From contig DDYE01000017.1 of assembly GCA_002347855.1 (NCBI GenBank), positions 271,685 through 335,684 on the forward strand: a DNA stretch of 64,000 nucleotides, read 5' to 3'. A model generated the notes under the pieces. The model ran no database searches, had not been told where the DNA came from, and saw nothing but the letters and a program-made list of their open reading frames with translations. Of the stretch, positions 1 through 64,000 are shown in pieces (within the stretch, counting starts at the first letter, position 1; each line of letters begins with the position of its first letter). This DNA is from Fidelibacterota bacterium UBA2242. Lineage in GTDB: Bacteria > Fidelibacterota > UBA2242. The translations under genes and the position numbers were made by a program.

Positions 1-1
1 G

Positions 2-247
2 TTAGTCGGGGCAACTAACAATTTTGTCCGCGCTCCTTTTCTAATTGAAGGCACATTAGAAGGATTATGTGCGGCAGTAGTTGCGGTTATTTTCATTGCG
101 CTCAGTTTTTATTTTATCAATAATTACTTACAAGCATTCATTTCCTATCGAGCACTGGCGAGTTATCGTTTTTATATAGGATTGTTAGTTTTGGGCAGTC
201 TGATGGGGCTGGTAGGAAGTCTGCGGGCAATCCGCAAGTTCTTATAG
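2..247 (+). CDS. ftsX: FtsX-like permease, C-terminal fragment (5' end outside window)
   Basis: Frame 2 is open from the window edge to TAG 245-247. The translation ...GATNNFVRAPFLIEGTLEGLCAAVVAVIFIALSFYF...LVLGSLMGLVGSLRAIRKFL shows the conserved FtsX loop (FxRxPFxxEG) and two C-terminal TM helices. It is absent from the ORF track because it has no start codon. Confidence 0.7.
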   Translation, partial: LVGATNNFVRAPFLIEGTLEGLCAAVVAVIFIALSFYFINNYLQAFISYRALASYRFYIGLLVLGSLMGLVGSLRAIRKFL

Positions 248-716
248 AGCGATACGCGCCTAATTGAATTCCAGAGGTTTTCCATCAATTCAGAAGTCAT
301 TTTCCTCTGAATAAGCACCGCAGGAAAAGTAAATTCTATTGCTTATATGTAATTATTTATTGCCCCCTGTCTCTACACTCCTGCGTCAATATAGTCTGTC
401 CACCTCTAACCAAGAATGAACGCGAATGAACAAAGTGATAAGGGATGAGTGACAAGTGACAGGGCTAAAGTTATGTTAGCGGCTTATGGCATCCTTCTGC
501 GTGAATCGTGATGATGAGTTTATTATTCTTCGCAATGCCATACCTATTACTCATATCTGATACACCCAAATTTTCAATTTTCAACCTACAATCTACAATT
601 TTCAAAATAAGAAACACTGAAACGGTCCTTGAATTCCATCAGGGCGGGACACGGCGTCTCACAAAGGAATCACGGATAACGCGGAATTAATCTTTAACCA
701 TCAATGACTATTGAGT

Positions 717-742
717 AATCCGTCAATTAGCGGATTTTTTTT
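717..742 (+). terminator. Candidate intrinsic terminator (short hairpin plus U-tract) inside a non-coding region
   Basis: AATCCG (717-722) pairs with CGGATT (731-736) across an 8-nt loop, and the T-run extends to 742. The stem is only 6 bp and no gene lies upstream within about 470 nt. Confidence 0.4.
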
Positions 743-784
743 CTTCTGAAATATTGGGGAAAAATCCTGGTCATTTTTGGAAAG

Positions 785-800
785 TTTCAAGACATGGTAT
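785..800. repeat. Left inverted repeat of the IS remnant
   Basis: TTTCAAGACATGGTAT at 785-800 is the exact reverse complement of 1587-1602. Confidence 0.8.
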
Positions 801-937
801 TCAGTTGGCAAGGATAAATTGGCTTAACGATCATCTTTTTGAGGAGTTAAAGGTTTTGATAATGAGAGTTAGGGAAGTTTAGGGGATTTGAAGTCAGGCG
901 GGATTTCTCGCGTATTTTAGATTGACTAAAATGCTGA

Positions 938-1602
938 TTGACGAAAAAAAGGAGAAAGCCCATGATTGAACTTCAGTATTATGCAGCCTATCGTCAAATG
1001 AAAAGATTTTACGATGTGCGCTATAAGATGGTAAGGTATGCCTTAGAGAATAATATAAGCCAGGCCGCCTGGCGCTTTGGGACGACGCGCCCGACTGTTC
1101 GGAAGTGGTTAACCCGCTATTTAGCCGCAGGTGAATCTGCTCTTTTAGATGAGAGTCGGCGTCCGCAGCATAGTCCCCGCAAGATTGCTGATGCTTTAGA
1201 GAAGAGGATTGTGACTTTACGAAGTCCTCAAGAAGGGCCTAATCATTCTAATTTGCGCGTAGCGCTTGTGAAGGGGCCATTATCTCTGAAGGAGGAGTAC
1301 AATTTGCCTTGCCGTGCCGCTACCATCTATCGGGTGCTCAGGCAGGATACATGATTAAAAACGAATTTTATGATATTGAAGATTATCAAAACCTCTGGGA
1401 CTTTTTGAACAAAGCCTTTACCTATAGTGTTTATTGCAACTACCAGCGTAACTTCCGCTACAAAAGAGGACGCATTCCCATTGAGATTATGAAGGAGTAT
1501 GGCTCACCGAAAATTAATCCAGATTTGCTAGGAATATTTCCACCTTTGATCTGTGATTACCCTCTCAATGTGATTACTAAGGGTGGATACCATGTCTTGA
1601 AA
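938..1602 (+). pseudogene. IS481-type transposase pseudogene (HTH N-terminus, frame shift, DDE core deleted)
   Basis: ORF 938-1354 encodes ...RFGTTRPTVRKWLTRYLAAGESALLDESRRPQHSPRKI...IYRVLRQ, the IS481 HTH and RRPxxSPR motif. The +1 frame continues IKNEFYDIEDYQNLWDFLNKAFTYSVYCNYQRNFRYKRGRIPIEIM, a typical transposase C-terminal tail. About 200 aa of catalytic core are missing between the two parts. Confidence 0.7.
1587..1602. repeat. Right inverted repeat of the IS remnant
   Basis: ATACCATGTCTTGAAA at 1587-1602 is the reverse complement of 785-800. Confidence 0.8.
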
Positions 1603-1686
1603 TCAGACACTCAGGAGGATATTTATGCTTGTATAAAGGACTTAAACGAAGTAAATTTATTTGCTTTAAGTTATTTGTTGTTTATT

Positions 1687-3012
1687 ATGTTTGAGCAATT
1701 ACAGACTGGATTTGAGAAAATAGTTCGCACCTTGCGGGGTGAAGGTAAGATTACAGAAGAAAATATTGCCGATACTCTGCGTCAGGTGCGGCGCATATTG
1801 CTCGAAGCAGATGTCAATTACAAAGTTGTCAAGAAATTCATTCAAGGCATACAGGAAAAAGCAGTTGGTGTTCCGGTGACAAAGAGTTTAACACCGGGAC
1901 AAATGGTCATTAAGATAATCCATGACCAGCTTACTTCTTTGCTTGGTCAGAATCAAGTTCAGTTAAAAGATGCCGCAATTCCACCGATGGTCATAATGCT
2001 CGTCGGATTGCAGGGTACGGGTAAGACCACGACTGCTGCCAAGTTAGGTTATTATTTACGTGCTCATCAGCGGAATCCTCTGTTGGTCCCTCTGGACTTA
2101 AAGCGTCCGGCGGCAGTGGAACAGTTACAGTATCTTGGAAAGCAGCATGATTTGTCAGTATTCGTGGAGGGCAAAGAGGTCGTTGAGCGAGCCAAAGCTG
2201 CTCTGAGTCATGCCCGACAAACGCATCGCGATGTAGTTATTCTGGATACGGCGGGACGTTTGCATCTTGATGAAGAGTTAATGGCTGAATTAGTCACACT
2301 CAAAAATGAGATTAAGCCCCATAATATTATCTTGGTCGTTGATGGTATGACTGGTCAGGATGCGGTCAATACGGCGATAAGCTTCGATCAACGCCTGGAT
2401 TTAGATGGTATGATCTTGACGAAAATGGATAGTGATTCTCGCGGTGGAGCAGCTTTATCTATCGTTAAAGTCACTGGCAAGCCAATTCAATTCATCGGAA
2501 CTGGTGAGAAAATAGCCGATTTAGAAATTTTTCACCCTGACCGGATAGCCAGTCGGATTTTAGGACTTGCGGATATTGTTTCTTTGGTAGAAAAGGTACA
2601 GTCTAATGTATCACTTGAAGAAGCCCAAAAAGTGACCCAAAATTTATATGCGCGCCAGTTTACCTTAAATGATTTTCTAAGTCAGTTACAACAGGTGAAA
2701 AAATTGGGACCACTTGAGAATATATTGGCTAATCTCCCTGGTTTCTCAAGAGCTGGGAGCAGTAAATTGCAGGTTGATAATCGCGAATTGATTAAAGCCG
2801 AAGCCATCATTCAATCTATGACCATTGCCGAACGGAATAATCCGATGATTATAAATGGCAGTAGAAGACGGCGAATTGCGTTAGGAAGTGGGACGACTCC
2901 TGCGGATGTCAATCGGTTATTGAATCAGTACTGGCAAGTTGTCAAAATGTCAAAACAATTGAGAAAGATGAAAATTCCCCGGGATTTTTCCGCACTGGGT
3001 TTAAATAAATAA
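1687..3012 (+). CDS. ffh: Signal recognition particle protein Ffh
   Basis: MFEQLQTGFEKIVRTLRG... N domain; GLQGTGKTTTAAKL P-loop; DTAGRL; TKMDSDSRGGAALS; Met-rich M domain. The start is taken at the internal ATG 1687 because the 1309-1686 part of the tracked ORF is IS-derived run-on. Confidence 0.93.
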   Translation: MFEQLQTGFEKIVRTLRGEGKITEENIADTLRQVRRILLEADVNYKVVKKFIQGIQEKAVGVPVTKSLTPGQMVIKIIHDQLTSLLGQNQVQLKDAAIPPMVIMLVGLQGTGKTTTAAKLGYYLRAHQRNPLLVPLDLKRPAAVEQLQYLGKQHDLSVFVEGKEVVERAKAALSHARQTHRDVVILDTAGRLHLDEELMAELVTLKNEIKPHNIILVVDGMTGQDAVNTAISFDQRLDLDGMILTKMDSDSRGGAALSIVKVTGKPIQFIGTGEKIADLEIFHPDRIASRILGLADIVSLVEKVQSNVSLEEAQKVTQNLYARQFTLNDFLSQLQQVKKLGPLENILANLPGFSRAGSSKLQVDNRELIKAEAIIQSMTIAERNNPMIINGSRRRRIALGSGTTPADVNRLLNQYWQVVKMSKQLRKMKIPRDFSALGLNK

Positions 3013-3030
3013 ATGTAAAGGAGGAAATGC

Positions 3031-3504
3031 GTGGCAGTAAAAATCAGATTATTGCGAATCGGACGGAAAAAACGACCATTTTATCGCGTGGTAGCAATTG
3101 ATTCTAGGACTCGCCGTGATGGTCGCTATCTGGAGAAACTGGGTTATTATGACCCGTTGACCAAACCAGCGACCGTGAAGCTTGAAAAGGAGAAAATTTT
3201 AGCTTGGTTAGAGAAGGGAGCTATCCCCTCTGAAACCGTTTTTAACCTTTTGCAGAAAGAGGGAATTGCCCTCGAATGGCATTTAATAAAAAATAAATTT
3301 GATGCTCAGGCGGCAAATATAGAACTGCAGAAATGGGCGATGTTGAGGAAAATGCCAGTTACCAAATTAGAAAATACGCTGCTTGAACCTGAAAAAGAGG
3401 TTGTTCTGGAAGAAGAGACTGAAGCACCCGCTGAAGAAGTTAAACCTTCCGGAGAAGAAAAACCTGTTGAGGAATCTCCTGGGGAATCGACAGAGACCAA
3501 TTAA
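3031..3504 (+). CDS. rpsP: 30S ribosomal protein S16 with acidic C-terminal extension
   Basis: GTG start after an [52 protein letters not shown] is the canonical S16 core. The last ~40 aa are rich in E, P and S. Confidence 0.93.
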
Positions 3505-3602
3505 ATACGTTATTTTTTGAAAAATTAGATTCTTTCTTAAATTTTAACTGCTTGGTTTTTTGAAAAAGGTATTAATCTGCAACCAGAAAGAGGAGAACAC
3601 CT

Positions 3603-3836
3603 ATGAAAGAGTTCGTCGAATTCATCGTTAAGAGATTAGTTGATCATCCTGATGAAGTAAAGGTATCCCAAATTGACAGTGAAAAGACTGTAATTTTGGA
3701 ACTGCAGGTAAAAGAAGGCGATTTAGGTAAGGTCATTGGCAAGAAGGGACGCACTGCCAAAGCCATTCGAACGCTCTTAACAGCCGCAGCCGCCAAGCAA
3801 GGACAGAAACGCGCCATTTTAGAGATTATTGAATAA
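3603..3836 (+). CDS. KH-domain RNA-binding protein (YlqC/UPF0109 family)
   Basis: [18 protein letters not shown] is the GxxG KH motif. The gene holds the conserved position between rpsP and rimM. Confidence 0.85.
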
Positions 3837-3844
3837 CTTTGAGG

Positions 3845-4351
3845 ATGACGAAGGTAGCACTTACCCTAATTGGGTCTATCCTCAAGGCGCGTGGTTTAAA
3901 AGGGGAGGTGCTACTGAAAGTTCATTCACAAAGTGTTGAAATTAACCAGAATCTCAAGGTGGTTTGGTTGGGTGAGGATGACGACCACCTTTATCCGTGG
4001 GAAGTAGAATACTTACGGATAAGAGAAAAATCTGCTTTTTTGAAATTGCGAGCTATTAATTCCCGGAGTGAAGCGGAGTATCTAAAAAATCTTTCTGTTT
4101 ACGTACCAGTCGATGATTTGAAAGAACCGGAATATTCAACGCTAATCGGTTTTCGTGTAAAAGCTCATGATTGGTCAGAAATTATCGGCGAAATTACAGC
4201 CTTTGATGATACAGGCAAGCAGGCTCAATTTACCGTACAAGTTGGACAAAAAAACCTGCTTTACCCGGCTGTAACCGAGCTTATTGGTGCAATTGACTGG
4301 GATAATCGGACGGTATGCTTGAATATGATTGAGGATTTGATAAATCTATGA
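3845..4351 (+). CDS. rimM: 16S rRNA processing protein RimM
   Basis: Contains the KARGLKGEV motif and lies between the KH gene and trmD. The ATG at 3845 is preferred over the TTG at 3839. Confidence 0.85.
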   Translation: MTKVALTLIGSILKARGLKGEVLLKVHSQSVEINQNLKVVWLGEDDDHLYPWEVEYLRIREKSAFLKLRAINSRSEAEYLKNLSVYVPVDDLKEPEYSTLIGFRVKAHDWSEIIGEITAFDDTGKQAQFTVQVGQKNLLYPAVTELIGAIDWDNRTVCLNMIEDLINL

Positions 4352-5070
4352 AAATATTTATTGTGACCGCCTTCCCGGGAATGATTCAAGCCTGTTTGAG
4401 TGTCAGTATGTTCCAGAAGGCAATGGAAAAAGGTTGTGTCGAATATTATGTCTGGAATTTGCGGGATTTTACCCGTGATAAACATAAGCAGATTGACGAC
4501 AAACCTTTTGGTGGCGGAGCCGGAATGGTGTTGAAGCCGGAACCATTTTTCCGAGCGTTCGACAAAATTAAAAAACTCACGAATAAGAAAAGTTTAAGGG
4601 TCATTTTTCCAACACCACAGGGCAAAATTTTTAATCACCAGTTAGCTACTGAATTAGCCACCGAACCAGAACTGGTTATTTTCTGCGGACATTATAAAGG
4701 AGTCGATGAGCGGGTAATAGAAAGTCTGGTGACCGACGAAATTAGTATTGGCGACTATGTCTTAACAGGCGGGGAATTACCAGCTTTGGTGATAATTGAT
4801 GCTGTAATTCGGCATATACCCCAGGTTCTCCACTCTTACGATTCAGCCGCCACCGATTCTTTTGCTGATTATTTACTGGAAGGACCAATCTACACTCATC
4901 CACGTCGTTACCGGCGCAAAGCGGTACCTGAAATTTTATTAAGTGGCAATCATGCCAAAATACAAATGTGGCGAGAAGAACAGCGCCTTAAACGCACCCG
5001 AGAACGCCGCATGGATTTGCTAAACCTAAGATCTAAAAAGGAAAAGGAAATTGGAGGAAAAAATGGATAA
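4348..5070 (+). CDS. trmD: tRNA (guanine37-N1)-methyltransferase TrmD
   Basis: [17 protein letters not shown] and [11 protein letters not shown] motifs. Its start overlaps the rimM stop by 4 nt. Confidence 0.93.
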
Positions 5071-5413
5071 ATTAACTGCAGCAGTAGCTGACCAATTAAA
5101 GACTGATATTCCTAACTTTAAACCTGGTGATACCGTAGCGGTTGAAGTCAAGACTATCGAAGGAGATAAAGAACGTATTCAGACTTTCAAGGGCGTAGTC
5201 ATAGCTCGAAGCGGGTCGAATGTCAGTGAGACTTTTACTGTGCGAAAAATTTCGAACGGTATTGGAGTAGAAAGAATTTTTCCCCTTCATTCGCCAAAGA
5301 TTACAAAGATCGAGCGCATATCCACCGGTAGGGTGCGGCGCGCCAAATTGTACTATCTACGCAATTTAAAAGGCAAAGCAGCCAAGATTAAAGAAGAAGA
5401 TCAGAAAATATAA
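5063..5413 (+). CDS. rplS: 50S ribosomal protein L19
   Basis: MDKL...[33 protein letters not shown]...[19 protein letters not shown] precedes the ATG at 5063. The tracked start at 5051 adds 4 aa. Confidence 0.92.
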
Positions 5414-5426
5414 GGTTAACATTTCT

Positions 5427-6227
5427 TTAAAAATTATTGTTAGCGATAAAATCTATCCCAACGATAATTAGGAAAATACCATAAAGTCGCCTCACAGTTT
5501 TAGTCGGTAACTTTAAGGTTAAGAGGGCGCCATTAAAAGCTCCCAAAAATAAGCCAAATCCAATAAAAATAGCCGCGCGCAAGTCTAATAACCCAGCGTT
5601 ATAATAGACCGCAACACCCGGTAAACCAACTGGAAATAAGAGAGCAAGAAGAGAAGTACCGATTGCTAATTTATAAGGGAACCGGAAAAGAGTAGTCAAT
5701 AAAGGTACAATTACAATACCACCGCCAATTCCAAAAAAGCCAGCAAAAATTCCAGCCAAGATACCCACTATAAGCGCAGTAGCGACGGGATTTTTAGGAT
5801 AAGTGGGGCTATCATTTTCATTTGCCGGTGAGAAATTCGGTGTCTGTTTTTTCTTTAGAATCTTAGAGAATTCCAAAAAGTTATTGCTTATAATGAGTAG
5901 AAAAAGTCCGTAGATTTTTTTCAGGAGGTCGCTGGGAATCTGAACAGCTGAAAGTGAACCAATCAATACCCCCCCAACAATACCCGCCGCTATAATAAGA
6001 GCAGTCTTAACTTGAACTAAATTTTCGCGATAATATTTTATCACTGCAAGAATGCCGACAGGCAGTAAGAGAGCAGCCAGTGAGGTCCCATTTGCCATAG
6101 CAGGAGGGAAATGATAGAAAAGAATTAGAGCCGGAACGATGACAATACCGCCACCAATTCCAAACATACCTGACATGATGCCAGCAATAGTACCTAAAAA
6201 TAAATAGGAAAGAAAATTTGTAATCAT
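5427..6227 (-). CDS. TauE/SafE family (sulfite-exporter-like) membrane transporter
   Basis: Two internal repeats of G-rich TM helices (GMFGIGGGIVIVPALI and GFFGIGGGIVIVPLL) are typical of TauE/YfcA. Confidence 0.8.
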   Translation of the reverse strand: MITNFLSYLFLGTIAGIMSGMFGIGGGIVIVPALILFYHFPPAMANGTSLAALLLPVGILAVIKYYRENLVQVKTALIIAAGIVGGVLIGSLSAVQIPSDLLKKIYGLFLLIISNNFLEFSKILKKKQTPNFSPANENDSPTYPKNPVATALIVGILAGIFAGFFGIGGGIVIVPLLTTLFRFPYKLAIGTSLLALLFPVGLPGVAVYYNAGLLDLRAAIFIGFGLFLGAFNGALLTLKLPTKTVRRLYGIFLIIVGIDFIANNNF

Positions 6228-6482
6228 AATTTCTTTAAGTAAGTTACGAAAGAAGTGGCGATGAAAAAAAGGTTGATAACGTTATGTTCACAGGAAAGGA
6301 ATTAATGGTTGCGGTTATATTAAAAATGCTTCTGCCTTTATGGCGCAAGGTAAAAGTGGCACATCATTTGTAAAACTAAAGGCGCTTTTTTGACAAGTTG
6401 TCCCGCCCAGGTGGGATTAGAAACAAAGTTAGGTTTGAATCGGGCAGTGAAAATAAAACATAAACAATGAAAGGAGAATTGT

Positions 6483-6767
6483 ATGAAGATTAAGCCTTTA
6501 GCAGATCGAGTAGTTGTGAAACCTTCTGAGGCTGAAGAGAAGACCGCAGGAGGAATCATTTTACCGGATACTGCCAAGGAAAAACCACAAGAGGGTACGG
6601 TAGTGGCTGTAGGTCCTGGCAAAGTCAGTGAGAATGGTGCCAAAATACCTATGGAGGTCAAAGTGGGTGACCGGGTATTGTATGGGAAATATTCGGGTAC
6701 CGAAGTCACGATTGATGGTGTTGAGCATCTGATTATGCGCGAAAGCGATATTTTAGCGATTTTATAA
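6483..6767 (+). CDS. groES: Co-chaperonin GroES
   Basis: [29 protein letters not shown]..., 94 aa, with a GGAG RBS. Confidence 0.95.
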
Positions 6768-6783
6768 AAATAAGGAGACATGA

Positions 6784-8466
<1,683 letters not shown>

Positions 8467-8480
8467 GAGAATGCTTTTCG

Positions 8481-8517
8481 AAAAAGCCCCTGAATTGATT
8501 TCAGGGGCTTTTTTTTA
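8481..8517 (+). terminator. Intrinsic terminator after groEL
   Basis: GCCCCTGAA (8486-8494) pairs with TTCAGGGGC (8500-8508) across a 5-nt loop. An A-run precedes it and a T-run (8509-8517) follows. Confidence 0.85.
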
Positions 8518-8597
8518 TAGATAAAAAGATTTTTTCTCCTTAACTTTAATCAATAATATTTGATATATGATAAAAATTCAACAATAGAGGAGGAATT

Positions 8598-8981
8598 ATG
8601 GCAGGATTGTGGGATAATATTAAAAAGAATGTGAGTGAATTTGCGACTAAGGCTGCCGAAAAAGCAGGCGAAATTACTCGTGAAGCTGCTGATAAAGCAG
8701 AAGAACTTACTAAACTCGGGAAGGTGAAATTGGACATTTTCCAAATCAAACGTGACATCGAGAAAAAATTTACTGAATTGGGTGGCACAGTCTATGATTT
8801 AGTGAATGGTACCGAAGAAACTGATATTGCCAACCATTCCAAAGTGCAAGCAATCGTGAAAGATGTCCAGAATCTCGAAGTCCAGCTAAAAGAAAAAGAA
8901 GCTCTATACGAGAAAATTCGCGCCACCTCTAAGGAAGGTGCCAAACCAGAAACACCACCGCCGGCGGAAACTGATAAATAA
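8598..8981 (+). CDS. Hypothetical coiled-coil protein
   Basis: Good GAGGAGG RBS. The 127-aa product is charged, predicted helical, and has a Pro-rich tail. No family was recognised. Confidence 0.6.
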   Translation: MAGLWDNIKKNVSEFATKAAEKAGEITREAADKAEELTKLGKVKLDIFQIKRDIEKKFTELGGTVYDLVNGTEETDIANHSKVQAIVKDVQNLEVQLKEKEALYEKIRATSKEGAKPETPPPAETDK

Positions 8982-9017
8982 ACAATTACCATTACTTCTC
9001 TTCTAAGGTTTACGCTT

Positions 9018-9884
9018 ATGTTAGAAGAAGGGCCATCAAAAAAAAATCTTCCCTTCTCTGCCAGTGGTATTTTAAAACGCTACCTTGAAGAAATTAGTCG
9101 CGAACAGCTGCTGACACCAGCTGAGGAAATCGAATTAGCCATTAGAGTAAAAAATGGTGATCCAGAAGCACTGGATAAATTTTTAAGAGCGAATCTCCGC
9201 TTCGTTGTTTCCGTAGCAAAAAAATATCAGAATCACGGGCTTTCTCTGGAAGACCTAATTAACGAAGGAAATATTGGATTAATTAAAGCTGCTAAACGCT
9301 ACGATGAAACGCGTGGTTTTAAATTTATTTCGTACGCCGTCTGGTGGATCAGGCAAACCATTTTGCAGGCTATTTCTGAATATGCTCGCCTCGTTCGCTT
9401 ACCGTTAAATGTGGTTGGTAATATCAACAAAATTTCAAAAGCAAAAGCTAATTTTGAGCGCGATTTTGAACGCGAGCCAACCGAAGAAGAAATTGAAGAA
9501 ATACTGTGGAATGAAAATATTGACCTGGATTTGACGCGGCAGCTTAGTGAAAAACCACTCAGTATTGATTCTCCTCTTACTCAGGACAATAGCTGCACTT
9601 TACAAGACGTTATTCCGGGGCAAGAGGAATTTGATCCAGTTTTTCATATCAACGAAGAATCGTTTCAACTGGAAATTCAGCAAGCGTTGAATACTTTAGA
9701 GAAAAGGGAAGCCGAAGTTTTACGGCGTTATTTTGGTATCGGACAAGAATCACCTGAGTCACTTGAGCAAATCGGTGCTGCTCTCAATTTGACTCGTGAA
9801 CGTGTACGGCAGATAAAAGAAAAAGCCTTGCGCAAACTGCGACATAGTTCTCGTACATTTTATTTACGAGGTTATCTTGGATAA
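9018..9884 (+). CDS. rpoD: Primary RNA polymerase sigma factor, short Bacteroidetes-type RpoD
   Basis: LRANLRFVVSVAKKYQNHGLSLEDLINEGNIGLIKAAKRYDETRGFKFISYAVWWIRQ covers region 2, and LTRERVRQIKEKALRKLR covers region 4.2. At 288 aa it lacks region 1.1. Confidence 0.88.
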   Translation: MLEEGPSKKNLPFSASGILKRYLEEISREQLLTPAEEIELAIRVKNGDPEALDKFLRANLRFVVSVAKKYQNHGLSLEDLINEGNIGLIKAAKRYDETRGFKFISYAVWWIRQTILQAISEYARLVRLPLNVVGNINKISKAKANFERDFEREPTEEEIEEILWNENIDLDLTRQLSEKPLSIDSPLTQDNSCTLQDVIPGQEEFDPVFHINEESFQLEIQQALNTLEKREAEVLRRYFGIGQESPESLEQIGAALNLTRERVRQIKEKALRKLRHSSRTFYLRGYLG

Positions 9885-9968
9885 AAAATTGTTGACAAAT
9901 TCGATTTCAGTACGTAAAATAGCATTGCAGATGGGTCAAGTGAGAAAAGGTAGAAGATTCGAAGATAG

Positions 9969-10889
9969 ATGAAGAGCGTACCTAAGGTTCTTTTTGTTTG
10001 GCATACATCCAAAGGAGTGCGTTCCTTTTCGTTTACCATCGGAAAAATAGCGGCTGTTACTACTGGTATCGTTCTGGGATTAGCCTTACTGGTTTTCCTC
10101 AGTGCCAATGTTTTATCTCATATGGTCTATCAAAACAAGATTCACAAATTGAAAAAGAATAATAGCCGGCTCATCAATACCTTTTACGACCTTTCTAATC
10201 GCCTCCAGCGAATGGAGTCTGAGGTCAGCCTGCTTGTCGAAAAAGATAAAGCCCTGCGCACTTATGTTGATTTACCGAGCATTGATACTGACATCCGCAA
10301 GCTCGGTATCGGTGGTAAAGTAGTTTCTGAAACCGAAGAACTTGATCAACTGCTGCCGGATGGCAATTTAAAAATATCCGATTTGGCAAATAATCTTGAC
10401 CGACTCGCTCGTGAAATGAAATTCGAAAGAATCAGCTACGAAACAATTTATGACGCTTTTAAGAATCGTACCGATCAGATACAATCCACCCCGTCTATTC
10501 GACCAATTTATACTGGTTTTATCAGTGATGGATATGGCTATCGCCGTGATCCTTTTACTGGGCGGCGAGAATTTCATTATGGTATTGACATTTCAGCACC
10601 AATGGGGACTCCGGTCTTTGCAAGCGCAGATGGTGTGGTTGGTTCAACTGGTTACAAGGGCACCTACGGGAATATGGTGGAGATTAATCACGGTTTTGGC
10701 TATTCAACTGTCTATGCCCATCTTTCACGGATTTATGTCAAACCCGGTGATGTCATTAAACGTGGGCAGCGGATTGGAGAGGTCGGTAGCACCGGACGGA
10801 GCACTGGTCCCCATCTCCATTATGAGGTTTTGCAATTCAATATCAATAAAAATCCTCTCGACTATTTCTTCACGGGATACATTCACTAA
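9969..10889 (+). CDS. M23 family metallopeptidase (membrane-anchored, coiled-coil N-terminus)
   Basis: HYGIDISAPMGTPVFASADGVV and GRSTGPHLHYEV motifs, with an N-terminal TM helix. Confidence 0.88.
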   Translation: MKSVPKVLFVWHTSKGVRSFSFTIGKIAAVTTGIVLGLALLVFLSANVLSHMVYQNKIHKLKKNNSRLINTFYDLSNRLQRMESEVSLLVEKDKALRTYVDLPSIDTDIRKLGIGGKVVSETEELDQLLPDGNLKISDLANNLDRLAREMKFERISYETIYDAFKNRTDQIQSTPSIRPIYTGFISDGYGYRRDPFTGRREFHYGIDISAPMGTPVFASADGVVGSTGYKGTYGNMVEINHGFGYSTVYAHLSRIYVKPGDVIKRGQRIGEVGSTGRSTGPHLHYEVLQFNINKNPLDYFFTGYIH

Positions 10890-10967
10890 TATCGTTAGTT
10901 AAAGATACACTCCCTTTCAGGTATAATCATAGGAAATTGATTTAATTCTCTTAAATTTTCGCGGTAT

Positions 10968-12284
10968 ATGACCCAGAGAAAATACTATATAGAGACTTAC
11001 GGTTGTCAAATGAATGCTGCGGACTCTGAGTTAGTTGCCGGTCTATTAGAAGAAATGCAATTGGTTGCTTGTTCTGATCCATCAGATGCAGATTTAATTA
11101 TCGTTAATTCGTGTAGTGTAAGGGCTGGTGCCGATGCCCGTGCCCTGGCGCGTCTATCCCAGTTTAAAAGTTTAAAAGCTCAAAACCCACGGCTGCGCTT
11201 GGGATTAATTGGATGCGTGGCGCAGCGCGACAAAGGTAAAATTATTGCCCAGAGACCCTATATTGATTTTGTCTTGGGACCTGATTCATACCGTCAAATT
11301 CCTACGATTATTAATGATTTGTCCACGCCTGTAGTACAAACCCATCTCTCTTGCATCGAAACTTATGAAGGCTTATTACCGCGGCGGCAGAAGGGAGTCA
11401 ATGCCTGGATACCAATCATGCGCGGTTGTAACAAGTTTTGTTCATTTTGCATTGTTCCCTACGTGCGTGGGCGTGAACGTAGTCGCTCAGTTGATAGCAT
11501 TCTCCAGGAAGTCAAACAGGCTGTGAGTGATGGCTTCAAGGAAGTCACTTTACTCGGGCAAAATGTAAATTCTTATCAATATGAATCTTATCGGTTTGCG
11601 GATCTTTTAGATGCGATTGCAAGAGTGGAAGGATTGTACCGAATCCGCTATACCTCGCCTCATCCTGCTGATATCAGTATCTACTTACTGGAAGTCATGC
11701 GTGCTCATAAAAACATTTGTAAGCATATTCATTTACCGCTGCAGGCAGGTTCGGATAGAATCTTGCAAGCCATGAACCGCAATTATACCCAGAATCATTA
11801 CCTACAGCTAGTCGAGACCATTAGAAAATATTTGCTTGATGTAGCTATTACGACCGATATTATCGTTGGTTTTCCGGGAGAGACGGAGAGTGACTTTTTA
11901 CAGACAGTCAAAGTAATGGAAACGGTAATTTTCGATGCAGCTTTTATGTTTCAATATTCACCGCGGCCGGGTACGAAAGCGGCACAATTGGTTGATGATG
12001 TTCCACTAGCCGAAAAGCAAAAGCGTCTTGAACAAATAATTGCCTTGCAGAAAATGCATACTTTGCAACGCAATCAAGCTCTTGTTGGGACAGTGCAGGA
12101 AATATTGATTGAGGGTAATAGTAAAAAGCGTCCTGGAGAAAAAATTGGGCGCACCGACACAAACAAAATAACCATAATTAAAAATGGCCAGGCTGAAATC
12201 GGCTCGTTAGTCGAGGTGAGAATTGACAAAGCGCTGGGCGTATCTCTTTTTGGAAGTGTTTTAAACCAAGAGAGGGCAAAATGA
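10968..12284 (+). CDS. miaB: tRNA-i6A37 methylthiotransferase MiaB
   Basis: YIETYGCQMN marks the UPF0004 domain and CNKFCSFCIVP is the radical-SAM CxxxCxxC motif. A TRAM-like C-terminus follows. Confidence 0.9.
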   Translation: MTQRKYYIETYGCQMNAADSELVAGLLEEMQLVACSDPSDADLIIVNSCSVRAGADARALARLSQFKSLKAQNPRLRLGLIGCVAQRDKGKIIAQRPYIDFVLGPDSYRQIPTIINDLSTPVVQTHLSCIETYEGLLPRRQKGVNAWIPIMRGCNKFCSFCIVPYVRGRERSRSVDSILQEVKQAVSDGFKEVTLLGQNVNSYQYESYRFADLLDAIARVEGLYRIRYTSPHPADISIYLLEVMRAHKNICKHIHLPLQAGSDRILQAMNRNYTQNHYLQLVETIRKYLLDVAITTDIIVGFPGETESDFLQTVKVMETVIFDAAFMFQYSPRPGTKAAQLVDDVPLAEKQKRLEQIIALQKMHTLQRNQALVGTVQEILIEGNSKKRPGEKIGRTDTNKITIIKNGQAEIGSLVEVRIDKALGVSLFGSVLNQERAK

Positions 12285-12589
12285 AATTTTTAAAGTTATT
12301 GGTATTAATCATTGTGATGTTTCTTTTAATAGTTTTTGTGGCGCAGAATGATGGTCATCCGGTTCCGATTAAATTTCTCTTTAGTACAGCTACTGTTGAA
12401 ATGGATGCGGTGATTCTTATTTTTATTTCTTTTTTAATTGGCTTGCTGTTAGGTTTTTTATATAGTGGTTTTCAGATTTTAGCGGCGAAGAACCATCTCC
12501 GAGTTTTAAATAATGAGTACCAAAAGCTGAAAAAAGAGGTAGATTTATTGCGCAATCAAGGGCTTAGCGATGAAGAAATCAGTCAATAA
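12281..12589 (+). CDS. LapA-like (DUF1049) inner-membrane protein
   Basis: 102 aa with two TM helices and a coiled-coil tail. ATGA overlap with miaB. It lies directly upstream of a LapB-like gene. Confidence 0.65.
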   Translation: MKFLKLLVLIIVMFLLIVFVAQNDGHPVPIKFLFSTATVEMDAVILIFISFLIGLLLGFLYSGFQILAAKNHLRVLNNEYQKLKKEVDLLRNQGLSDEEISQ

Positions 12590-12606
12590 TTGTTAGTGAA
12601 AGGAAT

Positions 12607-13755
12607 ATGATGAACCTTTTCGATATTCTACTGACCCTGATTCTGGTTTTGCTTTTTGTTTTTATCATTGTTAATCTTTTGAGCAATCGTCCTAAAAAGG
12701 TAAAAAGTGCCGCCAATTTATATTCTGTTGCCCTGACTCACATGCTGCATAATGAAAATGAGGCGGCTATTAAGTGTTTCAAAGAGGTAGTTCGCAAAGA
12801 TACCGAAAATATTGATGCCTACATTAATCTTGGCATTGTACTACGCCAGACCGGTAAAATCAACAATGCCATTAGAATCCACCAGAACTTACTCTATCGT
12901 CAGGAATTGACCGCATTGCAACGCCTGGAGATACTCCGTAATTTAGCGGAGGACTATATTCAACTTAATGACAGAGTTACTGCTTTAAAATATGTCAACC
13001 AAATGTTGGACATAGACAATAACAACCTCTGGGCAATTGAAAAAACCTATATGCTCAATCGCGATTTGGGCAATTGGGAAAAGGCTTCGGAGTATCTTGA
13101 AAAAGCGTTACTACTAAAGTCCGAAACCAACAATCGTCTTTTGGCACTCTATAAAGTTCAAGAAGGGCTGGTTAAATACCGCGCAGGTGAATATCATGAT
13201 GCTCGTTTAATATTCCGTAAAGCTCTCAAAATTGACCCTGATTGCGAAGCTGCTTGCTATTATATAGCTAAATCGTATATCGAGGACAAACGCGAAATGG
13301 ATTCCGTCGAGTGGTGGGTAAAATTCGCTGACATTGCCCCTGAAAAGGCGACTTTAGTCTTTGAACATCTCCAGACTATTCTATACAATCTGGGGTATTT
13401 CGGAAACATCGAAAGTTTTTATCAAAACCTGTTGCATAAACGTCCCAATGATCCTGCTTCGCTCATTGCCCTGGCACGTTTTTATGCTAAAAAAGGTGAC
13501 ATTAAGCAAGCGACGGTCATCTTGGAAAACTTGTTGGAAAATCATCCCGATTCAATTACCGCAAATATCACTCTGTGTAAATTGCTCATTGCTCAAAACA
13601 ATCTGGCACGGGCTAACGAAATCTTAAACAATTTGGTAGAGTCAATCGAGGCAAATCCCGAATATTACTGTACCAAGTGTGGTAACCGTCTTAAAGAAAT
13701 TGTATGGATTTGTCCGGTTTGTGGCGCAGCTGATACCTATTTCCAGCAACCATGA
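12607..13755 (+). CDS. LapB/YciM-like TPR protein with C-terminal zinc-ribbon
   Basis: N-terminal TM helix, TPR repeats, and a C-terminal CTKCGNRLKEIVWICPVCGA (CxxC...CxxC) as in LapB. Confidence 0.7.
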   Translation: MMNLFDILLTLILVLLFVFIIVNLLSNRPKKVKSAANLYSVALTHMLHNENEAAIKCFKEVVRKDTENIDAYINLGIVLRQTGKINNAIRIHQNLLYRQELTALQRLEILRNLAEDYIQLNDRVTALKYVNQMLDIDNNNLWAIEKTYMLNRDLGNWEKASEYLEKALLLKSETNNRLLALYKVQEGLVKYRAGEYHDARLIFRKALKIDPDCEAACYYIAKSYIEDKREMDSVEWWVKFADIAPEKATLVFEHLQTILYNLGYFGNIESFYQNLLHKRPNDPASLIALARFYAKKGDIKQATVILENLLENHPDSITANITLCKLLIAQNNLARANEILNNLVESIEANPEYYCTKCGNRLKEIVWICPVCGAADTYFQQP

Positions 13756-14564
13756 GAACGGTCTTTACCATATTTTTTTTATTGGCGGGTTTGAGCAAAG
13801 GATTCGACTTTAATGCCCTTTTTCAGACTATTCAGAATGGCGAAGTCGAATCAATTCGTGATTCAGTGTCATTTTTAGTGCAGACCTACCCAGAAAATCC
13901 CGAGGTGCTTTTTCTTTCTGGCTTAATCGAGCCGGATGGTGACAAAGCGCTCCTTATTTATAGAAATGTACTCTCTAAATATCCCAATAGTACCGTAGCA
14001 GACAACGCCTTTCTCAAAATAATCGAATATATTTATACCAAAGGTTTATATAACAAAACCGTGAAATATTCACAGGATCTTATAAAAAATTATCCCGCCT
14101 CGGAATGTATTGCTGACGCTGGCTACTTTTTATTAGCCAGTCTGGCGGCGATGAACCAGAAAGATTCGGTGTTGTATTATCAAAAATATTTAACAATGCA
14201 TTTTCCCGATATTAATTTTGCTTTTGATAATTTTCAGAGTAGCGCTAAATACGGTCTTCAGGATATTTCTAAATCCAGTGAACGACCTGCCATAATTAAT
14301 CCCCAGAATCAACCTCAACTGCCATCGAAGGGTGAGAATTTTGTCGTGCAGGTGGGAGTATTTGCTATCCCCAATAATGCCGCAGCTTTGAAAAGTCGCC
14401 TGCAGAAGTTAGGGTATCCAGCTCGCATCGAAGATACTATTTTAAATGGGCGCAATTTATTAGCAGTGCGTGTTGGTGATTTTGCTACGCGGGCTGAGGC
14501 ACAAGCATTTGGTGAGAAATTAAAACAGGAACAGCACCTTGAATTTGTGGTGATTAAAAAGTAA
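13752..14564 (+). CDS. Secreted TPR-like protein with C-terminal SPOR domain
   Basis: Signal-peptide-like N-terminus. The C-terminus FVVQVGVFAIPNNAAALKSRLQKLGYPARIE...AVRVGDFATRAEAQAF matches a SPOR fold. Confidence 0.7.
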   Translation: MRTVFTIFFLLAGLSKGFDFNALFQTIQNGEVESIRDSVSFLVQTYPENPEVLFLSGLIEPDGDKALLIYRNVLSKYPNSTVADNAFLKIIEYIYTKGLYNKTVKYSQDLIKNYPASECIADAGYFLLASLAAMNQKDSVLYYQKYLTMHFPDINFAFDNFQSSAKYGLQDISKSSERPAIINPQNQPQLPSKGENFVVQVGVFAIPNNAAALKSRLQKLGYPARIEDTILNGRNLLAVRVGDFATRAEAQAFGEKLKQEQHLEFVVIKK

Positions 14565-14568
14565 ACAT

Positions 14569-14660
14569 GGGAATGAATGCAACCCCGGTGGGTGCCGCGG
14601 TCTTCAAAATCGTCGTCCCGCCAATAGGCGGGAGCTGGGTTCGACTCCCAGGCGTTCCCG
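14569..14660 (+). tRNA. selC: tRNA-Sec (anticodon UCA)
   Basis: GGGAATGA acceptor arm pairs with GCGTTCCC. The D arm has a CGGT tetraloop as in E. coli selC. The anticodon loop is CTTCAAA (UCA). The long variable arm is TCCCGCC-AATA-GGCGGGA. The T arm is CTGGG-TTCGACT-CCCAG. Discriminator is G and CCA is not encoded. Confidence 0.78.
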
Positions 14661-14795
14661 CAAAAATCTTGCGCTCCTTTAGCTGATTAGCGATTTGGCG
14701 GGGGAAATAGTTCAGGTTGATATCCAATCATTAAATTGGTTATTGGAAATTTGAGATAATATTGCTAAAATTTCCACGTTATTTGATTAAATGAG

Positions 14796-14878
14796 GTCCA
14801 GGGGTGCTATCCCGGCAAATTGGGACGGCTGAGAAATTACCCTTTGAACCTGATCTGGATAATACCAGCGAAGGGAGG
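14796..14878 (+). promoter_or_regulatory. TPP (THI-box) riboswitch
   Basis: AGGGGTGC (14800-14807), CTGAGA (14829-14834), ACCC, and AACCTGATCTGGATAATACCAGCGAAGGGA match the TPP aptamer core almost base for base. The GGGAGG Shine-Dalgarno (14873-14878) lies at the aptamer 3' edge, 4 nt before the ATG at 14883. Confidence 0.88.
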
Positions 14879-14882
14879 TCGT

Positions 14883-17399
14883 ATGAAATGCCTTTTTTCT
14901 TTTCTTTTAATCTTTTCAATTCTTTTTTTCAGCAGCAGTGTCAACCTTTGGGGTGCTGTATCCTCTAAGCCAATTGTTATTACCGGTGAAGTAGTTTCAG
15001 CGCATAGTGCTGCTCCAATCGCCAATGTAAATATCTCGGTCGAAGGCACCCGATGGGGTTGTGCCAGTAATAAAGCTGGCATTTTTGTAATCAAGGTAGA
15101 TTCTCTTCCCGTGACCCTGTCATTCAGTCATATTGCTTTCGAGAGAAAAAATGTCAGGGTCACTCGACCTCAGGTCGGCATAATCCAGCTCGTTCCAGCG
15201 GTATTGATGGGCGAAGAAATCTTAGTCTCCGCGACTCAAGCAGTGCCCGGCAAAACACCAGTTGCCTTTACCGATTTGAACCGGATGCAAATTGAACAAC
15301 TTTATTACCATCAGGATGTACCGCTGGTTTTATCCGACCTGCCGGGTGTCTATGCTTATTCTGATGCGGGCAATGGGGTTGGTTATAGCTATCTCAAAAT
15401 CAGAGGCTTTCAGCAGAGTCAGTTAGGAGTGCTGCTTAATGGCATTCCTTTAAATGACCCTGAAGAGCACGCCGTCTATTGGGTTGACCATGGTGACATC
15501 CTTGCCTCGAGCAGCAGTATTCAGGTCCAGCGTGGGGTTGGTAACTCTCTCTATGGTACTTCTGTGTTTGGCGGTACTGTTAATGTTGTGACCAATACCA
15601 GCAGCCTACCACGGGGTACAACTTTGAATCTCGGTTATGGCAATTACATGGAAAAGGGATTGGATTTGCCATCGCAAAAAATTGCCTTCAGCTATAATGG
15701 TTCCCTACCTAAAAATCTGTCACTGTATCTACGCCTATCCCATCTGACTAGTGCTGGTTATCGTCAGAGTAGCGGTACAGACCAAAATTCATTGCATTTG
15801 AGTCTCGAACAATCGCTAAAAAACAGATTGACTCGCCTGGAAGTTCTGTTAGGAGTAGAAAATACTGGTTTTGCTTGGGAAGGTATTGCTCCAGTATACG
15901 GTTATAATCTTAAAAACCGTCAGCAGCGACGCTATAATTTTTATGCTGACCCTGAATATAATGGTGGTTTAACGAATGCTAATAAGGATGTTTTCCGGCA
16001 GGGACTCTTTTCGCTGCAACATAGTCGGATTATAAATCATGTTTTGTTGAATCTAACTCTCTATGCGGTTCAGGGTAATGGTTATTATGAACAATTCAAG
16101 GGTAAGCGTGATGTTGAGGAATACAATTTAGTCAGCCTATTCCCAGATGTAGTACATAAAGTTGATTTAATCCGACAAAAGTGGCTGCAAAACGGCTACT
16201 GGGGTACGCTTTATCAAATTACCCTTCCGCTTAAAAGTTGCCAATTGACCCTGGGCGGTGATATGCGCATTTATGAAGCAGCTCACTTTGGACGAGTTAA
16301 AAAAGTCCTCAAAGAGTACTTGCCCAATGATAGTACGATTTCGCAATCAACCTTTCCGCCTGCTAACCATAAGTATTATCAAACTGACCGAGAAAAAAAA
16401 TCAATTTCCTTTTATGTTCACAGCTATTTTGATTTAACGCCACGCTTAGGTCTGATGTTTGATGGGCGTTATTTGGGGCATCGCTATTCCTATATCCAGC
16501 GCCGCCTTGGTGTTTATACTCAGGGATACCGCTTTAAACTCAAGTACGATTTCTGGGATCCGCATATCGGCGTCAATTATCGCCTGACTGATTATTGTTC
16601 CATTTTTAGCAATATCTCCACTGCTCACCGTGAACCAACAGACGATGATATTTATAAACAAGATAGTCCGGAGGATGTGCCCAAATTGACTCATTTAGAG
16701 CGAGAGTATGCTGAGCCGCTGGTCAAACCCGAATATTTAATTGACTACGAAGCGGGACTTAAGTTTGATTTACCTGCTACTAAACTGCAAATTAATCTCT
16801 ATCGCATGGATTTTCGTGATGAATTAATCCCGGTGGAATATCGTTACTATGATGCCGACCAGGTATTTCATGCCAATATTGACCGCACAGTTCATCAGGG
16901 AGTTGAGTTGAGCTTTACTCAGCGCTGGCGATGGTTATTGTGGGATGCTAATTTGTCTTATGCTGACAACCATTTTGTGAATTTTCAGGCGGATTCCATT
17001 GGCTGGAGTGGTTGGGGACCAATTGCGGATTATAGTGGAAAAGTCATTCCCGCCTATCCCACCTGGCAAGCCAAGAGTCGCCTTAGTTTGAAATTGGCTG
17101 ATAATGAACTCTGGTTGCAGACAATCTATACTGGCAAGCAGTATATTGACTTTGCGAATACTTCCGCTGCAGCCATCAAGCCCGTTACGTTAGTGAATGT
17201 CGGGTTGAATTATCACCTACCCTTGAAGAAGTATTTCAAGGCAACACTTGCTTTCAGGATTAACAATCTATTCGACAAACTTTACGAGACTTTTGGCTAT
17301 AACTACTATGAAGACTGGGATGATCATTTACAACGCATAGACCTCTATTGGCCAGCTGCTACTCGTAACTATTATCTATCTCTGGTCGTGAATTTTTAA
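14883..17399 (+). CDS. TonB-dependent outer-membrane receptor (putative thiamin or thiamin-precursor transporter)
   Basis: Signal peptide, CarboxypepD_reg-like domain (ITGEVVS...ANVNISVEG), plug domain, and a beta-barrel ending in ...YYLSLVVNF with terminal F. The start is set at MKCLFSF because the tracked upstream 21 codons cover the riboswitch. Confidence 0.88.
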   Translation: MKCLFSFLLIFSILFFSSSVNLWGAVSSKPIVITGEVVSAHSAAPIANVNISVEGTRWGCASNKAGIFVIKVDSLPVTLSFSHIAFERKNVRVTRPQVGIIQLVPAVLMGEEILVSATQAVPGKTPVAFTDLNRMQIEQLYYHQDVPLVLSDLPGVYAYSDAGNGVGYSYLKIRGFQQSQLGVLLNGIPLNDPEEHAVYWVDHGDILASSSSIQVQRGVGNSLYGTSVFGGTVNVVTNTSSLPRGTTLNLGYGNYMEKGLDLPSQKIAFSYNGSLPKNLSLYLRLSHLTSAGYRQSSGTDQNSLHLSLEQSLKNRLTRLEVLLGVENTGFAWEGIAPVYGYNLKNRQQRRYNFYADPEYNGGLTNANKDVFRQGLFSLQHSRIINHVLLNLTLYAVQGNGYYEQFKGKRDVEEYNLVSLFPDVVHKVDLIRQKWLQNGYWGTLYQITLPLKSCQLTLGGDMRIYEAAHFGRVKKVLKEYLPNDSTISQSTFPPANHKYYQTDREKKSISFYVHSYFDLTPRLGLMFDGRYLGHRYSYIQRRLGVYTQGYRFKLKYDFWDPHIGVNYRLTDYCSIFSNISTAHREPTDDDIYKQDSPEDVPKLTHLEREYAEPLVKPEYLIDYEAGLKFDLPATKLQINLYRMDFRDELIPVEYRYYDADQVFHANIDRTVHQGVELSFTQRWRWLLWDANLSYADNHFVNFQADSIGWSGWGPIADYSGKVIPAYPTWQAKSRLSLKLADNELWLQTIYTGKQYIDFANTSAAAIKPVTLVNVGLNYHLPLKKYFKATLAFRINNLFDKLYETFGYNYYEDWDDHLQRIDLYWPAATRNYYLSLVVNF

Positions 17400-17400
17400 T

Positions 17401-17456
17401 GTTCCAGCCATAAAGGCTGGAACATTAAAGCGAGTACGAAAAGGTATACTTTTCGT
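17401..17456 (+). terminator. Tandem hairpins after the receptor gene (possible terminator)
   Basis: GTTCCAGCC-ATAAA-GGCTGGAAC (17401-17423), then ACGAAAAG-GTATA-CTTTTCGT (17436-17456). Neither has a long T-tract. Confidence 0.5.
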
Positions 17457-17513
17457 TAGGGGAAATTGTTTGTCAAATTGCTGCAATATGCGTAAAATTT
17501 TCACGCTTATTAT

Positions 17514-20198
17514 ATGGTTCAAAAATCTACATTATACTTAATTGATGGTTCGGCAATTGCTTACCGTTCCTATTTTGGGACGATTCGCAATCGTCTTACG
17601 ACTTCGCGTGGTGAACCAACGGGCGCTGTCTATGCTTTCGTGAACTCACTCCTTAAGATACTAAACGAATCACGACCGAATTATATTGGTATTGCCTTTG
17701 ATGCTCCTGAAAAGACCTTTCGCCATCAGGTTTATGAGGATTACAAGGCGACCCGCGAAGCGATGCCAGAGGACCTCATTAAGCAATTGCCGTATATGTT
17801 CGAGTTTATCAAAGCCCTGAATATTCCAACGATTATTATGCCCGGTTTCGAAGCTGACGATATCATTGGAACGATGGCTTATCGGGCACGTCAACATAAC
17901 CTCCTGGTCTATATTGTCACTGGCGACAAGGATTTTATGCAGTTATTAACGGATGATATTCTTATCCTTAAACCAGCAATTGCCGGAAAAGAGGTAGAGA
18001 TAATTGACGCCGAGGGTGTACTTACTAAGTGGGGTGTTAAGCCGCACCAGATTCCTGACTATCTGGGATTAATTGGTGATTCCTCTGACAACATACCAGG
18101 AGTGAAAGGTATCGGACCAGCCAAGGCACAGCCACTTTTACAGGAATTTGGCAACCTGGAAGGTGTGCTCAACAATCTTGACCGTATTGGCAATCCACGC
18201 ATTCGCGATTTGATTCGTGATGGTGCTCATCTGGCACGTTTATCGAAAGAACTAGCGACTATTAAAACCGATGTGCCCATTAATATTGATTTTGAAATGC
18301 TGAAAGTCCAGAATCCCGATGAAGAGGCTTTGCAAAACCTTTATAAACGTCTCGAATTCCATTCCTTGTTAAAACAAACTGAATCAATCGCACCGTCGCC
18401 ACGACCAATAAAAAATTACCGCACCGTTCAAAGCTTGTCTGAGATTAGACAACTCATCGCAGAAATCAAACATGGTGATGTCTTTGCTCTTGACTTGGAA
18501 ACGACCTCCATCAGTCCTATGATAGCAGAAATCGTGGGAGTGGCGCTCAGTTGGAAGCCTCATCAAGGTATCTATTTGCCTCTGCGGATGCCCGGCGGGT
18601 TATTTGGCAATGAAGAACATCTCCAGTTATTGAAAGAGTTAAAACCAATTCTCGAAGATGAAAAATTGACGAAATGCGGCCAAAATCTGAAATACGATTT
18701 ACTCATTCTCAAGCGCTACGGGTATCAGGTTAGAGGGAAAATTTTTGATACTATGATTGCGGCTTATTTAATTCAGCCCGATGCCCATAGCTACAAACTC
18801 GATAAACTTGCCCAGCAATACCTGAACTATCAGATGCAACCCATTGAAGAGTTAATTGGTAAGGGCAAAGACCAGTTGACTATGGATCAGGTGTCTGTGG
18901 AAAAAGTCACCTTTTACGCGGCAGAGGATGCTGATGTAGCTCTACAACTCCAGCCAATCTTGACTCAGAAAATGCACTCAGATCAAACCTGGGATGTTTT
19001 TCAAAATATTGAGATGCCGCTGGTGCCAGTCTTGATGACTATGGAACAGAATGGGGTTTTCCTGAATATCGAACTTTTAAAGCAAATGTCCTGCGGTCTC
19101 GATGAGCAAATTGAGCAACTCAGTCAGCAAATCTACGACCTGGCAGGTTGTCAGTTTAATATCAATTCACCTAAACAACTTGGAGAGATTCTCTTTGATA
19201 AATTAAAATTGCCTAAAATCAAAGGCTACTCCACTGATGTGACGGTTCTGGAAAAGATAAAACATCGGCATCCACTACCGGAAGCCATCCTTGAATACCG
19301 CGGCTTGGTCAAGCTGCAAAATACTTACCTTGAGACTCTGCCGCAGTTAGTCAATCCCAAGACGGGGCGTGTGCATAGTTCTTTTAATCAGACCGGTACC
19401 GCTACTGGACGATTGAGCAGTAGCGACCCCAATTTTCAAAATATTCCTATCCGTACAGAAATTGGTCGTGAAATTCGTAAGGCTTTTGTCCCGCAACGAA
19501 CTGATTGGCTCATTTTGTCGGCTGATTATTCGCAAATTGAACTAAGAATTATGGCGCATTTATCTAAGGATCCGGAGTTGCTCCGGGCGTTTAGTGAAAA
19601 TGTTGATATCCATACCCGCACTGCTGCACGTGTTTTCGGTGTCGCTGAAGAAGATGTACTGCCGGAAATGCGCCGGGTAGCCAAAGTGGTAAATTTTGGG
19701 ATAATGTACGGCGCAGGACCATTCAGGATGTCTGAAGAATTAAACATTCCGCGGGCAGAAGCTACTAAACTAATTAAACAATACTTTAATACTTACCCAG
19801 GGATAAATGCTTATATCATGAAAACTCTGGAAGAAGCGCGAGAGAAAGGCTACGTCAAAACCTTAGCGGGACGTCTGCGCTATGTCCCGGATATTAATAG
19901 CGAGAATCGTAATATCAGGGAAGCCGCGGAGAGAATTGCGATTAATATGCCCATTCAGGGTACTGCCGCCGATATGATAAAACTGGCAATGATCAAAATT
20001 CAAGCGCAAATGGAAGAGCATAAACTCCGGGCAATGATGATTTTGCAAATTCACGACGAGTTGCTTTTTGAAGTGCCATCTGATGAACTGGATATTTTAA
20101 AGACCATCGTCGTCAGAGAAATGGAATGGGCACTGCCTCTGGATGTGCCCATTCATGTTGAAGTTGGTGTAGGAAAATCTTGGTACGAGGCGCATTAG
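17514..20198 (+). CDS. polA: DNA polymerase I
   Basis: 5'-nuclease domain (LIDGSAIAYRSYF, GDKDFMQL), 3'-5' exonuclease domain (FALDLETTS), and polymerase motifs DYSQIELRIMAH, RRVAKVVNFGIMYG, QIHDELLFE. Confidence 0.96.
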   Translation: MVQKSTLYLIDGSAIAYRSYFGTIRNRLTTSRGEPTGAVYAFVNSLLKILNESRPNYIGIAFDAPEKTFRHQVYEDYKATREAMPEDLIKQLPYMFEFIKALNIPTIIMPGFEADDIIGTMAYRARQHNLLVYIVTGDKDFMQLLTDDILILKPAIAGKEVEIIDAEGVLTKWGVKPHQIPDYLGLIGDSSDNIPGVKGIGPAKAQPLLQEFGNLEGVLNNLDRIGNPRIRDLIRDGAHLARLSKELATIKTDVPINIDFEMLKVQNPDEEALQNLYKRLEFHSLLKQTESIAPSPRPIKNYRTVQSLSEIRQLIAEIKHGDVFALDLETTSISPMIAEIVGVALSWKPHQGIYLPLRMPGGLFGNEEHLQLLKELKPILEDEKLTKCGQNLKYDLLILKRYGYQVRGKIFDTMIAAYLIQPDAHSYKLDKLAQQYLNYQMQPIEELIGKGKDQLTMDQVSVEKVTFYAAEDADVALQLQPILTQKMHSDQTWDVFQNIEMPLVPVLMTMEQNGVFLNIELLKQMSCGLDEQIEQLSQQIYDLAGCQFNINSPKQLGEILFDKLKLPKIKGYSTDVTVLEKIKHRHPLPEAILEYRGLVKLQNTYLETLPQLVNPKTGRVHSSFNQTGTATGRLSSSDPNFQNIPIRTEIGREIRKAFVPQRTDWLILSADYSQIELRIMAHLSKDPELLRAFSENVDIHTRTAARVFGVAEEDVLPEMRRVAKVVNFGIMYGAGPFRMSEELNIPRAEATKLIKQYFNTYPGINAYIMKTLEEAREKGYVKTLAGRLRYVPDINSENRNIREAAERIAINMPIQGTAADMIKLAMIKIQAQMEEHKLRAMMILQIHDELLFEVPSDELDILKTIVVREMEWALPLDVPIHVEVGVGKSWYEAH

Positions 20199-21118
20199 TG
20201 GAAGCATCAATTACTCTTAAAAATGTCAGCAAGCATTTTCAAAAAACGTATCTTTTTAGCAATTTAAATCTGGGAATCGAGAAGGGCACGACCTTTGCCA
20301 TAGTTGGACGCAATGGCGCCGGAAAATCGGTTCTTCTTAAGTTACTATCTACCTGGATGACACCCGATGCCGGCTCGGTTTTTATCCTTGGCAAGGAAGT
20401 TAGTCAGGCAGTGAATGTATCCCGTTATATCGCCTATCTTCCGGATAGCGATTGCCATGACCCGTGGCAAACTGGCTGGAGTAATATCAAGTATCGGGCT
20501 GATTTAATTGGTCTGGATGAAAAAGATTTCAAAGATAAAGTTCTACCCCTCATTGAATTATTTAACCTGAACGAGAAATTAAACGACTATCCGGTCACTT
20601 ACTCGCGGGGTACGAAACGGTGTTTAAATCTGGTTTTGACTCTGATGAGTGACACTGAGATTTTGCTTTTAGATGAGCCTACCCTCGGATTGGATTACCA
20701 AAATCGCTGGGCATTACTGCAATATCTTTTGAAAATCAAAGAAGAAAAGACCATTGTCATTGCTTCCAATACTTTCACTGAGATTCATTCCATCGCCGAC
20801 CGCTGGATTGTGCTTGAAAAAGGAGTCGTCCGCTTTGATGGCACTGTTGCCAAAATGCTCAGCCAGATCGAAATTCCGTTTACTCTCGAACTCATGTTGC
20901 AAACACCAGATGAACAGGTTGCCCGGCGATTACGTCAATTGTCCAGTGTGCAGAATGTTAACGAATACGGCTTGATGGTGCGGGGTTCTGTTCGGAATAT
21001 CAATGACCTGCCGGATATTCTTAAGCAAATTGACCTTACAAATATTGCTGGTATAAATGGTCAGACCATGAGCGTCGAGGAATTTTTAAATCAATTGCTT
21101 TCTGATGAAGGAATATAA
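20198..21118 (+). CDS. ABC transporter ATP-binding protein (ABC-2 exporter type)
   Basis: Walker A GRNGAGKS, degenerate signature YSRGTKRCL, Walker B ILLLDEPT. The GTG start shares 1 nt with the polA TAG stop; the tracked TTG at 20180 lies inside polA. Confidence 0.85.
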   Translation: MEASITLKNVSKHFQKTYLFSNLNLGIEKGTTFAIVGRNGAGKSVLLKLLSTWMTPDAGSVFILGKEVSQAVNVSRYIAYLPDSDCHDPWQTGWSNIKYRADLIGLDEKDFKDKVLPLIELFNLNEKLNDYPVTYSRGTKRCLNLVLTLMSDTEILLLDEPTLGLDYQNRWALLQYLLKIKEEKTIVIASNTFTEIHSIADRWIVLEKGVVRFDGTVAKMLSQIEIPFTLELMLQTPDEQVARRLRQLSSVQNVNEYGLMVRGSVRNINDLPDILKQIDLTNIAGINGQTMSVEEFLNQLLSDEGI

Positions 21119-21121
21119 AGG

Positions 21122-21868
21122 ATGGGGGCAATTTGGTCACTGGTAAAAAATGATTTGCGTCTGAATATCAAGCAAATTATCTGGGGTATAATTATCGGAA
21201 TTTTGGGTACAGCTATTTTTTATTTAACCTTTGCTGAAGGGATGAACCTGTTATTGCCTCGCATCGAATATATTGATATCAAACTATATTTCGCTGCCAG
21301 TTTAATTATACTCACCGTCTGCGTGATGGCATTGATAGTTGCGCAAGCCGGCACTGCCCGCCAATTTTTCAGCGGGCAAATGGCAAACCTGCGTGCCGCA
21401 AATATCTCGGTGAGTAAGATATATGTCGGTAAGTCACTCGTCTATTTCTGCGAATCCCTTATCTATCTGGTTTTTATCACAGTTGAAATACTAATCATTA
21501 CAGGTATACATCTTTCTTGCGGGCGCTTACTTTTATTCTGGCTATTTTTGATTTTTGGAATTTACCTTGCCGTTCAGGTCGGGATGCTATTAGGAATGAT
21601 GACCAATTTGCGGTTTCAGTGGCTGATTCTTTTTCTGTTAATTTTGCCTTTGCTTTTTCTATCTGGTTTCATTGTCCCAACTCATTACTGGAATAGCACT
21701 CTTGCGTTCGTGATTTCCATCCTTCCCACAACCTGTTTAATTGAGAACGGAAGGTCAATTGGGGCTCGTCAACCTATTAATCCTTTCGGGTTGATTTATT
21801 TACTTACCCTCAATGTCGTCTTTGTTTTCGGTGGGGTATTTTTATTTAAAAGGAAATTGATGCGATGA
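21122..21868 (+). CDS. ABC-2 type transporter permease
   Basis: 248 aa with about six TM helices, immediately after the ATPase gene. Confidence 0.75.
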   Translation: MGAIWSLVKNDLRLNIKQIIWGIIIGILGTAIFYLTFAEGMNLLLPRIEYIDIKLYFAASLIILTVCVMALIVAQAGTARQFFSGQMANLRAANISVSKIYVGKSLVYFCESLIYLVFITVEILIITGIHLSCGRLLLFWLFLIFGIYLAVQVGMLLGMMTNLRFQWLILFLLILPLLFLSGFIVPTHYWNSTLAFVISILPTTCLIENGRSIGARQPINPFGLIYLLTLNVVFVFGGVFLFKRKLMR

Positions 21869-22329
21869 GAGCCTATTTAGCCGGTGCAATTGAGCATTCT
21901 CCCGACCGTGGCAAAGCCTGGCGCGATGAGATGAATTTTTTTCTGCAGGAACAGTTACACCATTCCTGTTATAATCCTCTTATTGAAGAGTCAAAATATT
22001 TGAGTTTAGAAGAGCTCGCCACTTTTCGCAGTTATAAAGCCACGGATATAGAGCTTTTCCGTTCCTTAGTGCGTCGTCTGATTGATGGGGATTTAAATGC
22101 CTTGAATTCAAATATTGATTATGTCATCTGCTACTGGGATAAATATGCTATCAAAGGCGGCGGTACTTACGGCGAATTGACTTTTGCTTATTGGAAGAAA
22201 ATCCCGGTATATATGGTCACAGACCTGCCTCTGGCGACTATCAGCAGCTGGATTTTAGGCTGCACGACGCAAATCTTTTCGACCCTGGATGATTTAAAAG
22301 ACTTTTTGTTGAAGAAATATAAAAACTGA
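21865..22329 (+). CDS. Nucleoside 2-deoxyribosyltransferase-fold protein (function unknown)
   Basis: MRAYLAGAIE... N-terminus, then DYVICYW...GGGTYGELTFAYWKKIPVYMV, resembling the NDT/YtoQ-like Rossmann pattern. ATGA overlap with the permease gene. Confidence 0.5.
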   Translation: MRAYLAGAIEHSPDRGKAWRDEMNFFLQEQLHHSCYNPLIEESKYLSLEELATFRSYKATDIELFRSLVRRLIDGDLNALNSNIDYVICYWDKYAIKGGGTYGELTFAYWKKIPVYMVTDLPLATISSWILGCTTQIFSTLDDLKDFLLKKYKN

Positions 22330-22343
22330 CCTTTTATTCCAAC

Positions 22344-23465
22344 ATGCCTACAATTCCCAATTACACTGTAGCTGAAATTAACTTAACCAATCTGCTGGAG
22401 AATTATCGCCTTATTCGTCAGCGGGTGGCGCCAGCAGAAGTGATGGCAGTTATCAAAGCCAATGCCTATGGGCACGGTGCGGTAGTGGTGGGGAAGACGC
22501 TGGCGGCAGCGGGCGCCAAATATTTTGCCGTCGCGCGTTTAAGCGAAGCGCTGGAATTAATCGAATCAGGATTAAATGGCACGATTTTGCTATTTGGTAG
22601 CCTTTTCCCCGACGAAATGGAAATTGCTCTAAAGTATGGCTGCCGCATAACGATAACCTGTCCCGAAGATATTCACCTTGTTAAGCAAATAGCCGGTCGG
22701 CTGGACATGACCGCGCAAGTGCATATTAAAGTTGATACCGGAATGGGACGGGTTGGTTTACTATGGGATTCGGCGCTGGAACACATAAAAACAGTTAGTA
22801 CTCAACCGGAACTTTTTATTGAAGGCATTTATACCCATTTTGCCACCGCTGATATGCGCGATAAAAGTTATGTGCACATCCAGCTTCAACGCTTTCAACA
22901 ATTGCTTACTGCTATCGAGCAGGCAGGCATTCGCGTCCCCTATTATCATGCTGCCAATAGTGGCGCCATTTTAGATTTACCGGAAGCCTATTTTAATATG
23001 GTACGACCAGGTATTGCGCTATATGGCCATTATCCCACGACCGATACCACCGAATCACTACCATTACGTCCGGTTATGACGCTACGTACGGTTGTCGCTC
23101 AGGTGAGGAAATTACCCGCCGGAGTGAGTATAAGTTATGGGCAGCGTTATTTTACCCGGCATGAGACAGCCATTGCCGTACTGCCCATTGGCTATGCGGA
23201 CGGCGTTTTCCGTAGTTTTAGCAACACGGGCAAGGTTATGATAAAAGGCAAATTCTATCCGATTGTCGGTACCGTGACGATGGATCAAATTATGGTGGAA
23301 ATCGGGGAAGATAATGTTCAGGTTGGAGATAAAGCATTTTTCTGGGGCGAGACTCCAGATGGAACTATCTCTGCCACGCAAGTTGCTGCTCAAATTGGGA
23401 CAATTGCATACGAACTCTGTTGTGCGGTTTCGCGCCGCGTACCGCGCATTTATCTCAATAAATAG
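22344..23465 (+). CDS. alr: Alanine racemase
   Basis: VIKANAYGHGA is the PLP-lysine motif, and the C-terminal beta domain contains SYGQRY and VTMDQIMV. Confidence 0.92.
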   Translation: MPTIPNYTVAEINLTNLLENYRLIRQRVAPAEVMAVIKANAYGHGAVVVGKTLAAAGAKYFAVARLSEALELIESGLNGTILLFGSLFPDEMEIALKYGCRITITCPEDIHLVKQIAGRLDMTAQVHIKVDTGMGRVGLLWDSALEHIKTVSTQPELFIEGIYTHFATADMRDKSYVHIQLQRFQQLLTAIEQAGIRVPYYHAANSGAILDLPEAYFNMVRPGIALYGHYPTTDTTESLPLRPVMTLRTVVAQVRKLPAGVSISYGQRYFTRHETAIAVLPIGYADGVFRSFSNTGKVMIKGKFYPIVGTVTMDQIMVEIGEDNVQVGDKAFFWGETPDGTISATQVAAQIGTIAYELCCAVSRRVPRIYLNK

Positions 23466-23474
23466 TCAATTGGA

Positions 23475-24143
23475 TTAGCCCAGGATTTCCCGCAAATCAG
23501 CAAATTTATCAATTAAAAAATCAGGATTTAAAACAGCTAACTCGGTAGCTGTGCGCATACCATAAGAAACCAGGCAGACTGGCATTTCTATTTGGCGGGC
23601 GGCAATGAGGTCTTTTTCGCTGTCGCCGACAAACAAAGCCTGATGTGACGGACAATCAAATTGCTGCAAAATAAATTTTAGTGGTTCGGGATTAGGTTTC
23701 CGCGTCGTCAGGGAATCGCCACCGAGAATGCAATCAAAATAGGAAGTCATTTTAAAGTGGTCTAAAATGCGGCGTGTGAAGTAGTAGGCTTTATTAGAAA
23801 TAACCGAAAGCCGGTAGTCATTAAGTACCGCTAAAGTAGCGGTGACTCCGGGATAGGGATGAGTGGTGCGTAATAGATTACGGTCATAAATCGTCCGGTA
23901 CTTTTTAACAGCCTGGCTGAGCAACTGTTGGTCGCAGCTCTTTTCGCTTGAAGCATATTCAATTGCGCGCCGTACCAGTGTCTCAATGCCATCACCAATA
24001 AAGCCTGCGACAACGGTGTATTCAATTGGTTCGAACCCGAAAAAGGCTAAAGTCTGATTGGTTGAAATGACGATATCCGGAGCGGTGTTACAAAGCGTCC
24101 CGTCCAGGTCAAATAATACAGTTTTAAAATTGTATTTCATCAC
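23475..24143 (-). CDS. HAD-IA hydrolase, phosphoglycolate-phosphatase-like
   Basis: LFDLDGTL (motif I), SNK (motif II), KPNPEP, VGDSEKD (motif IV). Confidence 0.8.
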   Translation of the reverse strand: MMKYNFKTVLFDLDGTLCNTAPDIVISTNQTLAFFGFEPIEYTVVAGFIGDGIETLVRRAIEYASSEKSCDQQLLSQAVKKYRTIYDRNLLRTTHPYPGVTATLAVLNDYRLSVISNKAYYFTRRILDHFKMTSYFDCILGGDSLTTRKPNPEPLKFILQQFDCPSHQALFVGDSEKDLIAARQIEMPVCLVSYGMRTATELAVLNPDFLIDKFADLREILG

Positions 24144-24353
24144 CTAAAATATAGATGAAGCCCGGCAATATCAAAATCGTTTTTTCAGAGTTTTTGATTT
24201 ATGGCAAGGTAAAATCTTTCCCGATTGTAAAAATATTTGTAAAAATTAGTATGGCAATGCTAAACTTGGCTTGATTTGAATTGCTAAGGTTTAGCGGGAA
24301 AATAGATTTGAAAATCTTCTTTAGTAAAGTAAATTTAACGGCTTTTTGAAAGG

Positions 24354-25040
24354 ATGAAGATGGGTATCGTAATTGCAATTGATGGTCCCGCCGGTGCTGG
24401 TAAAAGTTCTACCGCCCGAGAAGTCGCACGCCGGCTTGGTTTTACTTATGTGGATACCGGGGCAATGTATCGGGCTGTGACCTACCTTGTCCTGCAAAAT
24501 AAGGTGGATGTGCGTGATGAACAGGCGGTCATTCAGTTAGCTGCTCAAGCCGATATTCAATTTCAATGGCAGGCAGGTGAACTTCATACTTATTTAAATG
24601 GCAAAGATGTTAGTCGAGAAATTCGCTCAGCAGAAGTCGCCAATCTGGTCAGTCCTATCAGTGCCATAGGGGGTGTACGGGAGATAATGGTTGAACGGCA
24701 GCGCGAAATGGGTCGCTCAAGTAATATTGTTATGGAGGGGCGTGACATTGGTACACGTGTTTTTCCTGGCGCTGAATTTAAAATATATCTCGATGCAGAT
24801 GTTGCTACACGCGCTAAACGCCGCCTGAAGGACTATGAACAAATAGGTCAAGCCATCCCGCTGGAGCAAATTATGGCCGAAATCAAGCATCGTGACGAAA
24901 TTGATTCTTCACGTCAGCATTCACCACTCAAGCAAGCCGCGGATGCCATCGTGATTGATACGAGTAATTTGAGTTTTGAAGAACAAGTTGCTAAGATAAT
25001 TGCCTTAATAAGGCAGAAATATCCCGATAATAAGGATTAA
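24354..25040 (+). CDS. cmk: (d)CMP kinase
   Basis: IAIDGPAGAGKSSTAREVARRLGFTYVDTGAMYRA, and GRDIGT. An alternative ATG lies at 24360. Confidence 0.92.
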   Translation: MKMGIVIAIDGPAGAGKSSTAREVARRLGFTYVDTGAMYRAVTYLVLQNKVDVRDEQAVIQLAAQADIQFQWQAGELHTYLNGKDVSREIRSAEVANLVSPISAIGGVREIMVERQREMGRSSNIVMEGRDIGTRVFPGAEFKIYLDADVATRAKRRLKDYEQIGQAIPLEQIMAEIKHRDEIDSSRQHSPLKQAADAIVIDTSNLSFEEQVAKIIALIRQKYPDNKD

Positions 25041-25089
25041 GAGGTCTTGATCCGAGTAAACCCTAAACCCTAAACCAAAGGAAACTTGA

Positions 25090-27240
25090 ATGTTGGAAGA
25101 TGAACAGATGTTGAACCCTAAACCCTCTGAGGAGACAGAGGTTAATCCTGCTGAAAATCCCGAATCGACTTCTCCAGCCGTCGCGGATGACAGCGCTATC
25201 TCCGTCAATTTCAACACCGAAATTGTTGTCACTGGACCATTGACCGAGAGTGTCAGGGTAATTGATTTGAAAGATTTGGGCTCCTTGCCGGAGAGCCACG
25301 AGAAAGAAATTGAGGAGCAGAATCAGCTCTATCGAACAGCTTTAAAAGATGTTGCTAAGGATCAGCGTATTCTCGGCACCGTCGTCGCCATTAGTGAAAA
25401 TGAAATCATGGTTGATGTCGGTTTCAAGTCGGAAGGCGTTGTTTTGCGGGAAGAATTTGCCGAAGGAGAACTTCCCAAGATTGGTGATCAAATCGAGGTC
25501 TTTGTTGAAGTATTAGAAAATGAGAATGGACAAATGATTCTATCCAAACGCAAAGCCGACTTTATGCGCGTTTGGGAAAGAATTCGGGAGATTTATAACT
25601 CAGGGCAAATCATTGAAGGAAAAATTACTAGCCGTATCAAAGGCGGGATGGTCGTTGATGTCATGGGCATTGACGCTTTTTTACCAGGGTCACAAATTGA
25701 TATCCGACCGGTCAATGATTTCGATTCCTATGTCGGCAAAACCTTTGAATTTCGCATTGTCAAACTCAATGAGCTTCGTAAAAATATAGTCCTGAGTCGC
25801 AAGGAATTGCTGGAAGAAGCCATGAAAGGCAAACGCGACGATCTCCTCTCCCGCATTAAAGTTGGTGATGTCCTCACCGGACGGGTCAAAAATATTACTG
25901 ACTTCGGAGTATTTATCGACCTGGGCGGCTTAGACGGCTTACTCCACATTACCGATATTTCCTGGGGACGAATAAATCATCCCCGCGAGGTGGTGAGTCT
26001 TGATCAAGAACTGACGGTAAAGGTCATTGATTACGACCCGGAAAAGCAGCGCGTTTCGCTTGGTCTTAAGCAGCTCACGCCTCATCCGTGGGAAGGCATT
26101 GAGCAGAAATATCCCGTTGATTCAATTGTCAAGGGGAAGGTTGTTAACATTGCTAATTACGGCGTCTTTGTCGAATTAGAGAAAGGTGTCGAAGGGCTGA
26201 TTCATATTTCTGAAATCTCCTGGACTCAGCATATTAAACATCCTTCCGAAGTATTTTCGATTGGTGATGTCATCGAAGCCAAAGTTCTGGGCATTGATAG
26301 CACCGAAAGGAAAATTTCTTTGGGCTATAAACAGCTTGAGCCCGACCCATGGGACGCTATTGAACAGAATTTCAAAGTTGGCTCAATTCACAAAGGTGTC
26401 GTTCGCAACCTGACCTCCTATGGTGCTTTCGTTGAACTGCAGGAGGGTATCGACGGATTTGTGCATATTTCGGATATGTCTTGGACTAAGAAACTGCGCC
26501 ATCCGCGGGAGATGCTGAAGAAAGACCAGGAAGTTCAGGTCAAAGTGCTGGAAATCTCCAAAGAGAATCGCAAGATTAACCTCGGTATTAAACAAATTGA
26601 AGAAGATCCCTGGCCAATGATCGAAACTCTGTTCAGCGTCGATTCAATTGTCGAAGGTGAAGTCGTCAAGATTGCCGAAAAATTCATCGTGGTGAATCTG
26701 GAACATGACTTGGAAGGTATAGTTCCATTAGGACAAATGCCTAAGAAAGACCGCAAAGACCTCAGCAAAGCTGTCAAAGTCGGCGACAAAATGCAGCTCA
26801 AAGTGCTGGAAGTCAATCGCCATGAGAAAAAAATTGTCCTCTCGCGCGAACAAGCCATGCCCAAAGAGCCAAAGACTGAGGTTGAGGCTTTTATAATGCA
26901 GCAACCGCAACCGACCGACAAAATCGAAATTCCTACTGAGGTTATTGAAATGATTGCCCAGACGGAAACAGCCGCCCCCCCTACTGAATCCGAAACCGCT
27001 GAAGCTGCTCCGAAAAAGGCAAAGGCAAAAACTAAAAAAGCAAAAGAAGAGCCGGCACCTGAACCTGAAACTACAGAGAAACCTGCTAAGGCAACCAAAA
27101 CTACCAAGAAAAGTAGTAAAGCGACAACCGATGAAGAAAAAACCGAGAAGGCGGCTAAAACTGCTAAGAAAACTACCAGGTCTAAAACTAAAGTCGCTGA
27201 AGAATCTGCAGAATCAACTCCTGAGTCAGAACAATCTTAG
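25090..27240 (+). CDS. rpsA: 30S ribosomal protein S1 (six S1 domains, long basic low-complexity C-terminal tail)
   Basis: Repeated S1 domains of the form G.V..I...G.FV.L..G..GL.H.S. 716 aa. The tail contains APKKAKAKTKKAKEE...KTAKKTTRSKTK. Confidence 0.92.
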   Translation: MLEDEQMLNPKPSEETEVNPAENPESTSPAVADDSAISVNFNTEIVVTGPLTESVRVIDLKDLGSLPESHEKEIEEQNQLYRTALKDVAKDQRILGTVVAISENEIMVDVGFKSEGVVLREEFAEGELPKIGDQIEVFVEVLENENGQMILSKRKADFMRVWERIREIYNSGQIIEGKITSRIKGGMVVDVMGIDAFLPGSQIDIRPVNDFDSYVGKTFEFRIVKLNELRKNIVLSRKELLEEAMKGKRDDLLSRIKVGDVLTGRVKNITDFGVFIDLGGLDGLLHITDISWGRINHPREVVSLDQELTVKVIDYDPEKQRVSLGLKQLTPHPWEGIEQKYPVDSIVKGKVVNIANYGVFVELEKGVEGLIHISEISWTQHIKHPSEVFSIGDVIEAKVLGIDSTERKISLGYKQLEPDPWDAIEQNFKVGSIHKGVVRNLTSYGAFVELQEGIDGFVHISDMSWTKKLRHPREMLKKDQEVQVKVLEISKENRKINLGIKQIEEDPWPMIETLFSVDSIVEGEVVKIAEKFIVVNLEHDLEGIVPLGQMPKKDRKDLSKAVKVGDKMQLKVLEVNRHEKKIVLSREQAMPKEPKTEVEAFIMQQPQPTDKIEIPTEVIEMIAQTETAAPPTESETAEAAPKKAKAKTKKAKEEPAPEPETTEKPAKATKTTKKSSKATTDEEKTEKAAKTAKKTTRSKTKVAEESAESTPESEQS

Positions 27241-27269
27241 TAGGATTAGATTGAAAGCGTATTTTAAAT

Positions 27270-27308
27270 GCATGGGGTTTGTTTTTCAGCAAGCCCCATG
27301 CTTATTTT
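27270..27308 (+). terminator. Intrinsic terminator after rpsA
   Basis: GCATGGGGTTTG (27270-27281) pairs with CAAGCCCCATGC (27290-27301), 12 bp with one G-T pair, followed by TTATTTT. Confidence 0.8.
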
Positions 27309-27419
27309 CAAAGTGTTATGCCGTTCAAATTAAGTGAAAGACAGCGCGCCTACAGTAAGAATTTAAAACTCAGTATCATTTTTCGGCGCATACAACTGTG
27401 GTGTAAGACTAATACTCAG

Positions 27420-28352
27420 ATGAAAATCTGGGTTTTCATCTTTACGATGATACTCTGGTTTTTCGTCGTGCTCAATAACCGTTACTCTTATACTTTCAAT
27501 GGAAAACTTGAAGTGCGCAATATCTCGGCAGGTAAAGTTCTTAAATCCCGCCTTCCGACGCGGGTGCAAGCCAATTTTTCCGGAAAGGGACTTGACCTTT
27601 TCATTCTATTATTTTCGCAACGCAGTGGACTGAAATTTATTGTTGACCTTGAAACCATCAAATGGCGGTATGATTTCCTGCTTGAAGATTATTTCCGTAA
27701 AAACAGTGAAAATGTCATCGTTCCGCGTGGTCTGGATGTCAGGCTGGAGCATATTGTCTGGCCAGAAAGTTTAAGGGTCGAATTGGATGTTGTGGGACAA
27801 GTTAGGTTTCCCGTTCAGGCTGATGTAGAATTGAATCTCGCCCCCGGTTATGTTTTGATAGACGCACCGGTAATAACTCCCGATAGCGTAAACGTATCTG
27901 GTCCTCAATCGGCTCTTCAGCAAATAGCAGTTATTCGCACTAAAAAAATGGCCTTTCGGAATGTTACCGCTTCAATCTCACGGGAAATAGAACTCCTTGT
28001 GCCTGAACTGGATAACTTGAAACTGGAAGTGCGCAAGATCCGTTTTCAACAAGAGGTTGACCAACTAAGTGAGCGTACCATCAATAATATCCCTGTCATA
28101 ATCACAGGCACTTCGCCAGGTATTAAAGTCGAAATAATCCCCTCGACAGTTGCGCTTACCGTGACCGGCGGACTTTCCGTTCTCAGGAAACTCAAACCGG
28201 AAGATATCAGCCTGACATTCGATATAATTAAAGACTGGAAAGGCAGCGAAGCGTTCTATACTCCTCATATCACTTTGCCTGCTGGAGTAATTTCCTATTC
28301 TCATCTAACACCCGAAAAAATCGAAGTTCGCATCATCCGCGAAAGATTTTAA
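27420..28352 (+). CDS. YbbR-domain protein (CdaR-like)
   Basis: N-terminal TM helix (MKIWVFIFTMILWFFVVL) followed by repeated YbbR-like beta modules. The start is moved to ATG 27420 because the tracked 27279 start lies inside the rpsA terminator. Confidence 0.7.
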   Translation: MKIWVFIFTMILWFFVVLNNRYSYTFNGKLEVRNISAGKVLKSRLPTRVQANFSGKGLDLFILLFSQRSGLKFIVDLETIKWRYDFLLEDYFRKNSENVIVPRGLDVRLEHIVWPESLRVELDVVGQVRFPVQADVELNLAPGYVLIDAPVITPDSVNVSGPQSALQQIAVIRTKKMAFRNVTASISREIELLVPELDNLKLEVRKIRFQQEVDQLSERTINNIPVIITGTSPGIKVEIIPSTVALTVTGGLSVLRKLKPEDISLTFDIIKDWKGSEAFYTPHITLPAGVISYSHLTPEKIEVRIIRERF

Positions 28353-28353
28353 C

Positions 28354-29367
28354 ATGTATATCCTTGGCATTGAAACCTCTTGCGATGAAACCAGTGTCGC
28401 AATTCTCCAGGATAATGAGGTCTTGACAAATCTCGTTGCTACCCAGTATTTTCATCAAAAATTCGGCGGGGTTGTGCCGGAATATGCTTCCCGGGAGCAT
28501 TTGCGCATCATTTCCGGGATGGTTGAACAAGCCCTTGTTGAAACTCATCTGAATATCCAGCTGATTGATGCCATAGCAGTAACTTACGGACCGGGATTGA
28601 TGGGAGCATTATTAGTCGGTCTTCATTTTGCCAAAGGATTAGCCTTTGCAACGGGGAAGCCACTCCTTGCCGTGAATCATGTTGAGGGGCATATAGTAGC
28701 AAATTTCCTCGAAATGCAGGGATTGCAATATCCGTTTTTGTGCCTTTTAGTCTCGGGTGGGCATACTCAGATTATCAATGTCCTCGATTTCGGGCATTAT
28801 AAGATTTATGGACGTAGTATAGACGATGCTGCCGGAGAAGCCTTTGACAAAGCTGCTCGAATTCTGGGATTATCTTTTCCCGGTGGTCCTCAGATTGATA
28901 AATTAGCTCAAAATGGTAATCCATCTTTCTATTATTTCCCCCGTGCACATGTAAGAAGTGATAGCGCGGATTTCAGTTTTAGTGGCTTGAAAACTGCCTT
29001 GCTTTATCTCGTCCGTAAACATGATACCAATTGGGTGCAAGAACATCTAACAGATTTGTGCGCATCATACCAGGAATCAATCGTCGATGTCCTCAAAACG
29101 AATACTTTTTCTGTCGCTGAGAAAATCCACGCGCGCCGATTAGTTCTGGCTGGTGGTGTGGCAGCCAATTCTCGTCTGCGAACTGTATTTCGTCAGACTG
29201 CAATGGCTTACGGTATTCAATTATTCTTTCCACCACTCAAATATTGCACCGATAATGCCGCCATGATCGCTAGAACAGGTTACGAAATGTTCCAACGCCA
29301 GATGTTTGCGCCACTTGCAGTGACCGCCGTCCCAAATCTGCGTATTCCAGAAAAAACTGATGACTAA
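28354..29367 (+). CDS. tsaD: tRNA N6-adenosine threonylcarbamoyltransferase TsaD
   Basis: ILGIETSCDETSVAI, HVEGHI, LLVSGGHT, SFSGLKT, LAGGVAAN. Confidence 0.95.
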   Translation: MYILGIETSCDETSVAILQDNEVLTNLVATQYFHQKFGGVVPEYASREHLRIISGMVEQALVETHLNIQLIDAIAVTYGPGLMGALLVGLHFAKGLAFATGKPLLAVNHVEGHIVANFLEMQGLQYPFLCLLVSGGHTQIINVLDFGHYKIYGRSIDDAAGEAFDKAARILGLSFPGGPQIDKLAQNGNPSFYYFPRAHVRSDSADFSFSGLKTALLYLVRKHDTNWVQEHLTDLCASYQESIVDVLKTNTFSVAEKIHARRLVLAGGVAANSRLRTVFRQTAMAYGIQLFFPPLKYCTDNAAMIARTGYEMFQRQMFAPLAVTAVPNLRIPEKTDD

Positions 29368-31483
29368 TTTATTTGTCCAATTTCACGGTTTTAGCATTTA
29401 TTATTTTGTTGCCTTTTTGATTGCTTTGGGGCTTTATCTCTATCTCTCTTTGAAGAACAAAAACAGTACTCCTCGAGCCATCGAACGCTGGCTGCTGATT
29501 CTGCGGACGATAACACTGACGCTGCTATTTTTTATAGCGCTGCAACCCGAAGTGCACTGGCAGAAGCAGCATAAAATTCCGCCCAAAGTCATTCTATCTC
29601 TCGATAACTCACTCAGCATCGCAGCCCAAAAGGGATTTCAGCGTGATAGCTTATTACACAATTTGGAAGTGCTCGAAGAACATCTTGCCAAAAGAAAAAT
29701 ACGAGTGGCAAAATTGGCTTTTGACGCTGAGATAAACGAAAATATCGATGATTTTAGTCGGCTGCATTTTGATGGAGTGGCGACCAATCTTTCTGCCGTC
29801 TTAAAAAGGTTTCAAGAATCGACGGATGAAGATAATTATTTAGGAGCAATTTTAATCACGGATGGCATTGCAACCCGCGGCGAAGATCCTTTGTCTTTGA
29901 ACTTCCATCCGCGCTTTCCGGTTTTTACGGTCGGTGTTGGTGACAGTACGCCTCTATTCGACCCGCGGGTAACGAATTTAGAAATGCCACTTGTAGCAAC
30001 GACTTCTGATACCGTAAAAATAATGACCGAGATAATCCCTCTGGGTAGTGGTGAACTCCTCGATGTAGTGCTGCAGTTAGACAACAAAGTCAGCCAACGG
30101 CACTCCATTGCTACTCAGAATCGAGATTTTCGTCAGGCGGATGAATTCTGCCTGGTTATCAATAAACCGGGCATCCATAAAATCAAAGTTGCCATCCAGC
30201 CCAGGAATGACATAAATCCGTATAATAACTGGTCAGAGAGCACGATTCGAATCAATACCGATAAAATCAATATCGTATTAATTGATGGCAGTGGTTCTTT
30301 CGAGGGTAAATTTCTAAAAACTACACTTGGGCGAATGCCTGTAGTGAACGTTATTAACTTAATTCAAACTCAGAAAAATTATATTCCGATACCTTTATCG
30401 GCAGTCCTACCGCGTAAATGGCAGGGCTTGGTCTTAATTGGTTATCCCACTACTAATACTGAGGTCGGTGATTTGACTAAGCTCAAGCGCAAAATTGCTG
30501 CGGAAAAAATTCCGCTCTGGTTTATCATCAATGAGCAAACCGATTTGAACAAGCTAGCAATACTGAGTGGTGAACCGATTTTGCAGGAGATTGTGATAAA
30601 TAAAAGTTCCGAGTCAGTGAATGTCAATTTCAATGAAAGCAATCGGTCACATTCACTCCTTCAAAATATCGGCCTGTATTTTGGTTCTACGCGGGACCTG
30701 GCGAACTTACCGCCATTGGGCATGCCATTTAAAAAGGTAAAACTTGACCCTGACTGGCAGGTTCTTATAAGAGCGGCACCGCCTTACGACTCGCCCATAA
30801 TCGCTTGTCGAGAAACTGGTTTGGTGCGGCAGTCTCTTTATTTAGGCAATGATTTCTGGCGCTGGCAATTCATGAGCGGGGAAGAGAGTGGCTTTTATGA
30901 TGAGTTAGTTAGAAGTACTTTAAGCTGGCTCAGCGATACTTTAAGCCAATCGAATGTACTCCTTTCTATGAATCGGGAAGTATTTTTAAAAGGTGAGGTC
31001 TTAGAAATCGGTGCGCAGGTGTTCGATTTGAAAGGCAAATCTCTTTCCCATGCTTCTGTCGTCGCTAAAATAATCGATGCTAAGGAAGATGCGGTGCTAA
31101 TTCCACTGCAATGGGATGGCTCCCGCTACCTCGGCGAATATCTCTGCGCAGCGGATGGTGAATTTAAACTGCAGCTGAACGCGACGGTTGGTAGTTTCAC
31201 TTATAAGCAGCCGGAACGAATTTTCAAGGTGACTGACCAACCTATTGAACTAATGCAATTGAGGCAAAATGCAGGAGTACTGCACTCGCTTGCCCAGCGT
31301 TCCGGTGGTGAATTAATTAATCCAGTTGGTATGATGAATCTTGCGGATCGCTTTACTTATAAGGAGAAAATCATCACCGTCCAACAAACCCTTAAGTTGT
31401 GGCGTTCAGGAGGAATGTTAATTCTGCTGATGATTTTACTGGTTGGTGAGTGGGTATTAAGACGGCGCTTTGGCTTTCAATAA
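29360..31483 (+). CDS. Membrane-anchored vWA-domain protein (BatA/BatB-like, N-terminal double-TM and C-terminal TM)
   Basis: Two N-terminal TM helices, a MIDAS-like LDNSLS (DxSxS) motif at aa 81-86, and a C-terminal TM helix. Overlaps the tsaD stop by 8 nt. Confidence 0.6.
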   Translation: MTNLFVQFHGFSIYYFVAFLIALGLYLYLSLKNKNSTPRAIERWLLILRTITLTLLFFIALQPEVHWQKQHKIPPKVILSLDNSLSIAAQKGFQRDSLLHNLEVLEEHLAKRKIRVAKLAFDAEINENIDDFSRLHFDGVATNLSAVLKRFQESTDEDNYLGAILITDGIATRGEDPLSLNFHPRFPVFTVGVGDSTPLFDPRVTNLEMPLVATTSDTVKIMTEIIPLGSGELLDVVLQLDNKVSQRHSIATQNRDFRQADEFCLVINKPGIHKIKVAIQPRNDINPYNNWSESTIRINTDKINIVLIDGSGSFEGKFLKTTLGRMPVVNVINLIQTQKNYIPIPLSAVLPRKWQGLVLIGYPTTNTEVGDLTKLKRKIAAEKIPLWFIINEQTDLNKLAILSGEPILQEIVINKSSESVNVNFNESNRSHSLLQNIGLYFGSTRDLANLPPLGMPFKKVKLDPDWQVLIRAAPPYDSPIIACRETGLVRQSLYLGNDFWRWQFMSGEESGFYDELVRSTLSWLSDTLSQSNVLLSMNREVFLKGEVLEIGAQVFDLKGKSLSHASVVAKIIDAKEDAVLIPLQWDGSRYLGEYLCAADGEFKLQLNATVGSFTYKQPERIFKVTDQPIELMQLRQNAGVLHSLAQRSGGELINPVGMMNLADRFTYKEKIITVQQTLKLWRSGGMLILLMILLVGEWVLRRRFGFQ

Positions 31484-31643
31484 AAAATCCTTGCCCTTTA
31501 TGCTGGAGTTAATATAATTTCAAACGTGAAAACTACATTATGGCAAAACAAGGTCGGTCAGTAGTAATATAGAGAAGTTGCTAGTAAGTAACACGCCATC
31601 AATTCAATAAAAAAAATCTCTAAACATTTTTGGGAGGCAACTT

Positions 31644-32966
31644 ATGAAGAAGATCGCAATGGTAGGGGTTGGTTATGTCGGTTTAGTATCAGGGACCGGC
31701 TTGGCAGATTTTGGTAATGAAGTTATTTGTGTGGATATTGACGAGGACAAAATTGAGCGCCTGAAAAAAGGTATAATTCCTATTTACGAGCCCGGCTTGG
31801 CAGATTTGGTCAAAAAGAATGTGGAAAAGGGTCGTCTGAGCTTTACAACTAATTTCGTCAAAGCCATCGAACAGTCGGAAGTCATTTTCTTAGCGGTGCC
31901 AACTCCCTCAGCGCCCAATGGCGAAGTCGATTTATCCTACATCTTCAACGCTGTTGATACCATTGCAAAACACTTAAGAAGTTATAAAATCATCGTAACC
32001 AAAAGCACGGTGGAAGTCGGGACGAATGACAAAATTCGTCAGTATCTCATAGAGCATGGTGTTTCTGAAGATTTATTCGATGTGGTTTCCAATCCGGAAT
32101 TTTTACGGGAGGGTTCGGCTGTCGATGATTTCATGCGTCCTGACCGCGTCGTTATTGGTACCAGTTCTCCTAAAGCACTGGAAGTCATGCGCGAGATCTA
32201 TCGCACGTTGTATTTAATCGAGACACCAATTGTTGCCACCGACATTCGAACAGCGGAAATGATAAAGTATGCCTCCAATGCTTTTCTGGCTACTAAAATT
32301 TCTTTCATCAACGAAGTTGCCAACCTGTGTGAATTAGTCGGAGCCGATGTTCAGGTTGTGGCGAAAGCAATGGGACTGGATGGTCGTATTGGGAAGAAAT
32401 TTTTACACGCTGGACCAGGATTTGGCGGTTCTTGTTTTCCCAAAGATACCCTGGCTCTAACCAAGATTGCCGAACGGGCTGGGATGCGCGCCACGATTGT
32501 CGAAGCTGTCGTTGCCGTCAATAATAAACAGAAGAAGAGAGTCGTCGAGAAATTGCTGAAATATTTGCCTGATATCAAGAATAAGACAATTGGTATTCTG
32601 GGCTTGGCATTTAAACCCAACACGGATGATGTGCGCGAATCACCGGCTCTGACGGTAATTCAGGAAATCCTGGAGCGCGGTGGCGAAATCAAAGCCTACG
32701 ACCCCGAAGCAATGCACGAAATGCGCAAACATTTTCCTCAAATAACTTATGTAGCCTCGACTGAAGATGCCGTGAAAGGGGTTGATGCTCTCATTATCTT
32801 GACCGAATGGAACGAATTCCGTAATCTCGATTTAAATTATCTGAAGAGTCTCATGAAACGACCGATCTTGATTGACGCGCGCAACATTTACAGTCCTGAA
32901 AAAGTCCTGACGCTGGGATTTATCTATGACTGCATCGGGCGAAAAATCGAAAATAAAGTACAATAA
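31644..32966 (+). CDS. ugd: UDP-glucose 6-dehydrogenase family
   Basis: MVGVGYVGLVSG is the NAD-binding motif and GFGGSCFPKD contains the catalytic Cys. 440 aa. Confidence 0.88.
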   Translation: MKKIAMVGVGYVGLVSGTGLADFGNEVICVDIDEDKIERLKKGIIPIYEPGLADLVKKNVEKGRLSFTTNFVKAIEQSEVIFLAVPTPSAPNGEVDLSYIFNAVDTIAKHLRSYKIIVTKSTVEVGTNDKIRQYLIEHGVSEDLFDVVSNPEFLREGSAVDDFMRPDRVVIGTSSPKALEVMREIYRTLYLIETPIVATDIRTAEMIKYASNAFLATKISFINEVANLCELVGADVQVVAKAMGLDGRIGKKFLHAGPGFGGSCFPKDTLALTKIAERAGMRATIVEAVVAVNNKQKKRVVEKLLKYLPDIKNKTIGILGLAFKPNTDDVRESPALTVIQEILERGGEIKAYDPEAMHEMRKHFPQITYVASTEDAVKGVDALIILTEWNEFRNLDLNYLKSLMKRPILIDARNIYSPEKVLTLGFIYDCIGRKIENKVQ

Positions 32967-32977
32967 TAAACGGTGGG

Positions 32978-34009
32978 ATGAATATGAACCGGGAAGGGAA
33001 AATGGTCTATCTGGTTACGGGTGGGGCTGGTTTCATCGGTAGTAATTACATTCATTATCTTTTTCGGCGCTACCAGAATATCAAGGTCATTAATCTTGAT
33101 AAATTGACTTATGCTGGAAACTTAGCCAATCTGACTGACCTGGAAAGTAATCCTGACTATATTTTCGTCAAAGGTGACATCTGTGACCCAGCAGTAGTAC
33201 ACCAGATATTTCTTGATTATCGTCCTAATTATGTCGTGAATTTTGCGGCTGAAAGCCATGTTGACCGAAGCATCGGTAAGCCCGATGATTTTATCCGTAC
33301 CGATATGTTTGGAGTTTTTATTTTGCTGGAAGCAGCCAAGGAATTTGGCATTGACCGCTTTATTCAAATCAGCACTGATGAGGTGTATGGTTCGATTCTC
33401 AGCGGTTCTTTTACGGAAGAGTCAACCCTGCGACCGAGTAATCCCTATTCTGCTAGCAAAGCCGGCGGCGATCGTCTGGCATATTCATATTTTGCTACCT
33501 ATGGTTTGCCGGTAATTGTGACCCGAGCCTCAAATAATTACGGACCCTATCAATATCCTGAAAAGTTGATTCCTCTCTTTGTAACTAACGCCATCGAAGA
33601 CAAACCCTTACCGCTTTACGGTGATGGAAAAAACATTCGTGACTGGTTATTTGTCGAAGATCACTGTGACGCTATTGAATTTATCTTGCGGAATGGCAAG
33701 AATGGCGAAGTTTATAACATTGCTGGTGGTAGTGAAAAAGAAAATATCGAAATCACAAACCTCATTTTGGAGTTAGTTGGCAAACCTAAAAACTTAATCA
33801 GATATGTGCCAGACCGAATCGGACATGACCGGCGCTATTCACTGGATGCTACGAAATTAAAAAATTTAGGCTGGCAAGCGAGTCACAATTTCCGAGAAGC
33901 AATCGAATTAACAGTTAATTGGTATATCGAACATCCCGAATGGTGGAAACCACTCAAGAGCGGCGAATATCTCGAGTTTTATAAAAAACATTATAAAATG
34001 GAGCTGTGA
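32978..34009 (+). CDS. rfbB: dTDP-glucose 4,6-dehydratase
   Basis: VTGGAGFIGSN, STDEVYG, YSASKAGGD, HDRRYSLD. An alternative start at 33002 gives MVYLVTGG. Confidence 0.9.
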   Translation: MNMNREGKMVYLVTGGAGFIGSNYIHYLFRRYQNIKVINLDKLTYAGNLANLTDLESNPDYIFVKGDICDPAVVHQIFLDYRPNYVVNFAAESHVDRSIGKPDDFIRTDMFGVFILLEAAKEFGIDRFIQISTDEVYGSILSGSFTEESTLRPSNPYSASKAGGDRLAYSYFATYGLPVIVTRASNNYGPYQYPEKLIPLFVTNAIEDKPLPLYGDGKNIRDWLFVEDHCDAIEFILRNGKNGEVYNIAGGSEKENIEITNLILELVGKPKNLIRYVPDRIGHDRRYSLDATKLKNLGWQASHNFREAIELTVNWYIEHPEWWKPLKSGEYLEFYKKHYKMEL

Positions 34010-35652
34010 AAAAATTGATAAAAAGCCGTTTTTCAATCGCTTTGCTTTGTGTCCTGACATTTGCTAAGGCCCAAACTTATTTTCCAAGTTCTAACCTTTC
34101 CCAAATAAGCTCAAGCTTGGGGTTACGAACACAGACGACGGGGGCTTATGAACGTTTAACGCCGGGTGATTATCAATCCATCGACGAAAATGAGTATCAG
34201 ATAGACGCGGGTGATGAACTGACAGTCAAAATTGACCCACCCGGTCCTGAGATTAAGACATACTCTGTCAAAATAACGTCGGATGGCTACTTCGTTGTCC
34301 CAGACGCTCCTGGAATTTATCTGCGCGGTATGAAGTTGTGTGATGCCCGCCAAAAGGTCAGTAGTCATTTAAAAAAATATTGTCCCGATTCCGAAGTCGA
34401 ATTCTATCTGGAAAAAGTTCACCCCATTAAAATCAATCTTACTGGTGCTCTCGAAATTGTCAAGGATTGGAATCTGAATTCAGGCTATCGCTTGTTCGAT
34501 TTTTTAGAGCAACTGATTACCGTCTATCGCAACGACTCGCTCCTCAATCTAAAATTGAATCAGGCCTCTTTACGTAATGTCAGCCTCAAACAATCCGATA
34601 CCACTTATTCTTTTGATTGGTGGGCGTATCGAACTGAGTTAACCCAACAACCAAACCCCTATTTGAGAGATAACGATTTAATCAATATTCCTTATCGTGA
34701 TACAAGTTACTATTTGATAAGTATTGCCGGAGCGGTAGGCAATGAGACTAAGTTTGAATTTAAACCGGGTGATGATTTACATACTGCGTTGACTTTTGCC
34801 GGTAGCGTACTTCCATCGGCCGATTCTAATCGGATTGAAGTATACCGTTTTAAAGGAAAGAGTGACCAGTTCGATATTCTGACTCTCCAGATACCTCGGG
34901 ATTTGCATTTTTTGCTCCTTCCTGATGACAGGATTTATGTACGGACTAAACCGCTGTTTCATTCCAAGGCTTTTGTCATTATGACTGGAGAGCTCAAGTA
35001 TCCCGGAATTTATCCAATCGAAGAGGACCGCACAACTTTGTCCGAAGTGGTCCGGCAGGCAGGTGGTTTTTCACCTTATGCTTCAATTAAACACGCGCGC
35101 TTATATCGCATTTTAGGAGTACCCGGTGGGGCAGAACTGCGGAAATTGATTCAATCCATGCCCCAATCAATGTCTTTAAGCTGGATTGAAGGCAATTTCT
35201 GGCGCTCGGCTGCTAAAGAGAATCTCAGCATTGTTGCCTGCGATTTTGAAAAACTGTTTAATCAGAAGGATAAATCCCAGGAAGTGGTCTTGAAAAACCT
35301 GGATAAGATTTTTGTGCCTTCGACCCAATCATTTGTCTTTGTAACCGGTGCGGTGGTCAATCCAGGAACAGTCCCCTATGTCCCTAACTGGACTTATCGG
35401 GATTATATTCGTGCAGCTGGAGGAGCGAAAAATCGTGCCCGACTTGGACGTATCAAAGTCATAAAGCATAATACCGAGACTTGGTTGGATGTTAAACAAG
35501 CCAAGGAAATCGAACCGGGTGACCGCATTTTTATACCCCTAAAAGACGAACAAGAACCGTGGACGATTTTTATGCAAGGATTGACAGTTGTGACCCAAAT
35601 TATAACGATTATTATCGTGTTACGCAATATTAATCCAAAGGTGACCGGATGA
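34006..35652 (+). CDS. Polysaccharide export protein (Wza-like, multiple SLBB-type domains, C-terminal helix)
   Basis: GTGA overlap with rfbB. Signal peptide, Y.I..GD.L.V motif (YQIDAGDELTV), repeated soluble-ligand-binding beta-grasp modules, and a hydrophobic C-terminal helix. Confidence 0.78.
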   Translation: MKKLIKSRFSIALLCVLTFAKAQTYFPSSNLSQISSSLGLRTQTTGAYERLTPGDYQSIDENEYQIDAGDELTVKIDPPGPEIKTYSVKITSDGYFVVPDAPGIYLRGMKLCDARQKVSSHLKKYCPDSEVEFYLEKVHPIKINLTGALEIVKDWNLNSGYRLFDFLEQLITVYRNDSLLNLKLNQASLRNVSLKQSDTTYSFDWWAYRTELTQQPNPYLRDNDLINIPYRDTSYYLISIAGAVGNETKFEFKPGDDLHTALTFAGSVLPSADSNRIEVYRFKGKSDQFDILTLQIPRDLHFLLLPDDRIYVRTKPLFHSKAFVIMTGELKYPGIYPIEEDRTTLSEVVRQAGGFSPYASIKHARLYRILGVPGGAELRKLIQSMPQSMSLSWIEGNFWRSAAKENLSIVACDFEKLFNQKDKSQEVVLKNLDKIFVPSTQSFVFVTGAVVNPGTVPYVPNWTYRDYIRAAGGAKNRARLGRIKVIKHNTETWLDVKQAKEIEPGDRIFIPLKDEQEPWTIFMQGLTVVTQIITIIIVLRNINPKVTG

Positions 35653-36635
35653 ATGAACATGCAGTAAGACACCCGTTAATTTTCTTCATTTGGCGTCATT
35701 GGTTGCGCAATTTTCTAATTTATATTTTAATTTGTATAGCAATTTTTATCAAGATTTTCTTCTATACAGATAAGGAGTATACCGCCAGTTTGACGATTAT
35801 ACCCAGCGCTGCCAATTTTGCTTCTGGCATAAGTGGACAGGTCGGTGTATTAGCCGGTCTGGCGGGTATTAATCTTGCTAATATCTCCGGTCAGAGCCAG
35901 GAAATGTATAAGGGAATTTTGACTTCACGGCGGTTATTGACGACAGTGTTATTTGATTCATTTACCGTTAGTAATCCAACCTTACCGCAAAAAGCTCGCC
36001 TGATTGACTATCTTGATATAGAAGGGCGTGACGGGCGGGATTCTCTGGAAAAAGCCCTAAAAAAATGCAATGAAGAGGTACTCGGAATTGGTATCAATGC
36101 TGATAATAATATACTAAACCTATCTGTTACCCTGCGCGATCCCTTTCTTGCCGCTGCAGTTGCCAATCGTATGGTAATATTACTCGATGAGATCGTCCAG
36201 AAGCAGGTTCAGCGAGAATATCGCGAACAGTTTAATTATCTGACATCGCGTCTGGCTGAAACGGAAAGCAACCTGAAAGTTGCGGAAGAGAAATTGAAAA
36301 ATTTCCTGGAAAATGTACGTAATCCTAATTTACCTTCTAATCAGGTCGAAGAATTGCGCTTACGGCGGGAATTAGAATTACAATCGGTTATTTATGCCGA
36401 GCTGCAAAAACAGAAAGAGACACTGATTTTGCAGAATATGATAAACCTCAGCCATATCAAAATCCTCGACCATGCCATTCCACCGTACCGTAAGAGTAAA
36501 CCCAAGCGGGCTTTGATGCTAATAAGCTTAAGTTGTTTGGCTGCGGTTGGGTTGATAGGTGTTAATGGGAGCCTCTTAATTTATCGGAAACTTAAGCAGG
36601 ATTTTAATCACAGTCAGCTTGAACTTGAAAAATAA
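35649..36635 (+). CDS. Wzz-like chain-length determinant (no kinase domain)
   Basis: N-terminal TM helix followed by YTASLTIIPS, a long coiled-coil periplasmic region, KPKRAL, and a C-terminal TM helix. Confidence 0.75.
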   Translation: MNEHAVRHPLIFFIWRHWLRNFLIYILICIAIFIKIFFYTDKEYTASLTIIPSAANFASGISGQVGVLAGLAGINLANISGQSQEMYKGILTSRRLLTTVLFDSFTVSNPTLPQKARLIDYLDIEGRDGRDSLEKALKKCNEEVLGIGINADNNILNLSVTLRDPFLAAAVANRMVILLDEIVQKQVQREYREQFNYLTSRLAETESNLKVAEEKLKNFLENVRNPNLPSNQVEELRLRRELELQSVIYAELQKQKETLILQNMINLSHIKILDHAIPPYRKSKPKRALMLISLSCLAAVGLIGVNGSLLIYRKLKQDFNHSQLELEK

Positions 36636-37923
36636 CCATTTCCGGCAATATCTCAACAATCGGGAATACCGCAAATTGGCATTTAACTTTACCAATTTTG
36701 GGGTATTTCAGGTCATTAATTATATAATTCCCTTAGTAGTCATTCCATATATTGTACGCGTCATTGGAGTTGAGAAGTTTGGTATCATAAGCTTTGCTCA
36801 AGCTATTTGCTACTATCTACTGATTGTTGTTGAGTATGGTTTTACAATAACTGGTGTCCAACTAATTGCCCAAAATCGTCATAATCAAGCCAAACAGTCT
36901 GAGATATTTTCATCGATAATTATTATTCAAATATTGCTTATGATACTTGGCTTGGCTCTCATCGGGTTAGGAGCACTCCTTTTTCAAGAGGTGCGCCAAT
37001 ATTTTTTGATTTATCTTTTTTCCTATTTGTTGATTCCAGGACAAATAATGGTCGCCCTCTGGTTTTTTATCGGGGTAGAGGAGATGCAGTATCTCAATTA
37101 TGTTAATCTCATTGCCCGCTTAAGCTATATTGCCTTAGTATTTTTATTAGTTCATCACGAAAGTGACTATCCTCGGATTCCTTTGCTTAATGGCATTTCC
37201 TATATTCTGGGAGGGATTTTTAGTCTGGGATTTATCTTTCGCAAATTTAAAATCCGTTTGCAACTGGTTGGAATAGATAAACTGTGGTTTTATTTAAAAG
37301 ACGGGTGGCATCTCTTTGTATCCAATTTTGCTATTAACTTATATCGTAACTCAAATGTAGTCCTCCTCGGTCTGGTCGCCAGTAAAGAGGTTGTCGGCAT
37401 TTATAGTGCTGGTGAGAAAGTAATAAAAGTATTTCAGTCGGTATTTACTCCAATTACACAGACTCTATTTCCATATTTCTCGCGAATTAAAACATCTCAT
37501 CCTGAACGGAGTTTACGATCTATTAAGCTCTTATTAAGAGTTATGTCGCTATTTGCAGGGACGATTACTGTTCTATTAATGCTGGGAGCCAAGCCCTTGA
37601 CAATCCTCATTCTGGGTAAAAGTTTTCTATCCGCCCAGGCAATAATTAAAATCACAGCCGCGGTAGTAACTCTGGGTGTCTTGAATTACATCCTGGGCAT
37701 TATATTTATGACCAATTACGGTCTAAAGCGTGAATTTTCACGGAGTGTTCTTTTGACGGGTGTGTTCAATCTCTTTATTTGTCTCGGACTGTCCTATTTT
37801 TGTCAAGCTATAGGCGCAGCCATAGCCTTCACGGCTGCGGAATTTTTTCTCTTTACTCTTTTAGTTTATTTTATCTTGCGTAATAAATCAAAATGGATGC
37901 AGACTGATGATTTCCAAAGTTGA
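36619..37923 (+). CDS. wzx: Wzx-type (MOP superfamily) polysaccharide flippase
   Basis: About 12 TM helices. The N-terminus ...VINYIIPLVVIPYIVRVIGVEKFGIISFAQ is typical of O-unit flippases. The TTG start is uncertain. Confidence 0.75.
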   Translation: MNLKNNHFRQYLNNREYRKLAFNFTNFGVFQVINYIIPLVVIPYIVRVIGVEKFGIISFAQAICYYLLIVVEYGFTITGVQLIAQNRHNQAKQSEIFSSIIIIQILLMILGLALIGLGALLFQEVRQYFLIYLFSYLLIPGQIMVALWFFIGVEEMQYLNYVNLIARLSYIALVFLLVHHESDYPRIPLLNGISYILGGIFSLGFIFRKFKIRLQLVGIDKLWFYLKDGWHLFVSNFAINLYRNSNVVLLGLVASKEVVGIYSAGEKVIKVFQSVFTPITQTLFPYFSRIKTSHPERSLRSIKLLLRVMSLFAGTITVLLMLGAKPLTILILGKSFLSAQAIIKITAAVVTLGVLNYILGIIFMTNYGLKREFSRSVLLTGVFNLFICLGLSYFCQAIGAAIAFTAAEFFLFTLLVYFILRNKSKWMQTDDFQS

Positions 37924-38971
37924 GCCACTCGTAACTATTATCATCTTAAACTGGAATAAATGGCAAGATACAGTCGAATGTCTCGCAAGCTTGAGCCATC
38001 TTACTTATCCTAATTATCGTATTGTGCTGGTCGATAATAATTCACTTAATGATTCTGTGACTCAGATAAAGGCTTTCTTAACGGGTCAGAGAGTGGAAGG
38101 CATTCAGACTCATTTCTCTCAATTGGTTGAAAGACCCGATATGACCAAACTGCAATTCATGATTCAAAAGATTGATAATTACCCATTCGATTATTCCTCT
38201 TTTCAAGATGACAGCGGGCAACATTTATGGTTGTTGCTTTCGGAAAACCTTGGTTTTGCGCGGGCAAATAACTTAGCAATTGCAATAGCTAGCCAGCTCT
38301 ATAACCCGGATTATTTCTTTTTGTTGAACAATGATACTGTCGTTGAACCTGATGCCGTGACGCATTTAGTGACGGCTATGACTTCCGACGCGACGATTGC
38401 CGCGGCGCAACCGGTCATTTACTATTATTCTAATCCCGTTCAGATTGCCAATGCGGGAGGCATAATTTTGCCCTGGGGACAGACACGCTATTATACCAAA
38501 ATTAGAGCCCATACCTGGCAGAAAATTACGTTCATCAATGGTTGTGCCCTTTTTTTACGTCGAGAAACTATCGAAAAGTTCGGCGCACTCACCGAGCGTT
38601 TCTTTTTTGCGGAAGAGGATTTTGAATATAGTCTACGCTTAAAACGGCAGCGTGCCAGGGCAATTTGTGTTGCTGATAGTAAGATATATCATAAAATCGG
38701 AGCATCAGAGATTGCACAAAATATTGAACGGAAAGTGGTTTTATTTGCCGTCAACCGGCTGGTTGACCTGAAACATTACTATGTGCCTATTATCTGGCGT
38801 TTCTGGGCAAGCCTTAGTTTGCTCTATTTCTGGGGTCTCTTGTTTTTTAAATATCGGGTTGGCTGGAAAAAGTCTGCTAATCTAATTTCTGAAGCCAGGC
38901 AATGGGTTCATCAAGTTTCTGAAGTTGATAAAGATACGGTTATGGCAATTCTCCGAAGGGGCGTTCAGTGA
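37907..38971 (+). CDS. Family 2 glycosyltransferase
   Basis: VTIIILNWNKWQDTVECLASL...IVLVDNNSLNDS and the DxD-type LLNNDTVV motif. Confidence 0.82.
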   Translation: MISKVEPLVTIIILNWNKWQDTVECLASLSHLTYPNYRIVLVDNNSLNDSVTQIKAFLTGQRVEGIQTHFSQLVERPDMTKLQFMIQKIDNYPFDYSSFQDDSGQHLWLLLSENLGFARANNLAIAIASQLYNPDYFFLLNNDTVVEPDAVTHLVTAMTSDATIAAAQPVIYYYSNPVQIANAGGIILPWGQTRYYTKIRAHTWQKITFINGCALFLRRETIEKFGALTERFFFAEEDFEYSLRLKRQRARAICVADSKIYHKIGASEIAQNIERKVVLFAVNRLVDLKHYYVPIIWRFWASLSLLYFWGLLFFKYRVGWKKSANLISEARQWVHQVSEVDKDTVMAILRRGVQ

Positions 38972-40248
38972 TTTTACAACTCACCAGTTTAATGTTTGCG
39001 GGAATTGTAACCTGTCTGACAGTTTTTGATAAGCGTCGCCTTAATACTATTTTAACGCCCTTCACAGTAACTGCCTGGCCCTTTGTGATAATATCTTTGT
39101 TGGTCAATTTTGTTCTGGTTTTTCTACAATTCAAGCCAATGACTCTGCGGGTACATTTTTTTATTTTAGCGAATTTGCTCATCCTCTGGCTTAGTGGTTT
39201 TGTGCTTGCCTTTTTTGTCAATGGAGGCAACCAGAGATTAGATGAGACTCCTTTGAGCGCTATTTTCAAGGTGTTTGCATCTTACGAACTTTTTCTTGTG
39301 ACAGTTAGTTGGTTAATTATTGTTGTGACTCTCTATCGGGCTTATAGCCTGCTAAGGATTTATGGTGGATTTACCTTCTTAGGTGACTATCGTTTTGAAG
39401 AATTGATGATTGTTGGTCCCGTTGCCCATCTTGTGCAAGTTGGTAAGGTCTGTTTTCTTTTGCTCTGCTTTATTTATAAGAATTCTAAGCACAAAGTGTT
39501 AATTTGGTTGACGCTGGCTGGATTGTTCATTGCTATTGCTGCTATTCAGGTGAAATACCATCTGCTCTGGTTGTTAATCATAGCGTACTTTTTCTATTAC
39601 CTTGAGAAGCCGGTAAAACAGCAGGTCAAAAATTTACTTTTAGTTATGTTTAGTGTGATAGTAATTATGAATTTGTTCTGGATTCTGCTGACCTTAGCGT
39701 GGGGGACTTTCTCCATTTCCAGTCGAGGTATCCATGAATTTTTAATTAAACAGACCATGAATTATATTACAACCGGTCCAGTAGCCTTAGACCAGTGGTT
39801 ATCGCATGGAGACTGTAAGCCAGAGTGGACGCTTTTGCTCGTATTCCTGAATTTGAAAAATGTAATTATGGGTAATCCTCTCCGGTTAAGTGGTTTAAAC
39901 TATGTCAATCTGGGTTTTATCGAGACGGGTCCAGGTTTGAGTTCTAATGTTGGTACCGCGTACGGGGTATATTATCTCATTGGTGGCTGGGTGTTTACTC
40001 TTTTTATGACAACCATAGTTTCGCTTTTTTCATACTGGATATTTTACAAAACTCGGCAGCGGAAAAATCCTTACTTAGTATTTTTTAATCTTCTGGCATT
40101 AACCTTAGGAGTTTTGACTTTTTTCGTCCAGTATTTTACTCTCCTGTCACTTTACGAAATGACAGCAATCTATATGTTCTTAATTGCCGTTTTTCAGTTC
40201 TTGAATTATATGAAAGCCCAACAATTACCGATAGAGTTAAGCCATTGA
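38968..40248 (+). CDS. Wzy-like oligosaccharide repeat-unit polymerase (polytopic membrane protein)
   Basis: 426 aa with at least 10 TM helices and one larger loop. AT-rich, and located between glycosyltransferase genes. No soluble-domain motifs were seen. Confidence 0.55.
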   Translation: MILQLTSLMFAGIVTCLTVFDKRRLNTILTPFTVTAWPFVIISLLVNFVLVFLQFKPMTLRVHFFILANLLILWLSGFVLAFFVNGGNQRLDETPLSAIFKVFASYELFLVTVSWLIIVVTLYRAYSLLRIYGGFTFLGDYRFEELMIVGPVAHLVQVGKVCFLLLCFIYKNSKHKVLIWLTLAGLFIAIAAIQVKYHLLWLLIIAYFFYYLEKPVKQQVKNLLLVMFSVIVIMNLFWILLTLAWGTFSISSRGIHEFLIKQTMNYITTGPVALDQWLSHGDCKPEWTLLLVFLNLKNVIMGNPLRLSGLNYVNLGFIETGPGLSSNVGTAYGVYYLIGGWVFTLFMTTIVSLFSYWIFYKTRQRKNPYLVFFNLLALTLGVLTFFVQYFTLLSLYEMTAIYMFLIAVFQFLNYMKAQQLPIELSH

Positions 40249-41351
40249 ACGACGCAATACAGAATCTACGAGTGTTATTAGTCGGAGGATATCCACCGCC
40301 CTATGGGGGTGTAACTGTGCATATTCAACGTCTGCAGCATTATTTGAATAGAGCTGGCGCTAATTGCCTCGTGCTAAATCAGTTCCGTAGTGAGGGGCAA
40401 CCATCTGGGAATATAATTAATCTTTCTGGTGGGAGGTTGGCGCAGTATTTTAAGATGCGGGCTTTGTTAACCAGGACGGACGCTCAAATTATCCATTTTC
40501 ACTTTTCTAAATTGGGTAATTTCTTAATCGGGGGGAGGCATTTAATTAAAGCGGCTGGTAAGGCTATATGTGTGGCAACCTGTCATTCAGGGCAATTAGC
40601 GGTAGAGTTTGCCCACCGCCATAAATTTTATCGGTTGGCAGCAATTGATCTTATTCGGGCATTTGATCACCTGATTGCCGTGAACCCTCAGCAGGTGGAA
40701 TTTTATACTAAAGTTATTGGGATTGAAGCGATACGCGTCAGTCTAATACCAACCTTCATTCTGCCAGAAAGTAGTCAGATTGAATTGCCTCAAGCGATGC
40801 TTAATAAGGTTACTGCCCTACGAAAATGTTGCCGTTGGATTTTGATGGTCAGCGGTTATTTATTGCCATATTATGGTTTTGATTTGTTTCTGGAGGCAGT
40901 TGCTAATTTAGAACGACTCTATCATGCCAAATTTGGGCTGATTTTTATATTTTATACTAAGGCTGATGAGAATTATCGCCAATTATTATTAGCAAAAATT
41001 GAAAAACATGGTTGTAGTCTAGTCTACGAGAATATTAAGCCAAATGACTTTCTGGGGTTATTACAGCAGAGCGATCTTTTTGTGCGTCCTACTCTGGCGG
41101 ATTCTTTCGGCGTATCAGTCGCGGAGGCTTTATATCTGGGAACACCAGTGGTAGCCAGCGATGTCTGTGCGCGACAAGAAGGGGCGGTGCTTTTCAGAAG
41201 TGGTGATGTGCAGGATTTAGTAGCCAAAATTCGGGCGGTAATTGAAAATTATGCAAATATCAAAGCCACACTTACCGAAATTAATCTTCCAAATAACGCT
41301 GAGCAATTGCTGGCTTTATACTACGAGCTTATTAAACAGGGGGAAAAATGA
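40245..41351 (+). CDS. GT-B fold glycosyltransferase (GT4-like)
   Basis: N-terminus VLLVGGYPPPYGGVTVH. C-terminus ...LFVRPTLADSFGVSVAEALYLGTPVVASD matches the E(x7)E region. Confidence 0.78.
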   Translation: MNDAIQNLRVLLVGGYPPPYGGVTVHIQRLQHYLNRAGANCLVLNQFRSEGQPSGNIINLSGGRLAQYFKMRALLTRTDAQIIHFHFSKLGNFLIGGRHLIKAAGKAICVATCHSGQLAVEFAHRHKFYRLAAIDLIRAFDHLIAVNPQQVEFYTKVIGIEAIRVSLIPTFILPESSQIELPQAMLNKVTALRKCCRWILMVSGYLLPYYGFDLFLEAVANLERLYHAKFGLIFIFYTKADENYRQLLLAKIEKHGCSLVYENIKPNDFLGLLQQSDLFVRPTLADSFGVSVAEALYLGTPVVASDVCARQEGAVLFRSGDVQDLVAKIRAVIENYANIKATLTEINLPNNAEQLLALYYELIKQGEK

Positions 41352-43474
41352 AGCAGATTGTGCAACATTTAAAAAATGGAAGCATAGAGCTTGCGGAAGT
41401 ACCACGACCAATAGTTACCCGTGGTAAAGTATTAATCAAGACGCAGCTTAGTCTAATTTCGGTCGGAACTGAAAGGATGTTAGTCGAATTTGGTCGCTCA
41501 GGTTGGCTTGCTAAAGCCCAACAGCAACCAGATAAGGTACGTCAGGTTTTAGATAAAATTAAAACTGATGGTCTCATTGCGACGATTGAGGCTGTTACTG
41601 CCAAATTAGATGAACCAATGCCTTTAGGCTATTGTAATGTCGGGGAAATTGTGGAGATTGGCGAAGGTGTGACAGATTTACAAATTGGTGATCGTGTCGT
41701 TTCAAATGGTCCCCACGCCGAATTTGTAACTGTTTCTCAAAACTTGTGTGTTCGTATTCCAGACAGCGTGCCCGATGAAACGGCTGTTTTTACTGTCCTT
41801 GGTTCAATTGGTTTACAGGGGATTCGACTGGCTCAACCTAGTCTCGGAGAAACATTTGTCGTGACAGGTTTAGGTTTGATTGGTCTTCTGTCGGTTCAAA
41901 TCCTCCTGGCTAATGGTTGTAAAGTTATAGGTATTGATGTAAATCCCCAGCGAGTGGCTTTAGCGCGCCGCTTTGGAGCATACGCAATCAATGTCAGTAA
42001 AGAAGATCCTGTCGCAATCTGTGCTGCTTTGACGAATGGTAAAGGGGTGGACGGCGTACTGATTACGGCAGCCACTAAAAGTAACGAGCCGATTCACCAG
42101 GCTGCTCAAATGGCTCGTAAGCGTGGCAGAATTGTATTGGTTGGTGTAACAGGATTGGAACTCAATCGGGCAGATTTTTATGAAAAGGAACTAAGTTTTC
42201 AGGTTTCTTGTTCCTATGGTCCGGGCAGATATGATGAAAATTATGAGCAAAAGGGACAGGACTATCCTGTCGGTTATGTGCGCTGGACTGAAAGGCGCAA
42301 TTTTGAAGCAATTTTGGATTTAATGGCAACTAATAAATTAGATGTTCAACCGCTTATAAGCCATGTTTATCCATTTCAGCAAGCAGGCGAGGCTTACGAT
42401 ACCATAATGCAAAAGAGAGATGCGCTCGGTGTGATATTAGAGTACAAACCAAAAGTTCAAGATGAATCTGTGCGCATCGAGGTTAAGTCGGCAATATTAA
42501 AGACTGCTGCTCCCGCGGTCAATGTTGGCGTAATTGGAGTTGGTAACTACGCCAAACTTATGTTGCTACCGGCTCTTAAAGAAACAGGTGTAAATTTGAG
42601 CAGTGTGGCTGATATTGTGCCATTAGACGCAAGTTATGCCGCTCGTAAATTTGCTTTTCAGACTGCTACCAGTGATTATCATACTATTTTAGCTGATGAA
42701 GACATCAACACGGTATTTATTACCACCCGCCACGATTTACATGCCCGCTTAGTTTGTGAATTTCTTACTGCGGGTAAGAATGTTTTTGTCGAGAAGCCGC
42801 TGGCGTTGAATAAAGAGGAGTTAAGAAAAGTCGAAGAAATCTATCTGAAAGCCGATAGCCGCTTGATGGTCGGATATAATCGGCGCTTTGCTCCCCAGGT
42901 CATCAGAATGAAAGAATTGCTGATAGACAGAAGCGAACCTATTTGTATCAATATTCTGGTTAATGCGGGATACATACCGCCTGAACATTGGGTTCATGAT
43001 CCCCTGGTTGGTGGCGGACGAATCATTGGTGAGGGGTGCCATTTTGTGGACTTGATTGCTTTTTTATGTTGTAGTAAGGTGGTACAGGTTAGCGCTATTG
43101 GAGTTAGAGGCGATTATTTGCGTGACAAGGTCAGTATTAACCTGCGACTCGCTGATGGCTCAATCGGAACTATTCAATACTTAGCCAATGGCAATAAACA
43201 ATATCCTAAGGAAACAGTACAAGTTTTCAGTTCAGGACGAATCCTGGAACTCGTGAATTTTCGCAAATTAGTTGGTTATGGCTGGAAAGGTTTTCGAAAA
43301 TTTAATTTATGGAAACAAGATAAAGGGCATAAGGCAGAAATCAAAGCCTTTATCACGGCGATTTGCACTGGACAAGTTGCACCAATATCGTTCGAGGAAA
43401 TGAAAAACACAAGCGAAGCAACTTTTGCTATCATGGAAGCCCTGGAATCAAAACAGACCGTCGAAATAAAATGA
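41348..43474 (+). CDS. Bi-domain oxidoreductase (MDR alcohol-dehydrogenase-like N-half plus Gfo/Idh/MocA C-half)
   Basis: aa 1-370: GYCNVGEIVEIGEGV and VTGLGLIGLL (Rossmann fold). aa 385-708: VGVIGVGNYAK and FVEKPLA, the Gfo/Idh/MocA signature. Confidence 0.8.
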   Translation: MKQIVQHLKNGSIELAEVPRPIVTRGKVLIKTQLSLISVGTERMLVEFGRSGWLAKAQQQPDKVRQVLDKIKTDGLIATIEAVTAKLDEPMPLGYCNVGEIVEIGEGVTDLQIGDRVVSNGPHAEFVTVSQNLCVRIPDSVPDETAVFTVLGSIGLQGIRLAQPSLGETFVVTGLGLIGLLSVQILLANGCKVIGIDVNPQRVALARRFGAYAINVSKEDPVAICAALTNGKGVDGVLITAATKSNEPIHQAAQMARKRGRIVLVGVTGLELNRADFYEKELSFQVSCSYGPGRYDENYEQKGQDYPVGYVRWTERRNFEAILDLMATNKLDVQPLISHVYPFQQAGEAYDTIMQKRDALGVILEYKPKVQDESVRIEVKSAILKTAAPAVNVGVIGVGNYAKLMLLPALKETGVNLSSVADIVPLDASYAARKFAFQTATSDYHTILADEDINTVFITTRHDLHARLVCEFLTAGKNVFVEKPLALNKEELRKVEEIYLKADSRLMVGYNRRFAPQVIRMKELLIDRSEPICINILVNAGYIPPEHWVHDPLVGGGRIIGEGCHFVDLIAFLCCSKVVQVSAIGVRGDYLRDKVSINLRLADGSIGTIQYLANGNKQYPKETVQVFSSGRILELVNFRKLVGYGWKGFRKFNLWKQDKGHKAEIKAFITAICTGQVAPISFEEMKNTSEATFAIMEALESKQTVEIK

Positions 43475-45477
43475 ATCTTAGCCTTCCATTTTATCTTCTC
43501 AAAGAGATGGGACCGAGATGGGTTTTCTATCGTGGTCTGTACTGGCTTTACCAGCGTACTAGGCTCCAGCAATTATTTTTTCCTGCACGCCAAATTAATT
43601 TTCAGCAGTACTCAAAACTACCGCTTGATTTTTCGAAGGAAGAGATAAAGTCATGTTTAAATTTCTGGCTTGGCAAGGTGGATGAACACGCTAATCTCAG
43701 GAGTTTTTATAACGATTATCCTGAAATTCAATCTCAAATTAAAAATCGCTATACTGCCCTGAAAGCCGGCCGCTTCACCTTTTTTTCAAAGTTAGAATTT
43801 GATTTGGGATTGCCACCGAATTGGTTTTTAAGCCCACAGACCTCCAAAACCAGTCAGGCGAATTGCCACTGGACAAAAATTCGTGACTTCGATGCAAGCC
43901 TTGGTGATATTAAATTCGTCTGGGAATTATCACGTTTTGCCTGGGTTTATGATCTTGTGCGATACTATGTATTGACGGAGGATGAAGAAGCAGTAGAACT
44001 GTTCTGGTACTTATTTGAAGATTGGATTACAAAGAATTTTCCGGAAAAAGGACCGCATTGGAAATGTGGTCAGGAAATTGCCATGCGCTCTTTAGCGGTT
44101 CTATTCGTACTCCAGCATACCTTTTATGCTAAAGCAACTACCCCGACAAGAATACGTCTGGCTGGGGGCTTCTTACGGTATAATGCCCAACATATTAAGC
44201 GCAACTTTTGGTATGCTAATCGCTCAATTAAAAATAATCATACGATTAGTGAAGCTGCCGGTTTATATCTCATCGGTAATTTCCTAAAGTATCTGAAGGA
44301 ATCTGCTCAATGGAGAAAAATCGGCAAGCGTACTTTAGAACGGGAAATTCAGCGTCAGGTTTATATTGACGGAACTTATTTGCAGCATTCGTTTAATTAC
44401 GAGCGTTTAGTTGTCCAGTGGCTATGTGTGTGTCTTACCGCAAATAAATGGGGTGCAGATGAATTTTCAAGAGAAATTACCCAACGGCTAAGAAGCATGG
44501 CCGAAACGCTTTATCAACTCCAGGATGAGCATAGTGGGCAACTGCCCAATTATGGTGCAAATGATGGAACGCTTTTGCAGCCGCTAACATCCTGCGACTA
44601 TTTAGATTACCGACCACAGCTGCAAGCTGCCTACTTTTTGACCACGCGACGCCGTCTATATGTACCGGGCATCTGGGACGAATTATTAATCTGGTTGCAG
44701 GGAGTGGTTCCGGAAGAAACTGCCCGTGATAAAATTCAGCGCATCACCTCTGCTTTTGAAATTGGAGGCTACTATATTCTACGATTAACTGAAGATGAAC
44801 CTCATTTTATGTTGCGGTGTGCTAATTATCATCACCGCCCTGGGCATGCTGACATGCTTCACCTGGATTTTTGGTACGGCGGAGTAAATGTCCTCACTGA
44901 CTCTGGTACCTTTTCTTACTTTCCAGCGGATGAGGCAAAAATGGGCTTTGTCGAGACTAAAGCCCATAACACCGTCTGGGTCGATGGACGCAGTCAGATG
45001 GATCACTGGGGTGCGTTTCTTTGGACAAAATGGACTAAATCCAAACTGGTGCGTTTTGTCAAAGAAACAGAGCAAATCAAATGGGAAGGCGAGGTTTATG
45101 ACCATCAAGGAATAATCCACAATCGCAGCCTAATTCTGCGAAATGGTTTATGTATTGTCCGTGATCGAATCGTCGGCAATTTTAATTTTGCTGAGATTAA
45201 TTGGAACGTTAATGCTCTCATTTTATCCCAAAATGATTATTGGCAAATTCAGATTGGCGATAGGTCGCTTTACATTCTTACTAATTATCAGTTAGAAGCC
45301 ATCCCAGGTGAAATTTCCCGCTATTATGGTCATCTGGAAAAAATCACTCGTTTGCATAGTAGACAAAAATCAAACCAAGAGAAGGTAATTTGGGTAACAT
45401 TATTAGCGTGGAGTAATGCGGAATCACCCTTAGAAATTGATAAATTAAGACGACAATATTTATTTCGTGAAAATTGA
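43471..45477 (+). CDS. Heparinase II/III-like protein (no signal peptide)
   Basis: ATGA overlap with the upstream gene. NNHTISEAAGLY, HHRPGHADMLHLDFWYGGVNVLTDSGTFSY and TKAHNTVWVDGRSQ match the Hepar_II_III C-terminal pattern. The tracked start at 43363 lies inside the upstream gene. Confidence 0.78.
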   Translation: MNLSLPFYLLKEMGPRWVFYRGLYWLYQRTRLQQLFFPARQINFQQYSKLPLDFSKEEIKSCLNFWLGKVDEHANLRSFYNDYPEIQSQIKNRYTALKAGRFTFFSKLEFDLGLPPNWFLSPQTSKTSQANCHWTKIRDFDASLGDIKFVWELSRFAWVYDLVRYYVLTEDEEAVELFWYLFEDWITKNFPEKGPHWKCGQEIAMRSLAVLFVLQHTFYAKATTPTRIRLAGGFLRYNAQHIKRNFWYANRSIKNNHTISEAAGLYLIGNFLKYLKESAQWRKIGKRTLEREIQRQVYIDGTYLQHSFNYERLVVQWLCVCLTANKWGADEFSREITQRLRSMAETLYQLQDEHSGQLPNYGANDGTLLQPLTSCDYLDYRPQLQAAYFLTTRRRLYVPGIWDELLIWLQGVVPEETARDKIQRITSAFEIGGYYILRLTEDEPHFMLRCANYHHRPGHADMLHLDFWYGGVNVLTDSGTFSYFPADEAKMGFVETKAHNTVWVDGRSQMDHWGAFLWTKWTKSKLVRFVKETEQIKWEGEVYDHQGIIHNRSLILRNGLCIVRDRIVGNFNFAEINWNVNALILSQNDYWQIQIGDRSLYILTNYQLEAIPGEISRYYGHLEKITRLHSRQKSNQEKVIWVTLLAWSNAESPLEIDKLRRQYLFREN

Positions 45478-45479
45478 TT

Positions 45480-46709
45480 ATGCGTGTTCTTTATATCCAC
45501 CAATATTTTAATACTCATCGTGAAGCCGGTGGGTCGCGCTCATATTCCTTAGCCAGAGCCCTCATAGCAAAAGGACATCAGGTTGTGATGTTAACTTCGA
45601 ATCGCAATAATCCTGACCTACCAGCGGTCTACTCCTGTCAGATTGATGGGATTGAAGTCGTATATGTTAAGAATCGCTATTCGAACAAGATGGGTTTTCT
45701 GCGGCGGATTTTATCCTTCTTACATTTTATGTTCATGTCTATTTTGGTGGCCTCACGAGTGCGCAATATTGATCTGGTTTTTGCTACTTCGACGCCCTTA
45801 ACAGTCGGTATACCAGGGATAATTTTTAAAAGGCTTTATAAGGTTCCTTTTGTCTTTGAAGTTCGTGATTTATGGCCTGAGTTAGCAATTGCCATGGGAA
45901 TAATTAAAAATCGAATAGTTATTAATGTAACCAGCTGGTTGGAAGCAAAAATTTATCAGGAATCTGACCATATTATCAGTTTAGCGCCGGGAATCACCAA
46001 GGGCATAATTGCTAAAAGCGTTCCGGCAGAAAAGGTGACTATGATTTCCAACGGCTGCGACCTGAATTTATTTAGAGCAGAGGTACACTCACAACCATCT
46101 AACTGGCAATTTCAGGAAGAAGATTTAGTTCTGGTTTATGCTGGCACTCATGGATTGGCGAATGGTTTACAATGGGTGATAGAGGTAGCCAAAGAAGCCA
46201 AACTGCGTCGCCAAATACGCATAAAATTTGTTTTGATTGGTGATGGTATGACTAAGCCTGATCTGATTAGACAAAAAGAGCAATTTGAATTAGACAATGT
46301 ATTTTTTCTCGATCCAATGCCTAAGCAACAATTAGTCGATTATTTAGCAGCAGCAGATATGGGTATGCAATTATTGGCAAATGTGCCTTCTTTTTATTAT
46401 GGTACATCACCCAATAAATTTTTTGATTATCTGGCGGCAGGAAAACCGGTTTTAAATAATTATCCCGGTTGGGTGGCAGACTTAATTCGTCAATGGCAAT
46501 GTGGGATTGTTGTCAGATCTGATGACTATGATGATTTTTTCAGGCAAATTGAGCCGTTAATTACTAATCGCCAATTATTGAAAGCGATGGGGGAGAGAGC
46601 GCGGAATTTGGCTTCTGCTCATTTTAGACGAGATGAGCTTGCTACGCGTTTTGTCCAGACTCTGGAGTGTACTTGTCGTGAATATCAGGAGAGGAGGACA
46701 GCTATTTAA
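45480..46709 (+). CDS. WbuB-like family 4 glycosyltransferase
   Basis: MRVLYIHQYFNTHREAGGSRSYSLARAL and FEVRDLWPE are typical of the WbuB/GT4 subfamily. ATG 45480 is preferred over TTG 45474. Confidence 0.8.
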   Translation: MRVLYIHQYFNTHREAGGSRSYSLARALIAKGHQVVMLTSNRNNPDLPAVYSCQIDGIEVVYVKNRYSNKMGFLRRILSFLHFMFMSILVASRVRNIDLVFATSTPLTVGIPGIIFKRLYKVPFVFEVRDLWPELAIAMGIIKNRIVINVTSWLEAKIYQESDHIISLAPGITKGIIAKSVPAEKVTMISNGCDLNLFRAEVHSQPSNWQFQEEDLVLVYAGTHGLANGLQWVIEVAKEAKLRRQIRIKFVLIGDGMTKPDLIRQKEQFELDNVFFLDPMPKQQLVDYLAAADMGMQLLANVPSFYYGTSPNKFFDYLAAGKPVLNNYPGWVADLIRQWQCGIVVRSDDYDDFFRQIEPLITNRQLLKAMGERARNLASAHFRRDELATRFVQTLECTCREYQERRTAI

Positions 46710-47374
46710 TGGCTTCCTTAAAAGACATTGTTATTGTTGGGGCTGGGGGACATGCCAAAGAAATTGCTTATTTAATCGAAGCGATCAATCTTGAAAAACC
46801 GACCTGGAATCTTTTAGGAATGATAGAACGGGATGCGCAGAACATCGGGAAACCATGCGGTAAATATAGTGTTATTGGCGATGACACCTTTTTCCAAAAG
46901 CGTTATGCTAACCTTAATGTAGTAGTCGCAATTGGGCAACCGCAGCGAGTCAAACAAATTTATACCAGTTTGCAGAATGAATATCCGGAATTGCTCTTCC
47001 CGAATTTAATATTTCCTACCGTCCAGCCTGGTTTGCGAGAGGTAGCGATGGGAATTGGTAACATCATTTGCGAAGGAAACATTTTTACGACGGATATTCA
47101 ACTTGGCTCATTTAATTGTCTTAATCGCGGGAATAATATCAGTCATGATGTTAAAATTGGGGATTTTGTGACGATAAATCCAGGAGTTAACATTTCCGGT
47201 GGGGTAGTAATTGAGTCGGAATGCCTGATTGGTACGGGCGCAACGATTTTGCAATATTTAACAATTGGGAGAGGAGCGGTCGTCGGTGCAGGGGCAGTCG
47301 TTACGAAAAATGTTTCCCCATCTACGACTGTAATTGGAGTTCCTGCTCAACCATTAAAGAGAAAAATTGTTTAA
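46709..47374 (+). CDS. NeuD/PglD/VioB-family sugar N-acetyltransferase (hexapeptide repeat)
   Basis: IVIVGAGGHAKEI forms the N-terminal Rossmann-like domain. The C-terminal left-handed beta-helix shows hexapeptide repeats (GDFVTINPGVNISGGVVIESECLIGTGA). Confidence 0.82.
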   Translation: MASLKDIVIVGAGGHAKEIAYLIEAINLEKPTWNLLGMIERDAQNIGKPCGKYSVIGDDTFFQKRYANLNVVVAIGQPQRVKQIYTSLQNEYPELLFPNLIFPTVQPGLREVAMGIGNIICEGNIFTTDIQLGSFNCLNRGNNISHDVKIGDFVTINPGVNISGGVVIESECLIGTGATILQYLTIGRGAVVGAGAVVTKNVSPSTTVIGVPAQPLKRKIV

Positions 47375-48364
47375 ATGGAGGTAGTATTGCGAGTCTTAAT
47401 TACGGGAGGTGCTGGGTATATAGGTTCAGTTTTGACCCGGCAACTTTTAGAAAAAGGATATCAAGTCCGTGTCTTGGATTGTCTGAATTATGGAGGCGAG
47501 TCAATCCTCGGTGTTTTAAGCAATCCGAATTTTGAGTTTTTACGGGGAGATATTCGCAGAAAAGCTGATGTCGCAGAAGCACTTCAGGATGTTGATGCGG
47601 TAGTGCATTTAGCGGCTATTGTGGGCGATCCGGCTTGTGCCAAACAACCACAATTAGCGCGTGAGACTAATCTTAATGCCTCACTGATGTTATATGAACT
47701 TTGCCAGAATCAATCAAGCGTGAAGCGTTTCGTTTTTGCATCCACTTGCAGTAATTATGGCAAGATGGAGGGTAGCGATTATATTGATGAGACAGCGCCG
47801 CTTAAACCGATTTCGCTTTATGCCGAATTGAAAGTAGCTTTTGAGCAGCATCTACTGAGTTCAAAAACTCGTGGCGATTTTATCCCGACCGCCTTGCGGT
47901 TTGCTACCGTTTACGGGATTTCGCCAAGGATGCGCTTTGACTTGACCGTGAATGAATTCACACGCGATGCCGCTCTGGGACGCGAGTTGGTGATTTACGG
48001 TGAGCAATTCTGGCGTCCTTATTGTCATGTAGAAGACCTGGCACGGGCGTGTGCTTTAATTCTGGAATCTCCTTGCGATAAAGTAGATCATGAGGTTTTT
48101 GGTGTCGGTGATAAATCGGAAAATTATCAGAAAAAGATGCTTGCCGAAGAAATTAAACGCATTTTACCGGAAACAAAAGTCAAGTATGTCCACAAAGATG
48201 AAGATCCGCGTGATTATCGAGTAGACTTTACCAAAATAAAAAAGCAATTAGGATTCTCAATAACCAAAACCGTTCCACAGGGAATTCGCGAAATTGTCTT
48301 TGTTATTCAGAATGGTATTTTGCACGATCCCTTCAATAAAATTTATTCAAATATCTCGGAGTAA
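47375..48364 (+). CDS. NAD-dependent sugar epimerase/dehydratase (extended SDR)
   Basis: VLITGGAGYIGS, STCSNYG, and the YxxxK motif YAELK. Confidence 0.8.
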   Translation: MEVVLRVLITGGAGYIGSVLTRQLLEKGYQVRVLDCLNYGGESILGVLSNPNFEFLRGDIRRKADVAEALQDVDAVVHLAAIVGDPACAKQPQLARETNLNASLMLYELCQNQSSVKRFVFASTCSNYGKMEGSDYIDETAPLKPISLYAELKVAFEQHLLSSKTRGDFIPTALRFATVYGISPRMRFDLTVNEFTRDAALGRELVIYGEQFWRPYCHVEDLARACALILESPCDKVDHEVFGVGDKSENYQKKMLAEEIKRILPETKVKYVHKDEDPRDYRVDFTKIKKQLGFSITKTVPQGIREIVFVIQNGILHDPFNKIYSNISE

Positions 48365-48366
48365 GT

Positions 48367-49527
48367 ATGATTCCACTTTCTGTCCCGCACATAGCTGGTA
48401 ACGAATGGCAGTATATCAAAGAATGCCTGGATACTGAATGGGTCTCTTCAGCCGGTAAATATGTCGATTTATTTGAACAACAGGTTGCTAAACTGGCCGG
48501 TTCCAAATTTGCGATCGCTTGCGTGAATGGCACTGCTGCTTTGCAAGTTGCTTTAGAAGTTGCCGGTCTAAAACCTGACGAAGAGGTAATAGTCCCAACT
48601 CTTACCTTCATCGCTTCCGTGAATGCAGTGCGTTATAACCGAGCTGAACCAATTTTTTTTGATTGCGATGACTATTACTGTCTTAATATTGATAAAATAA
48701 TCGAGTTCATTCGACAGGAAACTATTTTTAAACATGGTGCGAGTTTTAACCGTAAGACTGGTAAGCGGATAAGAGCCTTGGTAGCAGTCCACGTTTTTGG
48801 AAATGCGGTTAATCTGGAACCACTGTTGGAGCTTTGTCACGAGCGGGGCATCCTTGTAGTCGAAGATGCAGCTGAAAGTATTGGTACAGTTTATCGCGGG
48901 GGAAAGCTGGACGGCAAAGCCACTGGTGTCGTCGGTGACATTGGTTTTTATAGTTTCAATGGCAATAAAATTATCACGACTGGAGGCGGCGGGATGATTG
49001 TTACAAATAATTCCGAGTATGCCGAACGAGCCCGTTACCTGACGACTCAAGCCAAAGATGATGAGGTTCGCTATATTCACCATAACATTGGCTACAATTA
49101 TCGTTTGACCAATATCCAGGCGGCCTTAGGCGTTGCCCAACTCGAAAAATTAGGAGAGTATATCGAAAGAAAGCGCACGAATTATCAATATTTTAAACAG
49201 GCTATTGATCAAATTCCCGGTCTCCATCTGGCTGAAGTTCCACCCTATTGTGAACCCAATTATTGGTTCTATAATTTGCAAATTGATAAGGACATCTACG
49301 GGCGGGATAGAGAAGAATTATTGGCACTTTTTACCGCAGAAAAAATTCAGGTGCGACCAGTCTGGTATTTAAATCACTGGCAAAAGCCTTATGTAAAAAA
49401 TCAAACCTATAAAATCGAAAAAGCCATCCAACTATTCGAAAAAACTTTGAATATTCCCTGTTCCGTCAATTTAACCACAGAGCAACGCACTAAGGTTATT
49501 GAGGTGCTAAAAAATGGTCAACGCTAA
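48367..49527 (+). CDS. DegT/DnrJ/EryC1/StrS-family sugar aminotransferase
   Basis: ACVNGTAALQVAL, IVPTLTFIASVNA, FYSFNGNKIITTGGGGMI (PLP lysine region). Confidence 0.85.
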   Translation: MIPLSVPHIAGNEWQYIKECLDTEWVSSAGKYVDLFEQQVAKLAGSKFAIACVNGTAALQVALEVAGLKPDEEVIVPTLTFIASVNAVRYNRAEPIFFDCDDYYCLNIDKIIEFIRQETIFKHGASFNRKTGKRIRALVAVHVFGNAVNLEPLLELCHERGILVVEDAAESIGTVYRGGKLDGKATGVVGDIGFYSFNGNKIITTGGGGMIVTNNSEYAERARYLTTQAKDDEVRYIHHNIGYNYRLTNIQAALGVAQLEKLGEYIERKRTNYQYFKQAIDQIPGLHLAEVPPYCEPNYWFYNLQIDKDIYGRDREELLALFTAEKIQVRPVWYLNHWQKPYVKNQTYKIEKAIQLFEKTLNIPCSVNLTTEQRTKVIEVLKNGQR

Positions 49528-50206
49528 TCGTTATCTGCAACGGTTAATTAAATATTCCCTGGATAAACTATTATCTATACTGGGTTTATTAATCACCTCT
49601 CCAATCTTTGTTTTTGTTGCTCTCATTCTAAAACTAAAGGGGCAAGATGTTTTTTTTAAGCAAGCAAGAGTGGGAGAGGATGGCAAAGACTTTTGGGTTT
49701 TCAAGTTCACTACAATGCCCAAAGGTTCCGAAAAATTAGGTTTAATAACGACTAGCAACGACAGCAGACCATTTGCGTTTGGGAAATTTCTACGGAAGAC
49801 TAAAATCAATGAATTACCACAATTACTGAATGTTCTCAATGGCAGTATGAGTCTAGTCGGACCACGCCCACTGGTTCGTGAACAAATAGAAGAAGGACTG
49901 ACAGCTGCTGAGATTAAAGCCTTCTATCGGATGCGGCCTGGGATTACTGGCGCAGGCTCGCTCTATTTTCACCACGAAGACCGTTTATTAGCCAACGTTG
50001 CTGAACCGCATCGGTATTATCGAGAAGTGATTCTACCTCAAAAAAAATCCATCGAACAAGCCTACGCTGAGCATTGGAATCTCTGGCTTGATATAAAACT
50101 ATTGTGGTTGACGATATGGGTTGTAATTTTAGATTGGATTGGTAAAGAGGTGACCGATGTTCAATTGGATCTTTTTAAAGATATTAGGAAAGCAGATGAA
50201 AATTAG
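49514..50206 (+). CDS. Small monotopic phosphoglycosyl transferase (PglC/WecP-like sugar transferase)
   Basis: A single N-terminal re-entrant helix, then KFTTM, INELPQLLNVLNGSMSLVGPRP, RPGITG. 230 aa. Confidence 0.85.
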   Translation: MVNANRYLQRLIKYSLDKLLSILGLLITSPIFVFVALILKLKGQDVFFKQARVGEDGKDFWVFKFTTMPKGSEKLGLITTSNDSRPFAFGKFLRKTKINELPQLLNVLNGSMSLVGPRPLVREQIEEGLTAAEIKAFYRMRPGITGAGSLYFHHEDRLLANVAEPHRYYREVILPQKKSIEQAYAEHWNLWLDIKLLWLTIWVVILDWIGKEVTDVQLDLFKDIRKADEN

Positions 50207-50229
50207 CTATTTAGTATCTTAAGGTATAT

Positions 50230-51228
50230 ATGGGTTTCAAATTCCCCAAAATAATTGTATTAATAAGTCTTGTCGGACTTTCTGATTGCAATTTTAATCT
50301 ACCAACTAATCATAGTAACGGCAATTTTGACCTCCAGACTCTACCTCAGGAAATGCTTTTATATATCCCAACTTATGATGGTTCTAATCAAGCTACTCAT
50401 CCCGATGTCCTTTTTTTCCCAGAAGGGAGGAACGGTATTTACTTTTATTTAGTCATGACACCTTACCCCTGGAGCAATAACCGCTATGAGAATCCAAGCC
50501 TGTTATTCAGTCGCAATGGAGTGAATTTTTACGAACCAGTAACAGGTCTAAACCCTTTGGTGCCCCAGCCAACTTATGACCATAACAATGATCCCGACCT
50601 TATTTTCAATCCGCTTACCGAGGCATTCAATATTTTTTATCTCGAAACAATGCGTCCCGATTCGCAAAACACGGTTCTATTAACCAGTCCCGATGGTATT
50701 AAATGGAGAAAAAAAACCGCTGTCCATTATGATTTGAAAGCTGGTGACCCTTTTATTTTGTCCCCTGCTGTAATATTTGTCGATAGTTGTTTCTATATGT
50801 TTTATGTAAAAGCCCAGAGCACAACTCAAACTGAAATCAATTATATTACCAGCCCTGACGGTGAAAAATGGGAAAAAGATAGTGTTAATAGGGTATCGAC
50901 CAATTTTTCCGCCCAATTTGCACCCTGGCATCTGGATGTTTTTCGGGATGAAAATTATTTCTATATGTTATGTTGTGGACCCTATAAAGATTTGAATCTC
51001 TATTTAGGACAGTCAACCGATTTACAGAATTGGAAATTTTTAGAAGAGCCAATTATCAGAAGGTCAAAGAATTTTTACGACAGTGAAAGAATATACCGCA
51101 GTTCTGGTATTGTCCAGGATAATCTTTTGGTGGTTTATTTTTCACTCCGTACAAATTTGGGACAATGGAGAATCGGTTTGAAGAAATTTTCTTTGATGGA
51201 ACTTTTTAAAAATGATTTGCACCAATAA
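50230..51228 (+). CDS. Hypothetical secreted or lipoprotein, possibly beta-propeller glycosidase-like
   Basis: Signal peptide ending LVGLSDC, then ATHPDVLFFP...YFYLVMTPYPWSNNRYENPSLLFSRNG. No family was confidently recognised. Confidence 0.5.
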   Translation: MGFKFPKIIVLISLVGLSDCNFNLPTNHSNGNFDLQTLPQEMLLYIPTYDGSNQATHPDVLFFPEGRNGIYFYLVMTPYPWSNNRYENPSLLFSRNGVNFYEPVTGLNPLVPQPTYDHNNDPDLIFNPLTEAFNIFYLETMRPDSQNTVLLTSPDGIKWRKKTAVHYDLKAGDPFILSPAVIFVDSCFYMFYVKAQSTTQTEINYITSPDGEKWEKDSVNRVSTNFSAQFAPWHLDVFRDENYFYMLCCGPYKDLNLYLGQSTDLQNWKFLEEPIIRRSKNFYDSERIYRSSGIVQDNLLVVYFSLRTNLGQWRIGLKKFSLMELFKNDLHQ

Positions 51229-51393
51229 AAAGACTTGCAGTATAATCATAAAGCTTGTATATTAAATTAGTATGTGGAAAGATAGAGGTAAATAAAACGC
51301 ATTGATAGCCGTCATATCTATCTGAATTCACTTTACTGACATTACTTCCCAGATAACTAAAGCAGAGTGAATAACTAACAAGATCGCATAATC

Positions 51394-53979
51394 TTGGCAA
51401 AAAGTGTCATTTTAGCTGGAGGAATTATTGTGCTTAGTTGGCTGATTATGATTTTATTGATTACCTTTTTAGCGGCACTCTTTTTCACCCGAGTTGCCCG
51501 CTCGATTGCGCTCAAATATCACATCGGTGATATGCCCAATGCCCGCAAAGTGCATAAAACCTTTATGCCCTATCTAGGAGGAGCAGCCATACTCCTGGCG
51601 ATAATTCTCGGGACGATTTTGTCGGTATATATCTTACCTGACGTTGCTGGTCCTGTGCCAAGGCGTTACTATTTCTTAGGAATAACTGCGGTAGCTATTG
51701 CCTTGGTTGGGCTTTATGATGATTTAAAAAAATTACGCTTCACGACAAAATTTTACTGCCAGTTTATCGCTGCCATGGTAGTGATCGCGGGTGGTTTGCG
51801 CTTTACCTCTATTTATATTCCGTATATCGGTGATATTTACCTGGGGTGGAGCGGGTACATATTTACCCTGCTTTGGATAATATTTATTACCAATGCCATG
51901 AATTTATTGGATGGCTTGGACGGCTTGGCAGCTGGTGTCTCATCGATTATTTTTCTGACTTTTGCTATCATTGCGTTGCATAGTGGGCGAACACTGGTAG
52001 CGCTTGTCAATTTATTACTGATTGCTGCTAACTTAGGATTTTTGAAATATAACTACCATCCGGCTACTATTTTTATGGGAGACACGGGTTCCCTCTTCCT
52101 GGGATTTGCCACGGCGATTATTTCGCTGGAAATAGGACGCATTGGAGAAAGTGACCATCTGAATGTCATTCTTCCTTTGACTGTGATGGCGATGCCAGTA
52201 TTAGATACAACTATTGCTTTTTTCAGACGAGCCAGTAAACGCATGCATCCTTTTAAAGCCGATAAAGAGCATATTCATCATCGTCTAATGTCGATAGGAT
52301 TTTCGCATAAAAATGCTGTCAAGGTCATCTATTTTATTAGTGCCTGTACTGGTCTGATGGGACTTTCTTTCATCTTTTTGGACCGAAAGGGAATCATCAC
52401 TGCACTTTTCTGCGGATTGGTCTTCACGATGATACTAATACGTCGGCTGGGATATTTTGAAATTGAGAAGAATTTAATTGTCGTGCCCAATAGCAATGGT
52501 AATGGGAACAGTTCCACTAATGGATTATTAAATGGCAATGGTCACAAAGAGCAAAAATTTATTCCTTTCGATACTTCGCAATTTGTTCAGGCGGCGCTCT
52601 TTTTCTTGAGCGATGCAATCTTCTGTTGTTTAACCTTTCTACTGGTCTATTTCTATGAAATCAAGGTAATGCTGCCCTCTAACAGTGCTCTTGCGCCTTA
52701 TGATTTAAGCTTATGGATGGTTTGGTCGGTTTTGTACTGGAGCATTTTGCTTGGTTTAAATAATCTCTATCATATTGAATGGGACACCTCGCGCATTGAT
52801 GAAATCTTCTCAGTTTTTAAAATAGTCTTTTTCGGTACGGTAGTCCTCTTTTTCCTGAGTTTTGAAATAAAAATTCCCTTTCTCGTCTCTCGCCGCGTAT
52901 TTCTGCCTTATGGTATTCTATTAACGATTGGTCTCGGCCTCGGACGTATCCTGCTGATTTCCTTTTTAAAATCCAGAGAGATTTTAGAGTTCAAGAAAAG
53001 ACCGACTATTATTATTGGACTCTCCAATTCTGCTATGAATGTCGTTAAAAAAATCAACAATATGCCCGTTCTCAAATTTCAATTGGTTGGTTTTATTGAT
53101 GATAAAAACAATGGCAATGTCGGGCAGGTAATTCAAAATCTTCCCGTATTGGGCAATTACGCCGATATTCCGCAAGTGATTAAAAAATACAAAATCAAGG
53201 AAGTCATAATTGCTATTGATGACAACGACATCAATAAAGTCATGGATTTGATTGCCTGGTTCTGTCAATACAATGTTTCGATTAAATTAGTGCCAGATTT
53301 TTACAACCTGCTGACTGGTTTTAAAACTGCTCATATTTATGGTATTTCGCTGATAAAATTTTTTGACTCCAATATGAAAACCTGGGAATGGGTGCTCAAG
53401 CGTCTAATCGACATCATCATTTCCCTCATTGTGTTAATCGTATTTGCACCGTTCTGGCTGATTATCAGCATCATTATCAAACTGGATTCGCCTGGACCCG
53501 TCTTTTATCGTCAGAAACGGGTAGGCAAGAATCGTCAGGAATATGAATTAATCAAATTTCGCTCCATGGTTCAAAATGCTGAGGAATTGACCGGACCAAA
53601 ATGGGCGGAGAAAGATGATCCGCGGGTGACCCGTTTTGGGCGCTTTTTGCGTAAATATGGCTTGGATGAAATTCCGCAATTTTTCAATGTTCTGATTGGT
53701 GATATGAGCATTGTTGGTCCTCGTCCAGAGCGTCCCTTTTTCGTCAATGAGCTGGAGCATTCGATTCAATTTTATTCACGCCGCTTGATTGTCAAGCCTG
53801 GTATTACGGGTTGGGCTCAGATTAAATATAAGTACGATGAGACCATCGAAGATGTGCGTGAGAAATTACGCTATGATTTATATTATATTGAGAATATGTC
53901 GGTGCTGCTCGATTTAAAAATAATTGTTCGAACTCTATTGGTCGGTCTGCGCAAAAAGCATCATATTGCTTACGTCTAA
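51394..53979 (+). CDS. Fusion protein: WecA/MraY-type (GT4) phosphoglycosyl transferase plus full-length WbaP-type sugar transferase
   Basis: aa 1-350: [54 protein letters not shown]. aa 364-386: Asn/Gly linker. aa 390-861: TM bundle, Rossmann-like [10 protein letters not shown]...LVGFIDD...VIIAIDD, then [38 protein letters not shown]. The TTG start is uncertain; an ATG lies at 51448. Confidence 0.8.
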
Positions 53980-54025
53980 TATTCTCTAAGGGTTTCGCAT
54001 AAAAATTCCTCACGTGATGGTAAAA

Positions 54026-54080
54026 TTTTTCGGAAGGCTATTTATTATCCTATTTTGATTCCGAAAAAATTTTTATTTTA
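54026..54080 (+). terminator. AT-rich hairpin with T-rich tail between the polysaccharide locus and serS (possible terminator)
   Basis: TTTTTCGGAA (54026-54035) pairs with TTCCGAAAAA (54059-54068) across a 23-nt loop, followed by ATTTTTATTTT. Confidence 0.4.
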
Positions 54081-54102
54081 TGCCGTCAATCTTGGAGAAT
54101 TC

Positions 54103-55380
54103 ATGTTAGACTTGAAAGCTATACGTTCTGAACCTGAAAAATTCCTGCGGTTATTAGAAGCCAAAGGCGCTGCTGAGAACTTGAACCGGCTCCTCGACCT
54201 GGATTACCAGCGGCGTCAGTTAGTGACAAAAACCGATGAGTTAAAAAGTCTGCGCAATCGCGTAAGCGACGAGATAGCCCGGTTAAAAAGAGCGGGAGCA
54301 GCAGCTGAAGATAAAATTAAAGAAATGAAATCCGTCAGCCTGCAGATAAAAGAGCAGGATGAGCAAATCCGCTCACTTGAAGAGCAAATTCACCAGATAT
54401 TAATCACACTCCCCAATATACCCCACGCTTCTGTTAAAATAGGACGAAGCGCGGCTGACAACGAGGTGGTAAAAATCTGGGGAGAGGTGCCGACTTACGA
54501 TTTTCCACTTAAAGATCATCTCGATTTAGCGGAGAATCTTGGTATTATTGATTTCAAGCGGGCGGCGAAAATTTCGGGAACTGGTTTCCCGCTTTATGTC
54601 GGAGACGGGGCAGTTTTGGAGCGGGCGCTAGTAAATTTCATGCTGGATTTTCATCGTAAAAAACACGGCTACCGTGAAGTTTTTCCACCATTTCTGGTCA
54701 ATCGTGATTCTGCCTTCAGTACCGGTCAATTGCCTAAACTCGAAGAAGATATGTACTTGACCAGTGAAGATGACTTATTCTTAATTCCAACTGCCGAGGT
54801 TCCGGTCACCAATATTCATCGCGACGAAATCATACCTGAAAACAAGTTGCCAATCAAATATGTCGCCTATTCCGGCTGTTTCCGTCGGGAAGCTGGTTCT
54901 TATGGCAAAGAGACGCGCGGTCTTTCTCGGGTGCATCAATTTAATAAAGTCGAATTGGTCTGGTTCACGATCCCGGAAACATCCTATGACGTTCATGAGA
55001 AGTTACTGCAAGATGCTGAGGAAATTTTACAAGCATTAAATTTACACTATCGAGTTGTCTCACTGTGCTCGGGTGATTTGAGTTTTGCGGCAGCAAAATG
55101 CTATGATATTGAAGTCTGGGCGCCTGGGACAGGTAAATATTTTGAGGTTTCAAGCGTTAGTAACTTTGAGGATTTTCAGGCTCGACGGGCAAATATTCGT
55201 TACCGCCGCTCGGGCGATAATAGAGTTGGTTATGTGCATACCCTGAATGGTTCCGGAGTAGCAACACCCCGACTGATGATTGCCCTTTTGGAGACCTATC
55301 AGACTGACGAGGGAACAATCGTAGTTCCGGAAGCTCTGCAACCTTATACTGGTTTTAGTTTGATTAAAACTACGGTTTGA
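54103..55380 (+). CDS. serS: Seryl-tRNA synthetase
   Basis: MLDLKAIRSEPE and the coiled-coil arm, then GCFRREAGSYG (motif 2) and TLNGSGVATPR (motif 3). The tracked start at 54055 adds 16 unlikely residues. Confidence 0.95.
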   Translation: MLDLKAIRSEPEKFLRLLEAKGAAENLNRLLDLDYQRRQLVTKTDELKSLRNRVSDEIARLKRAGAAAEDKIKEMKSVSLQIKEQDEQIRSLEEQIHQILITLPNIPHASVKIGRSAADNEVVKIWGEVPTYDFPLKDHLDLAENLGIIDFKRAAKISGTGFPLYVGDGAVLERALVNFMLDFHRKKHGYREVFPPFLVNRDSAFSTGQLPKLEEDMYLTSEDDLFLIPTAEVPVTNIHRDEIIPENKLPIKYVAYSGCFRREAGSYGKETRGLSRVHQFNKVELVWFTIPETSYDVHEKLLQDAEEILQALNLHYRVVSLCSGDLSFAAAKCYDIEVWAPGTGKYFEVSSVSNFEDFQARRANIRYRRSGDNRVGYVHTLNGSGVATPRLMIALLETYQTDEGTIVVPEALQPYTGFSLIKTTV

Positions 55381-56039
55381 TGTCAATTCGCAATCAAAGG
55401 CAAATTCTTTGTGAGTATGGACATAAGATCTATGCTCATGGTTTTGTAGCGGCTAACGATGGTAACCTGAGTGTGCGACTTGACGACAAACGTATTTTGA
55501 TAACGCCGACCCTGCTCTCAAAGAGTGATTTACGACCGCGTGATTTGATCGTACTTGATTACGAAGGTAAGATAATTCGAGGCAAGGCACCCTCTTCCGA
55601 ATATCGTTTGCATCTGGCTATTTATCGTCAGCGTTCGGATGTTGGAGCGATAATTCATACTCATCCACCTTATGCAACAGCTTTTGCGGTCAGTGGAATG
55701 GAATTGCGAGAGTTATTTTTGCCGGAGATGATAGTGACGATTGGCAAGATTCCCCTGGTACCGTATGCGCCACCTTCCAGCCAGCAATTGGCGGATGCTG
55801 CCGCGCAATATATGATAGATTACGATGTCGTTCTGCTCCAGAACCATGGTTTGGTCGCAGTTGGCTCTAATCTTTCGGAAGCTTATGCTCGTACCGAGAG
55901 AAGTGAGCATTGCTTACAGATTTACTTTATAGCGCGAATAATGGGAAATATAAGGCAACTGACTGATGACGAGGTTGAGGAACTCTTAAATTTATATTCC
56001 GTTAATCCTCGGATTAGAAATCTTATACAGAAGAGGTAA
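55380..56039 (+). CDS. Class II aldolase/adducin-family protein
   Basis: AANDGNLSVR, SSEYRLHLAIY, IIHTHPPYATAF, LLQNHGLVAVG. The ATG shares 1 nt with the serS TGA stop. Confidence 0.82.
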   Translation: MSIRNQRQILCEYGHKIYAHGFVAANDGNLSVRLDDKRILITPTLLSKSDLRPRDLIVLDYEGKIIRGKAPSSEYRLHLAIYRQRSDVGAIIHTHPPYATAFAVSGMELRELFLPEMIVTIGKIPLVPYAPPSSQQLADAAAQYMIDYDVVLLQNHGLVAVGSNLSEAYARTERSEHCLQIYFIARIMGNIRQLTDDEVEELLNLYSVNPRIRNLIQKR

Positions 56040-56041
56040 GC

Positions 56042-56752
56042 ATGATTCGTAAATCCTGGGCTGTACTTGCTCTGGGCTCAACTGTGGCGCTTTATGGTGG
56101 AGTTAGTATTGCCTATCCTCCCGCTTATGACTATTTAGCACCGCGCTGGGCACGCCTATTATTAAAAATCTTACGAATTAAACTGCATATCCATGGACTT
56201 GAGTATCTCAAAGGTAATACGCCGGCTATTTTTGTGATGAATCACGAAAGTGCGCTTGATCCAGTTGCCGTTATGGCAGCACTGCCCGTCAGACATCGCT
56301 CCCTGGCAAAAAAGGAACTGTTCAATTTGCCAATCTTAGGATGGATAATGACTCTCGTGCGTCATATTCCAGTTGATCGCCAGAATCCGCGCCGGGCGGT
56401 AGATGTCATTAATCGGATAACTCACGAGGTCATTCAACGAAAAATAAGTTTGGTAGTAAGTCCAGAAGGTACACGCAGCCGTGATGGTCAGCTGGGACAG
56501 TTTAAAAAGGGTGCTTTTCGTCTGGCAGAACGCTATAATTTGCCCTTAATTCCGATTACAATTTTGGGCGCCGGTGAGTGTCTCCCAACCAAAACTCTGG
56601 AATTAAGACCGGGAATTATCGAGGTTTATCTCGGACAACCGATACATTTAAGTGACTTTCCCAGTATGACCGATTGTATCGAGTATATTCGTCAAAAAAT
56701 GATTGCCGCTAAGGCACATCATCTTGCAAGAAAGGGCGAGAAGGATGTTTAA
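56042..56752 (+). CDS. plsC: 1-acyl-sn-glycerol-3-phosphate acyltransferase
   Basis: VMNHESALDP (HxxxxD block), FKKGAF, and SPEGTRS. Confidence 0.88.
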   Translation: MIRKSWAVLALGSTVALYGGVSIAYPPAYDYLAPRWARLLLKILRIKLHIHGLEYLKGNTPAIFVMNHESALDPVAVMAALPVRHRSLAKKELFNLPILGWIMTLVRHIPVDRQNPRRAVDVINRITHEVIQRKISLVVSPEGTRSRDGQLGQFKKGAFRLAERYNLPLIPITILGAGECLPTKTLELRPGIIEVYLGQPIHLSDFPSMTDCIEYIRQKMIAAKAHHLARKGEKDV

Positions 56753-58097
56753 TTGCTATCTCTATCGGCTGGAAGAACCGGCTCCCCGCTTGAGACGTCC
56801 CGAGAAATTGCTCTATCTAAACTGGCTAAATCAAAATTTTCCGCAGAATAATCTAAAAACGACTAAAGGAATAGCCTTGAGCATTATCGCTCCCGGCAAG
56901 CGCAATGAACTCGAAGGTCCCGATTTTAAAGATGCTATGATTCTTTTGGGGGGTGAGATTTGCAAAGGTGATATTGAGATTCACTGGAAAAGCTCGGATT
57001 GGTACGCTCACGGTCACAGTCAGGATGACCTTTATAATAATGTAATTCTGCATGTCGTTGCTAACCATGATACTTCAGACATCAGGACGAAGAGTGGTAA
57101 AATATTGCCCACTTTTATCCTAACCCAGCTGGTCGAAATCCCGAGAAGCGAGCCACCCTGTCTAACCTGGCAAAATATTGCCGAGACAGAGGTCCACAAC
57201 GTCATCCAGAATTTGAATCGCCTACGCTGGCAACGCAAAAGTCAGAACTGGCAAAATGCCATCGAATGTAACGGCGCGGAAGAGGCTTTCTATCAAGGTT
57301 GGGTGGATGTCCTGGGTTATAGTCAAAATCGGCAAGCTTTTCGGCAATTCGCGCGGATTCTTCCCCTTGAAAAAATCTATTACCTGCTTGGAAGCACCAA
57401 CCGTGACCCTATCCCGCTGCTGGAAGCCGTTTTTTTTGGAACAGCCGGTTTCCTTGATGATAAACTGCCACCTAATCTCAACTGCGATTCGCTATATTTT
57501 CAAACCCTCACTAAGGATTGGCATCACTTTCAATCAGAATATGGATTACGATGCGCCCAGGATTTACCCTGGCATTTTGCCGGAACACGCCCGGCTAATT
57601 ATCCGCACAAACGCCTGGCAGCCTTAGCCCAATGCCTTGTCAAACTATTTCCAGCTTATCCCGGTCAGACGTTCATCAGCCAGATTAAAATGGCGCCAAA
57701 TTATCAACGCTTTTATGAGTGGACGGTCGATTTATTACAGCAACCGGAAGGGTTATGGAAGAATCATCCTCTATTTATTCACCAGCGCAGTCAGGTTCTG
57801 ATGGGTACGGAGAGATTGAACGATTTCTTGACAAACCTCGTTTTACCATATTGCCGAGCTATCGCCATTCTGGAAAAAGATTCCGCCCTCATGGAAAAGG
57901 CAGTCCTCTTTTCAGAACAGGTGGCGCTGGGAGAGTTACCGCAGACAATTCGCACTTTTTACACTCGACTGAAGATAGATCTGGCTTCTACTAAATGCAA
58001 CTGGATGGTTCAGGGTGCAATTGAATTCAATCAACGTTTCTGTGAATTAAATTTATGCAATTTATGTCCATTGGAAGCTTATGTTACCCACCAATAA
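56745..58097 (+). CDS. DUF2851-family protein
   Basis: GPDFKDAMILLGGEICKGDIEIHWKSSDWYAHGH...NVILHVV resembles the DUF2851 N-terminal pattern. The start is set at ATG 56745, overlapping the plsC end. Confidence 0.6.
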   Translation: MFNCYLYRLEEPAPRLRRPEKLLYLNWLNQNFPQNNLKTTKGIALSIIAPGKRNELEGPDFKDAMILLGGEICKGDIEIHWKSSDWYAHGHSQDDLYNNVILHVVANHDTSDIRTKSGKILPTFILTQLVEIPRSEPPCLTWQNIAETEVHNVIQNLNRLRWQRKSQNWQNAIECNGAEEAFYQGWVDVLGYSQNRQAFRQFARILPLEKIYYLLGSTNRDPIPLLEAVFFGTAGFLDDKLPPNLNCDSLYFQTLTKDWHHFQSEYGLRCAQDLPWHFAGTRPANYPHKRLAALAQCLVKLFPAYPGQTFISQIKMAPNYQRFYEWTVDLLQQPEGLWKNHPLFIHQRSQVLMGTERLNDFLTNLVLPYCRAIAILEKDSALMEKAVLFSEQVALGELPQTIRTFYTRLKIDLASTKCNWMVQGAIEFNQRFCELNLCNLCPLEAYVTHQ

Positions 58098-58563
58098 AAT
58101 AATTTCAAGAGAAGAAGCCCACCAGATTGCTGAACAGCTACATGAGGCAAAGCAGCCTATCGTATTTACTAATGGCTGCTTTGATTTATTACATCGTGGT
58201 CATATCGAATTGTTGCACTTTGCCAAAGAGCAGGGCAAGGTCTTATTCGTCGGGCTCAACTCAGATTCTTCGGTGCAGCGCTTAAAAGGCACCAGGCGTC
58301 CGATCAATTCTCAAGACGATCGTGCAGCAATTTTAGCAGCTATAGAATATGTTGACTATGTCGTCATTTTTTATGAAGATACACCTTTTGAACTAATTGC
58401 CGTTATCCAGCCTGATGTTTTAGTTAAAGGTGGTGATTATGAGCCGCATGAGATTGTAGGGCGCGATATAGTCGAAGGTCGTGGCGGTAAAGTCTTAGTT
58501 TTTCCCTTAATAAATGGTTTCTCTTCCACCCAGCTTTTAAAAAAATTAATGAATAATTTCTAA
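58081..58563 (+). CDS. Cytidylyltransferase-fold protein, D-glycero-beta-D-manno-heptose-1-phosphate adenylyltransferase-like (RfaE domain II)
   Basis: FTNGCFDLLHRGHIELL is the HxGH motif. Also contains GLNSDSSV and YVVIF. 160 aa. Confidence 0.8.
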   Translation: MLPTNKIISREEAHQIAEQLHEAKQPIVFTNGCFDLLHRGHIELLHFAKEQGKVLFVGLNSDSSVQRLKGTRRPINSQDDRAAILAAIEYVDYVVIFYEDTPFELIAVIQPDVLVKGGDYEPHEIVGRDIVEGRGGKVLVFPLINGFSSTQLLKKLMNNF

Positions 58564-58629
58564 AAACGCCTTGATTTTGTCGTCCAGAAAAGCTAATTTT
58601 AAAGACGAAAACCTTAGATTAGGAGTAGC

Positions 58630-60444
58630 ATGAAAATCTTGAAAATGACAAAATATCCTGCCATCTTTTGTTGCCTGATAATGATTGCAAATTATTCCTA
58701 CAGCCAGGTAAAGCCTACCTTAGATCTATCACCTCGAACAGCGCTTGCTAATGACAACAAAGAAGAAAATGGTAATGGCAATCAAGATATTTTTGATTTA
58801 CTCATCAGTGAAGCCAAAACTTTTTACGTGGATGCACTAATTTCTGCCTATTTTAAAGATACTTCCGAAGCAAAGTATTGCTTCGATCGCGTTTTTGAAA
58901 TTATTGCCGAAATTAGTGATTTAGATACATTGACATTGTTACAGCAGGATGATTTTAATCGCTTTTACGAAAAAGTCTCCAGCGATTTTCAGCAAAATTA
59001 CGCTTATTTGAATAGCGATTCGGGCACCTACGGCGCGGAACTGCTGCGGGAAGAGATTTTCGAGACGGTAATTGATTCCGTGGAAATTGGTAATGATACT
59101 TTGATTGTCTTAGATGACCGACCAGGGCATATCCCCCTGGTGCGCTCCCGCAAAATCGACCGTATTACCGATTTCATCTGCGGACGCGAATCGTGGCGTT
59201 TTCAGCAATACTTAGATAATAGCGGTTATTATCGGGATCATATTATGCCGATATTGGCACAGTACGGTTTGCCGGAGGAATTGTTTTACCTGCCGCTTAT
59301 TGAGAGCGGCTTTAATCCTAATGCCTATTCTTACGCCCATGCCGCCGGAATGTGGCAATTTATTGCGGGCACTGGAGCGCGTTATGGGTTAAAGCGTAAC
59401 TGGTGGATTGATGAAAGACGTGATCCTATCAAATCTACCCATGCGGCTGCCAAATATTTGAAAAAATTATACGAAGAATTCAATGACTGGTTTTTAGCTC
59501 TGGCGGCTTACAATGCAGGCGAACTTAGAATCTGGCGAGCAATTAAGCGCGAAGGAACACGGGATTACTGGAAATTGAAATCCTTGCCGCAACAAACGCG
59601 TGATTATGTTCCGACTTTCATGGCGAGTATGCTGGTTGCCAAAAATCCAGAAAAATATGGTTTTACTAATTCACCCAAAGATAAATGGGAGTGGGACGAG
59701 GTACCGGTTAGCAGTTCTTATGAATTTGACGCTATTGCCCGTGCCTGTGGGGTCAGCGTCGAGGAAATCCGACGCCTCAATCCGGAGCTACGCCGCTGGG
59801 TCACACCTCCCAATGAACCAAACTATATTCTGCGCGTCCCGGTCGGTAAGGGCGATAGCCTGATCGCAAAATTAAAGCAGCTTCCGCCTGCCATTGCGGA
59901 AAAGAGAACGGAATGGCTGACCCATAAGGTAAAAAAAGGGCAAACCCTTCACAGTATCTCCAATAAATATGGGGTCACTATATCGGCAATTGTAGCTGCC
60001 AATCACATTAAACGTCCCAGTCAGTTGCGAGTTGGTCAGATGCTTGTTATCCCCACCGATCGCTATTATGCTGCTCCCCGTACGAGTAGCGAAGATGTCG
60101 TTTTTACTCATACTGTCCAAAAGGGAGAATCACTCAGCTTAATTGCCAAAAAATATAATACCAGTGTTACCAAGATTCGTTCTCTCAACAATTTACAAGA
60201 TGATATTATCCAACCAGGGACTATCTTAAAAGTCAGGGGGACGAAGGCAGCCATCGAAGCCACTGCCTCGACCTCAAACGAGACGAAAAAAATAATCCAC
60301 ATTGTAGCAAAGGGGGAGACGCTTGGGGAGATTGCTGCTAAATACAATGTCAGTGTTAGTAATATACGGGCCTGGAATAATTTAGAAGGGCATATTATCT
60401 ACCCGAAACAAAAAATTATCATCTATCGTCCTGAATCTAGCTAA
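58630..60444 (+). CDS. MltD-like lytic transglycosylase with three C-terminal LysM domains
   Basis: SLT core LPLIESGFNPNAYSYAHAAGMWQF and AYNAG. Three LysM repeats: HKVKKGQTLHSISNKYGV, HTVQKGESLSLIAKKYNT, HIVAKGETLGEIAAKYNV. Confidence 0.88.
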   Translation: MKILKMTKYPAIFCCLIMIANYSYSQVKPTLDLSPRTALANDNKEENGNGNQDIFDLLISEAKTFYVDALISAYFKDTSEAKYCFDRVFEIIAEISDLDTLTLLQQDDFNRFYEKVSSDFQQNYAYLNSDSGTYGAELLREEIFETVIDSVEIGNDTLIVLDDRPGHIPLVRSRKIDRITDFICGRESWRFQQYLDNSGYYRDHIMPILAQYGLPEELFYLPLIESGFNPNAYSYAHAAGMWQFIAGTGARYGLKRNWWIDERRDPIKSTHAAAKYLKKLYEEFNDWFLALAAYNAGELRIWRAIKREGTRDYWKLKSLPQQTRDYVPTFMASMLVAKNPEKYGFTNSPKDKWEWDEVPVSSSYEFDAIARACGVSVEEIRRLNPELRRWVTPPNEPNYILRVPVGKGDSLIAKLKQLPPAIAEKRTEWLTHKVKKGQTLHSISNKYGVTISAIVAANHIKRPSQLRVGQMLVIPTDRYYAAPRTSSEDVVFTHTVQKGESLSLIAKKYNTSVTKIRSLNNLQDDIIQPGTILKVRGTKAAIEATASTSNETKKIIHIVAKGETLGEIAAKYNVSVSNIRAWNNLEGHIIYPKQKIIIYRPESS

Positions 60445-60825
60445 TCGGCTGTTGTGAAAAATAAATCGCGGCAATATATGAATGACTAAGAATATCTACA
60501 GTTGGATTAATTCAGCAGATAACCGGCAATGAAGAAAATTGTTGGTGAAAGACGAATTAAAGTTTTGGATAAAAAATAGTTGTTAAAAATTACTAAAGGA
60601 TGTATTTTTAGTTAAGATAAGTTTTTCGATATCAGTTGAAAAAGATTTGCACGTGCTGGAAGGAGACCAGACGGAATAATTGAAGTAGAGATGGTTGATT
60701 GAAAAAGGATGCAGCGATCAATAACTATGATTCGGAGCACCTGCGTTGCTAATTGTGAAGAAGGTATTCATGATCCCAAGAGGATGTCTTCGACATAAAA
60801 TCTGCTTATTAAAAGGAGAAAAACT

Positions 60826-61125
60826 GTGACGAAAGCCGATATAGTCGATATTGTTTCGCGTGCTACAGGTTTGACTAAGGTTGATACAGAAGCGGCTCTG
60901 GAAGGATTCATTACGACGATTATCGAGGCATTACAGCGTGGTGAACGCGTTGATTTTCGAGGATTTGGTAGTTTTTATTTGAAAGTGCGTAAGCCTAAAA
61001 AAGCCCGTAATCTCGGAACCGGTGTGGAAATATGCTTACCAGAACGAACTGTGCCGGTTTTTAAACCTTCGAAACTCTTAAAAGCCAGTATTAATCAGGA
61101 AATTACTTATAGTCAGTCACTTTAA
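60826..61125 (+). CDS. HU/IHF-family DNA-binding protein
   Basis: GTG start after an AAAGGAG RBS. MTKADIVDIVS..., RGFGSFYLKVRKPKKARNLGTGVEICLPERTVPVFKPSK. Confidence 0.9.
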   Translation: MTKADIVDIVSRATGLTKVDTEAALEGFITTIIEALQRGERVDFRGFGSFYLKVRKPKKARNLGTGVEICLPERTVPVFKPSKLLKASINQEITYSQSL

Positions 61126-61152
61126 TATTTACCGAAGAAGGAGTATTAATTT

Positions 61153-61248
61153 ATGCCTTGTGGAAAGAAGCGTAAAAGAAGAAAGATTGCGACTCATAAA
61201 CGCAAAAAAAGGCTCAGGAGAGACCGTCATAAAAAGAAAATCAGATAG
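61153..61248 (+). CDS. 31-aa highly basic protein, bS22-like (AURKAIP1/COX24-type) small ribosomal protein
   Basis: It falls below the ORF-track size cut-off. An AAGGAG RBS lies 8 nt upstream. Translation: MPCGKKRKRRKIATHKRKKRLRRDRHKKKIR. A strong terminator follows. Confidence 0.7.
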   Translation: MPCGKKRKRRKIATHKRKKRLRRDRHKKKIR

Positions 61249-61264
61249 TTAAAACTTCCAGAGG

Positions 61265-61304
61265 GGGGTGGTGATGACAACCAGTCTTCACCACCTCTTT
61301 TTTT
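61265..61304 (+). terminator. Intrinsic terminator after the HU and mini-protein genes
   Basis: GGGGTGGTGA (61265-61274) pairs with TCACCACCTC (61288-61297) and is followed by T7 (61298-61304). Confidence 0.8.
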
Positions 61305-62540
61305 ATGGACGAGCATATATTTACAGTTTCTGAAATTGCCCAGGAAGTCAGGCGGGTCATTGAGCGATTCATTGCGCCGGTCTGGATAAAGGGTGAGGTG
61401 TCGAATTTTAGCGTCAGTCGGTCAGGGCATATCTATTTTTCCCTTAAGGACCAGCAAGCGCTAATCAATTGCGTCATCTGGCGCAATATCGCTTGTTCAA
61501 TTCCTTTCCAAATCAATAATGGCATGCAATTGTTGGTCTTCGGCGCTGTTACGACTTATGCCCCTCAATCACAGTATCAGGTTAATGTTCAGAAAGTGCG
61601 TCCGGCTGGTTTAGGTGACCTCCACTTGGCTTTTGAAGCGCTGAAGAAAAAATTAGCTGCAGAAGGACTTTTTGCCCAGGAACGAAAACGCCCTATCCCA
61701 GCTTTTCCTGAAAGAGTTGGCTTAATTACCAGTCCGAGTGGCGCGGCGGTCAATGATTTCTTAAAAATCAGCGAACGACGCAATCCTTCCATTGCGATTT
61801 ACATCTATCCGGCTCAGGTGCAGGGTGAGGGTGCCGCCGAGACAATTATCAAGGGAATTGAGTACTTTAATGCTAATAGGGCAGTGGATTTTATTGTACT
61901 GGCACGGGGCGGTGGTTCATTGGAAGATTTGTGGGCATTCAATGAAGAAAAATTAGTGCGGGCGATTGCCGCTTCTGCGCTTCCCGTAGTTAGTGCCGTA
62001 GGACACGAAGTTGATTTCAATTTATCCGATTTTGTAGCAGATTTACGGGCACCAACGCCCTCCGCAGCCGCGGAATTAGTCATTCCAGACCGGGTACAAA
62101 TTATTACCCGTATTGGATTGTTGAAGAACGCTTTTTGTAAAGTAGTTACGGAGCGATTGACAAACCAGCAGACTCTCCGCCTGCATTATTTAAAAAGATT
62201 GCAGCTTTACCGTCCTTTAAGTTTATTGCAACAGCGTCGTCAACGACTGGATGAATTGGAAATTCGCCTCCTGCAAGCAGTAAAGAATCTGCTTGCCAGT
62301 CGAGCAGCTCAATTGGAAGGGTTCATCCATACTTTTGCTGCTTTAGACCCACGAGCAATCCTGAAAAGGGGATACGCTATTGTCTATCATCTGCCCGAAG
62401 AAGAAATGATTAAGACTGTGCAGGCTGTAAAACCTCAAAGTTCAGTTGCGGTTGAGCTTTTTGATGGAAAGTTTTCCGCGCTGGTTGAAAAAATAATGCA
62501 AAAAAATCAAAAGAATAAAAGGAGTCCTCGCAATGGCTAA
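61305..62540 (+). CDS. xseA: Exodeoxyribonuclease VII large subunit
   Basis: FTVSEIAQEVRRVIE...VWIKGEVSNF...SGHIYFSLKD forms the OB fold. Also ITSPSGAAVNDF and RGGGSLEDLWAFN. Confidence 0.92.
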   Translation: MDEHIFTVSEIAQEVRRVIERFIAPVWIKGEVSNFSVSRSGHIYFSLKDQQALINCVIWRNIACSIPFQINNGMQLLVFGAVTTYAPQSQYQVNVQKVRPAGLGDLHLAFEALKKKLAAEGLFAQERKRPIPAFPERVGLITSPSGAAVNDFLKISERRNPSIAIYIYPAQVQGEGAAETIIKGIEYFNANRAVDFIVLARGGGSLEDLWAFNEEKLVRAIAASALPVVSAVGHEVDFNLSDFVADLRAPTPSAAAELVIPDRVQIITRIGLLKNAFCKVVTERLTNQQTLRLHYLKRLQLYRPLSLLQQRRQRLDELEIRLLQAVKNLLASRAAQLEGFIHTFAALDPRAILKRGYAIVYHLPEEEMIKTVQAVKPQSSVAVELFDGKFSALVEKIMQKNQKNKRSPRNG

Positions 62541-62760
62541 AAAAACCTTTGCTTTAGAAAAAGCCTTACAGCGGATGGAGGAAATCTTACGCGTTTTAGA
62601 GTCGGGCGAGAAGGATCTGGATGAGTCTATCCGTCTTTTTGAAGAAGGAATGCGGCTGGCAAATGAGTGTCAGGTTCATTTACAAGCCCTGGAGCAACGC
62701 GTAAAAATCATCAGCGAGCAAGAGAATAGTGCCTTTGCCACTGAAGTAGCCAAGGAGTAA
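62533..62760 (+). CDS. xseB: Exodeoxyribonuclease VII small subunit
   Basis: 75 aa. LEKALQRMEEILRVLESGEKDLDESIRLFEEGMRL. Overlaps the xseA end. Confidence 0.9.
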   Translation: MAKKTFALEKALQRMEEILRVLESGEKDLDESIRLFEEGMRLANECQVHLQALEQRVKIISEQENSAFATEVAKE

Positions 62761-62766
62761 AGCCAA

Positions 62767-63636
62767 ATGAGAATTGGTTTGTGGTTAACTCCGCGACATG
62801 ATGCACTTACTGAGATTTTGCCGGACATTATTCAATTTTTAGAGAAAAATCATCAGGAAATTATCCTGAACGATGTCACCTGGCGAAATGTCTTTTCGGG
62901 GGAATCAATCAAGTTTGTAACGACTGCCGATTTACCGCAGCAAATAGATGCGCTCTTTAGCATAGGTGGGGACGGTACTTTTTTAAGCGCATCGCGTCTA
63001 ATGGCGCGGAGCGGCAAGCCTGTTCTTGGCATTCACCTCGGTGGCTTAGGCTTTCTGGCTGATGTTTCCTTTGAAAATTACACCGAACGACTCGCAGCTT
63101 TTTTAAGAGGTGAATATTCGATCGAAGAGCGTAATGTTTTGGCAGTACGAACTATTTTCCCCGAAAAAGTGCTGGCGAATTTTGCCTTTAATGATATCGT
63201 GATAGATAGAGGACGGGTCTCGACGACGATAAAAATTCGTACTTTTGTCAACGGGGATTTTTTAAACACTTATCGAGCGGATGGAATCATCATCGCTTCT
63301 CCTACAGGATCTACGGCTTATTCTCTTTCTGCCGGCGGTCCGATTATCTCGCCTGAATTAAATGTTTTCGTCATCAGTCCGATTTGTCCCCATAGTCTTT
63401 CGGTTAGACCTGTAGTAATATCGGCTGATAGTGTCGTAAGTATCGATTGCAGTGAATTGGCGCCCGATGTTAGCCTGGTTATGGACGGACAGGAGCGTCA
63501 GGTTTTAGAAAGAGCAGAGCGGGTAGAAATTCAAAAAGCTGACTTTACCTTGCCGGTCGTGCGTTTTCCCGGCGACTCCTTTTTCCATACCTTACGCACC
63601 AAGTTGAATTGGGGCAGGGATATTCGTGGGAATTGA
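62767..63636 (+). CDS. nadK: NAD kinase
   Basis: FSIGGDGTFL, NDIVI, ADGIIIASPTGSTAYSLSAGGPI. Confidence 0.93.
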   Translation: MRIGLWLTPRHDALTEILPDIIQFLEKNHQEIILNDVTWRNVFSGESIKFVTTADLPQQIDALFSIGGDGTFLSASRLMARSGKPVLGIHLGGLGFLADVSFENYTERLAAFLRGEYSIEERNVLAVRTIFPEKVLANFAFNDIVIDRGRVSTTIKIRTFVNGDFLNTYRADGIIIASPTGSTAYSLSAGGPIISPELNVFVISPICPHSLSVRPVVISADSVVSIDCSELAPDVSLVMDGQERQVLERAERVEIQKADFTLPVVRFPGDSFFHTLRTKLNWGRDIRGN

Positions 63637-63675
63637 ATTGCAACGCGTCATTAAATCTAAACAATTGAGGAAAGC

Positions 63676-64000
63676 ATGGAAACCAATAATCAAACTGAAG
63701 GAATTTACCCAAAAAATATCGCCCTGGTAGCTCATGATAATAAAAAGGATGACCTTTTAGAGTGGGTTAAATTCAATGTTGGGACTCTGAAAAAACATCA
63801 CCTGATTGCGACGGGCACTACCGGTCGTCTTCTCGAAAAAACTTTGCAGTTGAAAATTCAAAAGCTGCAAAGTGGTCCGCTGGGGGGTGATTTGCAATTA
63901 GGAGCATATATTGCCCAACAAAAGATTGATTTGCTGATTTTTTTCTGGGATCCTCTGGAAGCTCAACCTCATGACCCCGATATCAAAGCCCTGCTCAGAA
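63676..64000 (+). CDS. mgsA: Methylglyoxal synthase, N-terminal part (3' end outside window)
   Basis: [42 protein letters not shown]. The ORF runs off the window end. Confidence 0.85.

What the first reader, a model, noticed from the sequence alone, without database searches (positions are those of the whole stretch)
41348..46709. Translationally coupled module: bi-domain oxidoreductase, signal-less heparinase II/III-like protein and WbuB-like GT
The three genes are linked by ATGA or near-overlapping junctions. The 708-aa protein joins an MDR dehydrogenase half to a Gfo/Idh/MocA half. The next protein has the Hepar_II_III C-terminal signature but no signal peptide. It therefore cannot be a periplasmic lyase and would act on a cytoplasmic substrate, either lipid-linked or nucleotide-linked. 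With ugd in the same operon supplying a uronic acid, a plausible role is C5-epimerase or eliminase-type chemistry on a uronate residue before the WbuB-like GT acts. I do not know of a biochemical function assigned to this triad.
Basis: partly seen in the sequence, partly recalled or inferred. Interest (0 to 1): 0.5.

Follow-up and report, generated by a model that had tools for sequence, protein, structure and literature searches.

The report
Predicted L-aminouronic-acid sugar synthesis and transfer module
Three overlapping genes in a surface-polysaccharide operon most likely make an unusual L-form acidic sugar and attach it to the growing repeat unit; the module is widespread, was already guessed at in Acinetobacter and mislabelled a "heparinase" in Pseudomonas, and has never been shown biochemically.

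Summary
A 708-aa MDR+Gfo/Idh/MocA oxidoreductase (41348-43474), a 668-aa signal-less heparinase II/III-like protein (43471-45477) and a GT4 transferase (45480-46709) sit head-to-tail in a Wzx/Wzy polysaccharide operon. The tight junctions run through the whole operon, so they do not single out the triad. Conserved synteny does: 28 of 56 fully flanked loci from many phyla carry the triad, usually followed by bacillosamine-type genes.

The module is not unassigned. The same block lies in the Ralstonia solanacearum EPS I operon (54/34/47% identity). The oxidoreductase is 53% identical to P. aeruginosa PA14 ZbdP, whose neighbour HepP was published as a "heparinase". Acinetobacter WeeE/WeeF (gnlAB) were postulated in 2001 to make UDP-L-GalNAcA. 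PA14 and RAG-1 polysaccharides contain L-GalNAcA, and Ralstonia EPS I contains GalNAcA.

Best explanation: the lyase-fold protein epimerises C5 of a UDP-HexNAc-uronate, the bi-domain enzyme inverts C3 by oxidation and reduction, and the GT4 adds the L-sugar to the lipid-linked first sugar.

No step has biochemical proof. The window has no wecB/wecC. The window's heparinase-like protein belongs to a different subfamily from HepP. This is a new member of a known, unproven module, of moderate interest.

The parts
41348..43474 (+). Bi-domain oxidoreductase (708 aa). The N-terminal half is a Zn-independent MDR and the C-terminal half is Gfo/Idh/MocA. It is the orthologue of PA14 ZbdP and the Ralstonia eps 'dehydrogenase'. 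Proposed role: net C3 epimerase by oxidation then reduction.
   Evidence: Pfam and NCBIfam. 54% identity over 98% coverage to Ralstonia RSOE_04580. 53% to PA14 ZbdP. 40-61% identity to 40 homologues across phyla. Conserved GLGLIG, GxG, EKP 482-484, NRR, H565 and D568, with Zn ligands replaced by S38 and Y95. The nearest solved relatives are sugar or inositol secondary-alcohol dehydrogenases.
43471..45477 (+). Signal-less heparinase II/III-like protein (668 aa) with a PL12-like fold. Proposed role: uronate C5-epimerase.
45480..46709 (+). GT4 glycosyltransferase (409 aa), WbuB/WcaI-like. Proposed to add the L-uronic sugar to the lipid-linked first sugar.
   Evidence: Pfam and NCBIfam. 47% identity over 96% coverage to the Ralstonia gene annotated 'glycosyltransferase WbuB'. 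Immediately downstream of the heparinase-like gene in 39/65 loci. Fused to it and to a PGT in L015.
46709..47374 (+). NeuD/PglD-family N-acetyltransferase, part of the bacillosamine-type first-sugar branch.
   Evidence: TIGR03570, 180 bits, above cut-off. The same position is kept in the Ralstonia, Pseudomonas mosselii, Thiothrix and Marinobacterium loci.
47375..48364 (+). SDR epimerase/dehydratase (329 aa). Likely the 4,6-dehydratase of the diamino-trideoxyhexose branch.
   Evidence: Pfam Epimerase, 161 bits; weak LegB-like hit. The role is inferred.
48367..49527 (+). DegT/LegC-family aminotransferase.
   Evidence: TIGR04181, 465 bits, above cut-off.
49514..50206 (+). Small PglC-like phosphoglycosyl transferase, which initiates the repeat unit.
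   Evidence: Bac_transf, 171 bits. A small PGT occurs in 31/80 related loci.
31644..32966 (+). UDP-glucose 6-dehydrogenase-like (Ugd/TuaD-like), first gene of the operon. It may or may not feed the module.
   Evidence: NCBIfam TuaD 571 bits (cut-off 700) and NDP-sugar dehydrogenase 505 bits. Only 30% identity to Ralstonia EpsD/WecC.
32978..41351 (+). Rest of the Wzx/Wzy assembly operon: RmlB-like SDR, Wza-like exporter, GNVR protein, Wzx, GT2, Wzy and a GT4.

Best explanation
The three genes are a sugar-making-and-adding module inside a Wzx/Wzy polysaccharide operon. They are equivalent to the block found in the Ralstonia solanacearum EPS I operon. At the level of the oxidoreductase they also match zbdP of P. 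aeruginosa PA14 and, by inference, gnlA/weeE of Acinetobacter.

Proposed mechanism (inferred, no step demonstrated): a UDP-2-acetamido-hexuronic acid, UDP-D-ManNAcA in the characterised systems, is inverted at C5 by the heparinase-fold protein. That protein would use the Asn-His/Tyr machinery which polysaccharide lyases and dermatan-sulfate epimerase use to pull the proton next to the carboxylate, here followed by reprotonation from the other face instead of elimination. The bi-domain enzyme inverts C3: its Gfo/Idh/MocA half oxidises the 3-OH to a ketone and its Zn-independent MDR half reduces it from the opposite face. D-manno inverted at C3 and C5 is L-galacto, so the product is UDP-L-GalNAcA. 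The WbuB-like GT4 then transfers it to O3 of the undecaprenyl-PP-linked first sugar. That first sugar is a bacillosamine-type diamino-trideoxyhexose made by the downstream acetyltransferase, SDR and aminotransferase and installed by the small PGT.

The order of the two inversions is open, and so is the exact sugar made in this organism, because no wecB/wecC lies in the window.
For: (2) Cytoplasmic location: no signal peptide, lipobox or TM segment in the whole family.
(3) Synteny across Planctomycetota, Bacillota, Bacteroidota, Acidobacteriota, Armatimonadota and Pseudomonadota: triad in 28/56 loci, GT4 directly downstream in 39/65.
(4) One 1339-aa natural fusion of heparinase-like, GT4 and PGT domains.
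(5) The same block sits in the Ralstonia EPS I operon, with 54/34/47% identity and wecB/wecC present. EPS I contains GalNAc, GalNAcA and a 4-N-acylated trideoxyhexosamine (the L configuration is from my memory of Orgambide 1991).
(6) The window oxidoreductase is 53% identical to PA14 ZbdP. zbdP-hepP lie four locus tags from wbpM, and the PA14 O-antigen contains alpha-L-GalNAcA linked 1->3 to QuiNAc.
(7) WeeE/WeeF (gnlAB) were postulated for UDP-L-GalNAcA in RAG-1, whose CPS contains it. GnlB is heparinase-like.
(8) Uronate context: AsnB-like amidotransferases occur in 11/80 loci and in 2 of 3 proteobacterial loci; WecB-like genes in 13 and NDP-sugar dehydrogenases in 13 of 80.
(9) Both halves of the oxidoreductase keep cofactor and catalytic motifs. 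Its closest solved relatives oxidise secondary sugar hydroxyls. The best NCBIfam hits to the C-terminal half are inositol 2-dehydrogenase and UDP-GlcNAc 3-dehydrogenase.
Against: No enzyme of this module has been assayed on a nucleotide sugar. Recombinant PA14 HepP gave a clearing zone on a heparin/protamine plate and is cited as a functional heparinase.

The window's heparinase-like protein is not a close relative of HepP/GnlB. There is no BLAST hit to HepP, and HepP scores only 63 bits against the family profile, less than true heparinase III does. Transfer of function from PA14 and Acinetobacter therefore rests on the oxidoreductase partner and on context.

No wecB or wecC occurs in the 64-kb window. 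Only 24 of 80 loci have either gene within 10 kb, and none of three complete proteobacterial loci does. The source of the uronate is usually not local.

Conserved residues cannot separate an epimerase from a lyase. The His that aligns with heparinase III His424 is Pro457 here. The fusion to a membrane PGT may mean the enzyme works on lipid-linked intermediates rather than UDP-sugars.
Confidence: 0.55

Rival explanations
1. Same module and same product class, but the epimerisations happen after transfer. The GT4 would add D-ManNAcA (or another D-uronate) to the undecaprenyl-PP-linked first sugar, and the heparinase-like protein, with or without the oxidoreductase, would then remodel the lipid-linked disaccharide at the membrane.
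For: A natural heparinase-like/GT4/PGT fusion exists in L015. The family has a conserved basic amphipathic N-terminus. The heparinase-like gene is more tightly linked to the GT4 than to the oxidoreductase. There is a precedent: V. cholerae VpsJ is proposed to epimerise ManNAcA to L-GulNAcA on the lipid-linked disaccharide.
Against: Gfo/Idh/MocA sugar 3-dehydrogenases known to me (WbpB/WlbA) act on UDP-sugars. The GT4 resembles transferases annotated as WbuB, whose canonical donor is an L-sugar, UDP-L-FucNAc (donor from my own knowledge). Two successive redox and epimerase steps on a lipid-linked substrate are less economical.
Confidence: 0.25
2. GDP-mannose-3,5-epimerase-like division of labour. 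The Gfo/Idh/MocA half oxidises C4, the heparinase-fold protein epimerises both C5 and C3 through enolates, and the MDR half reduces C4 back.
For: It yields the same L-galacto product from a D-manno precursor. It explains why two separate nicotinamide domains are fused.
Against: 4-keto-hexuronates decarboxylate readily, as in UDP-xylose synthase and ArnA chemistry (my own knowledge). The closest characterised relatives of the C-terminal half are 2- or 3-dehydrogenases. Some loci have the heparinase-like gene and GT4 without the oxidoreductase, and A. baumannii KL215 has gnlB alone. That argues the heparinase-like protein can act without a keto intermediate.
Confidence: 0.12
3. The protein is a genuine glycosaminoglycan or polysaccharide lyase (a 'heparinase', as published for PA14 HepP). 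It would either degrade host heparin/heparan sulfate or trim the cell's own polymer.
For: PL12 fold with conserved Asn-His and Tyr. rHepP cleared a heparin/protamine plate.
Against: There is no export signal in any member examined (the HepP authors also found none). The gene sits in biosynthetic operons of free-living soil, sediment and marine bacteria with no GAG-utilisation genes nearby. It is overlapped with or fused to a glycosyltransferase. In a Wzy pathway the polymer exists only outside the cytoplasm. The plate assay used 28 ug of protein with no product analysis. The residue aligned with heparinase III His424 is Pro in this subfamily. HepP belongs to a different subfamily from the window protein.
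Confidence: 0.07
4. Dehydratase/reductase route to a 4-deoxy sugar. The lyase-fold protein eliminates the 4-OH of a UDP-uronate to give a 4,5-ene, and the Zn-independent MDR half, acting like an enoyl reductase, saturates it.
For: The MDR half lacks Zn ligands, like the enoyl and quinone reductases of that superfamily. The lyase fold is built for beta-elimination.
Against: The PA14 polymer linked to this module keeps a 4-O-substituted L-GalNAcA. This route leaves no role for the Gfo/Idh/MocA half.
Confidence: 0.04

Closest known systems
Ralstonia solanacearum EPS I (eps) operon genes RSOE_04580 / 04575 / 04570 (OE1-1 megaplasmid): 'dehydrogenase', 'heparinase', 'glycosyltransferase WbuB'
   Same: Same three genes in the same order with 4-nt overlaps. 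They are followed by a small PGT, a PglD-like acetyltransferase and an aminotransferase. Identities to the window are 54%, 34% and 47%. The heparinase-like subfamily is the same (invariant residues shared).
   Different: The Ralstonia operon also carries epsC (wecB) and epsD (wecC); the window does not. The Ralstonia heparinase-like protein is about 55 residues shorter at the N-terminus. These Ralstonia ORFs are themselves uncharacterised.
P. aeruginosa PA14 zbdP-hepP (PA14_23420/23430)
   Same: ZbdP has the same MDR+Gfo/Idh/MocA architecture and is 53% identical to the window protein and 68% to the Ralstonia one. It is followed 8 bp later by a signal-less Hepar_II_III protein. The pair lies in the O-antigen region, with wbpM at PA14_23470. 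The O-antigen contains L-GalNAcA.
   Different: HepP (549 aa) is a divergent subfamily. It gives no BLAST hit to the window protein and scores 63 bits against the family profile. It keeps a His where the window family has Pro457. It was published as a heparinase virulence factor with no mention of LPS.
Acinetobacter WeeE/WeeF (A. venetianus RAG-1) = gnlA/gnlB (A. baumannii KL126, 207-209, 219, 228, 236)
   Same: [quoted passage not shown] GnlB is structurally heparinase-like.
   Different: The assignment rests on structure-gene correlation only. From the HepP alignment, the Acinetobacter proteins belong to the HepP subfamily. That GnlA is the bi-domain enzyme is my inference.
PL12 heparinase III (P. 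heparinus HepC 4MMH; B. thetaiotaomicron BT4657 5JMD; 4FNV)
   Same: Best sequence and fold match: an (alpha/alpha) toroid plus a beta-sandwich, with the Asn-His and Tyr motifs.
   Different: Those enzymes are secreted catabolic lyases. The window protein has no signal, lies in a biosynthetic operon, shares 15-19% identity, and has Pro at the position aligned with His424.
Human dermatan-sulfate epimerase 1 (6HZN)
   Different: It acts on a polymer in the Golgi lumen and shares about 9-13% identity. Homology is at superfamily level only.
VpsJ (V. cholerae) and Agl32/AglQ (haloarchaea) uronate epimerases
   Same: Proposed C5 (or C4) epimerisation of a uronate during assembly of a lipid-linked glycan. 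VpsJ is proposed to convert ManNAcA to L-GulNAcA.
   Different: They have an unrelated fold, similar to N-acylglucosamine or cellobiose 2-epimerases.
FnlA/FnlB/FnlC + WbuB route to L-FucNAc
   Same: The same logic: 3,5-inversion plus 2-epimerisation of a UDP-D-HexNAc gives an L-galacto sugar that a WbuB-type GT4 adds to the first lipid-linked sugar. L-GalNAcA is the 6-carboxy analogue of L-FucNAc (pathway as listed in PMC7685785). A divergent WecB/FnlC-like 2-epimerase sits between the oxidoreductase and the heparinase-like gene in Bacteroidota loci.
   Different: The enzymes are SDR-family and work through 4,6-dehydration. There is no homology to the two enzymes here.

Membership tests
PL12 heparinase III-type polysaccharide lyase | Two-domain fold: an (alpha/alpha) toroid plus a C-terminal beta-sandwich | tested here: met
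PL12 heparinase III-type polysaccharide lyase | Carboxylate-neutralising Asn (with adjacent His) and catalytic Tyr | tested here: met
   N256/H257 and Y310 are invariant in 20-22 sequences. They align with HepC chain N216/H217 and Y270, which are N240/H241 and Y294 in full-length numbering (residue roles from memory).
PL12 heparinase III-type polysaccharide lyase | Beta-sandwich catalytic His (HepC His424) | tested here: not met
   The HMM alignment places the nearly invariant Pro457 at that column. PA14 HepP keeps a His there.
PL12 heparinase III-type polysaccharide lyase | Export signal and a catabolic (GAG or alginate utilisation) gene context | tested here: not met
   No signal peptide, lipobox or TM segment. 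The protein is embedded in Wzx/Wzy biosynthetic operons in the window and in related loci.
PL12 heparinase III-type polysaccharide lyase | Beta-eliminative cleavage activity | not testable with these tools
   The only relevant data are a qualitative plate assay on the distant PA14 HepP.
L-GalNAcA module (gnlA-gnlB / weeE-weeF / zbdP-hepP / Ralstonia eps ORFs) | An MDR+Gfo/Idh/MocA bi-domain oxidoreductase orthologous to ZbdP | tested here: met
   53% identity over 96% coverage to PA14 ZbdP. 54% to the Ralstonia protein.
L-GalNAcA module (gnlA-gnlB / weeE-weeF / zbdP-hepP / Ralstonia eps ORFs) | An adjacent signal-less Hepar_II_III-like protein | tested here: met
   4-nt overlap. It is in the same subfamily as the Ralstonia protein (34% identity, shared invariant residues). 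It is in a different subfamily from HepP/GnlB.
L-GalNAcA module (gnlA-gnlB / weeE-weeF / zbdP-hepP / Ralstonia eps ORFs) | A cognate GT4 immediately downstream, followed by genes for a 4-amino-trideoxyhexose first sugar and a PGT | tested here: met
   Window genes 45480-50206. The same order is found in Ralstonia, P. mosselii, Thiothrix and Marinobacterium.
L-GalNAcA module (gnlA-gnlB / weeE-weeF / zbdP-hepP / Ralstonia eps ORFs) | A local supply of UDP-ManNAcA (wecB/mnaA plus wecC/mnaB) | tested here: not met
   No WecB homologue occurs in the 64-kb window. The only dehydrogenase is Ugd/TuaD-like. These genes are also absent from most related loci, so their absence may not be disqualifying.
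L-GalNAcA module (gnlA-gnlB / weeE-weeF / zbdP-hepP / Ralstonia eps ORFs) | The polysaccharide product contains L-GalNAcA | not testable with these tools
   The source organism and its glycan are unknown (one search returned no names).
Lyase-fold uronate C5-epimerases (DS-epimerase type) | Shared fold with a His/Tyr/His-type acid-base set | tested here: inconclusive
WbuB-type L-sugar GT4 transferases | GT-B GT4 architecture and similarity to annotated WbuB/WcaI proteins | tested here: met
   GT4 domains. WcaI-family hit of 110 bits, below the 276-bit cut-off. 47% identity to the Ralstonia protein annotated WbuB. Donor specificity was not tested.

The most novel reading that the evidence does not exclude
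A large, phylogenetically broad branch of the heparinase II/III (PL12-like) superfamily would not be lyases at all. They would be cytoplasmic C5-epimerases of UDP- or lipid-linked 2-acetamido-uronic acids, a bacterial counterpart of dermatan-sulfate epimerase. They would work with a fused oxidise-then-reduce C3 epimerase to give the first complete route to UDP-L-GalNAcA. As a corollary, the P. aeruginosa 'heparinase virulence factor' HepP and its partner ZbdP would be O-antigen sugar-biosynthesis enzymes, and their mutant phenotypes would be LPS phenotypes.
Probability: 0.5. Interest if true: 0.65.

Novelty: new member of a known kind. Interest (0 to 1): 0.45.

Why it matters
L-GalNAcA and related L-aminouronic acids occur in the P. 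aeruginosa O10/O19 O-antigen, the Ralstonia wilt-causing EPS I, Acinetobacter capsules and emulsan. No biosynthetic route has been demonstrated for any of them.

If the lyase-fold protein is the C5-epimerase and the bi-domain enzyme the C3-epimerase, three things follow. A gap in nucleotide-sugar biochemistry closes. Thousands of database entries named "heparinase II/III family", "alginate lyase family" and "zinc-binding dehydrogenase" can be corrected. A virulence claim that is still being cited for P. aeruginosa gets reinterpreted.

For this window specifically, the finding adds one more member of the module, from an uncultured and probably FCB-group bacterium. That is useful mainly as comparative evidence.

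Tried and rejected
- Literature searches combining heparinase with O-antigen, gene cluster, WbuB, capsule or Gfo/Idh/MocA found nothing relevant. The slash in "II/III" cannot be searched.
- The iduronic-acid/C5-epimerase search led to archaeal Agl32, which has an unrelated fold.
- The E. coli O-antigen review lists a predicted C5-epimerase "Gae" for O112ab without detail. I could not test whether it is heparinase-like, because the E. coli collection has no protein-search mode.
- The AFDB50 fold library was unavailable.
- The exact-sequence cluster look-up gave no organism names.
- The promoter/terminator scan showed no enrichment over shuffles and was uninformative.
- A PLoS One paper I expected to state the L configuration of the Ralstonia GalNAcA did not contain it, so that point rests on my memory of Orgambide 1991.
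- BLAST of PA14 HepP against the window gave no hit. This forced the conclusion that HepP/GnlB and the window protein are different subfamilies.
- I considered and rejected a periplasmic lyase role (no signal peptide).
- I considered and rejected a 4-deoxy-sugar route, because the PA14 polymer retains O4.
- I considered the idea that the bi-domain enzyme makes the C6 carboxylate. It is unnecessary in Ralstonia, which has wecC, and it would leave C3 uninverted.

Full report
**1. What is in the window**

Positions 31.6-54 kb hold one plus-strand Wzx/Wzy polysaccharide operon. The genes, in order:
- ugd (31644-32966)
- an RmlB-like SDR
- a Wza-like exporter
- a GNVR protein
- Wzx
- a GT2
- Wzy
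- a GT4
- the bi-domain oxidoreductase (41348-43474)
- the heparinase II/III-like protein (43471-45477)
- a second GT4 (45480-46709)
- a NeuD/PglD-type acetyltransferase
- an SDR
- a LegC/DegT-type aminotransferase
- a small PglC-like phosphoglycosyl transferase (PGT)
- a 332-aa ORF
- a WecA-WcaJ fusion
- then serS

The true start of the heparinase-like gene is ATG 43471, giving 668 aa, which agrees with public gene calls. Overlaps of -4, -1, 0 or +2 nt run through almost the entire operon. Coupling is real but does not by itself define a three-gene module.

**2. The heparinase-like protein**

N256/H257 and Y310 are invariant. They align with the Asn-His and Tyr of heparinase III (the catalytic roles are from my memory of the HepC literature). 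The column of HepC His424 holds Pro457 in this family, and a different invariant His (H464) follows.

No member has a signal peptide, lipobox or TM segment. Instead there is a conserved basic, aromatic-rich N-terminus.

**3. The oxidoreductase**

The N-terminal half is an MDR domain that has lost the zinc ligands (S38 and Y95 in place of Cys and His) but keeps GLGLIG. The C-terminal half is a Gfo/Idh/MocA domain with GxG, EKP, NRR and the GxxxH/D motif.

It is very well conserved, at 40-61% identity over the full length across phyla. Its nearest solved or curated relatives oxidise secondary sugar or inositol hydroxyls; NCBIfam hits include UDP-GlcNAc 3-dehydrogenase.

**4. Comparative genomics**

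A genome scan returned 80 loci with relatives of the heparinase-like protein, from Planctomycetota, Bacillota, Bacteroidota, Acidobacteriota, Chloroflexota, Armatimonadota and others.

With adequate flanks:
- the bi-domain gene is within two genes upstream in 34/67 loci;
- the GT4 is directly downstream in 39/65 and within two genes in 47/65;
- the full triad is present in 28/56.

Downstream genes are typically a small PGT, a PglD-like acetyltransferase and an aminotransferase (31, 25 and 31 of 80 loci), often with a PglF-like dehydratase. Accessory genes point to acetamido-uronic acid chemistry:
- AsnB-like amidotransferases in 11 loci;
- WecB-like 2-epimerases in 13, including a divergent one wedged between the oxidoreductase and the heparinase-like gene in Bacteroidota;
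- NDP-sugar dehydrogenases in 13.

One Acidobacteriaceae contig encodes a single 1339-aa protein that fuses the heparinase-like, GT4 and PGT domains.

Three complete proteobacterial genomes (Pseudomonas mosselii, Thiothrix, Marinobacterium) show the block [AsnB]-oxidoreductase-heparinase-like-GT4-PGT-PglD-aminotransferase-PglF.

**5. Links to polysaccharides of known structure**

A tblastn search against plasmids hit 132 Ralstonia megaplasmids. In strain OE1-1 the hit lies in the EPS I operon, in this order: epsA, P, B, epsC (wecB), epsD (wecC), epsE, epsF, a transferase, an acyltransferase, then 'dehydrogenase', 'heparinase', 'glycosyltransferase WbuB', a sugar transferase, an acetyltransferase and an aminotransferase. 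Identities to the window triad are 54%, 34% and 47%. EPS I is a trimer of GalNAc, GalNAcA and a 4-N-(3-hydroxybutanoyl) trideoxyhexosamine (PMC12819619). I recall from Orgambide 1991 that the uronic acid is L; I could not confirm this in the held library.

In P. aeruginosa PA14, zbdP (MDR+Gfo/Idh/MocA, 78 kDa) and hepP (Hepar_II_III, no signal) form an operon 8 bp apart (PMC5732420). They are PA14_23420 and PA14_23430, and wbpM is PA14_23470. The PA14 O-antigen is -4)-alpha-L-GalNAcA-(1-3)-alpha-D-QuiNAc-(1-3)-alpha-L-Rha-(1- (PMC2997053).

Using the sequences printed in that paper's supplement, ZbdP is 53% identical to the window oxidoreductase and 68% to the Ralstonia one. HepP gives no BLAST hit to the window protein and scores only 63 bits against the family profile. 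[quoted passage not shown] They were renamed gnlA/gnlB in A. baumannii (PMC9676051). A 2026 preprint notes that GnlB is heparinase-like and questions its role.

**6. Mechanism**

L-galactose is the 3,5-epimer of D-mannose. The Ralstonia operon encodes WecB and WecC, so UDP-D-ManNAcA is the logical precursor there. For RAG-1 and PA14 I recall the same genes but did not verify them.

A lyase-fold enzyme that removes the C5 proton next to the carboxylate but reprotonates rather than eliminating gives the C5 epimer, which is L-gulo. This is what DS-epimerase does in a related fold.

A fused dehydrogenase and ketoreductase gives the C3 epimer, which is L-galacto. A WbuB-type GT4, whose canonical donor is the 6-deoxy analogue UDP-L-FucNAc, then adds it to O3 of the first lipid-linked sugar. 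This matches the L-GalNAcA-(1-3)-QuiNAc linkage in PA14.

Loci that have the heparinase-like gene and the GT4 but no oxidoreductase (gnlB alone in KL215) would be expected to stop at the C5 epimer.

All of these steps are inference. Nothing has been assayed.

**7. Weak points**
- The window has no wecB or wecC, and its dehydrogenase is Ugd-like.
- Most related loci also lack a local uronate source.
- The sugar made in this organism is therefore uncertain.
- The heparinase-like protein may act on lipid-linked rather than UDP-linked substrate. The PGT fusion and the VpsJ precedent point that way.
- rHepP cleared a heparin/protamine plate, and the Pseudomonas literature still treats it as a heparinase. 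That assay is qualitative and the paper never mentions LPS. The protein has no export signal. The gene context across free-living bacteria argues against a catabolic lyase.

**8. Verdict**

This is a new member of a widespread module that has been recognised but not biochemically proven. Interest is moderate. Most of it comes from the unresolved UDP-L-GalNAcA pathway and the likely mis-annotation of HepP, rather than from anything unique to this window.

Noticed in passing
L015:9941-13960 (Acidobacteriaceae MAG PMWW01000178.1): A single 1339-aa ORF fuses Hepar_II_III_N/C (158-669), a GT4 (745-1125) and a Bac_transf phosphoglycosyl transferase (1149-1324). This is a Rosetta-stone link between the three activities. 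It is a single example from a MAG.
   Followed up: partly
window 51394-53979 (+): An 861-aa protein fuses a WecA/MraY-type polyprenyl-phosphate HexNAc-1-P transferase (residues 21-324) to a full WcaJ-type PGT (406-855). That puts two initiating transferases in one polypeptide, next to an operon that already has its own small PGT.
   Followed up: no
window 50230-51228 (+): A 332-aa ORF at the end of the operon has only marginal hits: GH32 N-terminal domain (E 1.5e-4) and beta-1,2-mannobiose phosphorylase (E 4.6e-4). It is possibly a beta-propeller glycan-modifying enzyme.
   Followed up: no
window 29360-31483 (+): A 707-aa ORF immediately upstream of the polysaccharide operon has no Pfam or NCBIfam match.
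   Followed up: no
L054, L062, L074, L075, L080, L051, L045 (about 8870-9990 in each locus): In Bacteroidota and related loci a divergent WecB-family 2-epimerase (300-325 bits on TIGR00236, against 520 for Ralstonia EpsC) is inserted between the oxidoreductase and the heparinase-like gene. This is reminiscent of FnlC acting last in the L-FucNAc pathway.
   Followed up: partly
L022:1668-9719 and L042:1795-9723 (Pirellulales): Here the heparinase-like gene follows a protein of about 2650 aa that contains an MDR-like segment, instead of the usual bi-domain oxidoreductase. It may be a PKS- or NRPS-like context.
   Followed up: no
L085, L087 (Pseudomonas mosselii, Marinobacterium) and 11 of the 80 loci: An AsnB-like glutamine amidotransferase sits directly upstream of the bi-domain oxidoreductase. 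This suggests the uronic acid is amidated to a uronamide in those glycans.
   Followed up: partly
PA14 HepP/ZbdP sequences from the supplement of PMC5732420: HepP and its enterobacterial, Vibrio and Acinetobacter relatives are further from the window/Ralstonia subfamily than genuine heparinase III is (63 vs 115-136 bits). Both subfamilies nevertheless sit next to orthologous oxidoreductases, an apparent displacement by a distant paralogue.
   Followed up: partly
window 14820-17399 (+): A TonB-dependent receptor with a CarboxypepD_reg-like N-terminal domain suggests the window comes from a Bacteroidota or FCB-group organism. The closest relatives of the module are in a Neomarinimicrobiota MAG (L004, 61% and 46% identity).
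   Followed up: no

Follow-up and report, generated by a model that had tools for sequence, protein, structure and literature searches.

The stretch of Fidelibacterota DNA analysed here (64,000 nt, the window) carries a gene in which a complete polytopic phosphoglycosyl transferase (PGT) of the WecA/MraY type and a complete large monotopic PGT of the WbaP type are encoded on one chain. The two enzyme types are structurally unrelated, and each of them initiates the building of cell-surface glycans. Both were recognised from profiles, from conserved catalytic residues and from structural matches to MraY and to WbaP/PglC, as had been proposed from the sequence alone. We favour, with moderate confidence, a bifunctional (dual-specificity) initiating PGT built on one dimerising, probably UMP-sensing scaffold. 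This reading draws on the architecture, the intact residues, the topology, the conservation, the synteny and the separability of the two activities, while its sugars, dimerisation, control by UMP and client glycan are put forward conditionally.

The reading frame and its two halves

The fusion ORF, previously described as 861 uninterrupted codons, was borne out at the same position. Features of the gene and of the region upstream of it are listed below; residue numbers of motifs are counted from TTG 51394 (861-aa version).

51217-51246, + strand: alternative candidate promoter TTGCAC-18-TATAAT, overlapping the next (intergenic reading)
51235..51263, + strand: candidate sigma-70-like promoter TTGCAG-17-TATATT, within a conserved intergenic block (AAAAAGACTTG...)
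51394..53979, + strand: fusion ORF, 861 codons from TTG without interruption (ORF listing)
51418..51422, + strand: Shine-Dalgarno-like GGAGG, 7-nt spacer to GTG 51430, fitting the 849-aa database gene call
51430..53979, + strand: fusion gene from its likely true start, GTG 51430, giving 849 aa; polytopic PGT, linker, large monotopic PGT
51430..52449, + strand: polytopic PGT half, WecA/TagO-like, ~11 TM helices (PF00953, motifs, hydropathy, Foldseek)
52450..52590, + strand: cytoplasmic linker, aa 353-399 (model, homologue comparison)
52471-52551, + strand: disordered Asn/Gly-rich linker core, aa 360-386 (pLDDT <50)
52591..52977, + strand: four-helix TM bundle, aa 400-528 (model, hydropathy, TIGR03025 from aa 406)
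52978..53373, + strand: Rossmann-like DUF (CoA_binding_3, PF13727) with a beta-hairpin at its end, aa ~645-656 (Pfam, model)
53374..53976, + strand: monotopic PGT catalytic domain (PF02397, WbaP alignment, PglC match)

Translation probably begins at GTG 51430, the codon chosen by the gene calls on other contigs, which lies 36 nt 3' of TTG 51394. The database protein of 849 aa (P0001) is 100% identical to the fusion protein. Because the start moves, the gap to the preceding ORF, which ends at 51228, is 201 bp and not the 165 bp given earlier. A promoter belonging to the gene itself had also been suggested. The intergenic block with the TTGCAG-17-TATATT candidate aligns with TTGACC-17-TACATT 5' of a 70%-identical orthologue on L091, where the upstream genes differ, and this two-genome comparison faintly favours the suggestion; a generic promoter/terminator scan, which found nothing above shuffled expectation and did not pick up this candidate, does not.

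Pfam placed Glycos_transf_4 (PF00953) at aa 95-246 (1.6e-40, 139 bits vs a cut-off of 27), CoA_binding_3 (PF13727) at aa 458-634 (2e-17, 64 bits) and Bac_transf (PF02397) at aa 669-851 (4e-70, 235 bits), exactly the domain order that the sequence-only reading had predicted.

The N-terminal half has the motifs YDDLKK (108-113), FMGDTGS (227-233), HIHHRL (293-298) and one of the NxxNxxDGxDG type (167-178), with the catalytic residues D109, D110, N167/N170/D173/D176, D230 and H293/H295/H296/R297 in place, and these polytopic motifs show no variation across the aligned fused proteins (113/113). Hydropathy, together with one helix missed by the scan and read by eye, gave ~11 TM helices in an N-out/C-in arrangement. 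The AF2 model of this half has pLDDT values mostly >90 and was matched by Foldseek to MraY (E ~1e-11, target TM-score 0.69-0.79) and also to DPAGT1. The best NCBIfam model was TIGR02380 (WecA), at 146 bits vs the equivalog cut-off of 326, and for this reason the half is not regarded as an orthologue of enterobacterial WecA. Among the matches listed from a scan of genome contigs, it was 39-42% identical to Bacillota polytopic PGT genes, which lie in unannotated loci and are presumably of the TagO/WecA type. It shares with WecA/TagO (MraY/GPT superfamily) the fold, the number and orientation of the helices and the DD, NxxNxxDGxDG, MGD and HIHH motifs, the last of which is of the 'GlcNAc-type', and it differs from them in bearing a 500-aa C-terminal large-PGT module. 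Although below the WecA cut-off, it would be expected from these motifs to work like WecA/TagO.

The C-terminal half was aligned with TIGR03025 over aa 406-855, covering profile positions 2-442 of 445 with 438.5 bits vs a cut-off of 295.6, and this coverage and score identify it as a full-length large monotopic PGT. In the model, the bundle helices span 394-426, 435-455, 467-491 and 500-528, the DUF hairpin is formed by strands 645-647 and 654-656, and a re-entrant helix-break-helix follows at 663-683/685-698, with P686. The motifs KFRSM (721-725), GLDEIPQ (756-762) and VGPRPE (774-779) are present; D758-E759, K721, R723, R753 and VGPRPE align to LDELPQ, KFRSM and VGPRP of the solved WbaP. This structure (8t53) was also the top structural match in Foldseek, in which PglC was matched with a TM-score of 0.82. 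The WcaJ model (TIGR03023) scored 401.4 bits, narrowly under its cut-off of 410.75, and the WbaP model (TIGR03022) 229 bits, under its cut-off of 403. The half thus resembles WbaP/WcaJ/CpsE in its four-helix bundle, hairpin DUF, re-entrant helix, Asp-Glu pair, K/R residues and VGPRP motif, and is unlike them in falling under the WbaP and WcaJ equivalog cut-offs and in having an N-terminus that continues from a polytopic PGT. The DUF of WbaP mediates dimerisation via its beta-hairpin and is proposed to sense UMP (PMC10942596); by analogy, the DUF of the fusion may be a dimerisation and putative UMP-sensing domain.

After the cytoplasmic HIHH loop, hydropathy and the model give two TM helices, the linker, four TM helices and the cytoplasmic domains, in this order. 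As the N-terminal half ends in the cytoplasm and the linker is cytoplasmic, both active sites are predicted to face the cytoplasm and to use the same undecaprenyl-phosphate pool. The pTM of 0.81 for the 861-aa chain, of which the larger module makes up ~55%, suggests that the two modules are confidently placed relative to each other, and their packing is read from this value. The Asn/Gly linker noted earlier is indeed there, the N/G run proper occupying aa 366-384 (nt 52489-52545), so that its former bounds (52483-52551) overshot it slightly, by some bases at either end.

Conservation of the fusion

The fusion is a large conserved family of predicted enzymes in Marinimicrobia and related phyla and is not rare. 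It was kept in all 112 full-length homologues (35-96% identity) found among the 120 best matches, whose source labels are Marinimicrobia, Ignavibacteriae, Bacteroidota and Calditrichota. The linker in the homologues is 23-51 aa long, and its N/G-rich composition is confined to near relatives. Public databases annotate the family as 'exopolysaccharide biosynthesis polyprenyl glycosylphosphotransferase'.

An assembly or sequencing artefact, in which a stop or frameshift in the linker was overlooked and two adjacent genes became one, can for practical purposes be dismissed. The low-complexity Asn/Gly stretch could hide errors, and a Bacillota MAG has the same two genes side by side and unfused, with their order unchanged. 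Against this, several sequencing runs yielded 18 contigs on which the identical 849-aa protein is predicted, and each of the homologues has a single ORF despite linkers that differ in length and sequence. The view of the gene as a genuine fusion therefore stands. The unfused Bacillota pair would point to a functional link between the two enzyme types.

In the two clades in which both sites are live, conservation is highest in the monotopic catalytic domain (79.9% and 73.5% mean pairwise identity), compared with 67.1% and 59.4% in the polytopic half; both halves are therefore under constraint. Their pairwise distances are correlated, with r = 0.93.

A full-text literature search, covering searchable texts, found no description or characterisation of a polyPGT-monoPGT fusion. 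The earlier remark that no characterised protein is known to carry both halves holds to this extent, and the architecture belongs to a conserved family. Fusions of monoPGT and polyPGT were reportedly called 'unexpected' in a network analysis by O'Toole, Imperiali & Allen (PNAS 2021); the present fusion may belong to the clusters described there and has probably been noted in the literature already.

Two further groups of proteins invite comparison. Members of the Bi-PGT class carry, on the same chain as the monoPGT core, another enzyme of the pathway, such as an acetyltransferase or glycosyltransferase (PMC11626204, PMC10942596). The present protein likewise has a second catalytic domain on the monoPGT chain, conserved in homologues, and both activities are predicted from residues; it differs in that the domain joined to the monoPGT is itself an initiating enzyme and not a downstream or sugar-modifying one, and in that the monoPGT is large, not small. 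PglF-like UDP-sugar dehydratases and large PGTs have the 4TM + DUF module in common, the module being portable (PMC10942596). In the fusion family it is similarly found on another catalytic domain, here a polytopic PGT, whether the monotopic domain is live or not, whereas in the dehydratases it is paired with a different catalytic domain and PGT activity is absent.

Relatives with one half silenced or missing

In a Calditrichota-labelled clade a conserved Tyr-Lys, seen in 24 proteins, replaces the Asp-Glu dyad of the monotopic half, the domain remaining full-length with 43/195 positions still invariant. Conversely, four proteins of a Marinimicrobia sub-lineage have lost all polytopic motifs and keep a TM-rich N-terminal half of similar length; the same serS synteny identifies them as orthologous. 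Complete ORFs with a polytopic PGT, the 4TM bundle and the DUF, without the monotopic catalytic domain, occur in Fibrobacterales, Omnitrophota, Acidobacteriota and Desulfobacterota. Polytopic PGT relatives of ~500 aa were also considered as carriers of a 4TM bundle, but in most of them the C-terminal extension is soluble and adds no TM helices, so they form a different class.

The two activities are separable, since they were lost reciprocally in different lineages. The silencing of one half in sister lineages means that the architecture does not demand two live activities, and the intact motifs in the window would not in themselves prove activity. It could therefore be supposed that the enzyme effectively has a single activity, the other half acting as a membrane scaffold, a dimerisation partner or an allosteric (UMP/Und-P sensing) module. 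For this explanation speak the Calditrichota-labelled clade, the polytopic-dead sub-lineage and the four groups lacking the monotopic catalytic domain, as well as the proposal that the DUF is a regulatory domain (PMC10942596). Dead halves elsewhere, however, show visible motif decay, and none is seen in the clade of the query, whose 41 members, like the query, have kept the full set of catalytic residues in the two halves; the monotopic catalytic domain is here the region of highest conservation, and the polytopic motifs do not vary. We consider a single activity unlikely for this protein, if still deserving of serious attention. The earlier idea that one half might be a scaffold or regulator is thus literally true of sister lineages and apparently not of the gene in the window, in which neither half appears degenerate and all catalytic motifs are present, as first reported.

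The idea that a neighbouring protein with GT2, CoA_binding_3 and Bac_transf domains provides Calditrichota with a live monotopic site was rejected, as the KFRSM...DE segment is deleted in the four partner proteins checked (two from Calditrichota loci and two from loci of the 40%-identity clade). No such partner was found in the window or in three further Marinimicrobia-type loci.

Coupled chemistry would be another use for the two sites, which might form an obligatory pair, either exchanging the sugar on Und-PP through the reversible PGT reactions with hand-over of UMP/Und-P, or acting sequentially on one lipid-linked intermediate. To our knowledge there is no precedent for it. The WecA/MraY and WbaP reactions, in principle reversible, have Und-P and UMP in common, the halves have co-evolved according to the distance correlation, and the high pTM may reflect a fixed relative geometry. 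Coupling is nevertheless very improbable: either active site has been lost in different lineages at an unchanged genomic position, and therefore neither needs catalysis by the other, while in WbaP the catalytic domains are directed away from the dimer core (PMC10942596).

With a fair but less than even probability, the relatives may form a reciprocal pseudo-enzyme series, in which two unrelated PGT folds have long been locked together and either can be silenced yet retained under purifying selection, the live/live form being ancestral. The conservation of the Tyr-Lys replacement itself, the dead polytopic half kept in the serS synteny and the polytopic PGTs that carry only the 4TM/DUF module fit such a series. 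The partner fold would then be essential in a non-catalytic way: it might dimerise the protein, sense UMP/Und-P or recruit a GT2-'dead Lg-PGT' partner.

Genomic position and proposed function

The fusion gene lies between a variable polysaccharide locus and a conserved set of genes:

31644..51228, + strand: variable Wzx/Wzy-type polysaccharide locus, upstream (Pfam and neighbour annotation)
49514..50206, + strand: small Bac_transf gene, an atypical Asn-Glu variant by alignment
54055..60444, + strand: downstream core genes serS, aldolase_II, acyltransferase, DUF2851, a 160-aa ORF and SLT/LysM

The first part of the upstream locus includes genes for UDP-Glc dehydrogenase, an epimerase, Wza, a Wzz-like protein, Wzx, GT2, DUF6337, GT4 and an oxidoreductase, and the rest those for a heparinase II/III-like protein, GT4, a PglD-like acetyltransferase, an epimerase, a DegT aminotransferase, the small Bac_transf and a GH32-like protein. 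In relatives, the content of the locus at this position differs or is missing. The downstream order is the same in L001, L091, L092 and L093 and partly so in Calditrichota L006 and L007, the 160-aa ORF occupying the place of the relatives' CTP_transf_like gene, and serS accompanies the fusion in four more Marinimicrobia-type contexts as well as in Calditrichota. As these conserved genes anchor its position, the fusion is a core gene of Marinimicrobia that holds a fixed place before serS, where the variable Wzx/Wzy locus ends on its 3' side. That locus is likely to be the client pathway of the fusion enzyme. The small Bac_transf might be the initiator of the locus itself, which would count against the bifunctional reading; the relatives P0010 and P0270 stand at the 3' end of Wzx/Wzy loci without any other PGT.

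In the bifunctional enzyme that we favour, the polytopic half would transfer HexNAc-1-phosphate, most likely GlcNAc-1-P from UDP-GlcNAc, by Mg2+-dependent direct attack as in MraY/WecA. The monotopic half would transfer a hexose-1-phosphate of the Glc or Gal type through a covalent phospho-sugar intermediate on Asp758. These sugar specificities are suggested by family scores that lie below their thresholds. UMP would be released by each of the two reactions, the shared 4TM/DUF module would dimerise the protein via the DUF beta-hairpin, and UMP sensing, by analogy with WbaP, may throttle both priming reactions jointly. A conserved initiator beside serS could in this way offer two alternative priming sugars to whichever glycosyltransferase cassette is present upstream.

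Practical consequences are limited, given that the organisms are uncultured or environmental and that the fusion has probably been noted before. From the current annotation of these ~850-aa proteins one would not learn of their second predicted activity nor, for some lineages, that the activity it names has been lost. The fusion bears on how bacteria share out scarce undecaprenyl phosphate between glycan pathways that compete for it, and on why two unrelated enzyme superfamilies evolved for one priming reaction. With both mechanisms on a single scaffold that has a putative UMP-sensing, dimerising module, it is a ready test system for their cross-regulation, and relatives with either site dead are natural controls. 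If the reciprocal pseudo-enzyme series is real, the live/live form in the window would be an ancestral hub sharing undecaprenyl phosphate between two glycan pathways.

The fused gene and its predicted protein

The gene was found to be one uninterrupted ORF at window positions 51394..53979 (+), 861 codons from a TTG, as claimed in the sequence-only reading, and all the motifs cited there are present. P0001, a database protein 100% identical to the fusion, is shorter (849 aa), and on other contigs the gene starts 36 nt downstream of the TTG, at GTG 51430, which is preceded by GGAGG at 51418-51422. With this start the gap to the upstream operon is 201 bp rather than the 165 bp first given.

Features of the fusion protein (aa counted from TTG 51394)
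aa 95-246, Glycos_transf_4 (Pfam, 1.6e-40)
aa 108-113, YDDLKK, polytopic half
aa 167-178, 12-residue motif with N167, N170, D173 and D176, polytopic half
aa 227-233, FMGDTGS, polytopic half
aa 293-298, HIHHRL, polytopic half
aa 366-384, Asn/Gly run, linker
aa 458-634, CoA_binding_3 (Pfam, 2e-17), the Rossmann-like DUF
aa 669-851, Bac_transf (Pfam, 4e-70)
aa 721-725, KFRSM, monotopic half
aa 756-762, GLDEIPQ, monotopic half
aa 774-779, VGPRPE, monotopic half

The Pfam profile search returned the three families on one chain in exactly the predicted order. Above its cut-off and over nearly its whole profile, TIGR03025 (NCBIfam, EPS polyprenyl glycosylphosphotransferase) covers aa 406-855 and so marks the C half as a true large monotopic phosphoglycosyl transferase (PGT); this half falls below the equivalog cut-off for WbaP and narrowly under that for WcaJ. 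The best polytopic NCBIfam model for the N half is WecA TIGR02380 (146 bits, under its cut-off), and this half is predicted to work as WecA/TagO do. D109, D110, N167, N170, D173, D176, D230, H293, H295, H296 and R297 are invariant in 113/113 fused proteins. On the monotopic side, the query and its whole clade retain K721, R723, R753, the Asp758-Glu759 dyad and VGPRPE, and the query residues align with their counterparts in solved WbaP. Both halves, earlier described as complete, are so in this protein, with all their catalytic residues present.

The AlphaFold2 model (74 homologues in the alignment) has a mean pLDDT of 82.5 and a pTM of 0.81. As the larger module is only ~55% of the chain, we infer from the pTM alone that the relative placement of the two modules is confident. 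Foldseek against the PDB gave WbaP 8T53 as top match, together with PglC (TM-score 0.82), many MraY structures (0.69-0.79) and DPAGT1. Hydropathy and the model place ~11 TM helices in the N half, with the K/R-rich loops carrying the DD, NxxDGxDG, MGD and HIHH motifs on one membrane face. Since two TM helices come after the HIHH loop, this half is predicted to end in the cytoplasm, in agreement with the published topology of WecA, and the linker would therefore be cytoplasmic. The four-helix TM bundle (4TM) is predicted to take the chain back to the cytoplasmic side, where the DUF and the catalytic domain follow. The re-entrant helix of the catalytic domain is modelled as a helix-break-helix (663-683/685-698) with conserved P686, and the topology calls for no additional helix. 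The question raised earlier, whether both active sites face the cytoplasm, is answered positively by this predicted topology. Predicted disorder inside the chain is confined to linker residues 360-386 (pLDDT <50); the linker is the least conserved part of the fused proteins (23-51 aa), its Asn/Gly-rich composition being limited to close relatives of the query.

The fused family and relatives with a single site

The identical 849-aa protein recurs on 18 contigs that stem from several sequencing runs, and among the 120 best matches in a 5.8-billion-protein collection 112/112 full-length proteins (>=780 aa), 96% to 35% identical to the query, have the same three-domain architecture. A missed stop codon or frameshift in the linker is thereby excluded, and an assembly artefact has practically no probability left; this is a real, conserved and intact fusion of two PGT superfamilies. 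Its source names include Marinimicrobia/Neomarinimicrobiota, Ignavibacteriae, Bacteroidota and Calditrichota (with Caldithrix abyssi). Pairwise distances of N and C halves correlate at r = 0.93 (118 fused proteins), which is compatible with a single ancient fusion and vertical inheritance. Where both sites are intact, conservation peaks in the monotopic catalytic domain: mean pairwise identity there is 79.9% and 73.5% in the two clades, and 67.1% and 59.4% in the polytopic half. Both sites are under strong constraint in the query lineage.

Relatives have lost one site or the other. The dyad is replaced by Tyr-Lys in a clade of 21 proteins, three labelled Calditrichota/Caldithrix, and in three further cluster representatives; K721 is lost, R723 and R753 nearly always so, and all polytopic motifs are kept. 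The clade's dead monotopic domain is still full length, with 43/195 positions invariant, the new Tyr-Lys included. Reciprocally, four homologues (P0219, P0269, P0270 and P0271, one labelled Marinimicrobia) lack NxxNxxDGxDG, MGD and HIHH, and DD is absent from the 3/3 covering that region; their monotopic half is fully intact and 55-63% identical to the query. P0269 is orthologous to the fusion, as it shares the serS synteny. Fibrobacterales, Omnitrophota, Acidobacteriota and Desulfobacterota genomes have a truncated form, a complete ORF of 597-647 aa made up of polytopic PGT, 4TM and DUF that stops before any Bac_transf; in the L014 ORF, the one of the four whose motifs were read, these are intact. 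In a Bacillota MAG the two enzymes are adjacent co-oriented genes, the separate-gene counterpart of the fusion; this pair adjoins a GT2 gene and a gene that looks LytR-CpsA-Psr-like by eye.

Truncated and unfused relatives
L014 9956-11899, truncated form, Fibrobacterales
L080 2583-4376, truncated form, Omnitrophota
L085 9962-11758, truncated form, Pyrinomonadaceae
L086 2300-4138, truncated form, Desulfobacteraceae
L010 9983-11056, polytopic PGT (357 aa), Bacillota MAG
L010 11334-12680, large monotopic PGT (448 aa, dyad intact), same MAG

Because either site is lost in different relatives, and truncated and unfused forms exist, the two activities are separable as judged from these sequences, neither requiring the other's chemistry; obligatory coupling of the two sites is made very improbable by the reciprocal losses. 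Proteins with one dead site nevertheless keep the fused architecture, which points to a structural or regulatory value of the partner half. The main rival reading, foreshadowed by the suggestion that one half is a scaffold or regulator, is that a single half is active in this organism: sister lineages with a silenced half speak for it, the query shows no motif decay, and we regard it as unlikely, if far from negligible.

Beside the fusion in four Calditrichota loci, and two genes downstream of it in a 40%-identity clade, lies a partner gene of 667-709 aa.

Partner genes
L003 12469-14553
L006 12450-14534
L004 14445-16496
L005 14462-16465
L007 12442-14541
L008 8587-10716

In L003-L006 its Pfam content is GT2, CoA_binding_3 and a Bac_transf with the KFRSM...DE segment deleted; in L007 and L008 it was recognised by length and C-terminal motif only. 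None was found in the window or three further Marinimicrobia-type loci. The partner gene suggests a scaffold role for "dead" large-PGT modules, which might heterodimerise with the fusion protein. Other fusion partners occur among proteins closely related to the polytopic half (P0139, P0240, P0192, P0123): a GFO_IDH_MocA oxidoreductase, a GT4 glycosyltransferase, a response-regulator receiver domain or a second polytopic PGT in tandem. In ~50/150 representatives (about a third) the C-terminus is extended by ~150 aa of unannotated soluble sequence; fusions seem to favour the cytoplasmic C-terminus in this subfamily.

Genomic setting

Features upstream of the fusion (window positions)
29360..31483 (+), 707-aa ORF between tsaD and the polysaccharide locus, no Pfam match at E <= 1e-4
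31644..51228, Wzx/Wzy-type polysaccharide locus
38968..40248 (+), DUF6337 protein in the slot expected for the Wzy polymerase, after Wzx and GT2
41348..43474, oxidoreductase ORF
43363..45477, heparinase II/III-like ORF (TTG start)
49514..50206 (+), small Bac_transf protein of a conserved subfamily, at the end of the locus

The locus encodes UDP-Glc dehydrogenase, epimerase, Wza, a Wzz-like protein, Wzx, GT2, DUF6337, two GT4s, oxidoreductase, heparinase II/III-like protein, PglD-like acetyltransferase, DegT aminotransferase, the small Bac_transf and a GH32-like protein. Loci L091 (that of P0010), L004 and L005 have unannotated ~420-440-aa proteins in a slot near Wzx comparable to that of DUF6337. 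The ADH_zinc_N/GFO_IDH_MocA two-domain oxidoreductase (~710 aa), heparinase II/III-like and GT4 genes occur in the same order at 41348..46709 and in L003 1-7584, upstream of the fusion both times, contiguous in the window and with three small ORFs between them in Calditrichota GD2, which hints at a shared sugar-modification cassette. The heparinase II/III-like ORF overlaps the oxidoreductase ORF by 112 nt, and its true start is probably further downstream. The small Bac_transf protein, a putative PGT by family, has KFTTM and INELPQ, with Asn-Glu replacing the catalytic dyad; the canonical nucleophile is absent, and the Asn is >=90% conserved in 23 homologues (41-78% identity).

Downstream lie serS, aldolase_II, acyltransferase, DUF2851, a 160-aa ORF in the slot of the relatives' CTP_transf_like gene, and SLT/LysM. 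As this block is conserved across other Marinimicrobia-type contigs, the fusion-serS linkage extending even to Calditrichota, and the upstream side varies, the fusion belongs to the core genes and bounds the variable glycan locus at a fixed 3' edge. Upstream are housekeeping genes (metG-tatD-ksgA) for P0038, a different Wzx/Wzy locus for P0010 and a small Wza-Wzz-Wzy-Wzx-sulfotransferase-GT2 locus for P0270, the last two with no other PGT; in at least two relatives the fusion is thus the only candidate initiator of the adjoining glycan locus. serS was not found in the 3.4 kb downstream of the P0270 gene.

The proposal of an own promoter is weakly supported by an intergenic block ~170-200 nt upstream of the gene, shared by two genomes with different upstream genes (window 51195..51300 and L091 9760..9870: TAAAAAGACTTG ... 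GTAyATT ... TGnGnAAAGA). Within it, TTGCAG-17-TATATT (51235-51263) lines up with TTGACC-17-TACATT ahead of the P0010 orthologue, and a leader of ~165 nt would follow if it is a promoter. A generic promoter scan was at chance level.

Proposed role of the fusion

The abstract of a 2021 PNAS paper by O'Toole, Imperiali and Allen reportedly states that unexpected monoPGT-polytopic PGT fusions were discovered. A literature search found no biochemical study of such a fusion, and we rate this kind as already known but uncharacterised: the architecture has no characterised example that we found and is ordinary insofar as it belongs to a widespread annotated family. By the definition in PMC11626204 and PMC10942596, the protein as a whole falls in the 'bifunctional monoPGT' class. 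Possibly new observations are the pattern of reciprocal pseudo-enzymes, the truncated forms and the core position anchored by serS.

In S. enterica WbaP, cryo-EM revealed a homodimer joined chiefly through a swapped DUF beta-hairpin; the enzyme is strongly inhibited by UMP, and since every PGT releases UMP the DUF was proposed as a 'one-size-fits-all' UMP sensor (PMC10942596). Because the modelled query DUF also has this hairpin (strands 645-647 and 654-656), the fusion protein is proposed to act as a dimer that initiates with two specificities: Und-PP-HexNAc (probably Und-PP-GlcNAc) would come from the WecA/TagO-like half and Und-PP-hexose from the WcaJ/WbaP-like half. The shared 4TM/DUF module may dimerise the protein and subject both reactions to one UMP feedback. 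With such a protein next to a hypervariable Wzx/Wzy locus, glycosyltransferase cassettes of either acceptor preference, its presumed clients, could work without an initiator of their own. As an experimental system, the fusion is of interest for studying how undecaprenyl phosphate is partitioned and what PGT accessory and partner domains do beyond catalysis.
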